From IMG/VR virus record IMGVR_UViG_3300033141_006329, positions 62,001 to 126,000 of that record: a stretch of DNA of 64,000 bases. One strand, 5' to 3'. Below are positions 1 to 64,000 of the stretch, one piece after another. Below the pieces are notes generated by a model. That model saw nothing but the letters and a program-made list of their open reading frames with translations, made no database searches and was not told the origin of the DNA. How positions within the stretch are numbered: position 1 is the stretch's first letter; every line of letters begins with the position of its first letter. Made by a program: the position numbers and the translations under genes.

Positions 1-2992
1 TGATTCCAAAACCATGAGTCGAAGGTGTAGCGGCAGAACCATCAGAATCAACAGTCTTAACAACCGTATCCTCTAAACTAACTGCACCTGAAGAAACATC
101 AAAGTCAGCCGTTGCAAACGAAGCAACGCCCTTCTGTGAATCTGTAGCATCCTTAGCTGTAATTGTAACTGTAGTACCAGTGGCTGATGTATCAATACCT
201 TGTGCATCAGTACCTGCTATAGTTGCTTGATGTGATGAAAATGTAGCGGTTCCACTATCGCTAGCAATTGATTTGGCTACACTATTATCAAGACTAATAA
301 TACCAGTAGTATCATCAAAATCCTGAGATACAAATGTAGCAACACCCTTTGTAGAACCATCGGCTGCTGCATTATCGCCGGCAATACTAATATTATTATC
401 AGAAACTGTAGTTGTAATACCAGTTCCACCCGCAACAACAAGCGTTTCACCAAGAGAAACAGTATCATCATCACCGCTATCGCAATCTATTGTTATAACA
501 CTATTTGCAAGATTATCATTGGTAACACCACTAGATTTTATTCTAATGCCATCAGATCCATTAAACTCCAATCCATCAGCCGCATCTAATTTAACTTGTA
601 AATCATTACCATTTAAAGTAAGACCAGCATCTGCATCATAGTCGGCTTTAAATACATCACCGTCTCTCTGAACACCGTGACTACCAGATAAATCATCTAT
701 AGTATCTGTAGCAGCAATTGTTATCGTATCTGTATTAGGATCTGTTGTAATCACAATGTCATTACCTGCTGCAAATGTAAGTGTATCGGTTTCACCATCT
801 GCAACTACATTACTTTGTCCAGACACGGCAACGGTTTTAAATACATCTTTAGTAGCCTGAGTATCATAAATTTCCTCAAGGGCACCTTCCACTGTCGTAG
901 CAGTAAATTTAGCACTTGAATCTAATATTGGTATATCTTCAGCATTAACTTGATTTGCTCCTTCTCCCCAGTCGATTAAAGTATCATCAATACCATTTGC
1001 AACTAAAGAAACATTACCTGTAGTAACGGAGAAATGATTAGAATCAAACTTAGCAATACCTTTATTGCTATCACTTGCATCTTCACCTGCTATAGTAATA
1101 TCTGCACCAGCACCTGATGTGTCAATACCTTCTCCACCCTTAACACCAAAACCATGAGTTGAAGGTGTCGCAGCAGATCCGTCAGAAGCAACAGTTTTAA
1201 CAACCGTATCTTCTAAAGTTACTGCACCGGCTGCAACATCAAAATCACCACTATCAAATTGAGCTATACCCTTAACAGCAGTACTTGCATCAGAAGCTGT
1301 AATCGTAATTTTACCCGAAGAAGTTGTAGTTGCTATACCAGTTCCACCCTCTATATCAAGAGTTTCACCCAAACTTATATCATCTGTCCCTGCATCATCA
1401 GAAGTAACTGTGATGTGATCATTTGCCAATTCAGCATTAGCAACACCATCATCTTTTATAGTTACTACACCACCAGCAACACCAAAGTTATCACCGCTAA
1501 AACTAGCAATACCTTTATTAGATGTTGAAGCAGCTTCTCCCGAAACTGTGAGTGTATTTGCTTCATCGTCATAAGATATGTCTACACCATCACCTTCAAC
1601 CAATAATGATGATACTCTATCATCACATAACTCATCACTAAAGAATTTCTTAGTTCCTTCAGTTATGTCATCGGTTGTAGCATCGGCAGATATAACACCA
1701 GCAGTAACTTTAACAACACCAGTTCCTGATCCAATTGTAGCACCTGCAAATGTAGGACTCGATCCAGTAGCAATTGTTTGATCTAATCCATCCAGATTTC
1801 CAAATTCAGTAGTAGTAAGAGCATTTGCACCTATTGTAAATCCCGTAGCGGTCAAAACCTGTCCAGCATTCCAAGCTCCACTCAATCCTCTTGTACCATC
1901 TGCTCGTAAATATTGAGCATGATCATCATCAGCTAGTCCTTGTAATGAACCATGATCCTGCGTAGATCCAATATTAACCCAAGCTGTACCATTAAACTGA
2001 TAATTAGTATCTTCATCTTCTACCCAACAAGACATACCTTCCTCTACCGAATTAAAATTCCAAGTTCCATCATATATAGCTATATCATCTTCATGTCCAG
2101 CCCAATCGCCAGTAGCATTAGTCGAATCAACTATATATCTATCGCCTGTACTTTCTCCGCCTGGAGGGGTAGCCAAATCCTTATCCAAAACACTATCTTG
2201 CCAATCCAATCCATTCAACTGTGAAATAACATAACCTTTAGTAGCTACATCTGTATTATCATCAGGTGTTGCAACATTAGTTACTTTATTACCACTCATA
2301 GATTGATTACCAGAAAATGCTCTAGTACCGTCAACTAATATATATTGCGTATGGTCATCATCTCCTCTTCCAGTAAGAGTTCCATGATCCAACGAATAAT
2401 TTGCTTCTAAAAAAGTCCTATTAACAGCATCTCCACCATCTACTGGATTTGCTACGTTAGTAAGCTTTTTTGATCCCATTGACTGATCGCCAGTAAATGC
2501 TCTGGTTCCATCTGCCAATGTATATTGTGTATGGTCATCATCATCACGGCCAGTTAATGCGCCATGATCATCTGTACCTAGTAACTCACTTCTTCCTATT
2601 CTGCCTCTTGATACCTCTGCCCAATCTCCAACTGTATCCAGATATAAAAATCTTATTACATACCCTAATTTTAAATCAAACCCACCAGCTCCATTTATAC
2701 CATTTCCACTAGCAAGGGTAACATAATCTGTATCGCTACCACCCACTAAAGTAAGTTCTTGGCAATTTTCACCATCCGCAATTTGCGGGTTGCTGGTTAA
2801 TGTTATATTGCCACCATCAGTGGTGACTATAAGAGTATTACGATTTGGGATTATCTGGGCACTAGCTGCTGTTATTTGTAACGTATTGGGGTAACCCACA
2901 CTAGATTCTATCCAATCATAGAAATCTTGCTGGGTAGGTTTATCCCCCGCTTCAAATTTTGTTTTCAAATATGCAACATCTTTTACCGCCAT
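1..2992 (-). CDS. Large fibre-like virion structural protein, partial (runs off the left edge; not in ORF track)
   Basis: ATG at 2992 with GGAGG RBS. Hand translation [24 protein letters not shown]... stays open where read, and is in frame at position 2. Has three DHGxLxGxxDDDHxQY repeats, a DUF2793-like segment ([36 protein letters not shown]) and the ATPSTHxFGxKGG / GEDAS..NKGIA repeats shared with 11587..15282. Confidence 0.85.
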
Positions 2993-3013
2993 TTATTATA
3001 TTCCTCCCAAAGT

Positions 3014-3106
3014 TTACTGAATTATAAAATCATTTCCAATTATCCATGTTCCTATACCACCGGGTTGTGGATCATAGAAAAAATCATAATAATAAATATA
3101 TGCCAT
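3014..3106 (-). CDS. Small hypothetical protein (30 aa)
   Basis: MAYIYYYDFFYDPQPGGIGTWIIGNDFIIQ*; AGGAG RBS; fills the gap between two structural genes. Confidence 0.55.
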   Translation of the reverse strand: MAYIYYYDFFYDPQPGGIGTWIIGNDFIIQ

Positions 3107-3118
3107 TGTTAGTTTCTC

Positions 3119-3598
3119 CTATGTTGAGGCGATGTAATTAACTCTTATCCTATCAGTTGTTTCGGGTGCCGCATTAAATGTGACATCAGCTCCACTAATA
3201 GTATAATCGTTAGATGCGCCAGGTTCTAATAAAACACCATTCTTAAACACTTGTTCACTATCTGTGACAGGAGTACCTGTAAGCGTGAATAGCGTTCTAT
3301 TCCCATCAGGAACATGCACAGTTTCATCTCTAGTAACAACAACTGCGGGTTGCATAAAATTATCATCCACATAATTTTTGTTAGCGGCATCTGTTCCAGA
3401 AGATGGTGTAAGTACACTCACTATCTTATGATTACCCAAATTTAAATTGGCGGTCATTACAACACTACCGCCTCTTTGGATAAAATCCGGACCATTTGCT
3501 AATTTTGTCGTTACTATAGCTGCATCTGTAGCTACTTGTGCATTTGCTATGGTAACTTCCATTATCTGTTTGTTACCGCGTATTTTAACTACAGCCAT
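3119..3598 (-). CDS. Virion structural protein; short paralogue made of the N- and C-terminal modules of the 1231-aa fibre
   Basis: N-term MAVVKIRGNKQIMEVTIANAQ matches [21 protein letters not shown]; C-term SEQVFKNGVLL..G..NDYTISG..TF..AP.T.D matches the C-term of 11587..15282. Confidence 0.75.
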   Translation of the reverse strand: MAVVKIRGNKQIMEVTIANAQVATDAAIVTTKLANGPDFIQRGGSVVMTANLNLGNHKIVSVLTPSSGTDAANKNYVDDNFMQPAVVVTRDETVHVPDGNRTLFTLTGTPVTDSEQVFKNGVLLEPGASNDYTISGADVTFNAAPETTDRIRVNYIAST

Positions 3599-3660
3599 AA
3601 TTTCTACCTTTCTTTATCAAAGGGTTTTCTCTATCTCGGCTATATCACAAAGCACTGACT

Positions 3661-4305
3661 CTAAATCAATTCTGCGAGTATATCTTCTTTACTCTTCGGC
3701 TTCTTATTTCCTCTATTCTTATTATTTAAAACTTCTTCCAACAAAGAAGAATTATAACTTTTATTCTCTATCTTTTTATCTTCAATAACATTCTCAGAAA
3801 TCTCCTCTTGATCGTTCTCTTGGGTCTCCTCTGAAGTATTTTCTTTAACAGTCTCCGCTTCTATCTTTTCTTCTATCTTTTCTTTCGTTTTATCTTCCTC
3901 TTCCTTCTCTTCTGAAATCGTACTTATAACATTCTTAGAATTCTGTTTAATTTCTTTCTTATTCTCTTTTTGTGTTGTCTCTGATACAAGCTTTGTACCA
4001 ACACATAAATCTGTTTCCAGTTTCAGTTCACCTTCCCATGTATTGATGAAATATTTTCCCTCACCAATAACTTCTAAATTTGCACTATATATCTTTGTGA
4101 GGTCTAAGTATTCCTTATTTATCATCTTGGTTATGGGAGGAACAACGACTTTTACTTTATTCTCACCCTCTAATAATTCACCCTTAAAACTATATACTAC
4201 ATCTTCGTGGTAAACTCTAAACCAAAACTCTAAATCGTTAAACCCTATACCCTCAGTAGATACATCAAATAGAAGTATTTTTTTATTCCTTCCAATCGTT
4301 ATCAT
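3661..4305 (-). CDS. Hypothetical protein with Glu/Lys-rich low-complexity C-half
   Basis: 214-aa ORF, GGAG RBS, preceded by core motif at 4321. Confidence 0.6.
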   Translation of the reverse strand: MITIGRNKKILLFDVSTEGIGFNDLEFWFRVYHEDVVYSFKGELLEGENKVKVVVPPITKMINKEYLDLTKIYSANLEVIGEGKYFINTWEGELKLETDLCVGTKLVSETTQKENKKEIKQNSKNVISTISEEKEEEDKTKEKIEEKIEAETVKENTSEETQENDQEEISENVIEDKKIENKSYNSSLLEEVLNNKNRGNKKPKSKEDILAELI

Positions 4306-4322
4306 TATCTATCTCCTCTTTA

Positions 4323-4332
4323 TAGTTTGTCC
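4323..4332 (-). promoter_or_regulatory. Class 2 element (core only)
   Basis: GGACAAACTA. Confidence 0.5.
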
Positions 4333-4350
4333 GGACGAAAATAATAGTCT

Positions 4351-4557
4351 TTAGGTGATTGTTTCGATCAACGCTATTTTAACTTGAAAATCTTCTTTCT
4401 TTGTACTTATGATTTCTATAAGTTCTGCATCCACTTTTGGAAATTTGAATTTAGATGGTTTTCTATCACGATATACAACACCGCCACCACCAACTCCAAC
4501 TAATACATCTCTTCCTCTACAAATGACACCTTTAGTGGCTAACCCTATTCCACACAT
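4351..4557 (-). CDS. Hypothetical protein (probably virion-associated)
   Basis: 68-aa ORF; start overlaps upstream stop (TAATG). Confidence 0.55.
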   Translation of the reverse strand: MCGIGLATKGVICRGRDVLVGVGGGGVVYRDRKPSKFKFPKVDAELIEIISTKKEDFQVKIALIETIT

Positions 4558-5072
4558 TATATTTTAATAACCTTATAAGTTTTACATATCTTTTCTTCGT
4601 AGGTAGCTGTTATATGATATGTAGATATAACACCATCATCAGTTCCTACATCTGCTGCATCATCATAAATTCTAATCCTTCCACTAATAAGATTATCATA
4701 TGCATCATGCACAGCATTATCTATATAGAAATTCTCTTGAGTTAAACCTAATATTCTTATTATCAATTCTCGTAATGAATCAAAATCATTATTTTGAACC
4801 TTTATAGTATTCGCTTTACCCCAAGGAAAATAATCTTCATGATAAACAACCAAATACCAATTGCCAACATTGGGGGGAGTAAATGTAGCTCTATAATTTC
4901 CATGTCCTAATTCTGTAACAACAACAGTAATAGTCGAAGATACTTCATCACCATCTGGATCGTATAAAGTTCTGGTGAAATCATCATCCTCCAAATCTAT
5001 CACTGGATTATAATTCTCATCAGTAACTGTAAAATCTTCTTTTACAAGCTCTCCGGATCTAGCTAACAGCAT
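4557..5072 (-). CDS. Hypothetical protein, Ig-like beta-rich (probably structural)
   Basis: 171 aa; GNYRATFTPPNVGNWYLVV beta pattern; within structural module. Confidence 0.55.
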   Translation of the reverse strand: MLLARSGELVKEDFTVTDENYNPVIDLEDDDFTRTLYDPDGDEVSSTITVVVTELGHGNYRATFTPPNVGNWYLVVYHEDYFPWGKANTIKVQNNDFDSLRELIIRILGLTQENFYIDNAVHDAYDNLISGRIRIYDDAADVGTDDGVISTYHITATYEEKICKTYKVIKI

Positions 5073-5092
5073 CTATTTCTCTCCTCGGACTC

Positions 5093-5665
5093 TTAATGCT
5101 TAAATGTTATTACTCTGTTTATCTTGTCACTATTAAAAATAGCATCTGGGATCAATGCGGTTATACCCAATATCTTTGAATAATAACCTTTAAAAATTCC
5201 ATTGTAACAATCATCTATAAGTTCGGTGCAATATACTTCATCATCTCCTGATTCAAAATCAAAGTCATATTTCACTTTATTTCTTACCATTTCCTTTGCT
5301 GTAAATATAACATCTTGAATATCATTATTGGTAACTTTTCTAACCCTTACTATTGCAATATCATCGCACCTACAAAAATCTAATATATCCTCTTTCACAA
5401 CACCACAGCTAAGAGCATGAATAACTGTATCATTACCTATATATAATGCAGCATGACCCCAAAAACCTGGAGTTAATTTAGTATTAAGATAACCATGATA
5501 TCGTCTTAATAATATATCTCCCTTTTTCAGGGTATTCATTATAACTCTTATTTCATGTCCTTTAAGCTTGTGCAGTTCTGGTTTATACAGAAGGAATAAA
5601 GGTTTCTTAGATAAATATATATCTGCTGTGAGTTTAACGAAAAACTTTATAATTTTCTTAACCAT
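5093..5665 (-). CDS. YiiX/YebB-like permuted papain-like (NlpC/P60) amidase
   Basis: LKKGDILL..., WGHAALYIG, IHAL, YDFDF, VYCTELI (His before Cys, the permuted order). Confidence 0.8.
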   Translation of the reverse strand: MVKKIIKFFVKLTADIYLSKKPLFLLYKPELHKLKGHEIRVIMNTLKKGDILLRRYHGYLNTKLTPGFWGHAALYIGNDTVIHALSCGVVKEDILDFCRCDDIAIVRVRKVTNNDIQDVIFTAKEMVRNKVKYDFDFESGDDEVYCTELIDDCYNGIFKGYYSKILGITALIPDAIFNSDKINRVITFKH

Positions 5666-6371
5666 GATTTATTACTCCTCCATCCACACTATATATTGTG
5701 AATTTGTTATTATCTGTATTATACTCAGCATATGTTCTATTGTGAATCCAATCTCCTGAATTTACATATATTATATCACGATAGTGGTCTACTAGCTTTG
5801 GTAAATGTGTATGACCCAAAACTATATTTCTAAAACCTCTTTCCATATTACTTACAGTCGCTTCTTTTTCTACTTTAAGCACAAGGTCATTATAATACTT
5901 TTTCTGTTTTTTCATAGCGATTGAATGTAAAGTATTTCTAAAACAAGCTTGTAAATTAATACCAACTCTTTCGAGTAACCACTGTATACAATATAGAAAT
6001 CTTGCCCAATTAGAATAATCTCTTATGAATTCATCATATATTTGTCCGTGCATGAAGACGGTTTTTTTATTAAATATATATTCCTCAACTACCTTTACAT
6101 TCGGAAACAATTCTGCTAAATCTTCCTTTGAGGGATCATGATTTCCTATAACATATGTTACATCCATTATTTCTGATAATCGATTTATCGACCAAATGAA
6201 TTCCTCATTCTCATCCACTATATCAAAAAGTGATTTCTCCCATACATCTAATATATCACCATTCAAAACTAAACTATCAAATTCTTCTGACTCTAATAAA
6301 TTATTAAGCCTGTGATAATCATTGAATAAAGGATTACCTAAATGTGTATCTGATATAATAAGAATTTTCAT
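5658..6371 (-). CDS. Calcineurin-like metallophosphoesterase, LpxH-like (UDP-2,3-diacylglucosamine hydrolase family)
   Basis: SDTHLG, GDILD, GNHD, HG, GHTH, NSGDW motifs; start placed at MKIL (TAATG overlap at 6371). Confidence 0.8.
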   Translation of the reverse strand: MKILIISDTHLGNPLFNDYHRLNNLLESEEFDSLVLNGDILDVWEKSLFDIVDENEEFIWSINRLSEIMDVTYVIGNHDPSKEDLAELFPNVKVVEEYIFNKKTVFMHGQIYDEFIRDYSNWARFLYCIQWLLERVGINLQACFRNTLHSIAMKKQKKYYNDLVLKVEKEATVSNMERGFRNIVLGHTHLPKLVDHYRDIIYVNSGDWIHNRTYAEYNTDNNKFTIYSVDGGVINHG

Positions 6372-7264
6372 TATACACAATGCTCTCTATGAAATGTAAG
6401 CACACAAGCAACATGCCAATGATGATCATCATGATGATCACTTATATATGTTTTAATTATTGCTTTTAATCTCATTCCGTGTCCCAACTGATCCACATCT
6501 GAAGCTTGCAATCTTTTAAATCCATCCCCTAGTAATGGTATCCTATTTACAAAATTAGACAATGTAACTTCATATGCAAAAATATTATACCTACCATTCC
6601 CATAAGGTGCTGGAATTATATTCTCAAATTCTTTTGTAGTGGTATTCCAATCGGCATTCCAAAAAGCAACTGGTGCATTACCCGCATCATCATCTGGCAT
6701 ATAAACTAAACCACCTATAGATTCTGTCAAATCTCCTGTAATCTCTACTGTTCCATTCGTACCATCTGATGGAATTACTAAATATCCACCGTATAAATTA
6801 TAATCTGTTCCTGATCCAGATTGCCATTCTACAACTCTTGGTACAGCAATCATTGATATCTCATCAAATTCTGCATACTTCCAGATAATATACCCCTCAT
6901 GTAACCAAGTCTCGTTTTCAATACAATTAAAATCCAAATAGATAGAATCATTTGTAGAATCACCTATGATATGATCAAAATGAAAATCATGCCCACTTCC
7001 CACATCTGTAACATCGCTTGGATCATCGCCAGAACCTGTAAAATATGTTTTCATTCCTAATTGGCGAGATGTTTGATGTACCCTTGTTTTTCCCGATGCA
7101 TGATCTGTAACTGGTGCGCCTAAAATTGTATCTGTTATCCAAGTCTTATCTTCATTTATCGAATGCTCATTATTATTAGGGCATACAGTTGGTGCAGTTT
7201 GTCCCCACGTCTGAACATAAATTCCTTCTGTATTGCACCATACATTATACTTATATAAATCCAT
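6371..7264 (-). CDS. Hypothetical virion-module protein
   Basis: 297-aa acidic ORF with GGGG RBS in the structural operon. Confidence 0.6.
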   Translation of the reverse strand: MDLYKYNVWCNTEGIYVQTWGQTAPTVCPNNNEHSINEDKTWITDTILGAPVTDHASGKTRVHQTSRQLGMKTYFTGSGDDPSDVTDVGSGHDFHFDHIIGDSTNDSIYLDFNCIENETWLHEGYIIWKYAEFDEISMIAVPRVVEWQSGSGTDYNLYGGYLVIPSDGTNGTVEITGDLTESIGGLVYMPDDDAGNAPVAFWNADWNTTTKEFENIIPAPYGNGRYNIFAYEVTLSNFVNRIPLLGDGFKRLQASDVDQLGHGMRLKAIIKTYISDHHDDHHWHVACVLTFHREHCV

Positions 7265-7277
7265 TTTATCCCCTCTC

Positions 7278-8018
7278 CTATAAATAAAATTGCATCAGAA
7301 ATGAACTGATGTATATATCTTTGGTTCGAATACTACCTTTAACCCTAACATCAAATATGGCTTCTGCTGGTGGAACATTTGTCATAGTATCATCTGCAAG
7401 AACTACCCAGTCAGAACTAGATGTAGAAACTTCTGATATAACTGTATCGTGTGTAGTATCATACAATTGATAATATGCTATTAAACCAATTGCTGCTTTA
7501 ACTAAATATTTACAACCTGTAGGCACACCCACTATGGAAGATCCTCTATATATAAATTGTCTAACTGATATCCACGTAGTTGTCCTATATGTATTATGAT
7601 CCCTATCAGCAGCTCCCATATCTATAATAGTATCACCACCTCCATGAAAAACCGGAGATATTATCCAATGAAGATTGCCATCCTGACATTCCAATGTTTT
7701 GTGACCAGAAGTAGGTTTTGTGGGTACATCTGTATGTTCGTCTAATTCGTGATCAATAAATACACCATCTACATCTTCATACTCTGTTTCAAAATTAACG
7801 TGTCGTATACCATTTACTATTGATAAATCATTTGTTCCATCATTTATAGTTAACAAACCACCCAATACATAGGTATCTATATCTGTGGATGTGGATATAT
7901 CTATCTTGGTGAATAATTCAGTTAATTCGATCTGGGAAGAGGCCGGAATGCCAATCCCCAGATCGTTTATAAATAATTCGCTTGTCGTATCATTGATAGC
8001 AATTATTGTTGTTGCCAT
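7278..8018 (-). CDS. Virion structural protein (N-terminal domain shared with 8022..9449)
   Basis: IAIND...INDLGI...IND G...LS...G.R pattern matches IAIKDS...VEDLGI...INNG..NLS...GVR. Confidence 0.65.
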   Translation of the reverse strand: MATTIIAINDTTSELFINDLGIGIPASSQIELTELFTKIDISTSTDIDTYVLGGLLTINDGTNDLSIVNGIRHVNFETEYEDVDGVFIDHELDEHTDVPTKPTSGHKTLECQDGNLHWIISPVFHGGGDTIIDMGAADRDHNTYRTTTWISVRQFIYRGSSIVGVPTGCKYLVKAAIGLIAYYQLYDTTHDTVISEVSTSSSDWVVLADDTMTNVPPAEAIFDVRVKGSIRTKDIYISSFLMQFYL

Positions 8019-8021
8019 ATA

Positions 8022-9449
8022 TTAGTCTTTTCTCCATGCAATTTCTATCAATAAAACAGGATCAGTTACAGCCGAACTACATTCAACAAAACTTTGCAGA
8101 AAATCCCCAGCTGCTAAATCAACATCTATAGTGGTATCACCTGACCCTATGGTAGCAGATAATGCTAATGTTGAAATATTAGATATAACATCATTCTTAC
8201 GAATATGAAAATCTGCTGTCCCAGATGAATCTACCTGTACAGAAAGACTCACTATCGTGGCTGTTCGGACCATTCTGAGGCCGGAATTATTGGATAATAA
8301 TTGGCCCCCATAAAAGCCTAAATATTGGTTCTTAGAAGCACCACGCTTACCAAAGCATAACATCATGCGGTCTACTGAGAGCCATTTTGAACGGCTATCG
8401 TCGTAAGTGTAAAGGATACCATCTGTCTGGCGGGATAATTGGCCGGGCTGAAGGTCGGATGTTGGAACAGAGGATTGTGGCGTAAGTTCGAGCGGTGCGT
8501 AAGTGGATGTAGCATCGAGGATTACGGCTTTTGCATCGACAATTATTTTTCGGCCGACTCCTGGTCCTCCTTGATCGTATGCGCTGTCAAGATCTGGATT
8601 TTGCGATAGCAATGCTATATCAATATCACCAAGAACAGTTTCTAAATCGTCTCCTGCCTCGTTTCCAATGTTTATGTAAGCATTCTCAACATCTATGTAA
8701 TTGGCAGGATGTCTATGTGGTCCACTAAAATCAACATCCGCCATTTTTGTCCAACCAACGGAACCATGTGCAGGATCTGAATTGTAAATATATTGAGCTT
8801 GTCCTCCGTCTCCGTCATCATTCACATTTACTGCTGCATTGTCCAATTCTTGAGCTTGTTCTGTAAATTCCCCGCTGGTGGAATCAAAAACATATACGTC
8901 TTCATTAACATTAGCAAGATTAATAACGCGATCACCTTCCTGTGCGGTACTCTGCGCTACCCATTCGCTCGTTGAGTCCACATACAAATAATAGTTATCA
9001 TCATCTGTATCAAAATATACATCACCAATTTCCGGAGATCCTGGTGGTGTATCAGTTATATCTTCTACTCTATATAATACTGGGTCTATCCAATACTGGG
9101 TTATGTTTGGCACATTTGTAATATTGTCCCAATGGACTTCGCTGTCGCCTCCTACATTTAATTCATTTTTACTATAATAATTATCCTCAAGATATTCACC
9201 TTGTATAAAGGTTAGGTATCTTACCCCTGCCTCGGCTGATAGATTTTCTACTCCGTTATTTATTATTACATCACCATCTTCAACTACTTGTCGTAAAGAG
9301 TCGCTGCCAGCGAGTTCATCATATGAGAACCACTCTGATAAACTTTGACCATTCGTAGAATCTAATATCTCTATCCCTAAATCCTCTACCCAGATTCCAC
9401 TAGCGGTAGAATCTTTTATAGCAATTACGGTATACATAGGTACGGACAT
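8022..9449 (-). CDS. Virion structural/fibre-like protein
   Basis: 475 aa, acidic; TPPGSPEIGDVYFDT..YYLY motif; C-terminal domain paralogous to 10376..10837. Confidence 0.7.
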   Translation of the reverse strand: MSVPMYTVIAIKDSTASGIWVEDLGIEILDSTNGQSLSEWFSYDELAGSDSLRQVVEDGDVIINNGVENLSAEAGVRYLTFIQGEYLEDNYYSKNELNVGGDSEVHWDNITNVPNITQYWIDPVLYRVEDITDTPPGSPEIGDVYFDTDDDNYYLYVDSTSEWVAQSTAQEGDRVINLANVNEDVYVFDSTSGEFTEQAQELDNAAVNVNDDGDGGQAQYIYNSDPAHGSVGWTKMADVDFSGPHRHPANYIDVENAYINIGNEAGDDLETVLGDIDIALLSQNPDLDSAYDQGGPGVGRKIIVDAKAVILDATSTYAPLELTPQSSVPTSDLQPGQLSRQTDGILYTYDDSRSKWLSVDRMMLCFGKRGASKNQYLGFYGGQLLSNNSGLRMVRTATIVSLSVQVDSSGTADFHIRKNDVISNISTLALSATIGSGDTTIDVDLAAGDFLQSFVECSSAVTDPVLLIEIAWRKD

Positions 9450-9492
9450 CGTTAATACCTCCTAATCTTTCTTATTTTATACATCTCCATTT

Positions 9493-10389
9493 TTATTCAC
9501 CTACCTCGTTCTCTTTCTGCCTCGATCTCCATTCGTTTATTTCTTCTTCTGTTGCGTATTTATAATTTGGATATTCTTCAGATTTCAATCTATTCTTTAA
9601 TAGTTTTACTGATAATAACCCTTTAGATAAAAATTCTTTCATATAAGAATAGTATATACCATCAATAACTATAGCTTTGGCTTTCCCGTTCCTTCCACCT
9701 CTTCTAGTTTTTAGTATTTTATCTCTATATTCCTCAGATTCCCACATAACTTTTGTACATTTAGATCTGTTTTCCTTATATTCTTCTGTATTAAATACTA
9801 TTTTTCGAATTTCACTCATTCTAGACTTAAATTCTTCATCTTTCCACATATCTTGTAATTCTTTGGTTTTCTTTTCTCTGTATGTAGGATCTTCCCACAT
9901 ATCTGATAGAAGTTTACTTGCTCTCTTCTTGTGTTCACTTACAAATTCTGGATCTTCCCATAATATTTTAGCAGCTCTGCTATTTTGTCTTCTTCGTTTT
10001 TCAGTACAGATTGATCCAGAATTACCTTCTCCACCATCTGTTAGATTTAGAAGTGGTCCTTTACCTTGATCTTTTCTTCCTATTATTGCTATCATTGGTA
10101 TTTCGTAATCATCAAATGCTTCTCGTTCTGTTAAATTTTCTACATACTTAATCTGTATTGGTTCAAGTCCTAATCTCAAAAGTTTTTTAATCTTGGCATT
10201 CTTTGGGGTATTTTTCTCCAGTTTCTTTTTGTACATATGAGATTCTATTCTACAAGTACTACCCTTCCCTGCATAGAATGGTTCATAATCAAATTCGTAA
10301 GGCCCATACTTATACATACCTGGTTTCCTCGAATCCAAATATAAATAAATATAAAACCTACGTTCATCTTTGTTATTAGCTTGCATCAT
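9493..10389 (-). mobile_element. Free-standing GIY-YIG-like homing endonuclease
   Basis: FYIYLYLD...PFYAGKGS..RI..H...E core, NLTDGGEG linker, tandem W.D.E(Y/F) helical repeats; basic protein amid acidic structural genes. Confidence 0.75.
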
Positions 10390-10837
10390 ATCTCCATGCT
10401 ATTTCTACGCAAATTTCTGGAAAATTTGCTTTATCTCCAGTGTTATTAAAGTCTATCTCTGCTTGTATCCAATCACCTTTTTCTAATAATATACTCAGGT
10501 TATCTTCTACAGTTCCTGCTGCTCCTGTCAATTCCACAGTAGTCACATCTGTTCCTCCATTTTTCCTGATATTAAATTTGCAATTTGCAGTACCTTGCGT
10601 ATTTGCAGATACCGCTGTTATCATAGCATCTCTTATAAGTCTATACCCTGAGGTATTAGAAAAAACTTTTCCAGTCATAGCCATGTATCTCTTATAGGAT
10701 AAATTCTTATGATCTATCCCGAACGATATATTCTGCCTACCCACAGAGACCCAAGTATTTCTTGTTATATCCCAATAGTATAAATTACTATTATAAACTA
10801 AAGTTCTAGGCCCAATGTTTCTAGTATCTCGGAGCAT
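10376..10837 (-). CDS. Structural protein paralogous to the C-terminal domain of 8022..9449
   Basis: LYYWDITRNTWVSVGR..FG..SN.SG.R..R.A.I..S...G.A.F.IRKN...GD..Q...EIAWR aligns by eye. Confidence 0.7.
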   Translation of the reverse strand: MLRDTRNIGPRTLVYNSNLYYWDITRNTWVSVGRQNISFGIDHKNLSYKRYMAMTGKVFSNTSGYRLIRDAMITAVSANTQGTANCKFNIRKNGGTDVTTVELTGAAGTVEDNLSILLEKGDWIQAEIDFNNTGDKANFPEICVEIAWRYDAS

Positions 10838-10840
10838 TCC

Positions 10841-11521
10841 TTACTTCCCTGCCACATCTGTTGGTTTTCTATTAAAATCAAAAATATTCCCTAAAGTTTG
10901 TGAACCTTTCGCTGCCTCGTTCTCTTCATCATCTGGATCCAAATTGTAATCATACTCATAATCAGTTAACATCTCTATTATAAGTTTGTCCGTCTCGATT
11001 TGATACTGAGCTTGCTGCATATTAAACATTAGTTTGTTTATATTATTTTGAATACACATGGTTACAAAATCTCTGGATTTACCTTTGTATCTAAATCTCT
11101 TTATAACTTTTCTTAACTTCTTCATTCTTTTGGTGGTTAATTTTATTCGATGTCTACATTGATTTACATTGGATTTCGCCATAGCAATCAGTCTATCTAC
11201 AACGTTCGTTTTTAGTGCCTTATCGTCGTTTAAACAGTGTTCTAACCACCCCATAAGTATTTCTATTGCCACTTCTTTTTGATCGTGAATATTGTCTTTT
11301 ACATATCCTGTTTCATCGTATTCTTTTCTCTTCTCATCATCACTTAGAATTTTGTAGGCTTTTGTGATATCAATAAATTCAGGACTTTCTTTACCATCAT
11401 TATGATCTGGGTGATGTTCATTTGCAAGTTTTCTATATGCTTTCTTTATCTCTTCCTTTGTAGCATCTCGTTCAATACCGAGAATATCGTACAATGCCCT
11501 TACTTTTTTATTTGATTTCAT
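10841..11521 (-). CDS. J-domain (DnaJ-like) co-chaperone
   Basis: LYDILGI..DA..EEIKKAYRKLA..HHPD, F..I..AY.ILSD..KR..YD; no G/F or Zn-finger region. Confidence 0.85.
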   Translation of the reverse strand: MKSNKKVRALYDILGIERDATKEEIKKAYRKLANEHHPDHNDGKESPEFIDITKAYKILSDDEKRKEYDETGYVKDNIHDQKEVAIEILMGWLEHCLNDDKALKTNVVDRLIAMAKSNVNQCRHRIKLTTKRMKKLRKVIKRFRYKGKSRDFVTMCIQNNINKLMFNMQQAQYQIETDKLIIEMLTDYEYDYNLDPDDEENEAAKGSQTLGNIFDFNRKPTDVAGK

Positions 11522-11534
11522 TTTGCCCCTTTAT

Positions 11535-11568
11535 AAAAAAGTGGGAGAGCAGATAACCACTCTCCCAC
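11535..11568 (-). terminator. Rho-independent terminator after the 1231-aa fibre gene
   Basis: GTGGGAGAG-N10-CTCTCCCAC 9-bp stem followed by T6 on the minus strand. Confidence 0.8.
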
Positions 11569-11586
11569 AAACAATAAAAATAATGA

Positions 11587-14500
11587 TTAATTAGACGCCC
11601 AATAAGAAACGATAATTTGATCGCCTGTATCAGGAGCAGTAGCAAAAGTCATTGTGGACCCGGCCAATGTATAATCATTGCCTCCTCCGCTATTTTGGAG
11701 TAGTCCATTCAAATAAACTTGCTCAGATCCTGAGATCGGAGTGTAATCTACTGTGAAGTCAGTAATAATATCATTAGGTGACTCATTAACGCCTTCTCTA
11801 ATTACGAAACGTCTGACTAAGCCAGTTCCAGCACCTAGTCCGATGGTCAAAGTACCAGCAGAAACGTCTAAAGTTTTTGCAGCACCAACAGTAATATCAG
11901 AAGTCGCAATAGTACAACCATCAATTGTACCTGAGTCAATATCAACCTTAGTAATATTCACTTCACCAGTTCCATCAGGTGTTAAATTAATATCACCATT
12001 AGAATCTGTAGAAGTAATACTATTTCCATCTAATCCTAAATTATCAATAGCAACAACACCAGTACCCTTAGGAGTAATATTAATACTGATATTATCATCA
12101 GTACCGTCAGCTGATAAAGTCGTTCCAACTAAGGTCACACCAGCAGCTGTGACATTAGTATCAAATGTCGTAGATTTGCTTAATGTAGTCGTACATGTAG
12201 CAAATGCAGCAACGGTAGAATCTGTACTAAGATCCTGATTAATTATAGAATCATCTTCAACTGTTATAGTCTTAGCATCAGCAGAATATGTAATCGTACC
12301 AGAATAGCCATCACCAACTGTTAAACTTTCGTTCATAGTAAGTGTATTAGCTTGCGTAAGAGAAGTAATAGTAACATCTGTACCATCACCAATTGTAAGA
12401 TTCTCATTCAGTTCAAGAGTTCTCAAAGCATTTTGTGTATCAATTGCTAATTGAACTTTCTCTCCACCAGAACCCGTTAATTCTATATCCGTACCATCTA
12501 ATACTGCCAAATTTTCACTAAGATCTAAAGTCCTAGTTCCATCTTGTGTATCAATATTCAATGAGGCTGCTTCTCCGCCCGATGCGGTTAGTGTTAAATC
12601 CTGACCATCACCAAGAGTTAAATCTTCATTAAGGGTCAATATACGATCAACGCCACCAAGAGCAACTGTCATATCTTCGCCGTTAGAATCTGTAAGTTTA
12701 ACAACTTCATTACTTGATAACGAAGTATTTAAAACTCTACCATTTGTAGTACCATCAGGAACTTCGTCTAAATCAACTTGATTTTCACCTGAACCCCAAT
12801 CTATATGAGTAGTATCAATACCATCAGCTTTAAGTCTCAGAGTATCAGTATCGATTTCTATAGTATCATCATCAACAACGACTGCAAGTATTCCTGTAGT
12901 GTGACTAAGACCAGCACCCGCAACAGAAGCTTCTAATCTAATACCAGATGTGCCATTAAATTCTAAACCACCAGCAGCATCAAGATTAACTCCAATAGTA
13001 TCACTATTTAATGCAAGACCTGCAGATGTACTAAAATCTAATTGGAAATCATCTGTCACTCTCTTAACACCAAGACTGGCAGATAAACTAGAAGAACCAC
13101 TAGAAGACACTGTTACCGAGTCCCCGGCTGCACTAGTTGTAAGCGTAATATCAGTTCCCGCGACGAATGTTAATGTATCAGCTTCTGCATCAGCTACAAC
13201 ATTATCCTGTCCTGAAACTGCAACTGTTTTAAATGCAAATTTAGCTGCTTGTGTATCAAACAACTCTTCAAGAGCACCTTCGACTGTTGTAGCAGTAAAA
13301 TTATTAGTAGTATCTACAATAGGCATATCATCAGCGCCAACTTGTCCTGCACTAGTTCCCCAATCAATTAGTGTATCATCAATACCATCAGCTACCAATG
13401 AAATAGCACCACTTGTAGCTGAAAAATGATCAGAATTAAAAGATGCTACACCCTTAGCAGATGTACTAGCATCATCACCAGTAACTGTAATATCAGCACC
13501 AGCACCTGAAGTTGTTATACCAGTTCCACCCTTAATACCAAAACTATGAGTACTTGGAGTAGCCGTACCACTATCAGAAGCAACAGATTTTGTAACTGTA
13601 TCTTCCAAGCTAATAACACCAGAAGAATCATCAAAGTCAGCTGCTGTGAATGCAGCAACACCCTTTGTAGAACCATCGGCAGCAGCATTGTCACCAGTAA
13701 CGGTAATATCAGCACCAGCACCTGAAGTTGTTATACCCGTACCACCCTTAATACCAAAACTATGAGTACTAGGAGTTGCAGCATCACCATCAGAAGCAAC
13801 AGATTTTGCAACTGTGGTTTCAAGACTAACTTCACCAGAAGAAACATCAAAATCTTCAGCTAAGAACTTAGCAACACCCTTGTTAGCTGTACTTGCATCT
13901 TCACCAGCTATAGTAATTGCATCGCCAGAAACTGTAGTCGTTATTCCTTCACCTTCAGTAAATGTAAATGTATCACCCAAATCTACAGCTTGGCTTCCAC
14001 CACCTATAGCTCCACCAGCCATAGTAATAGTAGGAGTCAAGAGTTTAGCATTTGAAACACCATCATCAGCAAGAGTTACATCACCAGTTGTTACTACGAA
14101 ATGTGTAGAATCGAAAGTTGCAACACCCTTGTTGGTATCACTTGCATCTTCACCAGAAACAGTAATAGTATCAGCAGTAACAACAGTATTAATACCTTCA
14201 CCTGCTGCTATTGTAAGAGTATCTCCTAAATCTAAATCATTGGGAGTCCCACTCTCAGCATCTAAAGTAATATGATCATGAAGTATATGAGAGTTCAAAA
14301 TACCGTGAGGTTTTACAGCTAATTGATCACTAACAATACCTAACGTAGCATCATCATAATCAACACTTATAGTCTTATCAGGTGACGCACCAGAAAGAGT
14401 AAGACCATCGTTTGCAGTAAGATCAACTGAAAGAACACCAGTCGTAACCGACAAACCATCAGAAATCTTAACTTTTCCCCATTCAGATGTACTTGCATAA

Positions 14501-15282
14501 GGAATAGAAACAGCACCTGACATATTCCATACTTCGCCATCGCCATCCCATGTCCAAGATGCATCACATGCTCTACACATATGCGTTTCATTGTCCACCA
14601 AATCAGCAAATAATCTACTAAATCCAAAGTTAGTAGATCCTGGTAATGCCGTTGGGGGGGCTACCAGATCAGCTGCACTTGCTTCATACATATTTAAAAG
14701 AGTAGTAGGTGCAATTAAACATCTACCTGCCGTTTCAGCATCATCTACATAAATTTTTGTATCTTCAGCTATCGTATCTTGCCAAATAATTAAAACATTA
14801 TTAGTATCATCTATTGTACTGAGAGCACTCGTAGCAGCAGAAATTGCAATATCGCCTGCATCTATAGCAGTTTCTAAATTTGCTAAAGTAATATCAATAG
14901 TTCCACCAACTGCAACATTGCCATCCATTGTAAAAGTTTCAGTATTGGTTCCATCATTCAAATAAATAACATCACCTGCTACAAGATTACTTGAAAGTGT
15001 TAATACTTGAGCAGCATATATACCACCAGCTGCGCCACTTACTAACTGAGTTTCTGCAAAAACAACTTCTTTCCAAGCCTTACCCTGTGTTGCAAGATCC
15101 TGTAACTGCGAATAATTTATAGCATCGCCAGAATCTGTACCATTGGCAATATTTGTTATTTTATTACTATTGGCGTTTAAATCAGTTTTGGTAAGAGCAA
15201 TAGACGCACTATCATTAATCTGTGCATTTGTAATGGTACCTTCCATTATCTGGGTTGTACCGCGAATTTTTGTTACCGCCAT
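11587..15282 (-). CDS. Long fibre-like virion protein with internal repeats
   Basis: 1231 aa, D/G/S/T/A-rich; multiple ITV.GEDAS..NKGVA.F repeats; shares modules with 1..2992, 3119..3598 and 15520..15987. Confidence 0.8.
13475..13830 (-). repeat. Intragenic tandem duplication, 216-bp (72-aa) period
   Basis: TCACCAGTAAC...GCACCAGCACCTGAAGTTGTTATACC...CCCTTAATACCAAAACTATGAGTACT at 13475 and 13691. Confidence 0.85.
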
Positions 15283-15302
15283 TCTTTATTTCCTCCTTGG
15301 TT

Positions 15303-15515
15303 TTAGCGTTGTCTCGATATAAACTTCCTGAGCATCATCAGCTCGGTGTCATGTCTAAAACAACAACTATTAAAATATTTAATTCTCCACTCATCTTCTG
15401 ACAACTTCTCTTCCACAGACTCAAACTTAAATATTTTTCCTTCAACCTCTAATAACTTACATCCCTTCATTTTCATATATGCCGCCAAGCCAAGGTTATC
15501 TATCTCTAATTTCAT
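15303..15515 (-). CDS. Small hypothetical protein (DUF5659-like)
   Basis: Start moved to MKLEIDNLGLAAY (GGAG RBS); LAAY pattern. Confidence 0.55.
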   Translation of the reverse strand: MKLEIDNLGLAAYMKMKGCKLLEVEGKIFKFESVEEKLSEDEWRIKYFNSCCFRHDTELMMLRKFISRQR

Positions 15516-15519
15516 AGTC

Positions 15520-15987
15520 TTAAACTCCATGTTTCTTAAAATAATTAACTGTAAGGTCATCTCCATTGAGAGGTGCACCGTTCAAAATAAATCCATTGTC
15601 GCCATCCAACAAATAATCACGACCAGCGCCCTGATCGAGTCTAAGACCATTTAAAAATACTTCTAATGATGTTTCCACAAAATTATATAATGTTGTGAAC
15701 GTTTTATTCACACCGTCTATATCTCCGCTAGGATTCTCGCCAAATATATATTTAACAATTCCTCCATACCCTAAAATCTCTGATATTATCTTCTCTGCAC
15801 TCCATACATTAACATCTGTATCACCACCATCATTTATTCCCCCAAATTTAATGAGGTTCCCTTCCATATCCTTAATGCAAATAGCCTTCTCAACATTTGA
15901 AAAAACTATTTCACGCTTTATAAGATCACTTGCAATGACCTCACTGGATATTTTAGTTCTTAATAGAATTTTCGAAAAAACTGGCAT
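15520..15987 (-). CDS. Structural protein carrying the shared C-terminal module
   Basis: P.G.IDG.NKTFT...SLEVFLNGL.L..G...DY...AP..GD.L.VNY matches 3119 and 11587 C-termini. Confidence 0.7.
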   Translation of the reverse strand: MPVFSKILLRTKISSEVIASDLIKREIVFSNVEKAICIKDMEGNLIKFGGINDGGDTDVNVWSAEKIISEILGYGGIVKYIFGENPSGDIDGVNKTFTTLYNFVETSLEVFLNGLRLDQGAGRDYLLDGDNGFILNGAPLNGDDLTVNYFKKHGV

Positions 15988-16002
15988 TAGGTGGTCTCCT
16001 TT

Positions 16003-16188
16003 TTAGAATGTTCCACCGCCATCAAGACAGTCGTATCGTTTTTTTCTATTTCTTCCCAGACCCGAAAGTTCACACGTTGCATCTAAAAAACCATCTTTAG
16101 ATACAGGTGTCTTTGCCTTTTTAACTTTTGTTGATTTTAAATCTCGTCCTCCTATCATCTTACTCTTTTTACTCCTTGCTCGTCTCAT
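16003..16188 (-). CDS. Small basic hypothetical protein
   Basis: 61 aa, K/R-rich, GGAG RBS. Confidence 0.5.
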   Translation of the reverse strand: MRRARSKKSKMIGGRDLKSTKVKKAKTPVSKDGFLDATCELSGLGRNRKKRYDCLDGGGTF

Positions 16189-16218
16189 TGTTTATCTTCG
16201 CGGACTCATATTCTTTTT

Positions 16219-16228
16219 TAGTTTGTCC
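16219..16228 (-). promoter_or_regulatory. Class 2 element (core only) at the head of the structural module
   Basis: aaataaaaGGACAAACTAAAAA. Confidence 0.55.
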
Positions 16229-16230
16229 TT

Positions 16231-16524
16231 TTATTTCTTAGTTGACTTCTTCTTTTTTGGAACCTTGATCTTAACCGTTTGAACTTCTTCTATTTCTTCG
16301 AATTCATCTTCTTCTGGAACAGGTTCTCTGGTGTTTAATTCCGCCTCTAATACTTCTGTGGTCGCATTTGTTATCACTTCTCCATCAGTACGATCTTTCT
16401 GCGGACTATTAATGGCCTCAACTACTTGGTTATATGCTGCCACTTCTTCACCTGATAAACTTGTTCTTGCGAGAAAAATCTTCATGTTTGCTATTTGACC
16501 ATCTGTTAACATATACTTCTTCAT
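16231..16524 (-). CDS. Hypothetical protein
   Basis: 97-aa ORF with AGGAG-like RBS. Confidence 0.55.
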   Translation of the reverse strand: MKKYMLTDGQIANMKIFLARTSLSGEEVAAYNQVVEAINSPQKDRTDGEVITNATTEVLEAELNTREPVPEEDEFEEIEEVQTVKIKVPKKKKSTKK

Positions 16525-16587
16525 AATTATTCCCCTTCTTTTAAATTTGTTTTATAATTTGTCCTACCTAATTTTCGTTACTATTGG

Positions 16588-16779
16588 CTAATCCTTTATC
16601 TTATATGCTGTTACTTTTTGATACCCTTCAAAATCTAATCTTTTTCCCCTAATTACAGCCTCAATTATATATCCATTTTCTTTCCTGGTTGTAATTTCTT
16701 TTTCTGCACTCTCTTTATCTCTACAATCGGCTATATGAGATTCATCATAATAACTACTAATGATATAATACTTATCCAT
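16588..16779 (-). CDS. Hypothetical protein
   Basis: 63-aa ORF, GAGGAG RBS. Confidence 0.6.
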   Translation of the reverse strand: MDKYYIISSYYDESHIADCRDKESAEKEITTRKENGYIIEAVIRGKRLDFEGYQKVTAYKIKD

Positions 16780-16794
16780 TTTTTCTCCTCTAAT

Positions 16795-17589
16795 TTATTT
16801 ACCCAACCTTGCTTTCACTACATCCAGCTGAAAATCATAACAATGCAATCCTTTACATGAAAATGATAAAGGTCCAGGCACAACATCTAATTGATCTGCC
16901 ACGTATTCATTCAAGAGTGTAAAACCTCCCATATTTGTAGGAAATCCTGAAAATAGATCCCAGCTACGATACACAACATGAGTAGTTAATTGCCCATCAA
17001 TAACTTTGAAATCTAGCAATCTTAGGCAGGGTGTTGTTCCTCTTCTTGATTCATCTGATTCCAATGCTGTCCCACATTTTGGACAGATTTTAATACCCTT
17101 TTTATAATGATTATTACACCGTACACATTTCATGAATGGCCAGTTGTAGGCCAAGCAACTATCAGAATCGCCTATAACAATAGTACAATGCTCCTGTGAC
17201 AACCCGTGAGATTTAAAATGATCTATCATCCATTCCAACTGATTAGTATGACATAACTCATTACCACCCACTATATACGATGCATATTTATAATGTTCAT
17301 TTGATGCAAGAGTTGGATTCATAAGATAATCAGCAAAATAATTATTAATTTCCTCATCAGTTGTTGGTCTGGGTAAATTACTACCTTCTGGCATTGTAGG
17401 TGCTAACGGTTTTCGATGTGGATCGTGTATAAATCCTGAAACAAAATCAAATGATAATCTTTCTGCCCCTGCAAAACTACCTGATGTAATTTTATATTTT
17501 CTTCCATTGTTCCAAACTTCCCACAATAATCTATGCCAGGTATCATTCAGATCTGTCCCCTCAATAAAAACTGGTTTAAATTTATTCAT
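16795..17589 (-). CDS. thyA: Thymidylate synthase (ThyA family) with a CxxC..CxxC Zn-ribbon insertion
   Basis: PCLR catalytic Cys, YRSWDLFSGFPTN, LHCY motifs; start set at MNKFKPVFIEG (AGGAG RBS). Confidence 0.8.
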   Translation of the reverse strand: MNKFKPVFIEGTDLNDTWHRLLWEVWNNGRKYKITSGSFAGAERLSFDFVSGFIHDPHRKPLAPTMPEGSNLPRPTTDEEINNYFADYLMNPTLASNEHYKYASYIVGGNELCHTNQLEWMIDHFKSHGLSQEHCTIVIGDSDSCLAYNWPFMKCVRCNNHYKKGIKICPKCGTALESDESRRGTTPCLRLLDFKVIDGQLTTHVVYRSWDLFSGFPTNMGGFTLLNEYVADQLDVVPGPLSFSCKGLHCYDFQLDVVKARLGK

Positions 17590-17611
17590 ATTTTCTCCTA
17601 CTTTTAATGTT

Positions 17612-17785
17612 TTACCTATATGTAGCCCAATCGGGCTTTTCCATATCACCTGTATGTTCACCTTCTTGATGATTTTTACATTTCTTGTTTGAACAATACC
17701 ACCAATAATCACAGTCGGGATGTTTATCTATATCTGGCTGTGTTACAACTATATTATAACCACAATCTTTACAAACTCCTGTCAT
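17612..17785 (-). CDS. Small Zn-finger protein
   Basis: CKDC...CSNKKC; start shortened from the ORF track to avoid overlap. Confidence 0.55.
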   Translation of the reverse strand: MTGVCKDCGYNIVVTQPDIDKHPDCDYWWYCSNKKCKNHQEGEHTGDMEKPDWATYR

Positions 17786-17795
17786 CCAAGATCTA

Positions 17796-18050
17796 TTATC
17801 CTTTCGAATACTTGTACCCATCATTTTGCTCCTTATAATAATTCCTTCTATCATTGTTGACTACGTTTGATATAAATTCAAACGCTTTTTGCTTCTTCTC
17901 TTCATCTCTAACCCACTTCCTTAAATCAGTTGCCAACTCTTGATTTTCTTCCTCTATTGTTCTAGCATATTCTAACATAGCTTTTCTGGATGCTTCTGCA
18001 TATATATCGTCGTGGTATTTAGATTCTGGTCTCAGCGTAAAATACTTCAT
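17796..18050 (-). CDS. Hypothetical protein
   Basis: Start moved to MKYFTL; common small phage ORF pattern (A.R.AM..YA..I...N.ELA.DL). Confidence 0.55.
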   Translation of the reverse strand: MKYFTLRPESKYHDDIYAEASRKAMLEYARTIEEENQELATDLRKWVRDEEKKQKAFEFISNVVNNDRRNYYKEQNDGYKYSKG

Positions 18051-18079
18051 TTTTAATCCACATTGTCCTTTTGACATTA

Positions 18080-18376
18080 TTACCATATTCCTTTCATCAT
18101 ATTTGTTCGATCCTGCTCTGTTACATCTCTGTAACACATATAGGTAAAAATTCTTTCGCCCTTATCTATTGATATAGTTACTCTTTTTCCTTTTTCCTCA
18201 TCTTTAACATTAACAAAATCTAATACAATGGTTTGAAATGGTTCTAATATATTTGGTAGTTCCACTTTAAGGTTATCTGTATTAACTTCTTCCACTTTAC
18301 ACTTACAAAGATGATTATATATATCTTTATAAGCTTTATCGTACTTATCTGAAAATCCTTGTACTCCTGCCATCAT
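18080..18376 (-). CDS. Hypothetical protein
   Basis: 98 aa; AGGAGG RBS, directly downstream of the 18399 motif. Confidence 0.6.
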   Translation of the reverse strand: MMAGVQGFSDKYDKAYKDIYNHLCKCKVEEVNTDNLKVELPNILEPFQTIVLDFVNVKDEEKGKRVTISIDKGERIFTYMCYRDVTEQDRTNMMKGIW

Positions 18377-18398
18377 GTTCCCTCCTATTTTATATTTT

Positions 18399-18422
18399 TA
18401 GTTTGTCCAGTCATACTACTGG
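18399..18422 (-). promoter_or_regulatory. Class 1 element (dyad plus core)
   Basis: CCAGTAGTATGACTGGACAAACTA. Confidence 0.7.
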
Positions 18423-18427
18423 TTATT

Positions 18428-18805
18428 TCACTTTTTCCTTCTCTCCTCAATCTCTTTATCGATTTGTCTGATTTCTTCTCTGTATTTTTCTACACTTTTT
18501 CGGTATCTATCGCAATGTTCTCCTATGAATTTTACAGGGAAATCTGCATCATCTAATATAGCATCCTCTATACTATAGCCTTCTATTTTAATCTTCTGTC
18601 CTTTGCCTGTAATTATTCCACCACTCACATTATAATAAGGATCTTTGGAATGGTCTCTTTCTAATATTTCCAGATATCCATCATAATAAGCTGGCATTTC
18701 ATACACTGACATTATATCAATATTACCACCAATAGCACATTCTAATTCTCCAGAAGGATCGGCTTCCTGTAATTGTCGTATTAGTTCCTTAGTTTTCATC
18801 TTCAA
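18428..18805 (-). CDS. Hypothetical protein, paralogue A
   Basis: MKTKELIRQLQEADP..E.EC...YYDG.LEILERDHSKDPYYN..GGIIT. Confidence 0.7.
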   Translation of the reverse strand: MKMKTKELIRQLQEADPSGELECAIGGNIDIMSVYEMPAYYDGYLEILERDHSKDPYYNVSGGIITGKGQKIKIEGYSIEDAILDDADFPVKFIGEHCDRYRKSVEKYREEIRQIDKEIEERRKK

Positions 18806-19160
18806 TTTCCTTATTTATTTTTCTTATCTCTTCTCTCCAACATTCTACCTTCTTGTGATAATAATCATCATGGCTGAAATCACCTACAAATTTGACTGGT
18901 AAGTCGGGATTATTACATATGGCATCTTCTATTGAGAGTGGTCTTATTATAACTTTCATTCCCTCTTTTGTAATTATTCCGCCACATATGTTATAGTAAG
19001 GATCTTTGGAGTGGTCTCTTTCCAATATTTCAAGACAACCATCATGATACGCATCCTCTTTGTAAACATAATATATTGGAGTATTACAGCCTACAACACA
19101 TTCTGTCTCACCTTCAGGATCTGCTTCTTGTAATTGTTTTATTAATTCTTTTGTTTTCAT
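18789..19160 (-). CDS. Hypothetical protein, paralogue B
   Basis: Highly similar to 18428..18805 along its whole length. Confidence 0.7.
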   Translation of the reverse strand: MKTKELIKQLQEADPEGETECVVGCNTPIYYVYKEDAYHDGCLEILERDHSKDPYYNICGGIITKEGMKVIIRPLSIEDAICNNPDLPVKFVGDFSHDDYYHKKVECWREEIRKINKEIEDEN

Positions 19161-19208
19161 CTATGATTCCCTGGAGGGGAATTAACCCCTCCCCTATTAA
19201 TTATTTTA

Positions 19209-19571
19209 TTACTTTGAATTACCTATGGAATATTTATCAAATGCAAATGGTAATACTTCCAACTTAACTTTAAGTTTCTCAACCTTCTCAATTGTTAGTT
19301 TGGGCAATTCGACAGATATTATTCTATTCGGATCTACACCATCCACTTTACAGTTGAAAAAACCGTTTAATAATATATCACCTTTTTTAGGCGTTTCTGC
19401 CATAGTATTTACTATATTGATTTTAAGGCATTCGCCACCATCTATCTTGATGTTTTCAAATTCCTCAAATATAGGTAATCTACTAGTTACCTCTAATATT
19501 TTCTGAATTGCCTCTTTATCAAAATCCTTTTCCTCTAATTTTTTTACATAAGTTTCCATATCAAATCTCAT
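19209..19571 (-). CDS. Hypothetical protein
   Basis: 120-aa ORF in the minus-strand operon. Confidence 0.55.
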   Translation of the reverse strand: MRFDMETYVKKLEEKDFDKEAIQKILEVTSRLPIFEEFENIKIDGGECLKINIVNTMAETPKKGDILLNGFFNCKVDGVDPNRIISVELPKLTIEKVEKLKVKLEVLPFAFDKYSIGNSK

Positions 19572-19574
19572 AAT

Positions 19575-19895
19575 TTATTCTTCCTCTTCTTCGTCTGTAA
19601 GTGTTTCGCCTTCTGGTATATCTTCATCGGGTTCTACTTCAAATTGAACATCACCCTCAGTCTCTTTAACCTTAGCTATTAATTCTTCCTCACTTATTGT
19701 GATTCCTACTGCTGTTACAGAGTTATTCAGTTGGACTACAAATAATGATGCACCCTTATCATCTACAACAAGTGTACCATCCGGTTCAAACAGTTTGAAA
19801 ATATCATCTTTCTGTAATTGTCCTAACTCTACTGCTTTCCATGTGGCATCTTTCATTAGAACTTCTACTTTTCTTAATTTATCTTTTGATATCAT
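19575..19895 (-). CDS. Hypothetical protein with acidic tail
   Basis: 106-aa ORF with GAGG RBS. Confidence 0.55.
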   Translation of the reverse strand: MISKDKLRKVEVLMKDATWKAVELGQLQKDDIFKLFEPDGTLVVDDKGASLFVVQLNNSVTAVGITISEEELIAKVKETEGDVQFEVEPDEDIPEGETLTDEEEEE

Positions 19896-19898
19896 TTA

Positions 19899-20078
19899 TT
19901 ATTCCTCTACTTTCATAAATTTTTCAATGACTTCTTTCGAAATTGGTTTAGGATACACACAATATTTTGTCGATCCTGGAATCATATTTCCTATATTCTT
20001 TTTATCCTGCTCTGTGAGTATTACCATTATAGGCTCCTGCTCGCCACTATATACTTTATCGCCTACTTTAATTTTCAT
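19899..20078 (-). CDS. Small hypothetical protein (59 aa, not in ORF track)
   Basis: MKIKVGDKVYSGEQEPIMVILTEQDKKNIGNM...; GGAGG RBS. Confidence 0.65.
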   Translation of the reverse strand: MKIKVGDKVYSGEQEPIMVILTEQDKKNIGNMIPGSTKYCVYPKPISKEVIEKFMKVEE

Positions 20079-20349
20079 CTACCTCCCCTAAAATTCCATA
20101 AACTTCATTCATTAATAAGACCTTATAAATTACTCTATCAAGAATCATATCCATCCCTGCACTCCGATGAAACATTATAGTATCACCAACTTTAATATTT
20201 TCCACTTCCTCTCCTATAGATGTGACTACACCATATCCTTGTGGATCTTTGTTCACACCAGATGGTAATATAAGACCTCCATCTGTTATAGATTCTGGTT
20301 CAAATAATTTAACTGCTAATTTGTCTTTAACTGTTTGAATTGTTTTCAT
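20068..20349 (-). CDS. groES: Co-chaperonin GroES (Cpn10) family
   Basis: T.GGLILP mobile loop, G.V..IG, IKVGD.IMF, YKVL...EVYGIL. Confidence 0.8.
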   Translation of the reverse strand: MKTIQTVKDKLAVKLFEPESITDGGLILPSGVNKDPQGYGVVTSIGEEVENIKVGDTIMFHRSAGMDMILDRVIYKVLLMNEVYGILGEVDEN

Positions 20350-20369
20350 TTTTTTACCCCTCTTATTAA

Positions 20370-20636
20370 TTATTGTCGTCTATCAGAATAGTCCATATAA
20401 TCGTTTATTTCTTTTGCTTCATCTTCTGAGAATAATACCTTCCAACCATCACTAGATTTTGAACCTGAATATTCATTTAATCTGCCAAGTAATTTCGATA
20501 TTACTCCTACACTCTTACTGAGTCTATCTCTTCTACTAACAATGAATCCTCTCAATAGTTCCTTGTTAGCTAGGGTCCATTCTTCATCACCTTCCAATTT
20601 ACTTAAAATTTCTTCAAACTCTTGTTTCTCAATCAT
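20370..20636 (-). CDS. Hypothetical protein
   Basis: 88-aa ORF with AGGA RBS. Confidence 0.55.
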   Translation of the reverse strand: MIEKQEFEEILSKLEGDEEWTLANKELLRGFIVSRRDRLSKSVGVISKLLGRLNEYSGSKSSDGWKVLFSEDEAKEINDYMDYSDRRQ

Positions 20637-20654
20637 TTCTTTTCCTTTCTTGGA

Positions 20655-20936
20655 TTAACCTGCATCATACAATACGTCACCATTTTTATCTCTTGTTGGT
20701 TTAGCATCACTAGATAATGATTCATCCCATTCAAATTTTGGTCTAAAATCTCCGTCACCATCGGCATATAGTGCTACTTCTCTACTACTACCCATATTAC
20801 CCAAAGATTGCATATGTTCCAGCATTGCTAAAAAAGTAGGGACCCAACGATCTTTCATTGTGCATTCGATAGTAAACTTAGTATTACCATCCTCTTTTAA
20901 TTTTTCTACTATTTCTTCTATCTTTTTCTTCATCAT
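20655..20936 (-). CDS. Hypothetical phage protein
   Basis: 93 aa; M..LG..GSSR.V..YADGDGDFRP motif. Confidence 0.6.
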   Translation of the reverse strand: MMKKKIEEIVEKLKEDGNTKFTIECTMKDRWVPTFLAMLEHMQSLGNMGSSREVALYADGDGDFRPKFEWDESLSSDAKPTRDKNGDVLYDAG

Positions 20937-20948
20937 TTCTTTTTTCCT

Positions 20949-21221
20949 TTAACCAAATAATTCTGTTCTTATTCCTTCTAATATTTTATATATCGAATCG
21001 CACCGTTCATTAATTGTATTTGGACCGTTGTTTAAAATATCAATCAGGCTGGATGTCGCTACTTCCTTACATTCCTCAATTGGTAATATCTCATTATGAA
21101 TATCAGCAGATAGTATTAAAACATATCTTTTCAACTCATCTAATCTATCAATTGCCTCTTCCAATTTCTCATGTTTGGCGGTCTTTTTTGCTTCAATTTT
21201 TTCCGGTATTGTGGTAGCCAT
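20949..21221 (-). CDS. Helical hypothetical protein, tandem paralogue 1 of 3
   Basis: AI.RLDE...L.D.L..GP..I..R...I.K....IRT.LFG shared with the next two ORFs. Confidence 0.65.
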   Translation of the reverse strand: MATTIPEKIEAKKTAKHEKLEEAIDRLDELKRYVLILSADIHNEILPIEECKEVATSSLIDILNNGPNTINERCDSIYKILEGIRTELFG

Positions 21222-21239
21222 AATTTTATTTCTCCTTTC

Positions 21240-21506
21240 TTATCCAAACAATATTGTTCTTAATTCTTTAATCATTTTCAACATTTTACTTCTATGGGCG
21301 TCTAACTGCTCTGAACCTTTATCTAAAAAATCCATAAGATTTGACATTTTTTCTTCAACTACTTCATTCTCTAGTCTATCTTGACCTGTAATTTCTGCCA
21401 ATAACGAGTTTAATAGGTTTTCTGTCTCATCTAATCTGCAAATAGCAATGCTAATTGTCTCATGTTTTTTAGTATTATTGTCCTTCTTTACATCATTATC
21501 AATCAT
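21240..21506 (-). CDS. Helical hypothetical protein, tandem paralogue 2 of 3
   Basis: KHE....AICRLDE...LMDFLDKG....ELRTILFG. Confidence 0.65.
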   Translation of the reverse strand: MIDNDVKKDNNTKKHETISIAICRLDETENLLNSLLAEITGQDRLENEVVEEKMSNLMDFLDKGSEQLDAHRSKMLKMIKELRTILFG

Positions 21507-21520
21507 TTATTTCTCCTTTC

Positions 21521-21841
21521 TTAATCTCCGAATAGTACTGTTCGCACTTCGTTTATGATTTTACATATTGAAACACATCTGTCTCTAATTCTAACTGGGC
21601 CACCGTCTAAAACTCCTCTTAGACTCGGTTTTAGTCTTTCTTCTGAACTATCTTCATCTGCTGCAGGATTACAACAAACATCATCTAACAATCTTGAAAT
21701 AGCTCTTTCTACGTCATCCAATTCACAAATGGCATTGTCTAATTCCACATGTTTTTCTATCTGTTTTTTCTTACAATCCAGACCTTCTACAATTTCACAA
21801 TGTTCGGTCCCTCTTGCTGTCTTCATATTATATCCTGACAT
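21521..21841 (-). CDS. Helical hypothetical protein, tandem paralogue 3 of 3
   Basis: KH.ELDNAICELDD...LRGVLDGGP.RIRDRC..I.K...EVRTVLFG. Confidence 0.65.
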   Translation of the reverse strand: MSGYNMKTARGTEHCEIVEGLDCKKKQIEKHVELDNAICELDDVERAISRLLDDVCCNPAADEDSSEERLKPSLRGVLDGGPVRIRDRCVSICKIINEVRTVLFGD

Positions 21842-21844
21842 TTT

Positions 21845-23101
21845 TTATTTCTCCTTTTCATTGCAGGTATCTCTCCACATGTTGTTAATATTTTCCACCA
21901 TATCTATTACATTCAAACTATCATAACACGGCGAATGTCCTTCTACTGCATGAGGACATTCTGAATATTTATGTAAACAGCACGGTGCGCAATCTGCCTT
22001 AGCATCCGTCCATTCACATTTCTTATATGTCTCTAATCTTATATAGCCTGGAAATGGCCCGTATATCCCATAAGTAGGAATCCCTAATGCAGATGCTATA
22101 TGAATCAATCCTGTATCCACAGATACTACCATGTTAGATAAATATGTCATAGCAGCAGCATATCCCATATGTTTAGAATAAGGACTAAAATCAAAACACA
22201 TTTGAGGTTTATCTGACTTCCATATTAAATCAGCTATCTTAATCTTTTGATCTGGTGCATCAACAAATACTACTGGGATATCATGGGCAAGTATCTCATT
22301 CAAAACTTGTAATTGAAATTCTGGGCGAGGCGTTCTCATTATTGTATTTGCTCTCAATTGTAGGATCATAAACTTTTCTTTTAATTCCCACTTATTAAGA
22401 ATGCTCTGAACATATTGTAAATTGTTTTTATCTGGATTTTGTATTGGATATAGTTCATCTTCTGGTATATCTAAGTTCACCCATCGAGCCAATACTCTAT
22501 AAATATTTGTTGTTTCTGCTTCCTTACATTTTCCTATAATGCCATCAAAATGAATATGATAATCAGCTGAGATAAAAGGTATTTCAGTACATGGTGTAGG
22601 ATATAAATTATCTAAAAAATCCCAAGATTTAGAGAAGTGATGATGTCTTGCTGGATGTGCAAATGCTAATTTACAGTTAGGATAAAGTTTTTTGATGTAT
22701 CGAAGAATTGGTTGAACAAACATACTATCTCCCATTCCTCCTCCATATTGCCACATTAATAATCTCTTTCCATTGAGATCCTCACCATTCCAGGGTTTTA
22801 GATTTTTTGTAAATCTATTTGTTGCTTTAAATATCTTTGAATGATATCCGTCAATAAATGATAAAAGATCTATCATGTAGCGTCTATCTTTCTTTATCTT
22901 CAACGTGTAACCATCTGTAAATTCTAATACTCTTGTTTTTCTTGGTTGTGTTATAACCATTTCTGGTGGCCTATTCCTAAATTCATCTAGGGTATTTACC
23001 TGTACGTTTTTTATAATTTCTGTATCATCTAATTCGTACCCTAGTTCTCTTATAATATTATTAGGTAGTATTTTTGGCCCTGAATCTAATGGGGTTTTCA
23101 T
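21845..23101 (-). CDS. GT9-family (ADP-heptose-type) glycosyltransferase with N-terminal extension
   Basis: WNGEDLNGKRLL...GGGMGD; VVSVDTGLIHIASALGIPTYGIYGP; C-terminal CAPC...C...C. Confidence 0.8.
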   Translation of the reverse strand: MKTPLDSGPKILPNNIIRELGYELDDTEIIKNVQVNTLDEFRNRPPEMVITQPRKTRVLEFTDGYTLKIKKDRRYMIDLLSFIDGYHSKIFKATNRFTKNLKPWNGEDLNGKRLLMWQYGGGMGDSMFVQPILRYIKKLYPNCKLAFAHPARHHHFSKSWDFLDNLYPTPCTEIPFISADYHIHFDGIIGKCKEAETTNIYRVLARWVNLDIPEDELYPIQNPDKNNLQYVQSILNKWELKEKFMILQLRANTIMRTPRPEFQLQVLNEILAHDIPVVFVDAPDQKIKIADLIWKSDKPQMCFDFSPYSKHMGYAAAMTYLSNMVVSVDTGLIHIASALGIPTYGIYGPFPGYIRLETYKKCEWTDAKADCAPCCLHKYSECPHAVEGHSPCYDSLNVIDMVENINNMWRDTCNEKEK

Positions 23102-23104
23102 TTT

Positions 23105-23281
23105 TTATTTTTTACTCCTTCTTCTATTATTCCTAAAACCACAATTTGGACATTTTTTATAATCTCCAACTAGCTGACAATCGCAACTCATGCACCAATA
23201 TTTATGAGGCCGCGGAGTCATAGTTACTTCTCTATTCGACTTTTTAAAATCTGTATCTTCTCTATATTTTTCTTTATACAT
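23105..23281 (-). CDS. Small Zn-ribbon protein (58 aa, not in ORF track)
   Basis: MYKEKYRE...WCMSCDCQLVGDYKKCPNCG... Confidence 0.6.
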   Translation of the reverse strand: MYKEKYREDTDFKKSNREVTMTPRPHKYWCMSCDCQLVGDYKKCPNCGFRNNRRRSKK

Positions 23282-23282
23282 A

Positions 23283-23522
23283 TTAATCGTCTGTCACATC
23301 AAACATACTTTTTATATCGTCAATATTTAGTTTATTTAGATCTTCCTCTTCTTCATTATCTACTGCATTGTTTAATACACCTATTGCCGTGTCGAATAAA
23401 TATATGGCTGCTTCAGGTTCAGAACAATCTAATTCTCTACTAAGTTCGACGATATAAGTATAAACATCCATAGGTATTCCTATTGTCATTTCCATTACTT
23501 GCTCGAATTTTTCCTTTAACAT
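23283..23522 (-). CDS. Hypothetical protein
   Basis: 79 aa, GAGAGG RBS. Confidence 0.55.
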   Translation of the reverse strand: MLKEKFEQVMEMTIGIPMDVYTYIVELSRELDCSEPEAAIYLFDTAIGVLNNAVDNEEEEDLNKLNIDDIKSMFDVTDD

Positions 23523-23531
23523 ATCCTCTCC

Positions 23532-23951
23532 TTATAACATATCCGTTTCTCTTATTTTTTTAATTATTAGCAATGTTCCAATATTTTTATTATTACCTTC
23601 CACAAATCTATCAAAAAATATACTATCGAGAGGAACTAATAATTTCTCCATAGTTGCTGTGATGTCCATAACCATTTCAGATGCTGCACTGCTGCCTGCT
23701 TGTAGTCCAGGTAATTGCATTGTTATAAATATAATGATAGCATCAGATTTCTTAAATATTGTCTTATACATACAGATATATGTATCCTTCTTAAACTTGT
23801 GTAATACACCATCCTTCTCTGCTTGTCTGATAGCTTTTATTGGGCCAATATCGACATCAATATAATTACCACTAACTCTTGTTTGTACAAATAATTGCAG
23901 AATTTTATTCATTCCGGCCATGATTAGCTCCTTTCTCCATCCATTTTCCAT
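23532..23951 (-). CDS. Hypothetical protein
   Basis: 139-aa ORF; true start probably downstream at MIMAG/MNK. Confidence 0.55.
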   Translation of the reverse strand: MENGWRKELIMAGMNKILQLFVQTRVSGNYIDVDIGPIKAIRQAEKDGVLHKFKKDTYICMYKTIFKKSDAIIIFITMQLPGLQAGSSAASEMVMDITATMEKLLVPLDSIFFDRFVEGNNKNIGTLLIIKKIRETDML

Positions 23952-24942
23952 AGGTGAAATTTGTCTGACTCAATGCTATAGGTAGTTTACCAAAATCCTC
24001 CCCATATTTATTTCTATATATTTTAAGATTTAGAACTGAGGGATTTCGTTTGAAATATATATAATCTGATTCCTTCTTATCGTTGTCAGATAGTATTATA
24101 AAATTAGCAGCTGTTAATCTACATTGATCTAATACTGACGGAACTATATTATAATAGTTACAACCCAATACTGCTGCCCATATACACGAGTTCATTTTTA
24201 AGTCCTGTAACTCATGTGAATTTATTGCCACTAACAAATCAAAAATACCCTCACACAATACTATAGTATTTGTATCGCTTCTTGTAACACAAGTTTGTAT
24301 GCTATACATATCCTTAAAGAAATTATTATTGCTGAGGTTTATTTTTACATATCTAAATGATGAACTCGAATCTGTATTCCTCAATACTAAGATAGAACCA
24401 TTATTGCTAATAAACCCTACATAATTGTTCTCATAAAACTCTAGGAATCTTTGTCTATTTCCTAAATCTATATTATTATCCATTATAAATTTTCTAATGT
24501 TAAGAATTAAGCCTGGTATTTTATCAATATCTGTATCAAACCCCAAACGCCCCTTGAGATACTGTCTCTTAATCATGTATTTGTCCGTTTGTATGTCTGG
24601 GATTATGAATTTATTTTTCCTGAAACTTTTCTTATAATAGGAGTATTCTTTTCCCGCTGGTCGAAATTTTAACATATCTTCTGATATATAATCTTTAGGG
24701 TCTTCTCCAAGGATTCGTAAGAGTTTTATAAGTGTACCCTTGCAATCATCTGTTTTAAAACAATTATAGACTGGTAATTCGTTTGGATGATCAGGTATCT
24801 TTATATATAGATGTCCATGATTTTTCCTGGCATCTTTTTCGCAGATAGGACATCTGCATATTAGCTCATCTTTAGAGGCATTGAAATATGCTAAACCTGT
24901 CTTTTCTTTTAGGAGATCTTGGAGATTATTATAGTCTATCAT
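23905..24942 (-). CDS. DNA primase (Zn-finger plus TOPRIM, T4 gp61-like)
   Basis: CRCPIC...HLYI...YNCF...C Zn domain; VLCEGIFD and LSDND TOPRIM motifs. Confidence 0.8.
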   Translation of the reverse strand: MIDYNNLQDLLKEKTGLAYFNASKDELICRCPICEKDARKNHGHLYIKIPDHPNELPVYNCFKTDDCKGTLIKLLRILGEDPKDYISEDMLKFRPAGKEYSYYKKSFRKNKFIIPDIQTDKYMIKRQYLKGRLGFDTDIDKIPGLILNIRKFIMDNNIDLGNRQRFLEFYENNYVGFISNNGSILVLRNTDSSSSFRYVKINLSNNNFFKDMYSIQTCVTRSDTNTIVLCEGIFDLLVAINSHELQDLKMNSCIWAAVLGCNYYNIVPSVLDQCRLTAANFIILSDNDKKESDYIYFKRNPSVLNLKIYRNKYGEDFGKLPIALSQTNFTYGKWMEKGANHGRNE

Positions 24943-24945
24943 GAT

Positions 24946-25245
24946 TTAACCTATTGTGACCCTTGCACCACAAGTATAAAATCCCGCTTCATCTAGTTCC
25001 CCATACTGTAACAATACACTTATCCAGAAACTATCTTCATTTACATCTATTGGTCCAATAGAATAATCCATCAAATCGTTTTCTCCTAAATGTTTCTGCA
25101 ATTCTAAATCAACTTCGTCGGTAAGGGCCTCTAAGCACTCTTCGGTTGGTTGACTATTTTGAAATCCTCTAGCTATTTCTATGATGGTTTTTTCTATTTC
25201 GATTCCATCGTTTACACATCTACATAATATATCAAATACAGTCAT
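24946..25245 (-). CDS. Hypothetical protein
   Basis: 99 aa, AGGAG RBS. Confidence 0.55.
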   Translation of the reverse strand: MTVFDILCRCVNDGIEIEKTIIEIARGFQNSQPTEECLEALTDEVDLELQKHLGENDLMDYSIGPIDVNEDSFWISVLLQYGELDEAGFYTCGARVTIG

Positions 25246-25260
25246 CTTTTATTTCTCCTA

Positions 25261-26229
25261 TTATTTCTTAAGGGTTTGAAGTTGTCGTCCGAGTTTCACA
25301 GTCTTATACACCATTGCCATGAAGTGTACTGGGGGAATCATTGCTTCCATGTGTGAATTGGCATAATCATTAATTATAATTTTTGCCCAGACGGGAACAT
25401 TTGCATCGTAGAATAATTCCTGATATAAAGATCTATAATCTAACTCATTTGTCGTTAAATATTTTGTGAGATTGTTTATAGATTGGCTAACTATGGAGGC
25501 TTTGTTTTGAGTGATTCCTAAGAATGTTTCTGATAATAATGACCTGACGATCTTCTCTTTAGATTCTATATCTTTACCCTTTATTTGTAACTTTCCGCCT
25601 TCACTTCTTGACTGGAGCATGTTCACAATTTTTCTAATGTCAGGGTAGAGTGTAGAGATAACTCTGTCTAATGCAATTTTATCATACTCTATATTTTCCT
25701 TTTCTAATATGCCTATACACATCTTTTCTATATATTCTTTAGGAACTTTTTTAAACTCGAATCGCTGGCATCTTGACTGAAGAGGATCTAAGATTTTATA
25801 GAGATAGTTACAAGTGAGTATAAATCGACCATTGGCATGATAAGTCTCCATAATATTTCTCAGACAAGCCTGAGCAGCTTGGGACAAGTAATCTGCTTCA
25901 TCTATAAAAACTATTTTAGTACGAGATCCCCCGAATGTAGGAGTCTTTAGAAAATCTTCGATATGATTTCGAACCGCATCTATGCCTGTAGAAGATGAAC
26001 CATTCATATACATAACATCCATATTATCTGAAGTTAATTTTTTTATTAAAATTCTTGAAATAGCTGTCTTACCACTTCCCGGAGGCCCAAAAATTAGCAG
26101 ATGCGGAATCTCTTTTTCATTGATAAATTTCTCAAATATTTTTCTGTAATCATCGGGTAATACCATATTCTCTAATTTTGAGGGTCTATACTTCTCCACC
26201 CACAAGTAATTTTTTTCCATATTTTTCAT
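25261..26229 (-). CDS. Sliding-clamp loader AAA+ subunit (T4 gp44/RFC-small-like)
   Basis: LWVEKYRP, GPPGSGKT Walker A, IDEAD Walker B, SRC motif. Confidence 0.9.
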   Translation of the reverse strand: MKNMEKNYLWVEKYRPSKLENMVLPDDYRKIFEKFINEKEIPHLLIFGPPGSGKTAISRILIKKLTSDNMDVMYMNGSSSTGIDAVRNHIEDFLKTPTFGGSRTKIVFIDEADYLSQAAQACLRNIMETYHANGRFILTCNYLYKILDPLQSRCQRFEFKKVPKEYIEKMCIGILEKENIEYDKIALDRVISTLYPDIRKIVNMLQSRSEGGKLQIKGKDIESKEKIVRSLLSETFLGITQNKASIVSQSINNLTKYLTTNELDYRSLYQELFYDANVPVWAKIIINDYANSHMEAMIPPVHFMAMVYKTVKLGRQLQTLKK

Positions 26230-26247
26230 AGAACCCCTCCCCTATTA

Positions 26248-26312
26248 ATTATGCTTTAACGTTTTTAATTTGTCCAGTCGTATGTGTGGAGTTTTGATTT
26301 TAATATAATTTA
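26248..26312. repeat. 65-bp exact direct repeat, copy 1 (contains the regulatory element)
   Basis: ATTATGCTTTAACGTTTTTAATTTGTCCAGTCGTATGTGTGGAGTTTTGATTTTAATATAATTTA, identical at 27938..28002. Confidence 0.8.
26266..26289 (-). promoter_or_regulatory. Class 1 element upstream of clamp loader
   Basis: CCACACATACGACTGGACAAATTA. Confidence 0.7.
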
Positions 26313-26320
26313 TTCCTCCT

Positions 26321-26566
26321 TTAATATGGCATCCCTTCATTTGGATCTGTTTCTTGTATTGCATCATAATCTTCAAATGTTTCTTTTGTCTTACATTTTG
26401 GGCACCTATATGTAATCATCGGAATCCTACAATTCAAATCCCCTCGAAAACAATCATATTTTGTCCATTCTTTATAAATACGAGATTCTTCAGGTACTTT
26501 TATCTTACATTTTTTACAATAAACTTCTCCTGTAAAATACTCATCAAAAATGTAATCGAACTTCAT
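26321..26566 (-). CDS. Small Zn-ribbon protein
   Basis: CKKC...CPKC; GGAGG RBS. Confidence 0.6.
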   Translation of the reverse strand: MKFDYIFDEYFTGEVYCKKCKIKVPEESRIYKEWTKYDCFRGDLNCRIPMITYRCPKCKTKETFEDYDAIQETDPNEGMPY

Positions 26567-26638
26567 TTTTTACTTCCTCCCATATTTTGTCCAACTCTTC
26601 CATTCTAATTCCCCCCCTGGTTGTGATTTTATTCTTTT

Positions 26639-26662
26639 TAATTTGTCCAGTCATATGTGTGG
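26639..26662 (-). promoter_or_regulatory. Class 1 element upstream of Zn-ribbon ORF
   Basis: CCACACATATGACTGGACAAATTA. Confidence 0.7.
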
Positions 26663-26672
26663 AGTTTCAACT

Positions 26673-27920
26673 TTAATTTGCTCCAATATCCTTCCTGTAA
26701 TACATGCCCTCAAAATGTGTTTTTTCTATTGCTCTATTAGTTAATTCTGAGGCTAATTTTAAATTAGAAGCCTTAGCCACAACGCTATACACACGACCCC
26801 CATTTGTAATTATTTCTCCATCTACATATTTCGTACCAGCATGAAATATTTTTGCTTCGCTATCTTCTATTCCACTTATTTCAAATCCCTTCACACATTC
26901 TCCTGGATATCCGCTAGATACTGCTACTTGACAAATAGCACTTTCATCTGACCATTCAATATCTGTCCAACCTAACATCCGATTGGTACAATTATCCATT
27001 ACTCTAACTAAATCACTTTTCAGAAGCATTAAAATAACCTGCGCTTCAGGGTCTCCGAGCCTAACATTATATTCTAAAACATAAGGCTCATCATCTTTGA
27101 TCATCAGTCCTATATAAAGAACTCCTCTATAATCAATTTTGCTTTCTTTTAACCCTTTAATTGTTAGGTTTATTATATTCTTTTCAATTTTCTCAAATAG
27201 TTCAGGTGTAATTAAATCATGTGGACAATATGAACCCATTCCCCCAGTGTTCAATGCACCTTCATCGGAATTTAACTTTTTATAATCCTTGGCAATTGGC
27301 ATAATCTTTGCTGTCTGTCCATCAAAAAACATCATACATGACGCTTCAAATCCTTCTATAAAATCCTCTATTAGAATATTATCTCCAGCTTCTCCAAATC
27401 TTTTTTCTACCATTATTTCATTTAATGCATATATACCATCTGACTTATCATTGCATATATAAACACCTTTTCCTGCGGCTAATCCATCTGCTTTAATAAC
27501 ATACTTACCTGACTTATTTTCAATATATTTTTTAGCAGAGTTAATATTAGAAAAAGTCCTAAAACTAGATGTAGGGATTTCATTCTTACACATAAAAATC
27601 TTAGCAAATATCTTACTTGATTCCAACCGTGCAGCCTTCTTATTTGGTCCAAATATTTTTAAACCCCTTCTCTCAAACTCATCTACTATTCCTAGACTCA
27701 GAGGTAATTCGGGCCCAACTACAGTTAGATCTATTTTTTCTTCTAATGCGAATTCAGCAAGACTTCCTATATCTGAAATATCTCCTGGTACACATTTAGC
27801 ATGTTTACTTATTCCGGGGTTTCCAGGTATGCATATTATTTCTGGTTTTTGTGGACTCTGGGATAGTTTCCATGTAATAGCATGTTCTCGTCCTCCAGAT
27901 CCTATAACTAATATCTTCAT
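26673..27920 (-). CDS. purD: Phosphoribosylamine-glycine ligase
   Basis: GSGGREHA, VVGPE.PL..G..D.F, LESSK.FAK, VIKADGLAAGKGV, D.K......G.NTGGMG, EYNVRLGDPE, HAGT, GGRV, YYRKDIG. Confidence 0.95.
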   Translation of the reverse strand: MKILVIGSGGREHAITWKLSQSPQKPEIICIPGNPGISKHAKCVPGDISDIGSLAEFALEEKIDLTVVGPELPLSLGIVDEFERRGLKIFGPNKKAARLESSKIFAKIFMCKNEIPTSSFRTFSNINSAKKYIENKSGKYVIKADGLAAGKGVYICNDKSDGIYALNEIMVEKRFGEAGDNILIEDFIEGFEASCMMFFDGQTAKIMPIAKDYKKLNSDEGALNTGGMGSYCPHDLITPELFEKIEKNIINLTIKGLKESKIDYRGVLYIGLMIKDDEPYVLEYNVRLGDPEAQVILMLLKSDLVRVMDNCTNRMLGWTDIEWSDESAICQVAVSSGYPGECVKGFEISGIEDSEAKIFHAGTKYVDGEIITNGGRVYSVVAKASNLKLASELTNRAIEKTHFEGMYYRKDIGAN

Positions 27921-27937
27921 ATATAATCCCCTTTATT

Positions 27938-28002
27938 ATTATGCTTTAACGTTTTTAATTTGTCCAGTCGTATGTGTGGAGTTTTGATTTTAATATAATT
28001 TA
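27938..28002. repeat. 65-bp exact direct repeat, copy 2
   Basis: Identical to 26248..26312; offset 1690 bp. Confidence 0.8.
27956..27979 (-). promoter_or_regulatory. Class 1 element upstream of purD
   Basis: CCACACATACGACTGGACAAATTA. Confidence 0.7.
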
Positions 28003-28016
28003 ATCCTCTTTCTCCT

Positions 28017-28838
28017 TTATAAATTTTCTATTACTTTTGTCACTCTTATTGCACTATCAATATTGGTCTCAGCGTCGCCATTAAGGATATGCTTAAATTT
28101 CTCTACTGAGTTTTTCAGATATTCTGACCCATCGCCAGACGGTGAATGACTCAACCCATTATACATTTCTATAGTAACAGAGTCAATGTACCCATGATTA
28201 TATGTTACTCTCCCTTTCTCAAAAAAGAAAACAAATTCGAATTTATATTCTTTCATAGCATTTACTATTATATTTCCCATATCACCAACTATAACATCAT
28301 TGAAATAATTTGTATCTTTATCTTTAACAGATTTAAAACTCATCTTATCTACATCTGAAACTAAATCTATGACACTTAATACGTGGGAAGTAAGCAACCA
28401 ATTGCAGGATTCTTGGGGGTTTTCTACTATTTTACAACGGTGACAGGTTGTATATTTGAGTGGTCCTATTACATGATTTGTTAACCTTACTTGTTTTAAT
28501 ATATTTAATATAGGGGATGATTGCATTTGGTAATCTACATATAACTTTAATCCTTTTCTATTTGCTATATCTCTAAGTTCTTCAGCTTCTGCTGTGGTTT
28601 TTGCTATTGGTTTTTCCAGGAATACATGCTTACCAGCTTCTAAAGCTTTTTTAGCTATTTTGAAATGAGTAGGTATCGGGGTTGCTATAAAAACTGCTTC
28701 TATATCCTCTCTCAATAATATATTATCTAATGACTCTTCTTTCGTAGTGGTAATCAACTCAAAGTTTTTCTCTATGTAAGGGGTGAGAATATTCCCCCAC
28801 CTACCTGTGCCTATTAATGCTACTTTTATTTTATTCAT
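28017..28838 (-). CDS. Gfo/Idh/MocA-family NAD(P)-dependent oxidoreductase
   Basis: KVALIGTGRWG, VFIATP..THF..A..AL.AGKHVFLEKP. Confidence 0.85.
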   Translation of the reverse strand: MNKIKVALIGTGRWGNILTPYIEKNFELITTTKEESLDNILLREDIEAVFIATPIPTHFKIAKKALEAGKHVFLEKPIAKTTAEAEELRDIANRKGLKLYVDYQMQSSPILNILKQVRLTNHVIGPLKYTTCHRCKIVENPQESCNWLLTSHVLSVIDLVSDVDKMSFKSVKDKDTNYFNDVIVGDMGNIIVNAMKEYKFEFVFFFEKGRVTYNHGYIDSVTIEMYNGLSHSPSGDGSEYLKNSVEKFKHILNGDAETNIDSAIRVTKVIENL

Positions 28839-29743
28839 AATGTCTCCTTTAATTTTTCTTTGAAAAGATCAAATCTATTTTTAATACTATGATTTTCTAA
28901 TATAAATCTCATGGCCGAATTTCTTATTTTATCAAAATCATTTGGATTTTTCAATACCTCATCTAATTTGGAAAATAAATTATGTTTAGAAATTTCTATA
29001 TAATGTATATTTTTTCGAAAGCCCAATTTATCAAGATCGGGAGTTTCATTAGCTAACAAAAGTGAACCAGTAGCAGGAATTTCAAAATATTTACGAACCA
29101 CATAATCAAATTTTGACGAGGTAGTCAGACAGCAAAAATAAGTCCTTAAAGTTTTATAATAATCTATCCCTACTTTACTCTTATTTATATCTATTTTTGT
29201 ATAACCGGGATGTTTTAGGAATTCAATATGTTTATTATTCTGACTCAACGCAAAGTGTCTTAATGGATAGAAATTTTTATCAATGCAACCAGAAACTAAA
29301 CATTTCATAATTGGATTTTTATTAATATCAGAAAAAGAATGAGGAACAACAAAATGTGGAAACCATTGGTATTTATGGATAAACTCCGAATAATCTTTTC
29401 TAAATGCATAGTCATATGGACATAATATTAGATCTGCCCTTCTCATCATATTTTTGTAATTATTTTTAGTCTCATTGTTACCATGTATATCAGTATTATA
29501 AATTATTAATTTTTTATTCTTTGGGAGATTTAATAATCCTTTCATCAAATTTATTGCTCTTTTTCCATGTGGACACTTATATGTTATTATAATATCCTCA
29601 TTGATATCATGTGGATCATAATTATCAGCATAGACAATATTAAAACCAAATTCTTTTTTCAGCATCTCAAAAAAACAAATATATCTGCCTACTACTATAG
29701 GATTATCTTTAAATGTATTTGGTATTATAATTAATCCCTTCAT
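28835..29743 (-). CDS. GT-B glycosyltransferase (Glyco_trans_1_2/CgeB-like)
   Basis: VRKYFEIPATGSLLL...G.....HYI...IR......I...HS...R; paralogue of 31631..32542. Confidence 0.75.
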   Translation of the reverse strand: MKGLIIIPNTFKDNPIVVGRYICFFEMLKKEFGFNIVYADNYDPHDINEDIIITYKCPHGKRAINLMKGLLNLPKNKKLIIYNTDIHGNNETKNNYKNMMRRADLILCPYDYAFRKDYSEFIHKYQWFPHFVVPHSFSDINKNPIMKCLVSGCIDKNFYPLRHFALSQNNKHIEFLKHPGYTKIDINKSKVGIDYYKTLRTYFCCLTTSSKFDYVVRKYFEIPATGSLLLANETPDLDKLGFRKNIHYIEISKHNLFSKLDEVLKNPNDFDKIRNSAMRFILENHSIKNRFDLFKEKLKETL

Positions 29744-30883
29744 TTATTTCTTACCCTCGAAAATACTCTCATAAATAGTAGAAATTTCACAACCCATTCT
29801 ATTGCACCTTATACCCTTACTAAAGCATTTTTCATTACAACTAAATTCAGGATCATAATTTTTCATAATCATTTCTTTAAACTTCTCTAAATCGTCTGTA
29901 GCTTTTCCCAAACGACATTGGGGGGCTGTAGGTGTAGCTGCTGTTGAGCATTTGTATACATAACCATCAGCGCCATATGTGATCTGATAATAGCCGTAAG
30001 CGCATTTATTAAAGTTGAATTTGGTATCAATATCTGTAAACTCTGGTCCTGTATAGAATATGTACGGGCGCTCTTCTTTTGTCTCTGATAAATATTTCTT
30101 TAGTGCATCATAATATTGTTGAGAGCCTGTCACTTCTACTCTTTCTTTATATTCTCTTACTTCATCAAATGATTGATTGTAATTTGCAAATGGAATACTA
30201 AACCTGAGCGAGTCCACGCCTATATCTTTAGCAATTTTGACAATTTCTTGAAAATCCTCATGAGTACAACTGTGTGGTGAAATAAGATAACAAAGTCTGA
30301 TAGCATGTCCTTTATAGTTTTGAGACTTTCTTATGTATACAGCGTTCCTTATGCCTTTAACTATCTGATTAAATAATTCATAATTTTTTGAACCTTTAAC
30401 TTTGCACCATGATCTTGATGTTCCAGCATCTATACTTATAGATAAATAATCAGTAGGGTCAGAAATTCTATTCATTTCAGTAAGAACACCGTAATTATCC
30501 TCCAAATCTTTAAGCAAGATAGCATTGGTATGTATACCAAAATGATTATTATATTTTTTAGTCATTGCAAGAAAAGCCATAAAATAAGGATTTCCAAGTG
30601 GTTCTGTATAAGCGCCACCGTAGATATGATAAGGTATTTTGCCTTTTAATTTATCCATAAGCGATAGAGCATCTGCCTCCCAATGTCCCAACGCTTTATT
30701 GAATAATTTACCAGCACAATGACTACAATGCAACTGACAAGGCTGTTTATGATCGTTAGGCAAATGCACCTCCCATTGACGAGGCCAAACAAATTCTCCA
30801 GAGAACATTCTCTCAGGTTTATTATCTAAGTGTTTCATCAATTGTTTCCAGTAGAGGTATTCCTCAGGTCTCATATCAATCAT
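29744..30883 (-). CDS. Radical SAM protein with C-terminal Cys-rich (SPASM/twitch-like) domain
   Basis: CQLHCSHC (CxxxCxxC), GG.YTEP, TN, SIDAG; C-terminal C...GADG.VY.C...C...C...C. Confidence 0.8.
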   Translation of the reverse strand: MIDMRPEEYLYWKQLMKHLDNKPERMFSGEFVWPRQWEVHLPNDHKQPCQLHCSHCAGKLFNKALGHWEADALSLMDKLKGKIPYHIYGGAYTEPLGNPYFMAFLAMTKKYNNHFGIHTNAILLKDLEDNYGVLTEMNRISDPTDYLSISIDAGTSRSWCKVKGSKNYELFNQIVKGIRNAVYIRKSQNYKGHAIRLCYLISPHSCTHEDFQEIVKIAKDIGVDSLRFSIPFANYNQSFDEVREYKERVEVTGSQQYYDALKKYLSETKEERPYIFYTGPEFTDIDTKFNFNKCAYGYYQITYGADGYVYKCSTAATPTAPQCRLGKATDDLEKFKEMIMKNYDPEFSCNEKCFSKGIRCNRMGCEISTIYESIFEGKK

Positions 30884-30884
30884 T

Positions 30885-31634
30885 TTATTTATTCTCCTTT
30901 ATACAAAAATTATCTAATATCTGTTTATTAGCTGGTTTGCCTCTAAACGAATTGTTAAGATTTTTATCATGTATCATTTGTAACCAAAAAGGACTACCAT
31001 TTCTGATTTGTTCAACTGTGAATAATCCATTCATCTTCCAGTGAACTATTCTAAAACAAGTTTTTAGATAATTTTCTGTCAGTGGTTCTATGACTGTGAT
31101 GTAGGGGTTTGGAGGGCGGGGGTAATCCAAGGTTGTTATACCTTTATTTTTTATATTATATATAGTTCCATTTATAGGATTTAATAATCGCTCCTTTGGT
31201 GAAAATTCTTCTTGCATTATTTTTATATAATTTTTATTTAAAGCATCGTCGCAATCTAATCTGGAGGTTATAATCCAATTAGTTTCTGGATTTAATTGTT
31301 CTTTTATCTTATTTGAAAACCACTGATACATGGTGAATCTCTCATAGTTTTCATAATCTATGTATATAGGGATCATTCTATCATATTTTTCTAATAAATT
31401 TTTATTAGTATGATTCTCATCAAATAAAACCATCCATTTGAAATTTTTATTGGTCTGTCCTGCTATCGATGGATAACAATATTTATCGAAAAGCCTTAAT
31501 CGATGTTTAAACCATTCGTCTGTAGGCATATCTTCATGATTAGGTCTTTTAAGTTTTCTCCCTGTTATACATTTTGACCATTGCATGTAAACATTAAATT
31601 GCGTCAAAAGGAAATGTTCGAATTGTATACTCAT
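30885..31634 (-). CDS. Putative glycosyltransferase (GT-A, putative rhamnosyltransferase-like)
   Basis: HFLLTQFN, W..HRL.LF..YC.PSI..QTN.NF.W.VLFD, ITSRLDCDDAL. Confidence 0.7.
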   Translation of the reverse strand: MSIQFEHFLLTQFNVYMQWSKCITGRKLKRPNHEDMPTDEWFKHRLRLFDKYCYPSIAGQTNKNFKWMVLFDENHTNKNLLEKYDRMIPIYIDYENYERFTMYQWFSNKIKEQLNPETNWIITSRLDCDDALNKNYIKIMQEEFSPKERLLNPINGTIYNIKNKGITTLDYPRPPNPYITVIEPLTENYLKTCFRIVHWKMNGLFTVEQIRNGSPFWLQMIHDKNLNNSFRGKPANKQILDNFCIKENK

Positions 31635-32542
31635 AGTGTCTCCATCATTTTATTAAATATTTTTAAATTATTTTTTTCAGTAGAGTTTTCCAATACAAAT
31701 CTTCTTCCTTCTCTTCTAATATCTTCATATCTTTCAGGGTTCTTTAATACAGTATCTAATGTCTCGAAGAAATTATTTTTAGTAATTTGAATATAATGAA
31801 CTTTATTTTTGATACAAAAAAAATCCAAATCCGGAGTATATGTAGCCAATAATAATGATCCAGAGGCCATTATTTCAAAATATTTGCCTACCACAAAGTC
31901 CATTATTGTCGCAGTAGTAACACTACAAAAATATTTATTTAATTCTTGAGCATATTTAAACCCTACAGTAGAGCCTGGATTATCTGTTCTCCATCCTGAA
32001 TGTGGCAACACGACTATATTTTCAGTCTTATGCTTATATATATATTTCCTAATAGGATATAACCTTTGATTATAACGACCTGTAAATAAACATTTCATTA
32101 TAGGTTCTTTGTTTAATTCTAATTTGGAGTAATATTCCGAACTTGCAAATTGTGGGCAATTAACATATTTATCTATATAATCTGGAAATATTTTTGTGAA
32201 TGCAAAATCGTGAGGGTTTAATATTACGTCAGCTCTATCCATTAATTTTTTCAATTTTTTTACAAATTCAACATCACCTGGCCGATTACAACCGTGCAAG
32301 TCGATCATATATAGTATAAGCTTTTTATCTTTAGAAAGATTAATAAGCCCCTTATATAAATGAATTTCATCTGCTCGTGGTGTCCTGAAAACTAAAATAA
32401 TATTTTCTTCTACCTTACTTACGTCCCAGGTTTTTGTATATCCTATTCTGTAATCTAATAAATTCAGAAATGCTAAATATTTTTTTACTATAGGAAAACT
32501 CTCTTTATCTCTTAGAGGAATTAATATTAAACCTTTAGACAT
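31631..32542 (-). CDS. GT-B glycosyltransferase (Glyco_trans_1_2/CgeB-like)
   Basis: VVGKYFEIMASGSLLL...VHYI...YE.IR..GR.FV. Confidence 0.75.
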   Translation of the reverse strand: MSKGLILIPLRDKESFPIVKKYLAFLNLLDYRIGYTKTWDVSKVEENIILVFRTPRADEIHLYKGLINLSKDKKLILYMIDLHGCNRPGDVEFVKKLKKLMDRADVILNPHDFAFTKIFPDYIDKYVNCPQFASSEYYSKLELNKEPIMKCLFTGRYNQRLYPIRKYIYKHKTENIVVLPHSGWRTDNPGSTVGFKYAQELNKYFCSVTTATIMDFVVGKYFEIMASGSLLLATYTPDLDFFCIKNKVHYIQITKNNFFETLDTVLKNPERYEDIRREGRRFVLENSTEKNNLKIFNKMMETL

Positions 32543-32634
32543 ACGAATATCCTCCAGGTATACATTTGCTCCACCTCATAAAAAATATTAAACTGGGCTA
32601 AGATAAAATGTTCGAAATTTAGATTCATGATAAG

Positions 32635-32853
32635 TTATCCTGCAACCTTCTCTGGGTTTCCCAATTGTGTTTTTATAAATTCATTTAAAAGAGTGTTATG
32701 ATGTTTACACAAATGAAATGTTCTAGCAAGATCCACATGCTCTGATTTATCATCCATATAACACGCTTCAGTTATAACTATTTTCTTATCTCCATTATAT
32801 ATATCTAATTCTTTCCCACATACATCACAAAAATATTTGACTTCTTTACTCAT
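32635..32853 (-). CDS. Small Cys/His protein
   Basis: FCDVCG...HLCK.H motif. Confidence 0.55.
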   Translation of the reverse strand: MSKEVKYFCDVCGKELDIYNGDKKIVITEACYMDDKSEHVDLARTFHLCKHHNTLLNEFIKTQLGNPEKVAG

Positions 32854-32875
32854 TTATATACCCTCTCTAATTCGT

Positions 32876-34084
32876 TCATCCGACTATTTCCTTATATTTG
32901 ACAATAGTAATAATATCTCCAGTTATTAACCCTTCTATAGAATCACCAATCAAAACTACATTGTGTCCGTCCTCCAACTCAAAATTATAACTTTCCTTTA
33001 ATATCCCGAATCGCCCATAAACTTTTATCAATTCTGACATATCCACAGAACTTCCTATGTCAATCACGATATCGTCACCATCCTCTAATCCATTTGCATC
33101 GTCCTCTGTCAGAACATAATTATAAGCATCCTCATAATTCGCATCCACTCTAGTTACTTCTCCTGAAGTACTATCCATAATACTTAACATCAATTCGTCT
33201 GGGGCCAAATCATCAGAAGCTGGAACATAGTTAAATCCCGATGTAATCTGAAATACAATGTTCTTAGCTCTTGCAGGTAATTTTTGAACATCAAAAATTA
33301 AATGGGTCGGAATGGCTGCTTCCCACTCCATTTCTAGCGTTAAACGTGATTCGGAAAGATCATCTCCTCCATATTTTTCGCTACCATCTGTGATCCCCGT
33401 GAGCTTCACCATCGGGTGTATACTGAAAGGCCAACATAGTTTGGTCTGATTTATATTCTTTATTAATTTATTTCCTGCGGTAGTTTTATTCGCCCAATCT
33501 AAATCATAGTTTTCACCCGTATATAAATTATCATAATTATACAATACGAGTTCCTCCGGCAATACAAAATATCCTTCTATATTTGCTGGTCTTAAATATC
33601 TATCCAATCCTCCAAAAAACTGATAGGAAAGTACCCTGTAGTCTATGGCCTCATAAACTGACGATGCCCAAATGATTAATTCAAATCTACCTTTATATCT
33701 ATTCAGGACTGGACTTATAGATATATTATCATCTTCGTATATCTTATTCCTATTTAAATCACGACCTATAGTTGTCTCAAATTGTGGGTATCCATGTAAG
33801 AACCTTCCACCTTGTGGATCAGGTTCGAAATCCAAAGAAGGGTCAAATGTTACGAATGGGTATTGAGGACTGTGCTGTTCTCCTAAATTTTTTATCCTAT
33901 TATGGTAATGTACGACAGCTTTCTCATACGTAGCCATAACCACTTCCGTAGTTCTCGGAAAGAATTCTGTTCTGAAGAAATCTGCCATTCCTCTAAAGAA
34001 TGAACCCATCACGCCATTTATGTATGTATGGTGATATAGTTTTCTCTCTACTGTAGGTGCCATTTTAATCACCCATCCCTTCAA
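32876..34084 (-). CDS. Hypothetical protein, possibly tail completion/terminator-like
   Basis: 402 aa; YPF.T, SP....Y.G.FEL.IW pattern loosely recalls T4 gp15-like folds; function weakly supported. Confidence 0.45.
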   Translation of the reverse strand: MKGWVIKMAPTVERKLYHHTYINGVMGSFFRGMADFFRTEFFPRTTEVVMATYEKAVVHYHNRIKNLGEQHSPQYPFVTFDPSLDFEPDPQGGRFLHGYPQFETTIGRDLNRNKIYEDDNISISPVLNRYKGRFELIIWASSVYEAIDYRVLSYQFFGGLDRYLRPANIEGYFVLPEELVLYNYDNLYTGENYDLDWANKTTAGNKLIKNINQTKLCWPFSIHPMVKLTGITDGSEKYGGDDLSESRLTLEMEWEAAIPTHLIFDVQKLPARAKNIVFQITSGFNYVPASDDLAPDELMLSIMDSTSGEVTRVDANYEDAYNYVLTEDDANGLEDGDDIVIDIGSSVDMSELIKVYGRFGILKESYNFELEDGHNVVLIGDSIEGLITGDIITIVKYKEIVG

Positions 34085-34709
34085 CGATACTCCTTTTCAT
34101 ATCCTCAGAGTCATGATCAAGAAAAGAAACCTCTTCCACTCTATGCATTCCTTCTTCAAAATCCTCATAATATCTATCCAACGTATCCAGCCCATGTTGT
34201 GTGGCAAATTGTAGACCCATTGTGCGCAGAATGTTCACTCTGGATATATTATTATAACATCTTCTCTGAACAAAATAGAAAATCAAGTCATCAGCCAAAT
34301 CATACAATTTCCAGCCTAATATCAATAGATAATTATTGGAAGATTTTTTCTGATCTGCTATATGCAAGTCTAATTTCTCCTTAGAAAACTTTAATATATC
34401 TCTCTCATATAATCGATTAGTTCCTGTAAATTTAAATCTATAATCAAAGTTATCATCTTTTGTAGATTCCAGATGAAAAAATGTTTTACAGAATTTACAA
34501 TCCGTCAAATTCCTAAACATAGAAACCTTAACATCCCCAGACCTAATTATATTATGCTGAGTATCCACACCGAACTGTAATGCCGATGTTTGTTTATTGA
34601 ACAGAATTGTGAATGGTACAGGTGTTCCAGTTGGAAACGCTGTATATATTAAACCCCTATTAAGTGTGGGTATTAATCTTACTTTTAAATTATTAGTTTC
34701 GTTGTTCAT
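34065..34709 (-). CDS. Hypothetical protein
   Basis: 214-aa ORF, GAGG RBS. Confidence 0.6.
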   Translation of the reverse strand: MNNETNNLKVRLIPTLNRGLIYTAFPTGTPVPFTILFNKQTSALQFGVDTQHNIIRSGDVKVSMFRNLTDCKFCKTFFHLESTKDDNFDYRFKFTGTNRLYERDILKFSKEKLDLHIADQKKSSNNYLLILGWKLYDLADDLIFYFVQRRCYNNISRVNILRTMGLQFATQHGLDTLDRYYEDFEEGMHRVEEVSFLDHDSEDMKRSIVEGMGD

Positions 34710-34724
34710 CTTTTTTCCTCGACT

Positions 34725-36722
34725 TTAAAAATTATTTTCAATCACACTTTGAAGATCCACATCCTCAAAATTATTATCGCTTGGAATATCCTGCAATACT
34801 CTGGATTGACTTACGTCATCTTCCTCTTTAAGTAGTTTTGCTATCTTTAAAACTGACCTCCTATCCTTTAAAGTATTATCTATTTCCATTGCCCTTTTTA
34901 TTTTAAACATCTGGGCTGGGATATCTCTATGTTGCATAAATGCAGACACGTCCTCAAATTTTTTACAATTGTTCTTCAAATCACCCAATAAATATTCCTC
35001 AGCATATCCCTTTAAACATTCCAGAAATAATTTCATTTTCTCATCCATTTTTGTGACTGGCGCTTCCTTTATTACTTCTTTTTGTGTTTTCTGTTTGGGT
35101 TTACTTGGGGTTTTAGTTAATGCTGTCTTTATATCTTCTGGTAACAATATATCAGTATCTGGTTTATCTATTCCATGCTTTTCAAATATTGTATAAACCT
35201 CTTTAGTTGTAGTAAATTTCTTGGCTGGTGTACCTGTAATAATCTTAGCTATTCTATCATAGGAATTCTTAAACATCTTTAAATCTACTGCCAAGATACT
35301 ACCTAACGTTAGATCTGCATATTCTTTCTCTACTATATCAAGTACACCACAGGTTTTACATCTATTATATTCTATCTCTATTTCATCCTCAAATGATTTA
35401 TTTATATCCAACGAAAATAGGAAGGGTGCAAACAATATCCTCATCGTGTATAGTGTTCTTCTATATTCATCTACTACTTTCATATCAGCATCATTTGTAT
35501 CAATCCATGTAAAATATTTATTGACCAACATATCATATATAATATAGATAGATAATATTTCTTTGGATATCTCAAATAGTGGATCACCTTTACTTATAGA
35601 TTTATGAAATTTTATTATAGGTACTTTTTTGGCTGGGTATCCTTCACCTGTTACTAGAGCATGTTTTACACCATCTTTAATAGCCTTTATCATACCGTAT
35701 TGCATCAGATAATAACCCTCAGTATTACTATATTCCATCATGATATCATCGCTTATATTACAAGTTGAAGTTATCATATCTATAGGTGTAAATATTTTAA
35801 GATCTGATTTTTTATTTGAGGATATAAAAGAAGCTGACCATTCTCTCAGTCTGTTTATATCACAGTTAAGAAAATTATTAACAAAGGGTTTGGATGGATT
35901 GATTCTTTTTTCTTTTTTAGTACTATCACCAGAATCATCTGGAATATCAGGAAGTTCAATGTCCTCAAATGTATTACTGACTGTGCATAATTTATTGAAT
36001 TCAATCCCTGCATCTGCTGATTTATCATTTTCTACATCTTGTTCTTCTTCTATCTCATCCATAGAATTATCATATTCTTCTATCTCGAATTGTTCGGAAG
36101 AGGGTGGAGATTGTGAGATTGATAAGTTTCTCAGCTCTTTTGTTAACCTATCAAATCCGGCGGTTATATTGCTGTTAATCGTAGTTATTTTACCCATGAG
36201 CCTATTTAACGTTAGAATGGTTTTAGTACCCGTATCGACTGTTATGAAACTATTTGTATATTGTTTCATTAATTCAATCATTGTTTTAAAAGTTAGAAAA
36301 TCTACAGGTATAGTTAATTTTCCTACAGTAGAAACTGAATTAGTAACAATCATTGTAATAGCAGGTTTTCGATTCTCGTGATCATAGGCTAGATTGAATA
36401 ATAGTTCTGCCTTAGATTTCTTAAGGTATTTTACAACACTTACATTGCCACCTGTAATAAATGCTTGTTCTGGTCCTACCTTCATAAAATTTGTTACTTG
36501 ATTTATAAGATCATATATATGGTGTATACATAATGATGCTCTTATGGATTTATAACCCGTGCGAGGATCTAATATGGCTACAGTTAACATTGTAGGTTCA
36601 TAGCTTTCCCATTTATCATCTGATCGGATAACTGTACTAGTGCTCATTTTCATTGATATGGATGTTCGCGGATCAGTATACTCCATTAAATGATTTTGTA
36701 AAAACAAACTCTCTTTTTCCAA
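34725..36722 (-). CDS. Large hypothetical protein
   Basis: 665 aa; beta-rich N domain, acidic linker, helical C part; downstream of the 36765 motif. Confidence 0.7.
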   Translation of the reverse strand: MEKESLFLQNHLMEYTDPRTSISMKMSTSTVIRSDDKWESYEPTMLTVAILDPRTGYKSIRASLCIHHIYDLINQVTNFMKVGPEQAFITGGNVSVVKYLKKSKAELLFNLAYDHENRKPAITMIVTNSVSTVGKLTIPVDFLTFKTMIELMKQYTNSFITVDTGTKTILTLNRLMGKITTINSNITAGFDRLTKELRNLSISQSPPSSEQFEIEEYDNSMDEIEEEQDVENDKSADAGIEFNKLCTVSNTFEDIELPDIPDDSGDSTKKEKRINPSKPFVNNFLNCDINRLREWSASFISSNKKSDLKIFTPIDMITSTCNISDDIMMEYSNTEGYYLMQYGMIKAIKDGVKHALVTGEGYPAKKVPIIKFHKSISKGDPLFEISKEILSIYIIYDMLVNKYFTWIDTNDADMKVVDEYRRTLYTMRILFAPFLFSLDINKSFEDEIEIEYNRCKTCGVLDIVEKEYADLTLGSILAVDLKMFKNSYDRIAKIITGTPAKKFTTTKEVYTIFEKHGIDKPDTDILLPEDIKTALTKTPSKPKQKTQKEVIKEAPVTKMDEKMKLFLECLKGYAEEYLLGDLKNNCKKFEDVSAFMQHRDIPAQMFKIKRAMEIDNTLKDRRSVLKIAKLLKEEDDVSQSRVLQDIPSDNNFEDVDLQSVIENNF

Positions 36723-36763
36723 AGTCCTTCTCCTTTTAATTTTTTAGTGATGCTTTTATGTTT

Positions 36764-37117
36764 TTAGTTTGTCCAGTTGTATGAACGGTTATTTTCTATT
36801 AGATTTTTTAATAATCTCCTATGACAATTTCTATCACTCTTTTCCCAACACAACAGAGTAATCAATTCTCCATCATCACTTCTCTTCTTTAATTCTTTGA
36901 TCAGATTCTTCCTACTCTCCATCTCTTTTAAGTATCTCGTTTCATAATCATCCCAATCAATAGTCTTTGCCCTATAATCATTCAACAGTTCTATAGACGG
37001 CGCTAATTTCTTTAACCACTCATCATAATCATAGAAATTTTTAATCCATCTCATCACACAAATTCTTGTGCCATCATCTTCATTTTTTTCACTCATAATA
37101 CTTTTTGTTTTAATCAT
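36764..37117 (-). CDS. DUF488/YeaO-family protein
   Basis: DDG.RI.V.R, DEWLK.LAPS.EL, W..Y..RY..EM, ITLLC.E....CHR..L. Confidence 0.8.
   Translation of the reverse strand: MIKTKSIMSEKNEDDGTRICVMRWIKNFYDYDEWLKKLAPSIELLNDYRAKTIDWDDYETRYLKEMESRKNLIKELKKRSDDGELITLLCWEKSDRNCHRRLLKNLIENNRSYNWTN
36765..36788 (-). promoter_or_regulatory. Class 1 element upstream of 665-aa gene
   Basis: CCGTTCATACAACTGGACAAACTA. Confidence 0.65.
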
Positions 37118-37143
37118 TGATTCCCCTTTGATTTTATTCTTTT

Positions 37144-37167
37144 TAATTTGTCCAGTTGTTTGACTGG
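37144..37167 (-). promoter_or_regulatory. Class 1 element upstream of DUF488 gene
   Basis: CCAGTCAAACAACTGGACAAATTA. Confidence 0.7.
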
Positions 37168-37503
37168 TTATTCTTCTGTGGGTGGTAAGGGTCTTTTTAG
37201 TTTCACTTTATCGTCGATTACTTTGATAATTTTCCAGTTATCTTTAGTTTCTTGATATTGATCTTCCTCAATTCTACGTCGGATATTTTTCTCTGCTGTT
37301 TCCTGGTCCCAGTAGATTTCTATTTCTTCAGAGGAACCACCTAAATCACGATTCGATACATCCTCCCAATTAAGTATGGTAGCTTTATCATATTTCCATT
37401 TATAATTAAAATGGTACCATTTTCTAACCCATTTTAAAATTAGACCTGTTCCTTTTCTTTGTATTTTATAAAATCTTCCATTACTGACTATCTTATATAT
37501 CAT
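37168..37503 (-). CDS. Hypothetical protein
   Basis: 111 aa; GGAGG RBS within the 34-bp leader cassette. Confidence 0.6.
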   Translation of the reverse strand: MIYKIVSNGRFYKIQRKGTGLILKWVRKWYHFNYKWKYDKATILNWEDVSNRDLGGSSEEIEIYWDQETAEKNIRRRIEEDQYQETKDNWKIIKVIDDKVKLKRPLPPTEE

Positions 37504-37510
37504 TTTTAGT

Positions 37511-37544
37511 CCTCCTATATGATTTATGTTTTTAGTTTGTCCAG
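37511..37544 (-). repeat. 34-bp motif/leader/RBS cassette identical to 51891..51924
   Basis: CTGGACAAACTAAAAACATAAATCATATAGGAGG in both places (opposite strands). Confidence 0.85.
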
Positions 37545-37556
37545 TGTCGGAAGAGG
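37533..37556 (-). promoter_or_regulatory. Class 1 element upstream of 111-aa gene
   Basis: CCTCTTCCGACACTGGACAAACTA. Confidence 0.65.
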
Positions 37557-37594
37557 TGTATTATTTTATGAGGGTAATGAAACGGATAAAATAA

Positions 37595-37618
37595 CCACAC
37601 ATGTGACCGGACAAACTA
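37595..37618 (+). promoter_or_regulatory. Class 1 element pointing into the non-coding region (orphan)
   Basis: CCACACATGTGACCGGACAAACTA. Confidence 0.65.
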
Positions 37619-37684
37619 TTGTGTTTATGATTTATCATGTTTGATTTTCTAAGTCCATAGTTACTCATCTTTTATCAACTTCGT

Positions 37685-37885
37685 CTATTGGGATGTGAAC
37701 TATTGTTGAACGGATGATTATAACTGGTGGAGAAGAAAGGTCACTAACAATTCAGGTTTCCGTTGGAGGAAGGATCTTTGATCCTACGTTCAACAGGACA
37801 GTTTGAACATCAATTGCGATAGCAAGCACAATAAGCAAAAAAGAAAAGTATCATTCTAATGAAGGACTGGATAATAACCAGTCAT
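37685..37885 (+). ncRNA. Candidate structured non-coding RNA
   Basis: No ORF. TGTTGAACG (37704-12) pairs with CGTTCAACA (37787-95); outer stems GATGT/ACATC and CTATTG/CGATAG; GACTGG-N7-CCAGTC hairpin at 37865-83; motif at 37595 points into it. Confidence 0.4.
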
Positions 37886-38081
37886 TTCAACATGGAAATA
37901 TACAGGGGTCATATTGTGAGGAGAAAATTTGAGGATAACTTATTGAAATATTTATCATTGATTATAAAAAAGATATAAATAATATACTCCAAATTTTTGG
38001 TAAGGAAAAATCTTTTTTCCAAAAAACAAACACTTACAATCAAACCCTGATAAAAAACACTGGGTTGAAAAAAATCATACC

Positions 38082-38091
38082 GGACAAATTA
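38082..38091 (+). promoter_or_regulatory. Class 2 element (core only) in the non-coding region
   Basis: GGACAAATTA. Confidence 0.4.
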
Positions 38092-38354
38092 TTGAATTTG
38101 AATATAATAATTATGTCTCTTACGAGATTTACATGATTTGGATTTTCCCCATTCAAAATACTTTCAGTTTATTAGAATGGACTAAAAATTTAAAAGGTTA
38201 TTATATTTATCAAGTCCTTTTTTACCCGAGTTAGTTTGTATTCTCAAATATTCATATTTGAGGATAAAACTAGCTGAATAAATAATTATTAAAATACTAT
38301 ACGAAGTATGAAGAATAGCAAAAAAGAAAAGAATATAACCACTGTGTTAAGGTA

Positions 38355-38379
38355 TTGACAAGGTGATATAACTTGTCAA
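38355..38379. promoter_or_regulatory. Perfect 8-bp inverted repeat, operator-like
   Basis: TTGACAAG-N9-CTTGTCAA. Confidence 0.45.
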
Positions 38380-38466
38380 ATCTTTATACATTCTTAAATT
38401 ATAATATCCGATCTGAATGATTAAAAATCCTTGAACATTCTTAATTTGTAATACCCGATCTGAATG
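38378..38466. repeat. Imperfect tandem repeat, 47-bp period
   Basis: AAATCTTTATACATTCTTAAATTATAATATCCGATCTGAATG at 38378 versus AAATCCTTGAACATTCTTAATTTGTAATACCCGATCTGAATG at 38425 (6 mismatches in 42). Confidence 0.75.
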
Positions 38467-38832
38467 GATAAAACTTCCCGCCATCACTTTTTCTTTTTTC
38501 TTTTTGATGGGTTATTCTGATTTGCTTTATCTGATTCACCTCGTCGCCGAGGCAAATCGATTCTCTTTTCATAGGAGGTCTATCTCCGCCCATAAATATA
38601 AAAATAAACCTTCCATAATATAATTATAAAAAGAAATTCACATCCTCATTAACCCTTTCCCTCAATACCCAAATCAAAAATATCTAGCGCAAAATTATAA
38701 TGTTTTATCCTCAACAATTTGGGTCAATTTACTTACGGTTTTTTCGCCACAGCTTCTCAGTATCCTGAGCTACTATTCCCGCCGCGAAGGTAGAATATAA
38801 AGTTATTCGCGCCCCGCAAAAATGATGTGGAA

Positions 38833-38864
38833 CAAAGGGCATACGACAGATCGCATACCCTTTG
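38833..38864 (-). terminator. Stable hairpin downstream of the 131-aa gene (terminator-like)
   Basis: CAAAGGGTATGCGA-TCTG-TCGTATGCCCTTTG on the minus strand; U-tract weak. Confidence 0.55.
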
Positions 38865-38882
38865 CAACGAATTGAATATGTG

Positions 38883-39278
38883 TTATATTTCTTTTTGCAA
38901 GTCCTCAGAACCTTCCATTGGGACCTTACATTTAGAACACTTAGTTTCCATGCAGGGTTTTCCTTTTTCATGAGGGATTGTATTCCCACACTTAGGGCAA
39001 ACGCAAGAAACTATTTTCCCCTCACCTTTGGCAGGAAATCCTTGACCTTTCCCACCAGCTTCAACTAATGAACCTTCACTAATCCCTTTTAATTTTTTCA
39101 AAGTTTTTTTTGCAATATCTATTTTTCCTTGCCATCTTTGTCTACATCTCTCATGTCTACATTTAGATTTTTTCATAGTATACGTTGCTATCAGATTATT
39201 GACAGTTCTTATCTGGCTTTTAGTATAAATATCCTTAATACCTTCCTGTAAATTATCCAACCAATCTTTTGAAATCAT
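38883..39278 (-). CDS. Hypothetical protein with C-terminal double Zn-ribbon
   Basis: G.G.G.P....CVCPKCG..IPH.KG.PC....C.KC..PM. Confidence 0.65.
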
Positions 39279-39315
39279 TTTATCTCCTTATGTTATTCGA
39301 TTATATACTCTTTTA

Positions 39316-39325
39316 TAATTTGTCC
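39316..39325 (-). promoter_or_regulatory. Class 2 element upstream of 131-aa gene
   Basis: taagaGGACAAATTATAAAAG. Confidence 0.55.
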
Positions 39326-39327
39326 TC

Positions 39328-39591
39328 TTACTTATCTCCTACTTCTTTTTGTTTCCTCAATATTTCCCACTGCTTTAATGCGACTGGTTTCTTTGTCCAT
39401 TCATTAGGATTTCCTTCACTAGATGCTGCAAAAGTTATTTCCAATGTATGTTCCTCAATATTAACATTTGGTACACCAAATGCAGTATTATCATCAGTCT
39501 TGATATAGTTATCATCTAACCAATCCCATAAATCCTGTAGGGGAACTATTACCTTTCCTTCGTAGATTCTAGCCATTAAATTGTTACCCAA
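39328..39591 (-). CDS. Hypothetical protein
   Basis: 87-aa ORF; probable start at MARIYEG. Confidence 0.55.
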   Translation of the reverse strand: MGNNLMARIYEGKVIVPLQDLWDWLDDNYIKTDDNTAFGVPNVNIEEHTLEITFAASSEGNPNEWTKKPVALKQWEILRKQKEVGDK

Positions 39592-40652
39592 CCTCCCTTA
39601 ACTTTTCGTGTCTTCTTTAACTTTTTCTGTAGCCTTTGAAACTTCAAAGTATCATTGTTCCTAAGAGAATTACCTGGCTCTGTTGTTGCTATCTTTATAA
39701 TATCTTCAGAGGTATTAGTCCAGGTTCTATATTTTTTAACAAATTCTAAACCACTCCTTGCTATTGCTTCTCGTTCATCATCATGCTTCAAATAATATTC
39801 CACTGCATTATTTAGTGCTATTATATTCTTAAATTCTACAATGTCTCTTTTATCTTTCATGTCCATTAATTCTTCCATTTTTGGAATACGTTTGGTTAGA
39901 ACCATTGATCCACACGCCATGCAATTCCATAATCTCAAAGATGTATAACCAGGATAATTTCCTCTACTGATGTTTAATACCAATTTACTTTGTGAACATA
40001 TTTTTCTGAATTCATCGGGTTCGACAAAACTAGTATAGTGGGGTCCAAAGAATTTTACATTGTAGTTTTTCTTCCTTAAAAAATCATAAATAGTGGTCCT
40101 CTCAGGATCAGCTGCACCTATAAAAATTACATCATATTTCTTTTTAGTTAGTTCTGGATAATATTTATCAGGATCTGTTCCATCGAATACATGATAAACT
40201 GGCATTTGTGCACTATTGCTCCAGAGCAAAGCAGTTCCATACCCAGTAGCACTTCTATATGCACAAAATCTTGAAGACTCAAATAATGATTTATTTTTAA
40301 AATGGGAATATACATCAGGCATCCAAAAATATAATCTGCAATTCATTTTGGACATTTGAAAAGTATGTAAAGGTATACCATTACCCTTCATTATTATAAT
40401 TAGATCACAAGTTCTAGATAGTTCCATAACATTATTTATAACAGCACTAATATTCCTTTTAAGAGCAGTTCTATAATCTAATCTTATAACTTCACTTACT
40501 GAATCCAATCTTTCCATATGATTTGCAAATGGTATGGATGATGATGCTGGATTATTAAATACCCCTGCGAATCCTACTTTTAAGGGTAATTGTAAGGGAT
40601 TTTCTACCTCTATATCTCTACCTAAAATACTTGGAGTTACTTTCCTGATCAT
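39576..40652 (-). CDS. CgeB-like GT-B glycosyltransferase (Glyco_trans_1_2)
   Basis: YDVIFIG...ER, SK.VLNISR, SLRLWNCMACGS.VLT, YYL.HD.ERE.IA..G. Confidence 0.8.
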   Translation of the reverse strand: MIRKVTPSILGRDIEVENPLQLPLKVGFAGVFNNPASSSIPFANHMERLDSVSEVIRLDYRTALKRNISAVINNVMELSRTCDLIIIMKGNGIPLHTFQMSKMNCRLYFWMPDVYSHFKNKSLFESSRFCAYRSATGYGTALLWSNSAQMPVYHVFDGTDPDKYYPELTKKKYDVIFIGAADPERTTIYDFLRKKNYNVKFFGPHYTSFVEPDEFRKICSQSKLVLNISRGNYPGYTSLRLWNCMACGSMVLTKRIPKMEELMDMKDKRDIVEFKNIIALNNAVEYYLKHDDEREAIARSGLEFVKKYRTWTNTSEDIIKIATTEPGNSLRNNDTLKFQRLQKKLKKTRKVKGGWVTI

Positions 40653-41578
40653 ATTTCTAACTCCACAGTTGCACAGAGAGGAGCATCTTTTGAACCTGCT
40701 TTATCTTTATGTTTCCTTAAAAATCTAATCATCTTGTCAGGATCTTTTTTGGTAGCATAATATATTCTCCTGTTCTCTAATCTATATTGACCGTTTATCC
40801 ATTTGTCCTTTTTAACGTGGCTGACGGGATGATATAAGTGGTTAATAGTCCAGGGGAACATATCATAAGATTTAAACATATGAGATGCTCTAAGGGCCAT
40901 CTCGTTGTCTATACCTCCGAGTTCTTGGAACCCCTCATTGGCACCTCCCATCTCCCAATAAGCAGTTTTATTATAATACAAAATTCCCCCCTCAGCCATA
41001 CCCCGGGTAGGTTTAGATACTCGTATCTTCTTGCTGAATGTTTCATCCCAGTATACTATTTCAGACCAAGCAAAGAACCATCGTTTCACCTTATTCTTTG
41101 GTCGTTTTTTAGCAAATTTATATAGCTCAGTAAAGTAGTTTAAATCCACACAAATATCTCCTTCTCCCATCAACAAATGCCCAGTCTTAGCATTTCTTAC
41201 TCCTACATTGAAAAGCCACCCCTTATTAAAAATGGGATATCTGACTAATATTTTTGTTATGTTTTTATTTGCAGGAATTCTTATATTATTAGAATATAGA
41301 GGAAGTGTAGGATCTAGCATTTGTTCTACGATTATAAGATGTATATTTTGGGGTATTACTCGTACTATAGATTCTAAGTTCCTAAGTCGATATTCGAATC
41401 CGTCATTATTCATATTGCATACGGGTATAATGAAATCCATATTGAGATTAATTTTCCCCCCATATATTCTATTATATTCATCCACTGAGGGATGGTCGGT
41501 TTTCACGTTTATATGTTTTAGAAGCCCAAGTTCTGATACACAGACTTTTCCGCATACTTTACATTCTATTTTAGCCAT
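40649..41578 (-). CDS. GT-A glycosyltransferase (GT2/GT7C-like) with N-terminal C2H2-type Zn finger
   Basis: CKVCGK..S..GL..HI....H; FIIPV, FNKGWLFNVG, EGD, GG.NE.F...GG.D.E. Confidence 0.75.
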   Translation of the reverse strand: MAKIECKVCGKVCVSELGLLKHINVKTDHPSVDEYNRIYGGKINLNMDFIIPVCNMNNDGFEYRLRNLESIVRVIPQNIHLIIVEQMLDPTLPLYSNNIRIPANKNITKILVRYPIFNKGWLFNVGVRNAKTGHLLMGEGDICVDLNYFTELYKFAKKRPKNKVKRWFFAWSEIVYWDETFSKKIRVSKPTRGMAEGGILYYNKTAYWEMGGANEGFQELGGIDNEMALRASHMFKSYDMFPWTINHLYHPVSHVKKDKWINGQYRLENRRIYYATKKDPDKMIRFLRKHKDKAGSKDAPLCATVELEI

Positions 41579-42483
41579 TTTTTCTCCTCCAATATTTCAA
41601 ATACCTTTTTAGGTGTTGTTGTTTTATAATCCAGATCATCAAGAAATGTACACTTGGTCTTAAAAGGATTTTCTTTTACACGGTGTCTTATATTCTCATG
41701 TCCCCACAGAATTGTTGGAGTTCCCAGTAAATTTGATAAGATAGGTAATGAAGATTGACTCCCTATAGTAACCTTAGTCCGTCTCATAATTTCAATTGTT
41801 AAACCTATATCAGACAGATCATTTAGAGTTTCAACATATTTTTCTAATACTATAAAATTAGGATTTCTTGGAGGATGAACTATAGTCGGAGAAATGCCAG
41901 CTATAAATACTATATATTTTTCACTCTTACTAAACAAGTTGAATAAATCATACCAATATTCATCAGGCCAATTCCTATCAATATCTACACTCCTTAAATC
42001 CATTCTTTTTCTTGGGCATAATACTACAGGAATTTTATCCTTGTTTTTCTCTATAAATATATCTGCGAGTTTTTTATTAGCTGAGTGAGGTGTAAAATTG
42101 AAGTCCATTTTATCAAATGGAAAAATATTCCTTTTATTTCCTTTAGGTGGCTCGATTAATTTATGATGAGGAAATTCTTTTCTGATCTTGTCTATAATCA
42201 TCTGATACTTTTCATCAGGGAAAAAATCTAGACGATACATATTTGGTCTGTATATGTTATAGTCACCATTAATTGTAATAGTCATAATTCCATCTACAGC
42301 ACCATAATACAAATCACTACGTTCTTTCCTAGTAACAACAATAACATTTTTTTCAGGGTAGGTCTTTTTGAACCATCTCACATACCCACAAAATCGAATT
42401 AGTTCCCATCCCAATTCTCCAAAAAATGCGAATACTACTTTTTCTTGTTTTAATAACAATCTTAAATATTCTGATCTGATCAT
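41566..42483 (-). CDS. GT-B glycosyltransferase, GT9-like
   Basis: FFGELGWEL N-motif; TIGSQSSLPILSNLLGTPTILWG C-motif. Confidence 0.6.
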   Translation of the reverse strand: MIRSEYLRLLLKQEKVVFAFFGELGWELIRFCGYVRWFKKTYPEKNVIVVTRKERSDLYYGAVDGIMTITINGDYNIYRPNMYRLDFFPDEKYQMIIDKIRKEFPHHKLIEPPKGNKRNIFPFDKMDFNFTPHSANKKLADIFIEKNKDKIPVVLCPRKRMDLRSVDIDRNWPDEYWYDLFNLFSKSEKYIVFIAGISPTIVHPPRNPNFIVLEKYVETLNDLSDIGLTIEIMRRTKVTIGSQSSLPILSNLLGTPTILWGHENIRHRVKENPFKTKCTFLDDLDYKTTTPKKVFEILEEKKWLK

Positions 42484-44258
42484 AATCGATTTATTAACTC
42501 CTCAAATATTTCCGGTATTGGTAGTTTGGGTTTTGTAGAATGCACAGCTACTCTAGCCATTGAATCCGACCGATTTATATCCAGAGAATTTGAACTATGA
42601 TCAATCACAATAGAATTCTTTTTCAAAGCCCAGCAGATATGAACAGCATCAGAATCAGATGGCACAATAACTAAACTACAAGTATTTAAAATACCAGCAG
42701 CTACAGGATCAGATACATTATTTATTATCTTAATATTTTTCCTAATTTTAAATCTCTCAATCTGGGCAGGGTCTAACCTAGTTGTCTCTCCACCCATAGA
42801 TAATAATAAAATAGTATTAGCTCGATCATTAGCTAATCTGGAACATACAATACTCAAATCTTTCCATATAGTATGTTTATCATTTTTACAAGTAGATATA
42901 ATTATGGCTGTAGTTTGAGGATGTATATATCCCTTATAAGGAGTAAAATTACAGTAGGGTTCAGGTACATGTTCAATACACGGATCTACAACTGAATAAT
43001 TTTTCTCTGCTGTGTATTTACTTAAGTTGAGAGGTTCTATAATATCTAAATCCTTAGGTAATTTTATATTATAACTACTGGTAGTTTTTATTATATTAGG
43101 ACCATACTTACAAAAATTTGTCATTCCGTTGTGAAAATCATCTATCTTATATACCTTATCCACCATAGAATTTCGTATCAAAGAAACCGCAGGATTTAAT
43201 ACATCATTTGTTACTATATCTACAGAACCATATTTTTTATATATCCCTTTTATAAGAGGAGTTATATTCAGTAATGCCTTTGTATCAGAATTAACAACCA
43301 ATAATATCCTAAAATTTTTATCGAATTCCAATTCTCCATTTTTAAATGTTATTTCAGTTATATCACCCATGTCTTCTTCTTCGGTTTCTATACTATCGAT
43401 ATCATCATCCATAGAATATAAATTTATCTTTGCCCGTCTTTTAAGTTTCCAATAAGGCAGTAAATCTTTACCTCTTCTCATACATCCTATTTTCGAAGCA
43501 TCACCCCACTCAACACTATAATTACTAGGTATGAATATGGAATGTTCTGTTTTCTTTTTAAACTGAGCAACATTTTTAAGATCTCTATCTTCTAGATTAT
43601 TTGTATCTCGCCTTTTTCTTAAACATAGACCTTTATTTTTTACTGAAATTCGTTCCTCAAGACCGGTGGCTTTTAATTGATTTATGAGATGTAGTCGTGA
43701 ATATTCTGAAAATAATTCCTCTTCCAACCCACATTCTAATTCCACTATATGTTTAACTTTTGCTATAACTATAGGACTGTATATGTTTTTCTTTTTTTGC
43801 CATTCTATTCTTTTAATCCTGGAAAAATAAGCACTATGAAATTTACTATCATTTTTTAAAATTTTAAGAGGATTACTTGAATCATCAAACATGGTGGGAA
43901 CAGTTATGAATTCCTTCTCCCAATCTATGCCTAAGAATTCCTTTGCTATAATTTGATGAGGGCTCATGATAGTCCAACCATCTGTTATGACGACTGTTGC
44001 AAAAGGATAATCTGTAGCTATTTGTTTAAGAAGTGTATTGATAGTTAAAGAATAATTATAGGCGGTGGATTGTATAGACATAATATTTTCAGATTCTTCA
44101 GGTATACAATGTTTTATTTTATTTGTGGATCTTCCCATCATACATACATGCATATCACATTCAATTAGTTTATGAGCAAAAACCGTAGGTAACATAGATA
44201 TAAAATCTGGCCTACATTCATCGCTATTAATACCTACGACGGCGTGGATAACTTCCAT
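42480..44258 (-). CDS. Two-domain glycosyltransferase (GT-A-like N half plus GT9-like C half)
   Basis: N: VVITDG, GLEEEL; C: NITPLIKGI.KKY..VDIV, GIL..CSLVIVPSDS..VHI..AL.K. Confidence 0.6.
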   Translation of the reverse strand: MEVIHAVVGINSDECRPDFISMLPTVFAHKLIECDMHVCMMGRSTNKIKHCIPEESENIMSIQSTAYNYSLTINTLLKQIATDYPFATVVITDGWTIMSPHQIIAKEFLGIDWEKEFITVPTMFDDSSNPLKILKNDSKFHSAYFSRIKRIEWQKKKNIYSPIVIAKVKHIVELECGLEEELFSEYSRLHLINQLKATGLEERISVKNKGLCLRKRRDTNNLEDRDLKNVAQFKKKTEHSIFIPSNYSVEWGDASKIGCMRRGKDLLPYWKLKRRAKINLYSMDDDIDSIETEEEDMGDITEITFKNGELEFDKNFRILLVVNSDTKALLNITPLIKGIYKKYGSVDIVTNDVLNPAVSLIRNSMVDKVYKIDDFHNGMTNFCKYGPNIIKTTSSYNIKLPKDLDIIEPLNLSKYTAEKNYSVVDPCIEHVPEPYCNFTPYKGYIHPQTTAIIISTCKNDKHTIWKDLSIVCSRLANDRANTILLLSMGGETTRLDPAQIERFKIRKNIKIINNVSDPVAAGILNTCSLVIVPSDSDAVHICWALKKNSIVIDHSSNSLDINRSDSMARVAVHSTKPKLPIPEIFEELINRL

Positions 44259-44267
44259 AATTTCTCC

Positions 44268-45182
44268 TTACCAAACTGTGGCGGCGGTTAAATGTTTATA
44301 TTTGTCATATATTTGCTTTGCGGATAAATTCCTAAGAGATAGTTCTTTATCTTCTAGGGTATGTTTTGTTCTTCTATATACGTCAGGACCTTGTCTTGTA
44401 AGAACATTACACATAGACGATTGTAGGACTTCCCCAACATGAAGGACGAGAGGATCATCATCTTTTGGGGGTTTGACCCCAGCTACGAAATTAATAATTC
44501 CCTTACGTCTTTTTATCATGAACCAGCTGGTTGAATCTTGTTTTTTGTAACAATTATAAGTTTTTACAAGCTCTTCAGATTCCCATTCTAACATCAGTAA
44601 CTGATTGTAATCAAAGAACCAAAAACAACTGCCCCCTCCCCAGGAACTGGAAATACAACCGAACTCTTCACCATCTACATTAAAGGTATAATTGTTGGTC
44701 ATTGGATTATCACGAGCTATTTTTGGTATACCCCCTGGTGCTTTTACAATATAATGGGTGTTAGGTTCTAAGGTTTTTAATTCTTGATGTGCATTCAGGA
44801 AATATTTATCCCAGCCCCTTCCAAGAATAACATCGTTATCTATAAGAACATAATAATCATTCATTGTTTCTGTCTTTGTGAGATGACGGACGTCGTGGGC
44901 GGTTTTCATCATTTGTGTCCACCTATGAAATGATGATGCTTTGCCAAAACAATTATTGAGAGAAGTAGAGGTATCATAGGAATAATATTTAATTTTTCCA
45001 TCCTTTAATAATTTTGCGAATATAGCAAATCTTTCAGGGGATGGTAAGGATAAGTTATCAAAAACGTAAATATCTATATCGCGGAATAATGAGGTTGTTG
45101 TGAGGATAGATTCTATAGTTTTTTGTGTTAATACTGATCTGTCTCTTGCTGTCAACATCACTGATAATCTGTTATTAATCAT
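44268..45182 (-). CDS. GT2-like glycosyltransferase
   Basis: LSVMLTARDR..LT.KTIESI, VFDN.S, YYVLIDNDVIL (DxD); start moved to MINNRL (GAGGGG RBS). Confidence 0.7.
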   Translation of the reverse strand: MINNRLSVMLTARDRSVLTQKTIESILTTTSLFRDIDIYVFDNLSLPSPERFAIFAKLLKDGKIKYYSYDTSTSLNNCFGKASSFHRWTQMMKTAHDVRHLTKTETMNDYYVLIDNDVILGRGWDKYFLNAHQELKTLEPNTHYIVKAPGGIPKIARDNPMTNNYTFNVDGEEFGCISSSWGGGSCFWFFDYNQLLMLEWESEELVKTYNCYKKQDSTSWFMIKRRKGIINFVAGVKPPKDDDPLVLHVGEVLQSSMCNVLTRQGPDVYRRTKHTLEDKELSLRNLSAKQIYDKYKHLTAATVW

Positions 45183-45212
45183 ATAGTCCCCCTCGTTCAT
45201 TTTTAATGTTTT

Positions 45213-45222
45213 TAGTTTGTCC
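45213..45222 (-). promoter_or_regulatory. Class 2 element upstream of the GT2 operon
   Basis: gaataaaGGACAAACTAAAAAC. Confidence 0.55.
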
Positions 45223-45251
45223 TTTATTCCATAAAAAGTTCCAGAGAAAAC

Positions 45252-45275
45252 CCACACCATCAAGCGGACAAATTA
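45252..45275 (+). promoter_or_regulatory. Class 1 element at the strand switch, upstream of the GT9-queC-hldE operon
   Basis: CCACACCATCAAGCGGACAAATTA. Confidence 0.7.
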
Positions 45276-45372
45276 AAAACGTGATAAATTAGAAATAATA
45301 TGTGGCATCTGGATTTTTTGATTACAAAGAGGACAAACATATAAAGAAACATTTTAAAGAAAGGGGCAAAAT

Positions 45373-46635
45373 GTGAGGAAACCAAATAAATCTAGTATAA
45401 AAAATAAAATGGGGATTAACCCCAACGAACTACGAAAGGTAAACACAGTAAAAGAATTAATATCAAAGCCACCATTTTTTATTCTTGCCAAAGTAGTGAC
45501 GGGCTGTTCAATAGGCGGAGGCCCAAATGGGCGGGCAGTTAAATTAGAAAAGGGAAGTGTCGTAACAATGGCATTAGGAGCATTCTTCACAGCTTCTAGA
45601 TCAAAAGACCGCAGGGTCCTCTTGAAGCCATATAAGAGGAAATTCGCAGATGTATTCAAAAGATATTATGGTCAAAATCTCGATGGTAAAAATATATTGT
45701 TCCTGAGGGGCGGCGGCTTTGGAGATTTGTTATTTCTTCAACCCATAATGAAAGAACTAAAAAGATTATATCCTACCTGCACAATTACGGTAGCATGTTT
45801 TACAAGATTTATCGATATATTATCAAGTTTCCCAGAAGGTCTTATAGATTACGTTACGCCCGTACCTGTCAATTTAGAAGTCTTAAAATTCAATGATTAT
45901 CACTTTATTGTAGAGGGCATCATAGAACGATGTACAGCCGCTGAAAAAGAAGTTTGTTATGACTTAATGGCGCAAGCTTCAGGTTTAGATATAGATTTCT
46001 CTTCTATGGATCAGATAATAGAATTAGTTCCTGACAAAAAACTCGTGAAAGAACTATCTCCAATTCTTCCAGGTAATTTTGTAGTAGTTCAAGCCAGAGC
46101 ATCTTCACCGATACGCATGATGCCAGATTCCGCGTGGGCCTCTATTATCAAGAAGATAGGTGCCCTTGGGAAGAAAGTTGTATTGTTAGATAGACCTGAA
46201 AATGAGAAATTATATACAGACTTTATAGAGCATAATGATCTTAAAGATATTGCAATAAATTTAGCAAGTAAGTGCCTGACAATTAATCATGCGATAGCTA
46301 TTGCGAGTATGTCGGATGGAGTTGTGTGTATAGACAGTGCCTTTTCGCACATAGGAGCAGCACTAGGAAAGCCAGTATTAGGTCTTTACGGTGCATTTAA
46401 AGGTGAACTGCGTATGAAGTATTATAAGAATGCTGATTGGGTTCAAGGCGAACCTACATGTAAAAAAGGTAAACCTTGTGCAGCACATCATGAAAGAAAG
46501 TTCAAATGCGAATCCTTCAAAGCAAAAGGATATCCAGATTGTATGGCAAATATAGATGAGGACGAAGTCATGGAAAAATTCAAAAAATTATTTATAAAAG
46601 AAGAGGAGACAACTGATGGAAGAGACGACGTATAG
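45373..46635 (+). CDS. GT9-family (ADP-heptose-type) glycosyltransferase, paralogue of 21845..23101
   Basis: GQNLDGKNILFLRGGGFGDLLF; VCIDSAFSHIGAALGKPVLGLYG; C-terminal C...PC..H...C...C. Confidence 0.8.
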   Translation: MRKPNKSSIKNKMGINPNELRKVNTVKELISKPPFFILAKVVTGCSIGGGPNGRAVKLEKGSVVTMALGAFFTASRSKDRRVLLKPYKRKFADVFKRYYGQNLDGKNILFLRGGGFGDLLFLQPIMKELKRLYPTCTITVACFTRFIDILSSFPEGLIDYVTPVPVNLEVLKFNDYHFIVEGIIERCTAAEKEVCYDLMAQASGLDIDFSSMDQIIELVPDKKLVKELSPILPGNFVVVQARASSPIRMMPDSAWASIIKKIGALGKKVVLLDRPENEKLYTDFIEHNDLKDIAINLASKCLTINHAIAIASMSDGVVCIDSAFSHIGAALGKPVLGLYGAFKGELRMKYYKNADWVQGEPTCKKGKPCAAHHERKFKCESFKAKGYPDCMANIDEDEVMEKFKKLFIKEEETTDGRDDV

Positions 46636-46855
46636 GGAATTTTTAGAAAGGTTTAAAATAGAGTTTGGGGATTTTATAAGACTCGCAGAGACAGGAAAAA
46701 CAGTTCGTTATTCTGCCCTGAAAGCTAGGAAAAAATCAATTCAACTAAGAAATATGTTAAAGGATTTTAGGGGCTATTCATTAACAAACGATAAGAGGAT
46801 ATCCGAAATATTATCCGAAGCCAAAATAAAGATTAGGTCGGAGGTAACAGGCTAA
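46616..46855 (+). CDS. Histone H1-like (Hc1-type) small basic protein
   Basis: A.KARK.S..L...LK.FR..SL motif. Confidence 0.55.
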   Translation: MEETTYREFLERFKIEFGDFIRLAETGKTVRYSALKARKKSIQLRNMLKDFRGYSLTNDKRISEILSEAKIKIRSEVTG

Positions 46856-47502
46856 TGAATAAATTAAATAACAACCTAGAATATTGGGAAGGCAGGCATC
46901 ACGATATGACTAATGAGCGTATAGTGGGCCGTATCGACTGGACCCGAGCAGAATATTATAAAGAGTTAGCTAGATGGTCATCCATAATAGAACCGCTCCT
47001 ATCACAAGTACAGCTCCCACGATCATCTAACAATAGTACCGTTCTCGACATTGGTTGTGGAGTAGGCAGATGGGTTCCGCTTCTATCAAAATATTTTACA
47101 GATTATTATGGGTGTGATATCACAGATAATGCTATAGAAAAAACACGAAAAGCCGTAGCTGATACAGGACTAAACTATGTAGTTGAGAAGATAGTAGATA
47201 ATGTGTTACCCTTTAAAAATATAAAATTCGATCTAGTATGGACATGTGTAGTCCTCCAGCACATTGTTGATAAAGAATTATTAGAATACTATGCACAACA
47301 GATATCCTATGCAGTAAAGCCAGAGGGTTATTTATTAATTACAGAAAATATAGCTGAATGTAAGGATAGTCATTATATGAATTTTCGATCAGAATCTTAT
47401 TACAAAGAATTATTTACAAGTGTAGGATTCAATATAATAGATACTAAATACATAGAAGAAAGAGAACAACATGCTTCGATGCTGTTCAGGAAGGAGGCAT
47501 AA
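46855..47502 (+). CDS. Class I SAM-dependent methyltransferase
   Basis: VLDIGCGVGR, GCDI, FDLVW...VLQHI, LKPxG-like VKPEG. Confidence 0.85.
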   Translation: MNKLNNNLEYWEGRHHDMTNERIVGRIDWTRAEYYKELARWSSIIEPLLSQVQLPRSSNNSTVLDIGCGVGRWVPLLSKYFTDYYGCDITDNAIEKTRKAVADTGLNYVVEKIVDNVLPFKNIKFDLVWTCVVLQHIVDKELLEYYAQQISYAVKPEGYLLITENIAECKDSHYMNFRSESYYKELFTSVGFNIIDTKYIEEREQHASMLFRKEA

Positions 47503-47504
47503 TT

Positions 47505-48290
47505 ATGTCAAATATAGTAATATTGTTCAGTGCAGGTATTGACTCGTTTCTCACAGATGATCATTTTAAACAACGTAGAATTCCTGTTAAGAAGCTTTAT
47601 TTTGATTTGAACTCTGTTTACACATCACCAGAAAAATCTCTATTACAAAGTATATATGATGATGTAGAATACCATTCATTATTAAATGTTGCTAGTATTG
47701 AAGAAGAGAATATGAATGTACCAAATAGAAATATAATGTTAGCAACAATGGCCAAGTCTCTTTATCCTCAAACAGATGAAATATATCTAAATGAAATGAG
47801 AGACGATAGAGGGCTAGATAGTAATAAAGATTTATTCTCAATGTACTCTCATGTTCTAAGTATGAGTTCGGGTTATAAAGTAGAAATAAAAAGTCTGTTC
47901 TGGGATATTGAGAAGAGTGAGGCTATAAAACAGTATATGGAATATGGTAGAAGTAAGATATCATTGATCACACATACCTTTTCTTGTTTTGGAGATAATC
48001 TAACCCGCAGAGTTCCTGAAGTTTCTGTCTATGAATCAAGAGCAGATGATTTTGCATATGTATCAACTATACCTTTACAAGTACCAGTTTGTATGAAGTG
48101 TAAAGCCTGTTTTCGAAAAGCTTGTGCTCTGACGATGGGTAATATTTATATACCGTTTAAGAATATGAACATGGTTGACGAATATGAAGAGAATATAGGT
48201 TCTCTGGATAATTATCCTAATCGAAAAAAATCAGTGAGAAATTATATAAAATTTATGAGGCAATATGGAAAAGAAAATTTCACCCTATAG
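47505..48290 (+). CDS. queC: 7-cyano-7-deazaguanine synthase QueC-like
   Basis: LFSAGIDS PP-loop, VPNRN, K.EAI, TFSC, CMKCKAC.RK. Confidence 0.7.
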   Translation: MSNIVILFSAGIDSFLTDDHFKQRRIPVKKLYFDLNSVYTSPEKSLLQSIYDDVEYHSLLNVASIEEENMNVPNRNIMLATMAKSLYPQTDEIYLNEMRDDRGLDSNKDLFSMYSHVLSMSSGYKVEIKSLFWDIEKSEAIKQYMEYGRSKISLITHTFSCFGDNLTRRVPEVSVYESRADDFAYVSTIPLQVPVCMKCKACFRKACALTMGNIYIPFKNMNMVDEYEENIGSLDNYPNRKKSVRNYIKFMRQYGKENFTL

Positions 48291-48804
48291 GATATTTACA
48301 GAATGGCTACTAAACCCTTGCCCAGATGCTGAATTATCTGGAGATGTGATTAAAGCTATTAATCCCAGGACAGTGATATGTATGTTTGGAAAAATTGGGG
48401 GCCTCACTATATTCTTGAATGATCACTTTAATAACTTTAGTGTTATGAACTTGGATCCTTTAGAGTTTTATCAATTCCTTAAGAGTCTCGTAAAAAAATA
48501 TAAAATTAAGAAATGGGACTTTTCATATTTTCCTACAATGAAGCGAGATAAAACCATATCAGAGATCCAAATGAAACTTCCTCATCTCAAGAAAAGTGAG
48601 ATCATCTATCTATTAGAACAATGTAAGAGTGATGAGGATTATGATTCCTTCTGTGAGAGTCTGGGAATTAGAAAGAACCCTAAAATAAAGAAAATTAAAA
48701 AGAAAGGTAAAAAAAATAAAAAGCTAATCGTGTCTACCTTCGGTGATAGTATGATAAAAAATATTAGAACTATGGATGATTGGATAGATTGCTTTGGTAT
48801 GTAA
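48265..48804 (+). CDS. Hypothetical protein (possibly small clamp-loader subunit, gp62-like)
   Basis: 179 aa helical, Lys-rich tail; family assignment weak. Confidence 0.45.
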   Translation: MEKKISPYRIFTEWLLNPCPDAELSGDVIKAINPRTVICMFGKIGGLTIFLNDHFNNFSVMNLDPLEFYQFLKSLVKKYKIKKWDFSYFPTMKRDKTISEIQMKLPHLKKSEIIYLLEQCKSDEDYDSFCESLGIRKNPKIKKIKKKGKKNKKLIVSTFGDSMIKNIRTMDDWIDCFGM

Positions 48805-50261
48805 GGAGGAACAATATGAAAGACATAACTAAATATTTAGAACTATTCAAAAATAAAAGTATTCTTGTACTTGGGGATTTAATGGTTGATGAATATCAAT
48901 GGTGTAAGACTCGAAAAATTTCCCAAGAGGCTCCGGTTCCTGTTGTTAATTTATATAATACAGAATTAAGATTAGGTGGAGCAGGAAATGTCATTAATAA
49001 TATCAGAAGTTTAGGTGGGAATGTTACTGCTGTTGGTACAATTGGAAGCGATATAGAGGGCGATTGGATAATGGATGAGCTGGAAAGAATAGGGGCCGAT
49101 AGCATGGGAGTATTTGTGGATTATAATAAACCCACCATAAAGAAAACTCGAATAATTGCAGGAACCCAACAGATAGTTCGTATAGATAGAGAAGATACAA
49201 AATGCATATCTCCAGATTTAGTTGATGAAATGTTTAAGTTTATGACAGACAATATAGAAGAGTGGGATGCTATATTAATTTCAGATTATGCCAAAGGAAC
49301 TATACTTAATTACCTCGCGATAAATACAATAGGATGGGCAAATGCTAATAATAAATTGGTTATTGTAGATCCTAAAGGTAAAGATTTTTCCAGATATTTT
49401 AATGCTAGTGTTCTTACTCCTAATAGCGAGGAAGTAAAAGAGGCTTACGGGAGTGGCGATATATACAATCTTGGATATAAAATATTTAATGATTTGAAAT
49501 TGTCTCATGGATTACTTGTAACTTTGGGCAAGGATGGAGCCTGGGCATTCACTGAACATAATCAAAAAATAATAAAAACAGATGCTAAAAAAGTTGCAGA
49601 TGTTTCAGGGGCTGGTGATACAATGATAGCAGCATTAACATTAGCAATGTCTTGTGGTATGGATATTTACGATGCATCTAAATTTGCAAACATGGCTGCT
49701 GGAATTTCAGTGGGTAAATTGGGAACATCAACAGTTACTCCAGATGAAATACTAAGTAATGTAAATAGTCTTATAAGTAATGGTAAGCTGAGATCTAGAA
49801 AAGATATTATTAATACTGTTAAGGATCATAGAACAGTTGATAAAAAAATAGCTTTTACGAATGGTTGTTTCGATCTGCTACATGTGGGTCATATTAAGTT
49901 GTTAGAGGAAGCTAAATCATTCGCAGACATTCTGGTAGTGGGTATAAACTCAGATAAATCTATACGACGATTAAAGGGAAGGGATAGACCATTTGTAATA
50001 CAGGAAGAAAGAGCCAAAATTTTATCGGCATTAGAGTATGTGGATTATGTAGTAATTTTTGATGAGGATACACCATCATTATTAATAGAATCTATAAAAC
50101 CAGATATCCTAGTAAAGGGTTCTGATTATATAATAAGTGATATTGCAGGTTCCAATTTCGTAATAGAAAATGGAGGATCTGTTAAATTGGTAGAATTGTT
50201 AGAACATAAATCAACATCAAATATTATTAATTTGGTTAAGAAAGAAGGAGAAATAAGATGA
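48780..50261 (+). CDS. hldE: Bifunctional heptose-7-phosphate kinase / heptose-1-phosphate adenylyltransferase
   Basis: LGDLMVD.Y, ISQEAPVPV, GGAGNV, SDYAKG, VDPKG, TPN, DVSGAGDT; C-terminal FTNGCFDLLHVGH, VGINSD.S..RLKG..RP, STS. Confidence 0.95.
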   Translation: MDRLLWYVRRNNMKDITKYLELFKNKSILVLGDLMVDEYQWCKTRKISQEAPVPVVNLYNTELRLGGAGNVINNIRSLGGNVTAVGTIGSDIEGDWIMDELERIGADSMGVFVDYNKPTIKKTRIIAGTQQIVRIDREDTKCISPDLVDEMFKFMTDNIEEWDAILISDYAKGTILNYLAINTIGWANANNKLVIVDPKGKDFSRYFNASVLTPNSEEVKEAYGSGDIYNLGYKIFNDLKLSHGLLVTLGKDGAWAFTEHNQKIIKTDAKKVADVSGAGDTMIAALTLAMSCGMDIYDASKFANMAAGISVGKLGTSTVTPDEILSNVNSLISNGKLRSRKDIINTVKDHRTVDKKIAFTNGCFDLLHVGHIKLLEEAKSFADILVVGINSDKSIRRLKGRDRPFVIQEERAKILSALEYVDYVVIFDEDTPSLLIESIKPDILVKGSDYIISDIAGSNFVIENGGSVKLVELLEHKSTSNIINLVKKEGEIR

Positions 50262-50563
50262 AAGTATTATATTTGGATTTATATTTCAAGTTGCCCGATG
50301 ATTTTAAGGGAGGCATTAATAATGCATTAAGAGAATTGATAAAATATAGAGAATCTAAAGGATTATCAGGAGCTTTTATAACTATTGATGATACAGATTC
50401 GCCCAAAGAAGAGAAGATTATCGAAGAAGCACATACAGACATATTGTGGGAGAAATTTTTAGAAAAAACAAAAGATGACAATATTAATATTATTGGGCGT
50501 GGTAGCTGTAATCATTGGGGTGGTAAAAAGTGGATAAATTTAGATGATGAAGGAGAGGATTAA
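50258..50563 (+). CDS. Hypothetical protein
   Basis: 101 aa; ATGA overlap with hldE. Confidence 0.55.
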   Translation: MKVLYLDLYFKLPDDFKGGINNALRELIKYRESKGLSGAFITIDDTDSPKEEKIIEEAHTDILWEKFLEKTKDDNINIIGRGSCNHWGGKKWINLDDEGED

Positions 50564-50566
50564 AAA

Positions 50567-50983
50567 ATGAGAAAACAATTTTGTGTAATATGTATAATGT
50601 TAATATTATTAATAGTTACGTCGAGCATCAGTTGCGCCAAACTAAATGTAATTTCACCAGAAGTGCTAGTCAATGTATACCAAAAAAACCCTGTCAGAGG
50701 TGATTTAATTTACAGGGATAATCTTATTACTCTAAGGGCGGAGGTAGTAGGTATAAATAAACCTGCTAAAGATGTTATCTTTTTGGATATAGGTTATAGT
50801 ATATTATGTTTTTTTGATATTAAAGAAGAGTGGGCTGTATCACAATTAGAAATAGGAGATAAGATTTTGATTGAGGGATTTTTTATGGGTTGTTATAATG
50901 GTATGTTTGTCATCGAAAAATCAAAAATATTGGAAGAGGATAGTTATGAACCAGGACCAATATTAGAGAAAGAGGATTTATAG
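50567..50983 (+). CDS. Exported OB-fold (tRNA_anti-like) protein, possible lipoprotein
   Basis: Hydrophobic signal ending ISC; Y..N....D..Y....I.L...V..I; GD.I.I.G...G. Confidence 0.6.
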   Translation: MRKQFCVICIMLILLIVTSSISCAKLNVISPEVLVNVYQKNPVRGDLIYRDNLITLRAEVVGINKPAKDVIFLDIGYSILCFFDIKEEWAVSQLEIGDKILIEGFFMGCYNGMFVIEKSKILEEDSYEPGPILEKEDL

Positions 50984-50985
50984 GT

Positions 50986-51612
50986 ATGAAATTGATGTCA
51001 TATGATATAGAAATTGCAAATGAGATAAAGGACGTTCCTGGGGGATGGGGGAATAATTGGGGCATGGGATTAGGGTCTGTAATAGTTTACTCTTACGATG
51101 AGGATAAGTATTACGAATACTTACACAACGCATCACGGGACGAGATAAAAGCAAAACTAAACGGCAACAGAGTTATAACTTTCAATGGCCTCAATTTTGA
51201 CTCAAAGGTACTTCTAGGAAACAAACGAATCCTAAGTCCAGGCCCTACAGAGTTCTCAGTTACTGTTACATCTGAGGACGGGGCAACATCATGGGTAGAA
51301 TTTGATATATTCACACATTGTCTAAAAGATATTAATAGATGTCAGACCCTTCTAGAATCCACCAGAAAAAGATCTAGAGGTGGGAATAAATTAGATGACT
51401 ATGCATTGAATACATTAGGAGAAGAATTTGGGAAAACAGGTCATGGTAAGGACGCACCAATTATGTATAAAAATGGAGAATATGAGAAACTCATAGAATA
51501 TAATCGACAAGATGTACTTATAACCAAACTATTATTTGACTTCGCTAGAAAGAATGGTTATCTTATTAATGGTTATGGTAAGAGAGTTAATATACAAATG
51601 AGGAGAAGTTAG
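50986..51612 (+). CDS. RNase H-like DEDD 3'-5' exonuclease (YprB/RNase_H_2-like)
   Basis: YDIEI, TFNG..FD, FDI, KLD..A..TLG..K.G.G..A...Y..G....L..YN..DV. Confidence 0.8.
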   Translation: MKLMSYDIEIANEIKDVPGGWGNNWGMGLGSVIVYSYDEDKYYEYLHNASRDEIKAKLNGNRVITFNGLNFDSKVLLGNKRILSPGPTEFSVTVTSEDGATSWVEFDIFTHCLKDINRCQTLLESTRKRSRGGNKLDDYALNTLGEEFGKTGHGKDAPIMYKNGEYEKLIEYNRQDVLITKLLFDFARKNGYLINGYGKRVNIQMRRS

Positions 51613-51629
51613 ATAGCATCATCAAAAAC

Positions 51630-51653
51630 CCACCACAACAACTGGACAAATTA
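51630..51653 (+). promoter_or_regulatory. Class 1 element
   Basis: CCACCACAACAACTGGACAAATTA. Confidence 0.7.
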
Positions 51654-51685
51654 AAAACAATTAAAGCATATAGGAGGACTAAATT

Positions 51686-51874
51686 ATGACAGTATATGAA
51701 GAAGCTATTGTTAAATCTCGGGTAGAAACTGCCGAAAATAGAATACGTGCTATTCATAATGAAAGGGAATCACAAAAGATTTTTGGTAAAAAGAATTATC
51801 TGTCTTATGATAGTAAAAATTTTATAAATATGATTAATTTGTTTAGAAATAAGTTTAAAGATATATCTATATAA
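51686..51874 (+). CDS. Small hypothetical protein
   Basis: 62 aa; GGAGG RBS behind the 51630 motif. Confidence 0.5.
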   Translation: MTVYEEAIVKSRVETAENRIRAIHNERESQKIFGKKNYLSYDSKNFINMINLFRNKFKDISI

Positions 51875-51878
51875 AAAT

Positions 51879-51902
51879 CCGGCCTAGTAACTGGACAAAC
51901 TA
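51879..51902 (+). promoter_or_regulatory. Class 1 element upstream of ASCH/polB
   Basis: CCGGCCTAGTAACTGGACAAACTA. Confidence 0.7.
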
Positions 51903-51932
51903 AAAACATAAATCATATAGGAGGGGATAAAA

Positions 51933-52250
51933 ATGAATAGAGCAATGCAAGCTATTTTAATAGCAGGAACAAAAATGAAAGAAGATGTTTTATATGGGAG
52001 AAAGAAAATAACCATTAGAGAAGGTCATAAAGACTATACTGGGGGCCCAGTACTGATAGGATGTGATTTACTAAATTGGGCTACGCGGAAAAAAATAATT
52101 AGTGTGAGATATACCACAGTAGGTGAAGTTACAAATAAGGAGTGCATGGATGATGGAATTGGTGCTAATTTAAATTTAATGATAGAGCTTCAAAAATATT
52201 ATCCAAATCTCACAATGGATTCACCTGTAACTGTAATTAGGTGGGAATAG
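51933..52250 (+). CDS. ASCH-domain protein
   Basis: G.K.ITIR.G, V....V.EVT..E...DG, VTVI.W. Confidence 0.7.
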   Translation: MNRAMQAILIAGTKMKEDVLYGRKKITIREGHKDYTGGPVLIGCDLLNWATRKKIISVRYTTVGEVTNKECMDDGIGANLNLMIELQKYYPNLTMDSPVTVIRWE

Positions 52251-52254
52251 CCCA

Positions 52255-53040
52255 GTGAATGAAAAAGAATCCATAGATATTATCCTAGAAAAATCTAAAG
52301 TAATACAAGATGTCCTGAATAATGAATTAATAACCCAGTTTGCTAAGTTACATAATATACCAGACAAATATAATAAATTCTATATGAAGCAAGAGATTGT
52401 AGCGAAACGAGGATATTTTCTAGATGTTAAAAAGAAGTATGCACTATGGATAGTTAATAAGGAAGGAGTTCCTGTCAATGAATATGAAATAAAAGGACTA
52501 GTAACAAGACGTTCTGATTATCCAAGACTGACCAAAGAGAGACTAGTCACTATATTTGATCTATTATTAAAACATGATAAAATCTCATTCAAAAAAATAT
52601 CAGAGTATATAAAAGAGACCGAATTTGAAATAAGAGATCGTATAGCTAAAGGTGATAAATCAATAGCTAAACCTGTATCATATTCTAAAGATATTGCCCA
52701 ATATAAAAAATTACCAGAACAGATTATAGGTATGGAATTATGGAATACATTAGAGTACAAACACTTTGTTGTGGGCACTAAGGGTTATAGATTCAGAATT
52801 AAAGGTGTAGATACTTATACTGCACCAGAGAAAATCAAAAGAAAACTAAATAAAATAAAAGATGTTAAATGGATAGTATTACCTTATGACGAAGAGAAGC
52901 TGCCAGATTATTACGTTATAGATATCGATGCCATGTTGGAATTTGCTTGGACTAAAAGAGTAGATGAGTTACTCAAGCCTATAATTAGTAGGGTTAGTAA
53001 AAGAGAGAAATTTAAAAATAAAAAATTGACAACGTTTTAG
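52255..53040 (+). CDS. Family B DNA polymerase, C-terminal subunit (palm remainder plus thumb)
   Basis: KQEIV..RG.F..KKKYA, EIKGL..RRSD; GTG start. Confidence 0.85.
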   Translation: MNEKESIDIILEKSKVIQDVLNNELITQFAKLHNIPDKYNKFYMKQEIVAKRGYFLDVKKKYALWIVNKEGVPVNEYEIKGLVTRRSDYPRLTKERLVTIFDLLLKHDKISFKKISEYIKETEFEIRDRIAKGDKSIAKPVSYSKDIAQYKKLPEQIIGMELWNTLEYKHFVVGTKGYRFRIKGVDTYTAPEKIKRKLNKIKDVKWIVLPYDEEKLPDYYVIDIDAMLEFAWTKRVDELLKPIISRVSKREKFKNKKLTTF

Positions 53041-53048
53041 GGGGTTAT

Positions 53049-55577
53049 ATGAAGACATCAAAATTTAGCAACTGCACTAGTTGCCCACTACTAAATCAGA
53101 TTATGGTTCACGGCGAAACAAATGTACCACATGATCTAAGTTTAGTTAAATTATTGATATTAGCAGAAGCCCCTGCTACAAAGGAAGTTGAGTTAGGGTT
53201 ACCTTTAAAGGGTAAAGCCGGTAAAGGATTTCGCAGTAGATTTGAGTCGTCATGTTTGGATACCGTTCCTTATTTTATAAACAATGTAGTCATGTGTGCA
53301 AATCTATATAAAGATCCAGTAACAGGTCGAATTAAAACAGATAATCCACCCTCAGAAGCCGTTGATTGTTGTAAGCCGAATTGGGAAGCATTAGTTAAAA
53401 TTCTACAGCCAGAATATATATTGATAATGGGAGGAACAACTCAAGAAGTATTTGGTATAACAGGAACTATATCAGATTCGAGAGGAAAACTATACCCATA
53501 CCCTGGTGATACTTCAGGAATGAAAACCATACCAAAAGTTTTTCTAACATTCCATCCATCATATATAACTAGAGGAACTGCTCCTAAACATAAGATAGAA
53601 CAATTCAATGAAGATTTCGATACATTATATGAAATGATAACCGGAATCTCAGAGAAACAAGAAAAGAAAAAGACCCAGCGAGCAAAACTAAGTATGACTA
53701 AGCCCTATACATATTCACTACCAAAATGGATCAGAGAAGATGATGTATCTTTGATAGATATACAAAAACACCCAAAGTCAAACACCATTGTATATATATT
53801 CAGAGATAAAGATAATAATAGAAAATACCACACAGATAAATCGGGCGAATATTATTACTATAGAACTGAGGGTAAATTAGGAGATTCACCTGTACTAATA
53901 CCTGTATCTGAAACTGAACTCGTACTGAATAAACCTATATATAATAAACATGAAGCACGATATGAATCTGATAATAAACTGGCACATAAACACTCTATAG
54001 ACTATTACATACAAAGAAAAAATCCTGAAATAAATATACCACTGGTAAAACTATTTTTCGATATAGAAATATATAGTGGTGGATCTTTAGAATTTCCAGA
54101 TCCTAAAGTTGGACCGAAACCTATAAATGCTATATCATTTAAGATAGGAGAAAATCCTGTAAATGTATATTTAGTAAATCCTACAAACCTAATAAAAAAA
54201 GAAGACGTATATAATATAGAAGATAAATTAAAGGATATTAGAACAGATTTTGAAGTTAGTATATTTGATACGGAGAAAAAGTTATTAGAAGCATTTTGCA
54301 AATTAATAAAGACATCAGAACCAGACCTATTAATGACTTGGAATGGTACAGGATTTGATATTCCCTATATTTATAATAGATTAAAAAAGAATTCTATAGA
54401 TCCATCATCTATGTCGCCGTTAGGTTGTACACATATTAATGTACATAGATTTGGAGATATTACTATAATGGGTACCTACCATTTGGATATGTTAGAAGCA
54501 TATAAAGATTTGACAGAAAATAAAAAAGAAACCTATGCTTTGGGTGCAATAGCTGTTGATGAATTGGGAGAAGGAAAAGTAGAATTTGAAGGATCATTGG
54601 ATTTAATATATGAAAAAGATATAGAAAGATTTATCAAATATAGTGGACAAGATACTAATCTATTATATGAGTTAGATGTGAAGAAGGGACATGCCGATTT
54701 AAAAAATGAGTTAAGAAGGGTATGTTCTAGCAATTGGAAAGGAACGGAATCTACAACAGGATTATTGGATCCTTTAGTTATATCGTATGCAAAAAATAAA
54801 GGGATGGTTATTAGAAATTCTGAAATGCATAAATCAAATGAGAAACTTAAGGGTGCATATGTGAAAGTTCCGAACCCTGGTATATATAAATGGTTAGTAG
54901 ATTTTGATTATAGCTCCCTCTATCCTAGTACTATTATATCCTTAAATATAGGTCCAGATACACTCATAGGTAAAATAGATCCTGAGATTGCCAAACATTA
55001 TATATATGGTCGTAAAATTCCTGATAAAGTTGAAGTGAATATAACCCCTATGAATACCTATGATTCAAGGTTTAAAACTATGACTAAAGATGAATTTATA
55101 AAATGGGTAGAGTACAACAATGCTATAGTGAGTATAGTAGGTACAATATTTATGGGCCATGATAAGAAAATTTCATTTATGTCTGAGATTTGTTCATTGT
55201 TATTAGGTACTAGGGCAAAATTAAAAGATAAGATGAACAAAGCAAAGGAAGAGAATGATCCTATATGGAAATTGTTTTATAACCAGCAATGGGCGTATAA
55301 AATTCTTGCCAACTCTCTATATGGAGTTTTGGGTACCTTTTCATTCAGATTATTTAAGTTGGATTTAGCTAAAACTATTACAGGGACAGCACAAGAGGCT
55401 TTGAAGTTTGCTATGCACCATACATCAAAGTATATGAAGACAGGGGAGAAAACTGTAGATTTGGATTATATTGATGGGGATTTTGATAGGGATATACCTT
55501 ACGTAATATACGGAGATACAGATAGTAATTTTATAAATATTGCAGAATATCTTATTAATCAAAATATTAATATATAA
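53049..55577 (+). CDS. polB: Family-4 UDG-like domain fused to family B DNA polymerase (exonuclease plus palm motifs A-C), lacking the C-terminus
   Basis: C..CPL, AEAP, G.AG, NVV.C, FHPSY (UDG4); FDIE, WNG..FDIPY, Y.L..., Y...D (exo); DYSSLYPS, KILANSLYG, YGDTDS, then stop 16 aa later. Confidence 0.9.
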   Translation: MKTSKFSNCTSCPLLNQIMVHGETNVPHDLSLVKLLILAEAPATKEVELGLPLKGKAGKGFRSRFESSCLDTVPYFINNVVMCANLYKDPVTGRIKTDNPPSEAVDCCKPNWEALVKILQPEYILIMGGTTQEVFGITGTISDSRGKLYPYPGDTSGMKTIPKVFLTFHPSYITRGTAPKHKIEQFNEDFDTLYEMITGISEKQEKKKTQRAKLSMTKPYTYSLPKWIREDDVSLIDIQKHPKSNTIVYIFRDKDNNRKYHTDKSGEYYYYRTEGKLGDSPVLIPVSETELVLNKPIYNKHEARYESDNKLAHKHSIDYYIQRKNPEINIPLVKLFFDIEIYSGGSLEFPDPKVGPKPINAISFKIGENPVNVYLVNPTNLIKKEDVYNIEDKLKDIRTDFEVSIFDTEKKLLEAFCKLIKTSEPDLLMTWNGTGFDIPYIYNRLKKNSIDPSSMSPLGCTHINVHRFGDITIMGTYHLDMLEAYKDLTENKKETYALGAIAVDELGEGKVEFEGSLDLIYEKDIERFIKYSGQDTNLLYELDVKKGHADLKNELRRVCSSNWKGTESTTGLLDPLVISYAKNKGMVIRNSEMHKSNEKLKGAYVKVPNPGIYKWLVDFDYSSLYPSTIISLNIGPDTLIGKIDPEIAKHYIYGRKIPDKVEVNITPMNTYDSRFKTMTKDEFIKWVEYNNAIVSIVGTIFMGHDKKISFMSEICSLLLGTRAKLKDKMNKAKEENDPIWKLFYNQQWAYKILANSLYGVLGTFSFRLFKLDLAKTITGTAQEALKFAMHHTSKYMKTGEKTVDLDYIDGDFDRDIPYVIYGDTDSNFINIAEYLINQNINI

Positions 55578-55591
55578 TCAATGAGAATAAT

Positions 55592-55615
55592 CCACACGTG
55601 TGAGTGGACAAATTA
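55592..55615 (+). promoter_or_regulatory. Class 1 element upstream of queE-TGT-helicase operon
   Basis: CCACACGTGTGAGTGGACAAATTA. Confidence 0.7.
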
Positions 55616-55639
55616 GAAACAATAAGAGGAGGGAATATC

Positions 55640-55876
55640 ATGTTTAGGGTTATTTATGTTGATATGGACATGAGAGAAAAAACAGATTTAAACATGGCGG
55701 AATCAGAACAAGGCGAACATCATGTGCCACATGTACAAGACTATATTATATTGCAAAAATCTGACTATCATGTAAGATATATGGTTAGAGAAGTTGTACG
55801 TGTATATGAGGGGGTAAAACAAACAGTATATGTAAAATTAATAGATGACAAAGTACATCCTGGAAAATTTGAATAA
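55640..55876 (+). CDS. Hypothetical protein
   Basis: Start moved to MFRVIY (GGAGG RBS). Confidence 0.6.
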   Translation: MFRVIYVDMDMREKTDLNMAESEQGEHHVPHVQDYIILQKSDYHVRYMVREVVRVYEGVKQTVYVKLIDDKVHPGKFE

Positions 55877-55892
55877 TAAGGAGGGATTAACC

Positions 55893-56639
55893 ATGACTAG
55901 AGTAGTAGAACATTTTGAATCTATACAAGGAGAAGGACCATATGCAGGAACACCTTCTTACTTTATACGATTGTCTGGATGCATTTTAAAGTGTCCGTTC
56001 TGTGATTCAAAATTCGCATGGAGTAAAGACGCAGGCGAACCTTTAAAAGATATAAATATAAATATACCTGAACAGTATGAACATATTGTAGTATCTGGAG
56101 GAGAACCGTTTATACATATGGGTGATCCAGAGTTTATATCACTTATGCAAAAATATGGTAAAACAAAAAGAATATCATTTGAGACTACTGCTATACAATC
56201 CTTAGATCAATTTCCATCAAGTATCATTATTACTATATATAAATCATTGCGAAAACTCAAATTCCCTGTAGATTTTAAACACCCAGCATATATCATATCT
56301 CCAAAACTTGGAAAAGAATCGTATCCAAAAGGTATTAGCGAAAACGATATATTTATCCATTACCAATTAGAACAAGAATATTCAGATATAACCAAGAAAA
56401 ATGTATTTTATAAAATTATATTTGAGGAATCTAAATATAGTATAATAAAAGCATTTATCAACCAAATTCCATCATGGTTTTTAGACAATGTGTATATAAT
56501 GCCAATGACACCTATACCATACAATCATGATGAGTACATAAAAAATTGTAAATCAACAGTAGAATTTTGTAAAGAAATAGGAATTAGATATACGCCTAGA
56601 ATTCACATAGATATCTATGGTGTCAGACAAGGCGTTTAG
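55893..56639 (+). CDS. queE: 7-carboxy-7-deazaguanine synthase QueE (radical SAM)
   Basis: F.SIQGEG...G.P..FIRL.GC.L.C.FCDS, VVSGGEP, ET, SPK, MP, PR.H. Confidence 0.85.
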   Translation: MTRVVEHFESIQGEGPYAGTPSYFIRLSGCILKCPFCDSKFAWSKDAGEPLKDININIPEQYEHIVVSGGEPFIHMGDPEFISLMQKYGKTKRISFETTAIQSLDQFPSSIIITIYKSLRKLKFPVDFKHPAYIISPKLGKESYPKGISENDIFIHYQLEQEYSDITKKNVFYKIIFEESKYSIIKAFINQIPSWFLDNVYIMPMTPIPYNHDEYIKNCKSTVEFCKEIGIRYTPRIHIDIYGVRQGV

Positions 56640-56648
56640 GAGGAAAAA

Positions 56649-58034
56649 TTGAAAAAATCAGGATTTGTAGCAGCCGGGCTACCCGCGTTACGGCAGCATT
56701 TAAATTGTATACTAAAGCATAACCCAGAGCATTTCACCGAGAAAGCTCTGAACGATTTCTTATTAGAGAATTGTAACAAATTTCTAACCAGCATCGGTAT
56801 AAGTATCGATAAAAAGAAGCCAGATGATATGGCAATATTTAAGAGGTATCAACGAAAATTTGATAGCTTTAAGAATACTGGATTTTTGAATAATTGTGAT
56901 ATAATGATTGATTCCGCAGGGTTTCAATTTCAAATTGGGGTATTGCCAAAAAGTTTTGTCCCTAAATTTATTGATGGTTATCACGATTTTCTTATAAATA
57001 ATTATGGGAGATATTCTCAAGCTTTTGTATTCGATCCAGTTCCAGGTGCTACTAAATCCATTATAGATTCCTACAAAGAAATGAAAGATTTAAATATGAT
57101 GTCTTATCAAAAAGCCGCCAATTTACCCGCCCATGTAAAGAGGTCTATGATGTATATACATCACTTCCGTACTCCAAAGATAAATAAATTATTTAAGGAA
57201 ATGTTATTTGAACATAATTTAGCAGATGGTTTTGGTAGCTTTGCAACAGGAGGATTGGTTTCCTTTCTATCTAGTTCTCAGGGAAATCCTCCCTGTAATA
57301 TGTATGTTATCCCACTCATAGATATATTAACATATGCTCTTAAAAATGGTCTAAAATCGCTCAGATTTCACGTTCTAGGCGATAGTGATTGGAAGTCGGT
57401 ATTATTCCATAAGTTCATAGAAAGACACGTTAAAGAAGTACATGACATCGATATAGAGGTGACATACGATAGTACAACAATACAAAAAACATTTATGATG
57501 GGTAGGTATTTATTTGTTCCATCTTATAAAGATAAATCTATATGGAAAATGTTTCTTAAATCAGATGGTCTACACATGAGATGGAAAGATGAGGGAAGTG
57601 TTTTAGATTATTACTATAAATTAATGGGAAATATATCTGATGAATATGGATTTAAAAAATTGAATCCACAAGATGATCCCATTTATATAAATAATGGTAT
57701 AAAGACTCATAGAGTAGCATATGCTTTTGCCATATTACATGTATTAAAATTGTTTAGAGTCTGTAGTGAATGGTGTGAGGATTATGTAGATCAATTATAT
57801 CCCCTCTATCAGAATGGACAAATTACAAAGTTTGATACTGAAGTAGAAAATATAATGTTAAAGTTTAACAATGGGAAGTTATCAAACGCCATAAGCGGTA
57901 GAACATCTGCGACATACAATTCATTAAAAATGATAGAAAATTTAGATATAGATTATTGTAATTATCTAGTGGATAGATATATGTCGATAGATGAGGCTGC
58001 GTCACTAAAAAATTATAAAGAGTCCACATTTTAG
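56649..58034 (+). CDS. Divergent TGT-fold protein, DpdA-like (candidate DNA deazaguanine transglycosylase)
   Basis: IDSAGFQ (cf. TGT DSGG(F/Y)Q), FD, YIHH, ATGGLV, FHVLG, YDSTT in TGT order; between queE and helicase. Confidence 0.6.
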   Translation: MKKSGFVAAGLPALRQHLNCILKHNPEHFTEKALNDFLLENCNKFLTSIGISIDKKKPDDMAIFKRYQRKFDSFKNTGFLNNCDIMIDSAGFQFQIGVLPKSFVPKFIDGYHDFLINNYGRYSQAFVFDPVPGATKSIIDSYKEMKDLNMMSYQKAANLPAHVKRSMMYIHHFRTPKINKLFKEMLFEHNLADGFGSFATGGLVSFLSSSQGNPPCNMYVIPLIDILTYALKNGLKSLRFHVLGDSDWKSVLFHKFIERHVKEVHDIDIEVTYDSTTIQKTFMMGRYLFVPSYKDKSIWKMFLKSDGLHMRWKDEGSVLDYYYKLMGNISDEYGFKKLNPQDDPIYINNGIKTHRVAYAFAILHVLKLFRVCSEWCEDYVDQLYPLYQNGQITKFDTEVENIMLKFNNGKLSNAISGRTSATYNSLKMIENLDIDYCNYLVDRYMSIDEAASLKNYKESTF

Positions 58035-58045
58035 GAGGTGATTTT

Positions 58046-59542
58046 TTGATCGGAGAGTTTTTTATAGATACTTGTATATCGTTAGGTTGTTCTGTAAACG
58101 ATGATGATGCTAAGTTACTAGAGGTTATACAATCCATATTATCCTGGCATAAGAAAGAAACACAAAAGGATGATGTGCCTATAGAATTTTTAGATAAGGT
58201 TGAATTGGCAAATTATCTAATAAACTACCGTATGAATAATAAACCATTTGATTTTAAAAGTATGGTTTACGGGTTGAAAAATGGAAAGTTAAAAAACCTT
58301 ATTCCTATAGTAGAGAATAGTAAGACAGAGATTGCAGAGGAAGAGTTGGAAAAGATCAGTAGTTTCATATATTCTAAGAAGAAATTATGCGATATGATCA
58401 CAGGCAGAAATAACATCCAAGAATTATTAACAGATGTAGAAACAGGGAATTATATAGATGATGATGAGATATGTGAAAGATGGGAACATCAAATAACGAA
58501 TAGTTATACTCAAATAACAGAGATAAATAGAATAGAGGCTGTTAAGGATGTTGCTTCTTTGGATTTATTAAACGATGAATACGATGAAGTTGAAAGATCA
58601 ATACGAGAGAGATATTCATCTAAGAATGTAATAAAAACAGGATATAAATCAGTGGATAATCTTTTACCAGCAAAGGGATTTGAGAGAGGTCGATTGTATG
58701 TTATTGGCGGTACTTCAGGTATAGGGAAATCTAACTTCATGATTAATCTAATTGTAAATGCAATAAGTCAAGGAGATCCAGATCCAGATGCTATTTATTT
58801 ATATTTAACAGGAGAGAATTTAATAGGAGAGTCCTTAGAGAGGACATATTGTTGTTTCACCAGAACTCCTCATAAAAATATGGTTGATAGTATTTTAAAT
58901 GATCCCACATTCTCACTAAAAAAAGAAATAACAAACATCCTGACAAGTAAATCCTCTAATATTCATATGAAATATATAAAGCCTGATATAACAACATCCT
59001 TTGATGTTGCAGCATTAATAGCCGATGTCAATTCAAAAGGAAATCTAAAAGCTGTATATTTAGACTATTTAGATCTGACATGTAGTGGTTATAAAATAGA
59101 TGATATTAGATTAGATATAGGTCGAGCATGTAGAGCATATAAAAACCTTGCAGTTGATTATAAAATACCATTCATAACAGCTACTCAGCTTAATAGAAGT
59201 GGGTATGATAAAGAGCTAGAACCTAGTCTGATATCTATGAGCGAATCTATGAAAAAAGTTCATGACTCTGATTTTGTATTATTCTTACAACCACCAACCG
59301 AGTCAGTAATGTCAATACCATTTAACGGATCTACAAAATCTTTTAAGAAGGTAAAAATGACAGTTTTAAAAAATCGCAACGGGGAAGTTGGTGCATCTAC
59401 TAATATAGTTAGTAACATACGACTGGGTGATAAGAAGATTTTTGATTATTCAATGGAAGAAGAACCTGAAACCAGAATTGATATTGTAGACACAAATATA
59501 GTGGACGAAAATTATGATGAATATACTAATAATGTTTGGTAA
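58046..59542 (+). CDS. Replicative DnaB-like helicase (T4 gp41-like)
   Basis: GGTSGIGKS Walker A, GE, LDYLD, TATQLNR.G, SES, K.R.G. Confidence 0.9.
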   Translation: MIGEFFIDTCISLGCSVNDDDAKLLEVIQSILSWHKKETQKDDVPIEFLDKVELANYLINYRMNNKPFDFKSMVYGLKNGKLKNLIPIVENSKTEIAEEELEKISSFIYSKKKLCDMITGRNNIQELLTDVETGNYIDDDEICERWEHQITNSYTQITEINRIEAVKDVASLDLLNDEYDEVERSIRERYSSKNVIKTGYKSVDNLLPAKGFERGRLYVIGGTSGIGKSNFMINLIVNAISQGDPDPDAIYLYLTGENLIGESLERTYCCFTRTPHKNMVDSILNDPTFSLKKEITNILTSKSSNIHMKYIKPDITTSFDVAALIADVNSKGNLKAVYLDYLDLTCSGYKIDDIRLDIGRACRAYKNLAVDYKIPFITATQLNRSGYDKELEPSLISMSESMKKVHDSDFVLFLQPPTESVMSIPFNGSTKSFKKVKMTVLKNRNGEVGASTNIVSNIRLGDKKIFDYSMEEEPETRIDIVDTNIVDENYDEYTNNVW

Positions 59543-59564
59543 TTTCTGTGATGAAAATTAGAAA

Positions 59565-59574
59565 GGACAAATTT
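59565..59574 (+). promoter_or_regulatory. Class 2 variant upstream of acidic protein
   Basis: GGACAAATTT. Confidence 0.4.
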
Positions 59575-59634
59575 AAAAGAGAGCGATAATTAGGTAATTC
59601 CTAAAGGGTATATAAAAGAAAAAAGGAGAAAGAA

Positions 59635-60162
59635 ATGAGTAACGATAAGGATTATATTAAGTTTTTAGAAGAATCTGTTGCAGTACAGAAATATAAGGCA
59701 CCCTGTGATAAGGTAGTTAATTGGAAGGGTGAAGGAAAATTAAATTCAAGTCTCGATGGAGATATTGATTATTTAGTTAAGAAAATTACTAAGGGTGATA
59801 AACCCGAAGATAAAGCTATTCAATCAGAATCTAAAACTGGGAGTGATTCTCCCTTATCTATATTAGAGAAAGAATTAGATGAAGCAGATGAAGAATTAGA
59901 TGCTAAAGATATAGAAAAAGATCTCGAAAAAGATATGGAAGCTGATAAGGACATAGCTGAAGAAGGTTGTAAAGGCATAGACGAAACCATAGATTTATCC
60001 AATGTTGAGAGTGATATATTATCTAGGCTTATTTCTGAAATGGATGCTATGGATAGTTTTGAAGATGAAGACATGATTGATACAGGAATGGGTGATGATT
60101 ATGTTGACGATGAATTAGATACGGAGGCGTTACCCGCTGAGGATGATTATCTGGGTATCTAA
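59635..60162 (+). CDS. Highly acidic protein (possible prohead core/scaffold component)
   Basis: 175 aa, D/E-rich; near the portal. Confidence 0.55.
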   Translation: MSNDKDYIKFLEESVAVQKYKAPCDKVVNWKGEGKLNSSLDGDIDYLVKKITKGDKPEDKAIQSESKTGSDSPLSILEKELDEADEELDAKDIEKDLEKDMEADKDIAEEGCKGIDETIDLSNVESDILSRLISEMDAMDSFEDEDMIDTGMGDDYVDDELDTEALPAEDDYLGI

Positions 60163-60194
60163 TATACGCCTCGTGCAGAGGCATTTCGCTACCG

Positions 60195-60231
60195 AAAAGG
60201 GTTCGTCATTTTACAACGACGGGCCCTTTTT
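60195..60231 (+). terminator. Rho-independent (possibly bidirectional) terminator
   Basis: AAAAGGGTTCGTC-N10-GACGGGCCCTTTTT; extra hairpin GCCTC-GTGCA-GAGGC at 60168..60182. Confidence 0.75.
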
Positions 60232-60261
60232 AATTATAATTCAACAGGAAGGGGCTAAAAA

Positions 60262-60519
60262 ATGTTAGAAGTATTTTTGAAGGATCCGGGAATAATTTTT
60301 ACGAAGAACAACGGAAAGGTTGTCAGAACACCGATCAAATTTTATATAAAGGAATCCGAGAAACTTTTATATGAATCAATGATAAGGGCAAGTTCCATAA
60401 ATAATTTTGAGATAACTGAGATAGATGAGGTTCCCAATAAATCAAAAGGGAATGTTCCAAATCTATCGAAAATTAAACCAAAATCAGACATCAATCTAGA
60501 ATTTAAAGTGAAGGGTTAA
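60262..60519 (+). CDS. Hypothetical protein
   Basis: 85 aa, GGAAGGGG RBS. Confidence 0.55.
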   Translation: MLEVFLKDPGIIFTKNNGKVVRTPIKFYIKESEKLLYESMIRASSINNFEITEIDEVPNKSKGNVPNLSKIKPKSDINLEFKVKG

Positions 60520-60523
60520 TCAT

Positions 60524-60994
60524 ATGTATAAATTCATATTCTATTTGAAGGATAATAAAAACATTGTGATAACCTCTAAAACTAATAATACATCTATAAA
60601 AGATTATGTTGATAAAATAGCAGATATCATGGTAGGTACCGAGTTAACAAAGTTCGAAACAGAAACAGATGTCCTTATGTTAAAACCCTTAGATTTAATG
60701 GGTGTACATATAGTATTAGATACAAAGTCCGAATCATCTTTCACTCCTATTGATTATTCAGAGGGTATAATAGACGAACCAAATCTACAAGCCGTAATAC
60801 CTGATATAGACTTGAGTGATGTAGGTGTTGATGTGGAAAAAGAAGCAGAAGAAACTTTAGATGAGTTTGCCGACACTATAGACAAAATTGTAGAGACAAA
60901 AATAGAACCAGAAGTAGAAGTTGAAGCAAATGAAGAGGAAATAAAAGAAGATCCTGCAGAAGAGGAGGAGACAGATGATAATACTTCTGATTAA
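60524..60994 (+). CDS. Hypothetical protein with acidic tail
   Basis: 156-aa ORF. Confidence 0.55.
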   Translation: MYKFIFYLKDNKNIVITSKTNNTSIKDYVDKIADIMVGTELTKFETETDVLMLKPLDLMGVHIVLDTKSESSFTPIDYSEGIIDEPNLQAVIPDIDLSDVGVDVEKEAEETLDEFADTIDKIVETKIEPEVEVEANEEEIKEDPAEEEETDDNTSD

Positions 60995-61421
60995 TGCCTG
61001 GTTACTTCTGTTCTTTATTATGTTATATACGGTATTGGATCGTAATATCAAATTAAAAAATAGGACGGATGTATTTGACCGATATGGAGAACTTTTGGTA
61101 ATAATGGATAGATCGAAAGAGTTAGCATATCAGAAAGTTTTTCAGGATCATGTATTGACCTATTCTTTTTCAGGATTTAAAGTGAACAAGGAAGAACTGG
61201 ATTTATTTCAATCAATATATATAAAGACTCTTTTTACATTCTGTGGTCCAAAGGTGATAGAAGATTTGAAAATATTACATGGGGATATAGATTCTGTTTG
61301 TGCAATACTTGTAAATGATTTTATTCAAAGGATAAAGCAAGATGAAACGAATATAACAGGCAGGATGTTAGAGGCTGAAAAAAATAAAGAAGAGGAAGGA
61401 GGCGTAACGAATAATGGCTAG
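60975..61421 (+). CDS. Hypothetical membrane protein
   Basis: N-terminal hydrophobic helix. Confidence 0.6.
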   Translation: MIILLINAWLLLFFIMLYTVLDRNIKLKNRTDVFDRYGELLVIMDRSKELAYQKVFQDHVLTYSFSGFKVNKEELDLFQSIYIKTLFTFCGPKVIEDLKILHGDIDSVCAILVNDFIQRIKQDETNITGRMLEAEKNKEEEGGVTNNG

Positions 61422-63387
61422 AAAAACTAAAGCTCCCAAGAAAATTAGGGCTAAGAAAACAGGTGCAATCAAGAAAGCGTTTGATACATTCAAAAATAAA
61501 GTACTGAAAACACCTGACAACAAATCCTTAGATAATGTTGATGTAGTATTATCAAGGGTATCTGATAGTATTGTCAATAAGGATTCTCTAAACCAAGCAG
61601 AATTAGTTAGGAAAGTTTTCTCTGATACTATAAATAGTGATGTGTTTAAAAACACTTCCTCAGATATGGTTTTTTCTCCAGAAACAATTGGTCGATTGAT
61701 GAGATATAGCAACGCAGAAGAAATATGTGATATGCTTCCATATTGTGCCAGGGCATTAAAAATAATAGCAAATGAAACTATAGCCCCAGATAAAGTAACT
61801 AAAGAAAGCCTACAATTTTTACAAACAAAAACCTTTGATGCTAGTGATCAAAAATCATTAACAAATGTCCGAGCTATAAATGAGGTTTTGAAAATTGAAG
61901 ATTATATGTATACCTTAATTTACGAAACCCTAAAACTCGGAGATCAATTTGTAGAGATATGTGATTATAAATCTAAAGAGGTTCCGATAACTCAATCCTT
62001 ACTCAGTGAAGAAACTAACCGAATGGAAGAATCCGTAGTGACAATGAGCGAAGTAGATGTAACTCTTAAGGGACATGCAATGAATGAGTTTGGAAAAGTT
62101 GTGGAAGAAAGTCAATCCATGAGAATAAGACCTACCATAATCGAAGATACAAATAGTGCAAGTACAATTCCCATAGAAAATGTAAGACTGATAATCCACG
62201 ATCCCAGATATATAATAAAGTTACAATCCAATAGGTTCAAAATGTGTTTAGGATATTTAGTATTACCTAGACCTAGTGATGGCGGCGGATCAAATGGTAT
62301 ACCAGGTGCAAGTTGCGGTAGTTCTACAGGATCTTCAGGGTTACAATTTTATGGATCACACAGTATGCGACCAATGACAGGTATAGATAGATTATATTCA
62401 GAAATAATAACATCTATAAAGAAAAAGTTAGGAACCAAAGAATTATCGATTCAGAAAAAAGAAATATTGGATATGTTAACCAGAGTTGTTAAGGAATATG
62501 ATGCTCAGGAAAATCTCCAATTTAATATAAGATATGTCCCACCAGAAAGAATGGAACATTTCAATATAGAAAGTAGAAGGTTTTTTCCATACGGTGAAGG
62601 AATATTTTATAAATCCTCATTCTCAGCTAAATTATTGGCAGTATTTGAAACGGCATTGGTAATAAAAAGAGTATCTGACTCTAGTGATAAAAGGGTAATA
62701 TATGTAGAATCCGGTTTACCCAGAAATGTAAGGAATCTGATCGAAGAACTTAAAGAGTCAATGCAGAAGAGGAAATTTAGTATGGATACTATGGGTAATA
62801 TAAGTAGTGTTGTATCAATGATTACAAGCTATGAAACCTATTATATTCCTCAAAAACAAGGCAAGCGATATGTAGAGTTTGATCAAATCCCATCCAATAT
62901 AAATATAAGAGATTTACATGACGAACTAAAAACCTTTAGAGATCAATTAATATCATCATTAGATGTACCACCTGCATTTGTTAATGTTGATGAAAATACA
63001 CCAAATAAGAATGCCCTATCACACGAGTCAATGTTATTCGCAAAAACTATTGTAGGATATCAAGATCAATTGTCAAGACCAGTGCAAGGCTTATTTTCAA
63101 AAATATATAAGCTGGTGCATGATCAGAAGATACCTTTAGGTATAAATATAACCTTCTTTCCTCCAAGGATGTTGGAAATAGAGAGGGATGCGGAACATAA
63201 TGAGACTGTAGTTAGATTAATCAATGCTTTAGCTGAAGTTGGTATTGATAAAGAATATCTCAAGAGGAAGTATTTATCTATTGACTGGGTCGAACATGAA
63301 GAATATAAGACTAAATCCGAATTAGAGAATAAAACAGAGGGTGAGAAGAAGGATGAAGAAGGTGGAGGTTTTGGTGGTGGATATTAA
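61414..63387 (+). CDS. Portal protein (T4 gp20-like)
   Basis: A..IIA.ET..PD, LK.GD.F.E, L...E.ALVI.R...S.DKRV.Y..SG, YYIP..QG, L.VP; position upstream of core/protease genes. Confidence 0.8.
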   Translation: MARKTKAPKKIRAKKTGAIKKAFDTFKNKVLKTPDNKSLDNVDVVLSRVSDSIVNKDSLNQAELVRKVFSDTINSDVFKNTSSDMVFSPETIGRLMRYSNAEEICDMLPYCARALKIIANETIAPDKVTKESLQFLQTKTFDASDQKSLTNVRAINEVLKIEDYMYTLIYETLKLGDQFVEICDYKSKEVPITQSLLSEETNRMEESVVTMSEVDVTLKGHAMNEFGKVVEESQSMRIRPTIIEDTNSASTIPIENVRLIIHDPRYIIKLQSNRFKMCLGYLVLPRPSDGGGSNGIPGASCGSSTGSSGLQFYGSHSMRPMTGIDRLYSEIITSIKKKLGTKELSIQKKEILDMLTRVVKEYDAQENLQFNIRYVPPERMEHFNIESRRFFPYGEGIFYKSSFSAKLLAVFETALVIKRVSDSSDKRVIYVESGLPRNVRNLIEELKESMQKRKFSMDTMGNISSVVSMITSYETYYIPQKQGKRYVEFDQIPSNINIRDLHDELKTFRDQLISSLDVPPAFVNVDENTPNKNALSHESMLFAKTIVGYQDQLSRPVQGLFSKIYKLVHDQKIPLGINITFFPPRMLEIERDAEHNETVVRLINALAEVGIDKEYLKRKYLSIDWVEHEEYKTKSELENKTEGEKKDEEGGGFGGGY

Positions 63388-63412
63388 CAGGAAACTACTG
63401 TTAAATAAGGCA

Positions 63413-63422
63413 GGACAAACTA
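63413..63422 (+). promoter_or_regulatory. Class 2 element upstream of prohead core gene
   Basis: GGACAAACTATAAAC. Confidence 0.55.
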
Positions 63423-63444
63423 TAAACAATAGAAGGAGAAATAA

Positions 63445-63897
63445 ATGAGACTTTACGATCTGTTGGAAGATATCCTGCTTTACACTGAACAGGAACAAGA
63501 AGATCCACCCGAAGAACAAGAGGCTCCAGATGAGGAAGCTCAAGCGGAACCTCCTGCAGAGGAATATGAAGAAGAACCCGCAGCGGGTGGGGATGAATTT
63601 GGAGAACCAGAAGTATCTCCTGAAGAAACAATCACAATCATAGATAAGGCATATAGACTTAAGAAGATATATTCGCGGCTAATAGCCCTATCTCGTATAT
63701 TAGATTATGAAACAGATCCTAAATTAGAGGAAATTAGAGATAAGACCTTGGAAGCTATAGACCTCTTTCATATCATCGTTTCAAATTTCGATAGTTTTAA
63801 GGATAAGTTAGACAATATAATAGATGGATTTTATAAATTTTTAGAGAAAGCGACAGAAGAGCTGGATAAATTAACGAAGGAAACGAAGGAAGAATAG
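63445..63897 (+). CDS. Acidic prohead core-like protein
   Basis: E/P/A-rich N half, helical C half; between portal and putative protease. Confidence 0.55.
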   Translation: MRLYDLLEDILLYTEQEQEDPPEEQEAPDEEAQAEPPAEEYEEEPAAGGDEFGEPEVSPEETITIIDKAYRLKKIYSRLIALSRILDYETDPKLEEIRDKTLEAIDLFHIIVSNFDSFKDKLDNIIDGFYKFLEKATEELDKLTKETKEE

Positions 63898-63906
63898 GAG
63901 AGAGAT

Positions 63907-64000
63907 ATGTATATAATTTCTGAAGCATCAAGTGTAAGAACAATTCCTAAGAAATTAAAATCACTGAAAGAAGGTAGAATCCGATTGAAAGTTGGTCTTC
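63907..64000 (+). CDS. Partial ORF, probably prohead protease (gp21-like)
   Basis: MYIISEASSV...; GGAG RBS; inferred mainly from T4-like gene order. Confidence 0.4.
   Translation, partial: MYIISEASSVRTIPKKLKSLKEGRIRLKVGL

What the first reader, a model, noticed from the sequence alone, without database searches (positions are those of the whole stretch)
37595..37900. Orphan class 1 element driving a candidate structured ncRNA
Seen: a near-consensus element (CCACAC-N8-GGACAAACTA) faces away from the neighbouring genes into ORF-free DNA. About 65 nt downstream is a roughly 140-nt imperfect rod (CTATTG/CGATAG, GATGT/ACATC, GAACT/AGTTT, perfect TGTTGAACG/CGTTCAACA) with small apical hairpins, then a GACTGG/CCAGTC hairpin. 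It is not a tRNA or tmRNA by eye. Inference: a phage small RNA (6S-like decoy, antisense regulator or new class).
Basis: partly seen in the sequence, partly recalled or inferred. Interest (0 to 1): 0.6.

Follow-up and report, generated by a model that had tools for sequence, protein, structure and literature searches.

The report
Two candidate structured phage RNA genes
In an otherwise tightly packed genome of an uncultured giant phage, a 1.4-kb gene-free gap carries two oppositely oriented phage-promoter-like sites, each followed by about 290 bases that fold unusually well as RNA and share conserved end boxes, so they look like two sister non-coding RNA genes of an unknown family, but no transcript or relative could be found to prove it.

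Summary
The element is real, but only partly "near-consensus". GGACAAAYTA occurs 20 times in the window against 0.4 expected, and 40 times in the 223-kb record. It follows gene orientation and normally precedes an SD and ATG. The full motif is GGACAAAYTAnAAA. The copy at 37609 and a second + strand copy at 38082 replace the otherwise invariant AAA with TTG.

That segment folds no better than shuffles (z -1.55), and enforcing the rod costs 13 kcal/mol.

A larger picture does hold:
- Units A (37619-37903) and B (38092-38390) both lie on the + strand.
- They share a 16-nt promoter variant, an exact 15-nt A-rich box and a following hairpin with compensatory pair changes.
- They have the same order of predicted hairpin modules.
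- They fold better on + than on - (A z -3.4 vs -2.5; B z -4.9 vs -1.8).
- They sit in the only purine-rich island of a 45-kb minus-strand gene block.
- Neither strand shows coding signal.

There is no Rfam, tRNA or tmRNA match, no homologue in any collection searched, and no RNA data. My best reading is two paralogous phage ncRNAs, confidence about 0.45. The rivals are decayed promoter duplications and a transcription-primed origin.

The parts
37533..37545 (-). Minus-strand promoter core (GGACAAACTA followed by AAAA) of the 111-aa gene. It is the divergent partner of orphan element A, 66 bp away.
   Evidence: It is followed by a leader, an SD and an ATG at 37503.
37595..37621 (+). Orphan element A: CCACAC, 8 nt, GGACAAACTA, then TTG in place of the invariant nAAA.
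   Evidence: Scores are upstream +14.0 bits, core +18.3 bits and downstream -15.7 bits.
37619..37903 (+). Unit A, the predicted RNA body. Modules in order: a 5'/3' closing helix (37617-24 with 37826-33), a long imperfect hairpin (37642-37743), a second hairpin (37751-37807), a small hairpin (37814-37825), the single-stranded A-box, and a 3' hairpin.
   Evidence: MFE is -73.9 kcal/mol. z is -3.42 on + and -2.47 on -. Helix pair probabilities are 0.78-1.00.
37834..37848 (+). A-rich box AGCAAAAAAGAAAAG, copy 1.
   Evidence: There are only two exact copies in 223 kb on both strands. Both are on the + strand, 216 and 226 nt after the two orphan cores.
37848..37903 (+). 3' hairpin of unit A. The core is GACUGG/CCAGUC at 37865-70 and 37878-83.
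   Evidence: pair probability 0.90-1.00. It is not a canonical terminator.
37927..37985 (+). Degenerate copy of the element (GGATAACTTATTGAA at 37933), followed by the least stable 50-bp DNA stretch of the window (37936-37985).
   Evidence: repeats D8 and D9; -47.5 kcal/mol, tied for least stable of 64 kb.
38079..38094 (+). Orphan element B: ACCGGACAAATTATTG. It matches element A at 15 of 16 positions and has no CCACAC upstream.
   Evidence: (D5).
38092..38390 (+). Unit B, the predicted RNA body. Modules in order: a long hairpin (38093-38212), a 21-bp hairpin (38229-38275), a small hairpin (38294-38309), the A-box (38317-38331), and a 3' hairpin (38343-38390, core UUGACAAG/CUUGUCAA).
   Evidence: MFE is -66.9 kcal/mol. 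z is -4.87 on + (0 of 100 shuffles as good) and -1.79 on -. The centroid is close to the MFE structure. These are the top-ranked windows of the window-wide scan.
38378..38471 (.). Two tandem 47-nt repeats, 83% identical. The first overlaps the 3' flank of unit B's hairpin.
   Evidence: D1.
38730..38885 (-). Strand-specific structured element just after the 131-aa gene. It contains a 15-bp hairpin followed by a U-run and is probably the terminator that closes the upstream minus-strand unit.
   Evidence: z is -4.01 on - and -0.51 on +.

Best explanation
The 1.38-kb gene-free gap (37504-38882) holds two tandem, paralogous genes for structured non-coding RNAs of about 285-300 nt. Both are read from the + strand, against the flow of the surrounding minus-strand genes. 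The units are A (37619-37903) and B (38092-38390).

Each starts at a variant of the phage's own promoter, ACCGGACAAAYTA followed by TTG instead of nAAA. That promoter is probably used by the multisubunit RNA polymerase the phage encodes.

Each RNA is predicted to fold into a long imperfect hairpin, a second hairpin and a small hairpin. These are followed by a conserved single-stranded A-rich box (AGCAAAAAAGAAAAG) and a 3' hairpin with a conserved loop.

Shown here:
- The motif statistics.
- The absence of coding signal.
- Strand-specific excess folding.
- The sense-strand composition of the + strand.
- Conserved end boxes with diverged bodies, and matching predicted architecture.

Inferred, not shown:
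- That the sites fire at all.
- Where the RNAs start and end.
- What they do.

My best guess at function is a stable regulatory or protein-binding RNA. Its conserved A-box plus 3' hairpin would be the platform that is recognised, by an RNA chaperone or a phage or host protein, or that sets 3'-end formation and stability. The divergent bodies would give each copy its specificity.
For: - The motif is a genuine, strand-coherent promoter-like signal. The record encodes beta- and beta'-like RNA polymerase subunits.
- Back-to-back divergent promoter pairs also occur at 45222/45266 and 149276/149312, where both partners drive genes.
- Neither strand shows coding potential across 37510-38880, and there are no SD-led ORFs.
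- In a composition-corrected MFE scan of 2554 windows, the + strand of 37600-38400 takes ranks 1, 2, 5, 15, 18 and 21-23.
- The + strand folds better than the - strand in both units: A z -3.42 vs -2.47, B z -4.87 vs -1.79.
- The purine-skew maximum of the whole 45-kb minus-gene block lies at 37687-37986. Its value, +0.207, is typical of + strand genes.
- The 16-mer and the 15-mer box each occur only twice in 223 kb, at matching spacing, while the bodies are barely alignable (z about 3). This pattern implies selection on the boxes.
- The 3' hairpin stems differ by two double, pair-preserving changes (U-A to A-U and G-C to A-U), and the loop is conserved (read).
- The predicted architectures of A and B are closer than 99.7% of pairs of equally well-paired control windows.
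- The genome has at least one other promoter followed by a short non-coding hairpin unit with a clean terminator.
- Jumbo phages are known to make ORF-free intergenic RNAs of 236-619 nt (PMC7318152) and intergenic sRNAs (PMC11512511).
Against: - No transcript evidence exists. No RNA run holds the sequence.
- No homologue was found anywhere, so there is no covariation test across species.
- Both orphan sites lack the AAA that is invariant in every gene-associated copy. They may be weak or dead.
- Neither 3' hairpin is a canonical terminator.
- A close relative in a marine-sediment run matches the flanking genes and the promoter up to 37626 at about 90-95%. Nothing of 37706-37839 matches at 80% or more, so the body is either fast-evolving or replaceable.
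- The region also holds degenerate promoter-like copies at 37933 and 38262. That fits a duplication-and-decay history.
- The structure evidence rests on prediction from only two sequences.
Confidence: 0.45

Rival explanations
1. The region is non-functional debris. It is a hyperplastic intergenic stretch built by duplication, inversion and recombination of the phage's mobile promoter-leader cassettes. The + strand sites are decaying promoter fossils, and the folding signal comes from leftover inverted repeats.
For: - Both orphans have lost the invariant nAAA.
- Further degenerate copies of the core lie at 37933 and 38262 (D8, D9).
- The 21-bp hairpin of unit B is itself made of two inverted, degenerate core-like halves.
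- 37626-37649 resembles the neighbouring leader (D4).
- Promoter-leader cassettes are repeated at 91-94% identity elsewhere in the genome.
- A close relative does not match the body at 80% or more.
Against: - Neutral decay should not leave a 15/15 box and a 15/16 promoter variant intact while the DNA between them has diverged almost to randomness.
- It does not explain why the + strand folds better than the - strand in both units.
- It does not explain the sense-strand purine skew.
- It does not explain the matching module order.
- Phage genomes rarely keep 1.4 kb of junk.
Confidence: 0.22
2. The region is a replication origin or another DNA-level control region, in which orphan promoters fire into easily melted DNA. 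The models are the T7 primary origin, with two tandem phage promoters followed by an AT-rich stretch, and T4 oriF/oriG, with a promoter, an unwinding element and a persistent RNA primer (both from established knowledge). The transcripts would act in cis as primers or R-loops.
For: - Two tandem orphan promoters lie in the largest gene-free gap of this block.
- The least stable 50-bp stretch of the window is at 37936-37985. Among 200-bp windows, 38101-38300 ranks fifth least stable.
- There are two 47-nt tandem repeats at 38378-38471.
- The phage has a family-B, T4-type DNA polymerase.
Against: - Unit A's body is of average or above-average duplex stability.
- There is no iteron array beyond the two repeats.
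- GC skew turns at the strand switch near 45.2 kb, not here. The skew simply tracks gene orientation.
- The strand-specific RNA folding and the conserved 3' module are not needed for a simple unwinding origin. A structured primer RNA such as ColE1 RNA II would, however, reconcile the two readings.
Confidence: 0.15
3. The promoters act as a convergent-transcription insulator. The + strand promoters fire towards the end of the upstream minus-strand unit to block or degrade read-through into the next, differently timed operon. The RNA product itself is unimportant.
For: - The gap lies between a strong minus-strand terminator-like element at 38730-38885 and the next minus-strand promoter at 37542.
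- The + strand sites face the incoming transcription.
- The upstream promoter at 39325 lacks CCACAC, whereas the downstream ones at 37542, 37153 and 36774 are of the upstream-box class.
Against: - Interference needs neither 290-nt structured bodies nor conserved 3' boxes nor two copies.
- A good terminator already stands at 38.8 kb.
Confidence: 0.1

Closest known systems
Intergenic ncRNAs of jumbo phages found by transcriptomics (PA5oct ncRNA001-004, 236-619 nt; 201phi2-1 and phiKZ sRNAs)
   Same: They are ORF-free stretches of a giant phage genome and are of similar length. They have no similarity to any known RNA family and their function is unknown (PMC7318152, PMC11512511).
   Different: Those were defined by RNA reads, whereas this one is defined by sequence only. 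Here there are two paralogous copies with conserved end boxes, and a recognisable phage-specific promoter variant. There is no sequence relation.
6S RNA
   Same: It is a stable, highly paired RNA of a few hundred nucleotides or less that is not translated. A decoy role for a phage-encoded polymerase cannot be excluded.
   Different: No match to any 6S model of Rfam, even at E up to 10. The predicted fold is a chain of hairpins, not a single rod with a central open-promoter-like bubble.
T7 primary origin (tandem promoters phi1.1A and phi1.1B plus an AT-rich region) and T4 oriF/oriG
   Same: Phage-specific promoters without a gene of their own, in tandem, fire into AT-rich non-coding DNA.
   Different: No replication data are available. 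Unit A's body is not AT-rich or unstable. The RNA-level conservation (A-box, hairpin) has no counterpart in those origins.
Promoters of multisubunit RNA polymerases of jumbo phages (AR9 late consensus AACA-6N-U-A/G(+1); phiKZ late TATG overlapping the start site)
   Same: They are short, highly conserved, phage-specific motifs close to or overlapping the start site, in a phage that encodes beta and beta' homologues (PMC7598289). SD sequences begin as close as 5 nt after the 10-nt core, so the start must lie within or just after the motif.
   Different: The sequence is different (GGACAAAYTAnAAA, with an optional CCACAC box 8 nt upstream). No start sites have been mapped, and which polymerase reads the motif is unknown.
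Hfq-type sRNA 3' modules (A-rich or U-rich single strand plus terminator hairpin)
   Same: A conserved single-stranded purine-rich tract is followed by a hairpin at the 3' end of an otherwise variable RNA.
   Different: The RNAs are about three times longer than typical sRNAs. The hairpins lack a U-tail. The host and its chaperones are unknown. No target complementarity above chance was found.

Membership tests
Any Rfam family (including 6S, tmRNA, RNase P, SRP, pRNA, GOLLD, ROOL, HEARO, riboswitches) | Covariance-model score at or above the family's gathering threshold | tested here: not met
   There were 0 hits in the whole window at gathering thresholds. For 37400-39000 at E up to 10, only eight chance-level hits to eukaryotic snoRNA and miRNA models and the like appeared. 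All scored far below their gathering scores.
tRNA / tmRNA | Cloverleaf, or tRNA-like domain with tag reading frame | tested here: not met
   ARAGORN found 0 genes in the window and 0 in the whole 223-kb record.
6S RNA | Single long rod closed by the 5' and 3' ends, with a large central bubble that mimics an open promoter | tested here: not met
The ensemble shows two or three independent hairpin domains inside a short closing helix.
6S RNA | Binds RNA polymerase holoenzyme and templates pRNA synthesis | not testable with these tools
   This needs biochemistry.
Phage promoter class GGACAAAYTAnAAA of this genome | 10-nt core GGACAAAYTA | tested here: met
   Exact cores lie at 37609-37618 and 38082-38091.
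Phage promoter class GGACAAAYTAnAAA of this genome | AAA at positions 12-14 (invariant in 37 of 40 copies, and in all copies with a gene) | tested here: not met
   Both orphans carry TTG there. Their downstream scores are -15.7 and -10.9 bits.
   This is met for A (upstream score +14.0 bits) and not met for B (-10.7 bits).
Intrinsic (factor-independent) terminator at the 3' end | G+C-rich stem directly followed by a U-run | tested here: not met
   The terminator scan of 37000-39500 found no site at 37865-37890 or 38355-38390. The tails read AUUUCAAC and AUCUUUAU. A canonical terminator does exist elsewhere in the genome.
Structured ncRNA gene in general | Folding energy better than shuffles, on the transcribed strand | tested here: met
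   A: z -3.42 on + and -2.47 on -. B: z -4.87 on + and -1.79 on -. These are the top ranks in the window-wide scan.
Structured ncRNA gene in general | Compensatory base changes among homologues | tested here: inconclusive
   No homologues were found in any collection. Between the two paralogues, two pair-preserving double changes occur in the 6-bp core of the 3' hairpin. The overall predicted architecture is unusually similar (p about 0.003). Two sequences cannot carry a statistical covariation test.
Structured ncRNA gene in general | A transcript with defined ends | not testable with these tools
   No RNA run holds the sequence. Only two marine-sediment DNA runs were found, kept as contigs.
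T7/T4-type transcription-primed origin | Gene-less phage promoter(s) followed by an easily unwound AT-rich element | tested here: inconclusive
   The promoters are present. The least stable 50-mer of the window lies about 320 nt after site A and about 100 nt before site B, and unit B's DNA is among the least stable 200-mers. Unit A's body is not unstable. No replication data are available.
Type III toxin-antitoxin (ToxI-like RNA) | Array of several tandem repeats of about 36 nt, directly followed by a ToxN-family endoribonuclease gene | tested here: not met
   There are only two 47-nt repeats. The neighbouring proteins have no such family hits.

The most novel reading that the evidence does not exclude
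The two units are a new family of about 290-nt structured RNAs. The phage's own multisubunit RNA polymerase would make them from a dedicated promoter subclass that starts with G instead of AAA. They would act through the conserved A-box and 3' hairpin to control the phage programme. For example, they could titrate a host or phage RNA-binding protein or the phage polymerase, or prime replication as a ColE1-RNA-II-like structured primer.
Probability: 0.12. Interest if true: 0.7.

Novelty: new member of a known kind. Interest (0 to 1): 0.4.

Why it matters
Giant phages that carry their own RNA polymerase are known from transcriptomes to make abundant ORF-free RNAs, yet none of these RNAs has an assigned function or a recognisable family. 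This locus offers a paired example in which sequence alone marks the parts under selection. Those parts are a promoter variant, a single-stranded A-rich box and a 3' hairpin, each of which can be mutated and tested.

It also yields a clean, information-rich promoter motif (GGACAAAYTAnAAA, with or without an upstream CCACAC box) for an uncultured RNAP-encoding jumbo phage from marine sediment.

If the region turns out to be debris or an origin, the result is still useful as a caution. An orphan promoter plus by-eye complementarity is not enough to call an RNA gene.

Tried and rejected
Searches for relatives that led nowhere:
- blastn of 36500-39500 against cultured phages found no match.
- Flanking proteins of 111 aa and 665 aa, and the DNA polymerase, found no relatives in IMG/VR.
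- The 111-aa protein found only itself among 5.8 billion proteins, and the 131-aa protein found nothing.
- A stem-based DNA pattern in IMG/VR gave one unrelated giant-virus contig, which did not align.
- The class-1 promoter pattern gave 0 hits in IMG/VR. In GTDB genomes it gave 6 single hits, about the number I estimate for chance, each with only one motif per locus.
- The two-box pattern (core, 205-235 nt, A-box) in JGI metagenomes gave 4 hits. All lie in unrelated DNA with one motif per locus (three plainly inside genes), so they are chance matches.

Expression:
- No RNA run was found.
- Contigs from two sediment DNA runs show one or more close relatives. They cover 36500-37626 but not the RNA body. 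Short contigs cannot prove absence.

Readings rejected:
- tRNA or tmRNA.
- Any Rfam family.
- Small proteins: no SD and no codon signal.
- CsrB-like GGA sponge: unit A is only moderately GGA-rich and unit B is not.
- Trans-antisense pairing to the phage's mRNA leaders: duplex energies are no better than for shuffled RNA. By my estimate, the 10-nt seed to the neighbouring leader is about the length expected by chance.
- Origin by GC skew: the skew only follows gene orientation.
- T7-like single-subunit polymerase or sigma-70 domains in the record: none found. Beta and beta' homologues were found.

Technical failures:
I replaced them with a composition-regressed MFE scan.
- MAFFT could not give a structure-consistent alignment of the two 3' hairpins. 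I therefore read the compensatory changes directly from the sequence rather than counting them with the pair-count tool.

Full report
**Setting**

The window is bases 62001-126000 of a 223-kb IMG/VR record. That record was cut from a 306-kb JGI metagenome contig. It has 33% G+C, strong SD sequences, a distant family-B (T4-type) DNA polymerase and no tRNA. It also encodes its own beta- and beta'-like RNA polymerase subunits. It is therefore an uncultured jumbo phage of the kind that carries a multisubunit polymerase. The only public runs holding related sequence are marine-sediment metagenomes. I found nothing closely related to it in cultured phages, IMG/VR, JGI metagenomes or GTDB genomes.

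**The element**

GGACAAAYTA occurs 20 times in the window against 0.41 expected, and 40 times in the record.
- Copies follow gene orientation. They are on the minus strand up to 45 kb and on the plus strand beyond.
- They are normally followed within 15-45 nt by an SD and a start codon.
- A position matrix built from the 27 copies with an SD and start codon shows that the motif is really GGACAAAYTAnAAA. AAA at positions 12-14 is as invariant as the core.
- About half the copies also carry a CC(A)CAC box 8 nt upstream.
- SD sequences can begin 5 nt after the core. The start site must therefore lie in or just after the motif. This is what is described for promoters of jumbo-phage multisubunit polymerases (PMC7598289).

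Only three of the 40 copies lack the AAA. One is an intragenic copy that looks like chance. The other two are the + strand copies at 37609 and 38082, which sit inside a 45-kb block of minus-strand genes. It has an excellent upstream half (+14 bits) and a perfect core. It departs from the consensus exactly where the transcript should begin (-15.7 bits).

**The gap**

- Between the 111-aa gene (start at 37503) and the 131-aa gene (stop at 38883) lie 1.38 kb with no codon-usage signal in any frame.
- There is no ORF with an SD. A 50-aa ORF called by JGI at 38441-38593 has neither a codon signal nor an SD.
- At the far end of the gap (38730-38885) there is a strongly strand-specific structure on the minus strand. 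Its z is -4.0 on the minus strand and -0.5 on the plus strand. It looks like the terminator of the upstream unit.

- All four complementary pairs exist.
- The 151-nt segment folds no better than shuffles (z -1.55).
- In the ensemble the two arms of the 'perfect' 9-mer pair elsewhere. GUUGA pairs with UCAAC at 37675-79, and UUCAAC pairs with GUUGGA at 37762-67, the latter with probability 1.00.
- Forcing the rod costs 13.3 kcal/mol.
- The rod should therefore be dropped, and with it the 6S-like picture.

**What is there instead**

There is a second unit. Both + strand cores share the 16-mer ACCGGACAAAYTATTG. Each is followed, 216 and 226 nt later, by the exact 15-mer AGCAAAAAAGAAAAG. Each string occurs only twice in the 223 kb on either strand.

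After the box comes a hairpin whose loop and 3' arm align (GAUAAUAACCAGUCA against GAUAUAACUUGUCA). The stems differ by two double changes that keep pairing: U-A becomes A-U, and G-C becomes A-U. The bodies between the boxes are barely alignable (z about 3 against shuffles). This contrast between intact boxes and diverged bodies argues for selection on the boxes.

Base-pair probabilities give the same order of modules in both units:
1. a long imperfect hairpin of 100-120 nt;
2. a second hairpin of 47-57 nt;
3. a small hairpin;
4. the A-box, unpaired;
5. a three-part 3' hairpin.

In unit A the first nucleotides after the core pair with the nucleotides just before the A-box.

The tree-edit distance between the two predicted structures is 158. 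For pairs of equally well-paired control windows from the same genome it is 235 +/- 28, and only 0.3% of such pairs are as close.

**Strand and significance**

| Unit | Strand | MFE (kcal/mol) | z | Shuffles as good |
|---|---|---|---|---|
| A (37619-37903) | + | -73.9 | -3.42 | 1 of 200 |
| A (37619-37903) | - | -60.6 | -2.47 | 4 of 200 |
| B (38092-38392) | + | -66.9 | -4.87 | 0 of 100 |
| B (38092-38392) | - | -51.9 | -1.79 | 4 of 100 |

- Unit B's centroid on the + strand almost equals its MFE structure.
- I scanned all 200-nt windows of the 64 kb on both strands, with MFE regressed on base composition. The + strand of 37600-38400 holds ranks 1, 2, 5, 15, 18 and 21-23 of 2554.
- Independently, the purine skew of the + strand peaks at 37687-37986. 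This is the highest value in the whole 45-kb minus-gene block, and it equals that of + strand genes. The + strand therefore carries sense-strand composition here.

**Interpretation**

Taken together, the best reading is two paralogous genes for structured RNAs of about 285-300 nt, transcribed from a variant of the phage promoter. I put this at about 0.45.

The function is inferred only. The conserved, unpaired A-rich box and the 3' hairpin are the obvious recognition or stability module. The bodies would carry copy-specific roles.

Two specific ideas gained no support:
- a CsrB-like GGA sponge;
- antisense pairing to the phage's shared mRNA leaders.

Supporting context:
- The genome uses back-to-back promoter pairs elsewhere, with genes on both sides.
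- It has another promoter followed by a 75-nt two-hairpin unit with a textbook terminator, upstream of a second promoter. This lies outside the window.
- Jumbo phages are known to make ORF-free RNAs of this size (PMC7318152, PMC11512511).

**Against, and rivals**

- There is no RNA evidence and there are no homologues, so the classical tests of transcript and covariation remain open.
- The missing AAA may mean that the sites are weak or dead.
- Neither 3' hairpin is a canonical terminator.
- A relative at 90-95% identity in a sediment run matches the flanks and the promoter up to 37626, but nothing in 37706-37839 at 80% or more. Those contigs are short, however.
- The gap also holds degenerate core copies at 37933 and 38262. 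The 21-bp hairpin of unit B is built from two inverted core-like halves.

A duplication-and-decay history is therefore a serious rival (0.22). It does not explain the intact boxes, the strand asymmetry or the skew.

A transcription-primed origin of the T7 or T4 type is the second rival (0.15). It rests on tandem gene-less promoters, the least stable 50-mer of the window at 37936-37985, very unstable DNA under unit B and two 47-nt repeats. GC skew gives it no support, and unit A's body is not easily melted.

A convergent-transcription insulator is possible (0.10), but it needs none of the conserved RNA features.

**Novelty and score**

If real, this is a new family within a known kind, the intergenic ncRNAs of giant phages. 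It is interesting mainly because the paired copies expose what is under selection, and because it ties an RNA to a phage-polymerase promoter variant. As it stands it is an unvalidated singleton from a metagenome. I score interest at 0.4.

Noticed in passing
G000:C1:27796-28941 and 36180-37279 (outside the window; loci L020-L022): The record encodes beta-like (137 bits, 1372-aa open frame) and beta'-like (open frames of 322 and 1634 aa) subunits of a multisubunit RNA polymerase. The first 38 kb of the record, where these genes lie, contain no copy of GGACAAAYTA. That suggests a different promoter class for that block.
   Followed up: partly
window 37500-37545, 51641-51683, 51890-51936; also 26230-26275 and 27920-27965: Promoter plus 5' leader cassettes of 40-70 nt are repeated at 91-100% identity in front of unrelated genes. 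They resemble the mobile regulatory cassettes described in T4-type phages and could drive recombination in the gap.
   Followed up: partly
L019:343-432 (window coordinate about 132842-132930, outside the window): This is a second orphan unit. A promoter is followed by a two-hairpin stretch of about 75 nt that ends in a G+C-rich stem with a U-rich tail (z -4.3; the MFE structure holds 41% of the ensemble). It lies 144 nt before the next promoter, which drives a gene. It is a candidate small RNA or attenuator and has no Rfam match.
   Followed up: partly
window 38730-38885 (-): A strongly strand-specific structured element lies after the 131-aa gene. It has a 15-bp hairpin with G-U pairs followed by a U-run. 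z is -4.0 on the minus strand and -0.5 on the plus strand. It is probably a terminator.
   Followed up: yes
window 38378-38471: Two tandem 47-nt repeats, 83% identical, start inside the 3' flank of unit B's hairpin. They are followed by a long T-rich run at 38486-38504 that is nearly complementary to the A-box. Their function is unknown.
   Followed up: no
window 36764-37117 (-) and 39576-41578 (-): A DUF488-N3a protein (E 1e-24) lies 386 bp below the gap, with the 111-aa gene between them. A cluster of glycosyltransferase-like genes lies a few hundred bp above it, beyond the 131-aa gene and a short ORF. Together these may form a DNA- or surface-modification module.
   Followed up: no
window 7801-8050 (-), 48401-48650 (both strands): These are other top-ranked windows in the composition-corrected folding scan (z -3.8 and -3.6). 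They lie inside long ORFs. I did not examine them.
   Followed up: no
window 37130-37544, in run X1: The sediment relative replaces 181 nt in the middle of the 111-aa gene with 187 unrelated letters, while keeping both ends at about 92-95%. At least two variants share the promoter region 37526-37626. This is local mosaicism among close relatives.
   Followed up: no

What the first reader, a model, noticed from the sequence alone, without database searches (positions are those of the whole stretch)
52255..55577. Family B polymerase split into two genes in reversed order
Seen: the large gene stops 16 aa after YGDTDS (..INQNINI*). The rest (KQEIV..KKKYA..KGL..R.D and thumb) is encoded by the gene immediately upstream. 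By comparison with RB69 gp43 spacing, the halves join with almost nothing missing. There are no intein or intron signatures. The DNA just after the stop (ATGAGAATAATCCA) weakly resembles the start of the C-part (ATGAAAAAGAATCCA), possibly a duplication scar. Established: gp43A/gp43B splits in some T4-like phages and the split Methanothermobacter PolB are known; C-before-N order is unusual to my knowledge.
Basis: partly seen in the sequence, partly recalled or inferred. Interest (0 to 1): 0.65.

Follow-up and report, generated by a model that had tools for sequence, protein, structure and literature searches.

The report
Phage DNA polymerase split, halves swapped
A large uncultivated phage encodes its only DNA polymerase as two adjacent genes with the tail-end piece placed first. 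The layout is real, conserved in a whole clade of related phages, and most likely gives a working two-subunit enzyme; it is a new variant of the already known split polymerases.

Summary
ORF 53049..55577 (842 aa) carries a uracil-DNA glycosylase domain, the PolB exonuclease, and the palm and fingers, and stops 16 aa after YGDTDS. The gene 8 nt upstream (52255..53040, 261 aa) carries the KKKY motif and the thumb.

It is not an assembly error or a pseudogene:
- The C-before-N order recurs in 24 distinct metagenomic loci, down to about 42% identity.
- A separately assembled strain shows pN/pS of 0.02 (C-part) and 0.11 (N-part).
- No intein, intron or leftover copy is present.
- This is the only polymerase found in the 223-kb record.
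- A complex model with controls supports binding (0.78; best control 0.01).

The same clade also holds the same break in normal gene order (3 lineages) and unsplit genes (2 lineages). Trees lean towards the swapped order being the older state, but this is not proven (AU p 0.07–0.19).

Split PolBs are already known (T4-like 43A/43B, PhiKZ gp82/gp50), so this is a new variant of moderate interest.

The parts
52240..52246 (+). Shine-Dalgarno-like GGTGGGA, 8 nt before the GTG start of the C-part
   Evidence: The 99%-identical strain L088 has AGGAGGGG at the same place before the same GTG.
52255..53040 (+). polB-C: 261-aa subunit carrying the last part of the palm (KQE, KKKY) and the thumb; GTG start, TAG stop
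   Evidence: phrog_262 positions 604-767. There are 63 clusters of stand-alone homologues of about 260 aa. Invariant residues are K45, E47, K59, K60, Y62, G81 and R86. The profile matches RB69 gp43 residues 699-813. pN/pS is 0.02 against L088.
52429..52440 (+). KKKY (K59-Y62), the KxY motif of family B polymerases
   Evidence: aligned to KKRY of RB69.
53041..53048 (+). 8-nt spacer with a GGGG ribosome-binding stretch between the two genes. No terminator-like site on the + strand was reported anywhere in the scanned stretch 50500..56700.
53049..55577 (+). polB-N: 842-aa subunit made of UDG, N-terminal domain, 3'-5' exonuclease, palm (motifs A and C) and fingers (motif B); ATG start, TAA stop
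   Evidence: About 44 clusters of homologues end at the same profile position. The profile matches RB69 gp43 residues 105-629. pN/pS is 0.11 against L088.
53145..53618 (+). Uracil-DNA glycosylase domain (aa 33-190); four invariant cysteines (C9, C12, C83, C108), AEAP and HPS motifs
   Evidence: PF03167 at 61.5 bits against a cut-off of 24.3; invariant columns.
54018..54545 (+). PolB 3'-5' exonuclease domain (aa 324-499); D338/E340, D437 and Y531/D535 are invariant
   Evidence: PF03104.
54777..55568 (+). Polymerase domain up to motif C (aa 577-840); motif A D618/D620, motif B K751..G759
   Evidence: PF00136 profile positions 19-245 of 453.
55509..55526 (+). Motif C, YGDTDS (Y821-S826)
55527..55577 (+). 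16-residue tail (NFINIAEYLINQNINI) and TAA stop: the break point. It corresponds to about RB69 residues 640-646, inside the palm.
   Evidence: A tail of the form ..YL.DK.L(I/L), in a few lineages with substitutions at the D or K (the window itself has YLINQNINI), is shared by most split relatives, swapped or in normal order, and by the in-clade unsplit genes; L005 and L107 end a few residues earlier.

Best explanation
The phage's replicative family B DNA polymerase is made as two polypeptides from one operon.

The first cistron gives a 261-aa subunit holding the KxY strand of the palm and the thumb. The second gives an 842-aa subunit holding a Fe-S type uracil-DNA glycosylase domain, the N-terminal domain, the proofreading exonuclease, palm motifs A and C, and the fingers. 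The two associate non-covalently, and the palm beta-sheet is completed across the subunit interface. The result is a heterodimer equivalent to a single-chain PolB such as RB69 gp43.

The break sits in a surface linker about 16 residues after motif C. The gene order C-then-N is an inherited feature of a clade of large uncultivated phages. It is a rearrangement of two already independent cistrons, not a circularly permuted protein.

Shown here: the anatomy, the conservation, purifying selection, and the lack of any rejoining signal. Inferred: physical association (modelled only), enzyme activity, and how the order came to be swapped.
For: Anatomy:
- One PolB profile is covered by the two ORFs without gap or overlap.
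- The join is seamless against unsplit L013.
- All catalytic motifs are invariant across 31 homologues of each part.

Conservation:
- 63 clusters of stand-alone C-parts and about 44 of N-parts all end at the same profile position.
- The order is C then N on one strand in 31 loci, 24 of them distinct. In 18 of those 24 the N frame opens within 50 nt of the C-part stop.

Selection, against strain L088, which differs at about 0.21-0.24 of synonymous sites:
- C-part: 37 synonymous and 3 non-synonymous differences.
- N-part: 109 synonymous and 45 non-synonymous differences.

Only polymerase:
- There is one PF00136 locus and no PF00476 in the 223-kb record.

Binding model:
- ipSAE was 0.78 in each of three runs; the best of three controls was 0.01.
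- The mark was reached by 58 of 80 solved complexes and 2 of 110 mismatched pairs (counts rough, since my own alignments were used).
- The runs agree in at least 96% of contacts, and partner pLDDT is 82-83.
- The interface joins N-part residues 605-633 and 784-842 to C-part residues 5-64. These are the motif A and motif C strands against the KQE..KKKY strand.

Precedent:
- The split PolBs of Aeromonas phage 25 co-purify and are active (PMC2988022).
- PhiKZ gp82 and gp50 form a stable, active 1:1 complex (PMC13648687).
Against: - No biochemical or expression data exist for this phage. No public run holds the sequence, so neither reads nor RNA could be laid on it.
- The complex model may score high simply because it recalls the intramolecular PolB fold. 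It shows compatibility, not binding.
- The record is only about 71% complete, so a second polymerase elsewhere cannot be excluded.
Confidence: 0.85

Rival explanations
1. Assembly artefact: a contiguous polB was mis-joined so that its 3' end appears upstream.
For: The window comes from a metagenomic assembly, and no read set was available to check the junctions directly.
Against: The same order and the same junctions occur in a separately assembled strain from another run (L088). They also occur in 24 distinct loci from viral, metagenome and other assemblies at 42-62% identity. Each ORF has its own ribosome-binding site, start and stop.
Confidence: 0.01
2. Decay or neofunctionalisation: the polymerase is broken. 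Either one piece is a dying fragment, or the pieces work separately, for example the large piece as a UDG/exonuclease repair enzyme and the small one as a DNA-binding factor.
For: Fragments of polymerases are sometimes retained for other roles. A separate exonuclease-like gene (50986..51612) lies nearby.
Against: Both pieces are under strong purifying selection. Every polymerase motif stays invariant in both pieces over deep divergence. The pieces always co-occur, and their trees agree. No other polymerase is present in the record. The modelled interface is large and specific.
Confidence: 0.05
3. Covalent rejoining: the halves are joined into one chain by protein trans-splicing (split intein), by RNA back-splicing into a circular mRNA, or by a ribosomal event.
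For: Related phages do carry inteins in this gene, and one lineage has what looks like a split intein exactly at YGD|TDS (L022/L024).
Against: There are no spare residues at either terminus: N tail plus C head come to 60 residues, as in unsplit L013. There is no Cys/Ser...HN intein signature at the break. No Rfam intron or other RNA family reached threshold in 51000..57000. The spacer between the genes ranges from a few nt to 2.4 kb, and in L008 it holds a gene on the opposite strand. The stop and start codons and ribosome-binding sites are conserved.
Confidence: 0.03
4. On origin only: the swapped order arose by tandem duplication of polB (or of an already split N+C pair) followed by loss of the outer pieces, and a scar of this is still visible.
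For: Duplication followed by loss is the textbook route to permuted orders. The same break occurs in normal order in L089, L110 and L106 and unsplit in L013 and L090, all in the same clade, so intermediates of some kind existed.
Against: The proposed scar is at chance level, and no protein-level remnant of a second copy lies in either flank. None of 172 surveyed loci shows a C-N-C or N-C-N intermediate. The route itself stays possible; only the visible evidence for it is absent.
Confidence: 0.3

Closest known systems
gp43A + gp43B of T4-related Aeromonas phages 25 and 44RR (Petrov, Ratnayaka & Karam 2010, as summarised in PMC2988022)
   Same: A phage family B replicase encoded by two cistrons whose products co-purify and are active. 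There is no intein.
   Different: There the order is N then C, separated by an untranslated spacer or a seg homing-endonuclease gene.

In my survey, colinear splits of this general type (L048, L129, L130, L145, L168 and others) break before motif C, and their C-piece carries the Y.DTDS motif. In the window the break is 16 aa after motif C, the order is C then N, and a UDG domain is fused. I could not read the exact break site in phages 25 and 44RR.
PhiKZ DNAP-N (gp82) + DNAP-C (gp50) (PMC13648687)
   Same: A two-subunit PolB shown by cryo-EM to be a stable 1:1 complex with polymerase and exonuclease activity. The two halves are separate genes.
   Different: In PhiKZ the break lies in a large palm insertion between motifs A and C, so the two catalytic aspartates sit on different subunits. 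The two genes are numbered gp50 and gp82, not as neighbours, and the enzyme belongs to the divergent chimallivirus PolB clade. In the window both aspartates are on the N-part, the genes are 8 nt apart, and the sequence is closest to T4/RB69-type PolB.
Split PolB of Methanothermobacter thermautotrophicus (PolB1/PolB2) and split-intein PolB of Nanoarchaeum equitans (from my own knowledge; not checked here)
   Same: Family B polymerases encoded as two genes that reconstitute one enzyme.
   Different: These are archaeal chromosomal genes at separate loci. The N. equitans halves are joined covalently by a split intein, which is absent here. An arrangement that looks like a split intein does occur in distant relatives of the window (L022/L024).
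RB69 gp43 (PDB 1IG9, 1CLQ and others)
   Same: The best solved homologue. The N-part profile aligns to residues 105-629 (E 1e-67) and the C-part profile to residues 699-813. All motifs are present.
   Different: RB69 gp43 is a single chain of 903 aa with no UDG domain.
UDG-PolA fusions of SP15/YerA41-like phages (PMC13697223) and the exo/pol split of T7-like cyanophage PolA (PMC10201439)
   Same: Phage replicases that fuse a uracil glycosylase to the polymerase, or that split one polymerase gene into two interacting products.
   Different: Those are family A polymerases, and the PolA split separates whole domains in normal order.

Membership tests
Family B DNA polymerase (Pfam PF03104 + PF00136) | Exo I-III motifs, polymerase motifs A (DxxSLYPS), B (KxxxNSxYG) and C (YGDTDS), and the KxY motif | tested here: met
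   Pfam and PHROG hits. Invariant residues are D338/E340, D437, Y531/D535, D618/D620/Y625/P626, K751/N755/S756/G759 and D823/T824/D825 in the N-part, and K59/K60/Y62 in the C-part. The full set is reached only by the two ORFs together.
Family B DNA polymerase (Pfam PF03104 + PF00136) | Single polypeptide holding palm, fingers and thumb | tested here: not met
   There are two ORFs in different frames, each with its own start and stop.
T4-type colinear split (gp43A/gp43B) | N-piece gene upstream of C-piece gene | tested here: not met
   The C-part (52255..53040) precedes the N-part (53049..55577).
T4-type colinear split (gp43A/gp43B) | Position of the break | tested here: inconclusive
   N-part aa 730-833 match positions 22-114 of phrog_1918, whose later positions match the C-part. 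Colinear splits in surveyed T4-like loci break before motif C. I did not read the phage 25 or 44RR genes themselves.
PhiKZ-type split PolB | Break between motif A and motif C, within a palm insertion; catalytic aspartates on different subunits | tested here: not met
   Both motif A and motif C lie on the N-part. The PhiKZ description is from PMC13648687.
Split-intein polymerase (protein trans-splicing) | An N-intein fragment at the C-terminus of the first extein and a C-intein fragment ending in HN, followed by Cys/Ser/Thr | tested here: not met
   The N tail is 16 aa and the C head 44 aa before KQE, 60 in all, the same as unsplit L013. No intein Pfam hit was found. For contrast, L022 shows ..VHN|TDS.
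Circularly permuted protein (one chain) | One open reading frame running from the C-terminal segment into the N-terminal segment | tested here: not met
   A TAG stop is followed by 8 nt and a change of frame. The C-part frame meets a TGA right after the TAG. Spacers in relatives reach 2.4 kb.
Family 4-type uracil-DNA glycosylase (PF03167) | UDG fold, four cysteines for a 4Fe-4S cluster, and motifs A (GE.PG-like) and B (HPS) | tested here: met
   PF03167 scores 61.5 bits against a cut-off of 24.3. C9, C12, C83 and C108 are invariant, and E40-A41-P42 and H169-P170-S171 nearly so. Motif A reads AEAPA rather than GE.PG. Activity was not tested.

The most novel reading that the evidence does not exclude
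In this clade the swapped (C-then-N) split is the ancestral state. The relatives with the same break in normal order, and those with an unsplit gene, are secondary. If so, a fissioned and reordered essential gene was put back in order and re-fused, at least twice.

The clade would then offer natural orthologues in all three states (fused, split colinear, split swapped). That would allow a direct test of whether cistron order matters for assembling a split enzyme.
Probability: 0.3. Interest if true: 0.65.

Novelty: new variant of a known kind. Interest (0 to 1): 0.5.

Why it matters
Split family B replicases are known, and two have been shown to work as heterodimers. This case adds three things:
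- a new break point, just after motif C, with the palm completed across subunits;
- an adjacent reversed gene order kept stable over deep divergence in a clade of large, otherwise unannotated phages;
- close relatives that carry the same break in normal order or not at all.

That trio is a natural experiment on gene fission, fusion and operon order for an essential enzyme. It also matters for annotation: pipelines will call a truncated polymerase plus a hypothetical protein. Most of the C-parts have no Pfam hit on record.

The N-terminal Fe-S type UDG fused to PolB is widespread in these metagenomic phages. It parallels the recently characterised UDG-PolA fusions, which points to coupled uracil surveillance during replication of DNA that is probably modified with 7-deazaguanine.

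Tried and rejected
- **Read-level junction check.** The only public run found holds 17% of the sampled words. When laid, it gave fragments of 18-35 nt from unrelated contigs. This neither supports nor refutes anything; independent assemblies were used instead.
- **Single-sequence scan of viral contigs.** It found nothing. The alignment-based scan found 170 relatives.
- **Duplication scar and remnant copies.** Local alignment of the 150 nt after the N-part stop against the C-part start scored 15, against a shuffle mean of 18. No HMM remnant of either part lies in the flanks. Rejected.
- **Intron or ribozyme.** Nothing relevant in Rfam.
- **Promoters and terminators.** Promoter-like sites were at shuffle level, and no + strand terminator-like site was reported anywhere in the scanned stretch 50500..56700, so none lies between the genes.
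- **Host or taxon.** Large ORFs of the window have no PHROG match except the portal. The genome-contig scan returned four MAG contigs with inconsistent labels. Host not assigned.
- **Polarity of the state changes.**
  - The tree of polB (N+C concatenated) puts the fused and colinear group inside the swapped lineages (90/96), but the AU test does not reject one origin of the swapped order (p 0.19).
  - Neighbour genes (QueE + the 461-aa protein + DnaB) give the same topology (88/87).
  - All five proteins together give 95/95, but AU p is 0.0675, and the key lineage L005 has a long branch and odd composition. Left open.
- **Technical failures.** The first complex-prediction run failed as busy, and the first tree run timed out; both were repeated.
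- **Not used.** I did not run the large representative protein search or any alternative genetic code, because nothing called for them.
Full report
**What is in the window**

The window is part of a 223,370-bp IMG/VR virus record (bases 62001-126000), about 71% complete by CheckV. On the + strand, ORF 52255..53040 (261 aa) is followed after 8 nt, in a different frame, by ORF 53049..55577 (842 aa).

The large ORF has three Pfam domains:
- a uracil-DNA glycosylase domain (PF03167, aa 33-190);
- the PolB exonuclease domain (PF03104, aa 324-499);
- the first half of the PolB polymerase domain (PF00136, profile positions 19-245 of 453, aa 577-840).

It ends 16 residues after YGDTDS with a TAA. The small ORF has no Pfam hit. 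It matches positions 604-767 of the phage polymerase family phrog_262, and the large ORF matches positions 18-589 of the same profile.

Two details need correcting. The small gene starts at GTG 52255, preceded by GGTGGGA.

**The break is seamless and lies inside the palm**

The closest unsplit relative, L013 (1111 aa), reads YGDTDSIFVNIYDYLYSKNLIA-KDDPDIVEKVL.. across the place where the window has ..YLINQNINI-stop and MNEKESIDIILEK... The distance from DTDS to the KQE motif is 60 residues in L013, and 16 + 44 = 60 in the window.

Against solved structures, the N-part profile aligns to RB69 gp43 residues 105-629 and the C-part profile to residues 699-813. This puts the break near RB69 residues 640-646. 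The two catalytic aspartates (motifs A and C) and motif B are on the large subunit. The KKKY strand and the thumb are on the small one.

**It is real and conserved**

- A word-index search with the small protein found 63 clusters of stand-alone proteins of about 260 aa, at 45-99% identity.
- A search with the polymerase part of the large protein found about 44 clusters that all end within 0-12 residues of the same profile position. More distant homologues (33-39% identity) are unsplit UDG-PolB proteins of 1020-1100 aa.
- I fetched 172 loci from viral contigs, metagenome contigs and other assemblies and classified them with HMMs of the two parts. C-then-N on the same strand was found in 31 loci, 24 of them distinct after removing duplicates.
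- In 18 of those 24 the N frame opens within 50 nt of the C stop. In six, the spacer is 0.1-2.4 kb and holds small unrelated ORFs. These include an HNH-like ORF in L012 and an opposite-strand ORF in L008.
- A strain assembled from a different run (L088) has 99% protein identity in the C-part but differs at about 0.21-0.24 of synonymous sites. It has the same layout and the same 8-nt spacer, but a different upstream gene.
- Between the two strains the C-part has 37 synonymous and 3 non-synonymous differences (pN/pS 0.02). The N-part has 109 and 45 (pN/pS 0.11).
- All exonuclease and polymerase motifs are invariant in alignments of 31 homologues of each part.
- The record has a single PolB locus and no PolA.

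Misassembly and pseudogene decay are therefore excluded. The only run found holds trivial fragments.

**No rejoining signal**

- Neither terminus has spare residues for intein fragments.
- No intron or other RNA family reached threshold.
- Reading through the TAG of the small gene meets a TGA three codons later.
- The spacer length varies widely among relatives.

So the product is two polypeptides.

**Do the two polypeptides bind?**

A complex prediction was run with residues 240-842 of the large protein and the whole small protein, each with its alignment.
- It scored ipSAE 0.78 in all three runs; the best of three controls scored 0.01.
- The mark was reached by 58 of 80 solved complexes and by 2 of 110 mismatched pairs. 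These counts hold only roughly, because my own alignments were used.
- The runs agree in at least 96% of contacts, and partner pLDDT is 82-83.
- The contacts pair N-part residues 605-633 (motif A strands) and 784-842 (around motif C and the tail) with C-part residues 5-64 (N-terminal helices and the KQE..KKKY strand). This is the palm sheet of a normal PolB, formed between chains.

The model may be recalling the single-chain fold, so it shows compatibility rather than binding. Experimental precedent exists. The split gp43 of Aeromonas phage 25 co-purifies and is active (PMC2988022). PhiKZ gp82 and gp50 form a stable, active 1:1 complex (PMC13648687).

**The "duplication scar"**

The short similarity after the stop scores below the mean of shuffled sequences; 95% of shuffles score as high or higher. 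No protein-level remnant of either part lies in the flanks. None of the 172 loci shows a C-N-C or N-C-N intermediate.

**Evolution within the clade**

In a tree of the polymerase region, all proteins that end at this break, plus three unsplit ones, form one clade (SH-aLRT 99). Inside it I found the same break in normal order:
- L089/L101, where the N stop overlaps the C start as ATGA;
- L110;
- L106.

I also found two unsplit genes, L013/P0092 and L090/P0100.

A tail of the form ..YL.DK.L(I/L) precedes the break in most lineages of all three states. A few carry substitutions at the D or K (the window itself has YLINQNINI), and L005 and L107 end a few residues earlier. The DTDS-KQE spacing is mostly 60-65 in the clade, against 54-56 in unsplit outgroups. 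So the break is homologous across states.

Three trees bear on which state came first:
- **polB, N+C concatenated.** The fused and colinear group (100/98) sits among swapped lineages (90/96), apart from the window's own subclade (100/99).
- **Neighbouring genes** (QueE-like, the conserved 461-aa protein, DnaB). The same topology, 88/87.
- **All five proteins together.** 95/95.

This favours the swapped order as ancestral, with later return to normal order and re-fusion. It is not proven:
- AU tests do not reject a single clade of swapped lineages (p 0.19 and 0.0675).
- The key lineage L005 has a long branch, unusual composition and a shorter N tail.

I leave the polarity open. How the order was swapped is unknown. 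Duplication of an already split pair followed by loss of the outer copies is plausible, but no trace of it is visible.

**Comparison with what is known**

The enzyme is a family B polymerase by every motif, but only as the sum of two genes. It differs from three known split forms:
- **T4-type 43A/43B.** That arrangement is in normal order, with a spacer or a seg gene. Colinear splits of that general type in my survey break before motif C.
- **PhiKZ.** The break there is between motifs A and C in a palm insertion, and the two genes are numbered gp82 and gp50, not as neighbours.
- **Split-intein polymerases.**

I found no paper describing an adjacent C-before-N PolB in six full-text searches. 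No close relative is in the collection of deposited phage genomes. I rate it a new variant of a known kind.

- Read laying was given 4201 letters.
- No alternative genetic code was used.
- The two domains were searched separately because of the length window of the protein search.
- The large representative search was not used.

Noticed in passing
window 53145..53618; relatives P0111-P0183, L013, L014, L016-L020, L025: A UDG domain with four invariant cysteines is fused to the N-terminus of PolB. The fusion is widespread: well over half of the roughly 70 listed clusters of unsplit 1020-1135-aa proteins carry PF03167, and the rest show no UDG Pfam hit. In more distant clades the UDG is a separate gene directly upstream of polB (L128, L140, L145, L162, L167, L168, L170). 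I found literature only on UDG-PolA fusions.
   Followed up: partly
L022, L024, L120, L124 (relatives): polB in normal order is interrupted exactly at YGD|TDS. The N ORF carries about 116 extra C-terminal residues, and the C ORF starts with about 66 residues ending ..VHN before TDS. The two are 1.4-1.5 kb apart. It looks like a split intein.
   Followed up: partly
P0077, P0081, P0099, P0103, L108 (relatives of the N-part): N-parts of 1220-1290 aa carry an intein (PF14890) but still end at the same break. So inteins and the fission coexist in this gene.
   Followed up: no
L010/L015; L048, L129, L130, L138, L139, L145, L149, L168, L170; L141/L144: There are other, independent fragmentations of polB in uncultivated phages. 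Some are colinear splits 20-55 positions before the end of the N profile (before motif C), with either overlapping ORFs or 0.4-1.1 kb inserts. L141/L144 are split in the fingers region.
   Followed up: partly
window 45373..50261 and 55845..58034: The replication module is interleaved with genes for a GT9 heptosyltransferase-like protein, a SAM methyltransferase, a QueC-like protein, bifunctional HldE (ADP-heptose synthesis), a QueE-like radical SAM protein and a conserved 461-aa protein with no family hit. The 461-aa protein lies between QueE and DnaB in most relatives whose flank was read (absent in L091). Together these suggest a 7-deazaguanine, possibly sugar-bearing, DNA modification.
   Followed up: partly
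window 51933..52250: The ASCH-domain gene directly upstream of the C-part is absent in the closely related strain L088, where a different sequence precedes the same GTG start.
   Followed up: partly
L012 and relatives P0098, P0102, P0106, P0107, P0109: This subclade with the swapped order has N-parts lacking a recognisable UDG domain. L012 has 2.4 kb of small ORFs, including an HNH-like 326-aa ORF, between the C and N genes.
   Followed up: no
L001 (LR756508.1, 484-kb uncultured phage): Its polB has an intein in the N ORF. The gene is interrupted by about 3 kb holding four ORFs, and the C ORF begins with another intein-like segment ending ..VVHN before TDS.
   Followed up: no
window 55590..55609: An inverted repeat (TCCACACGTGTGAGTGGA) lies 13 nt after the N-part stop. 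The scan lists it only as a minus-strand terminator-like site.
   Followed up: no
window 1..64000: GC skew changes sign near 44-45 kb, where the long ORFs (200 aa and over) on the minus strand give way to long ORFs on the plus strand. Nine of the ten large ORFs scanned against PHROGs have no informative match; the exception is a portal protein at 61414..63387.
   Followed up: no
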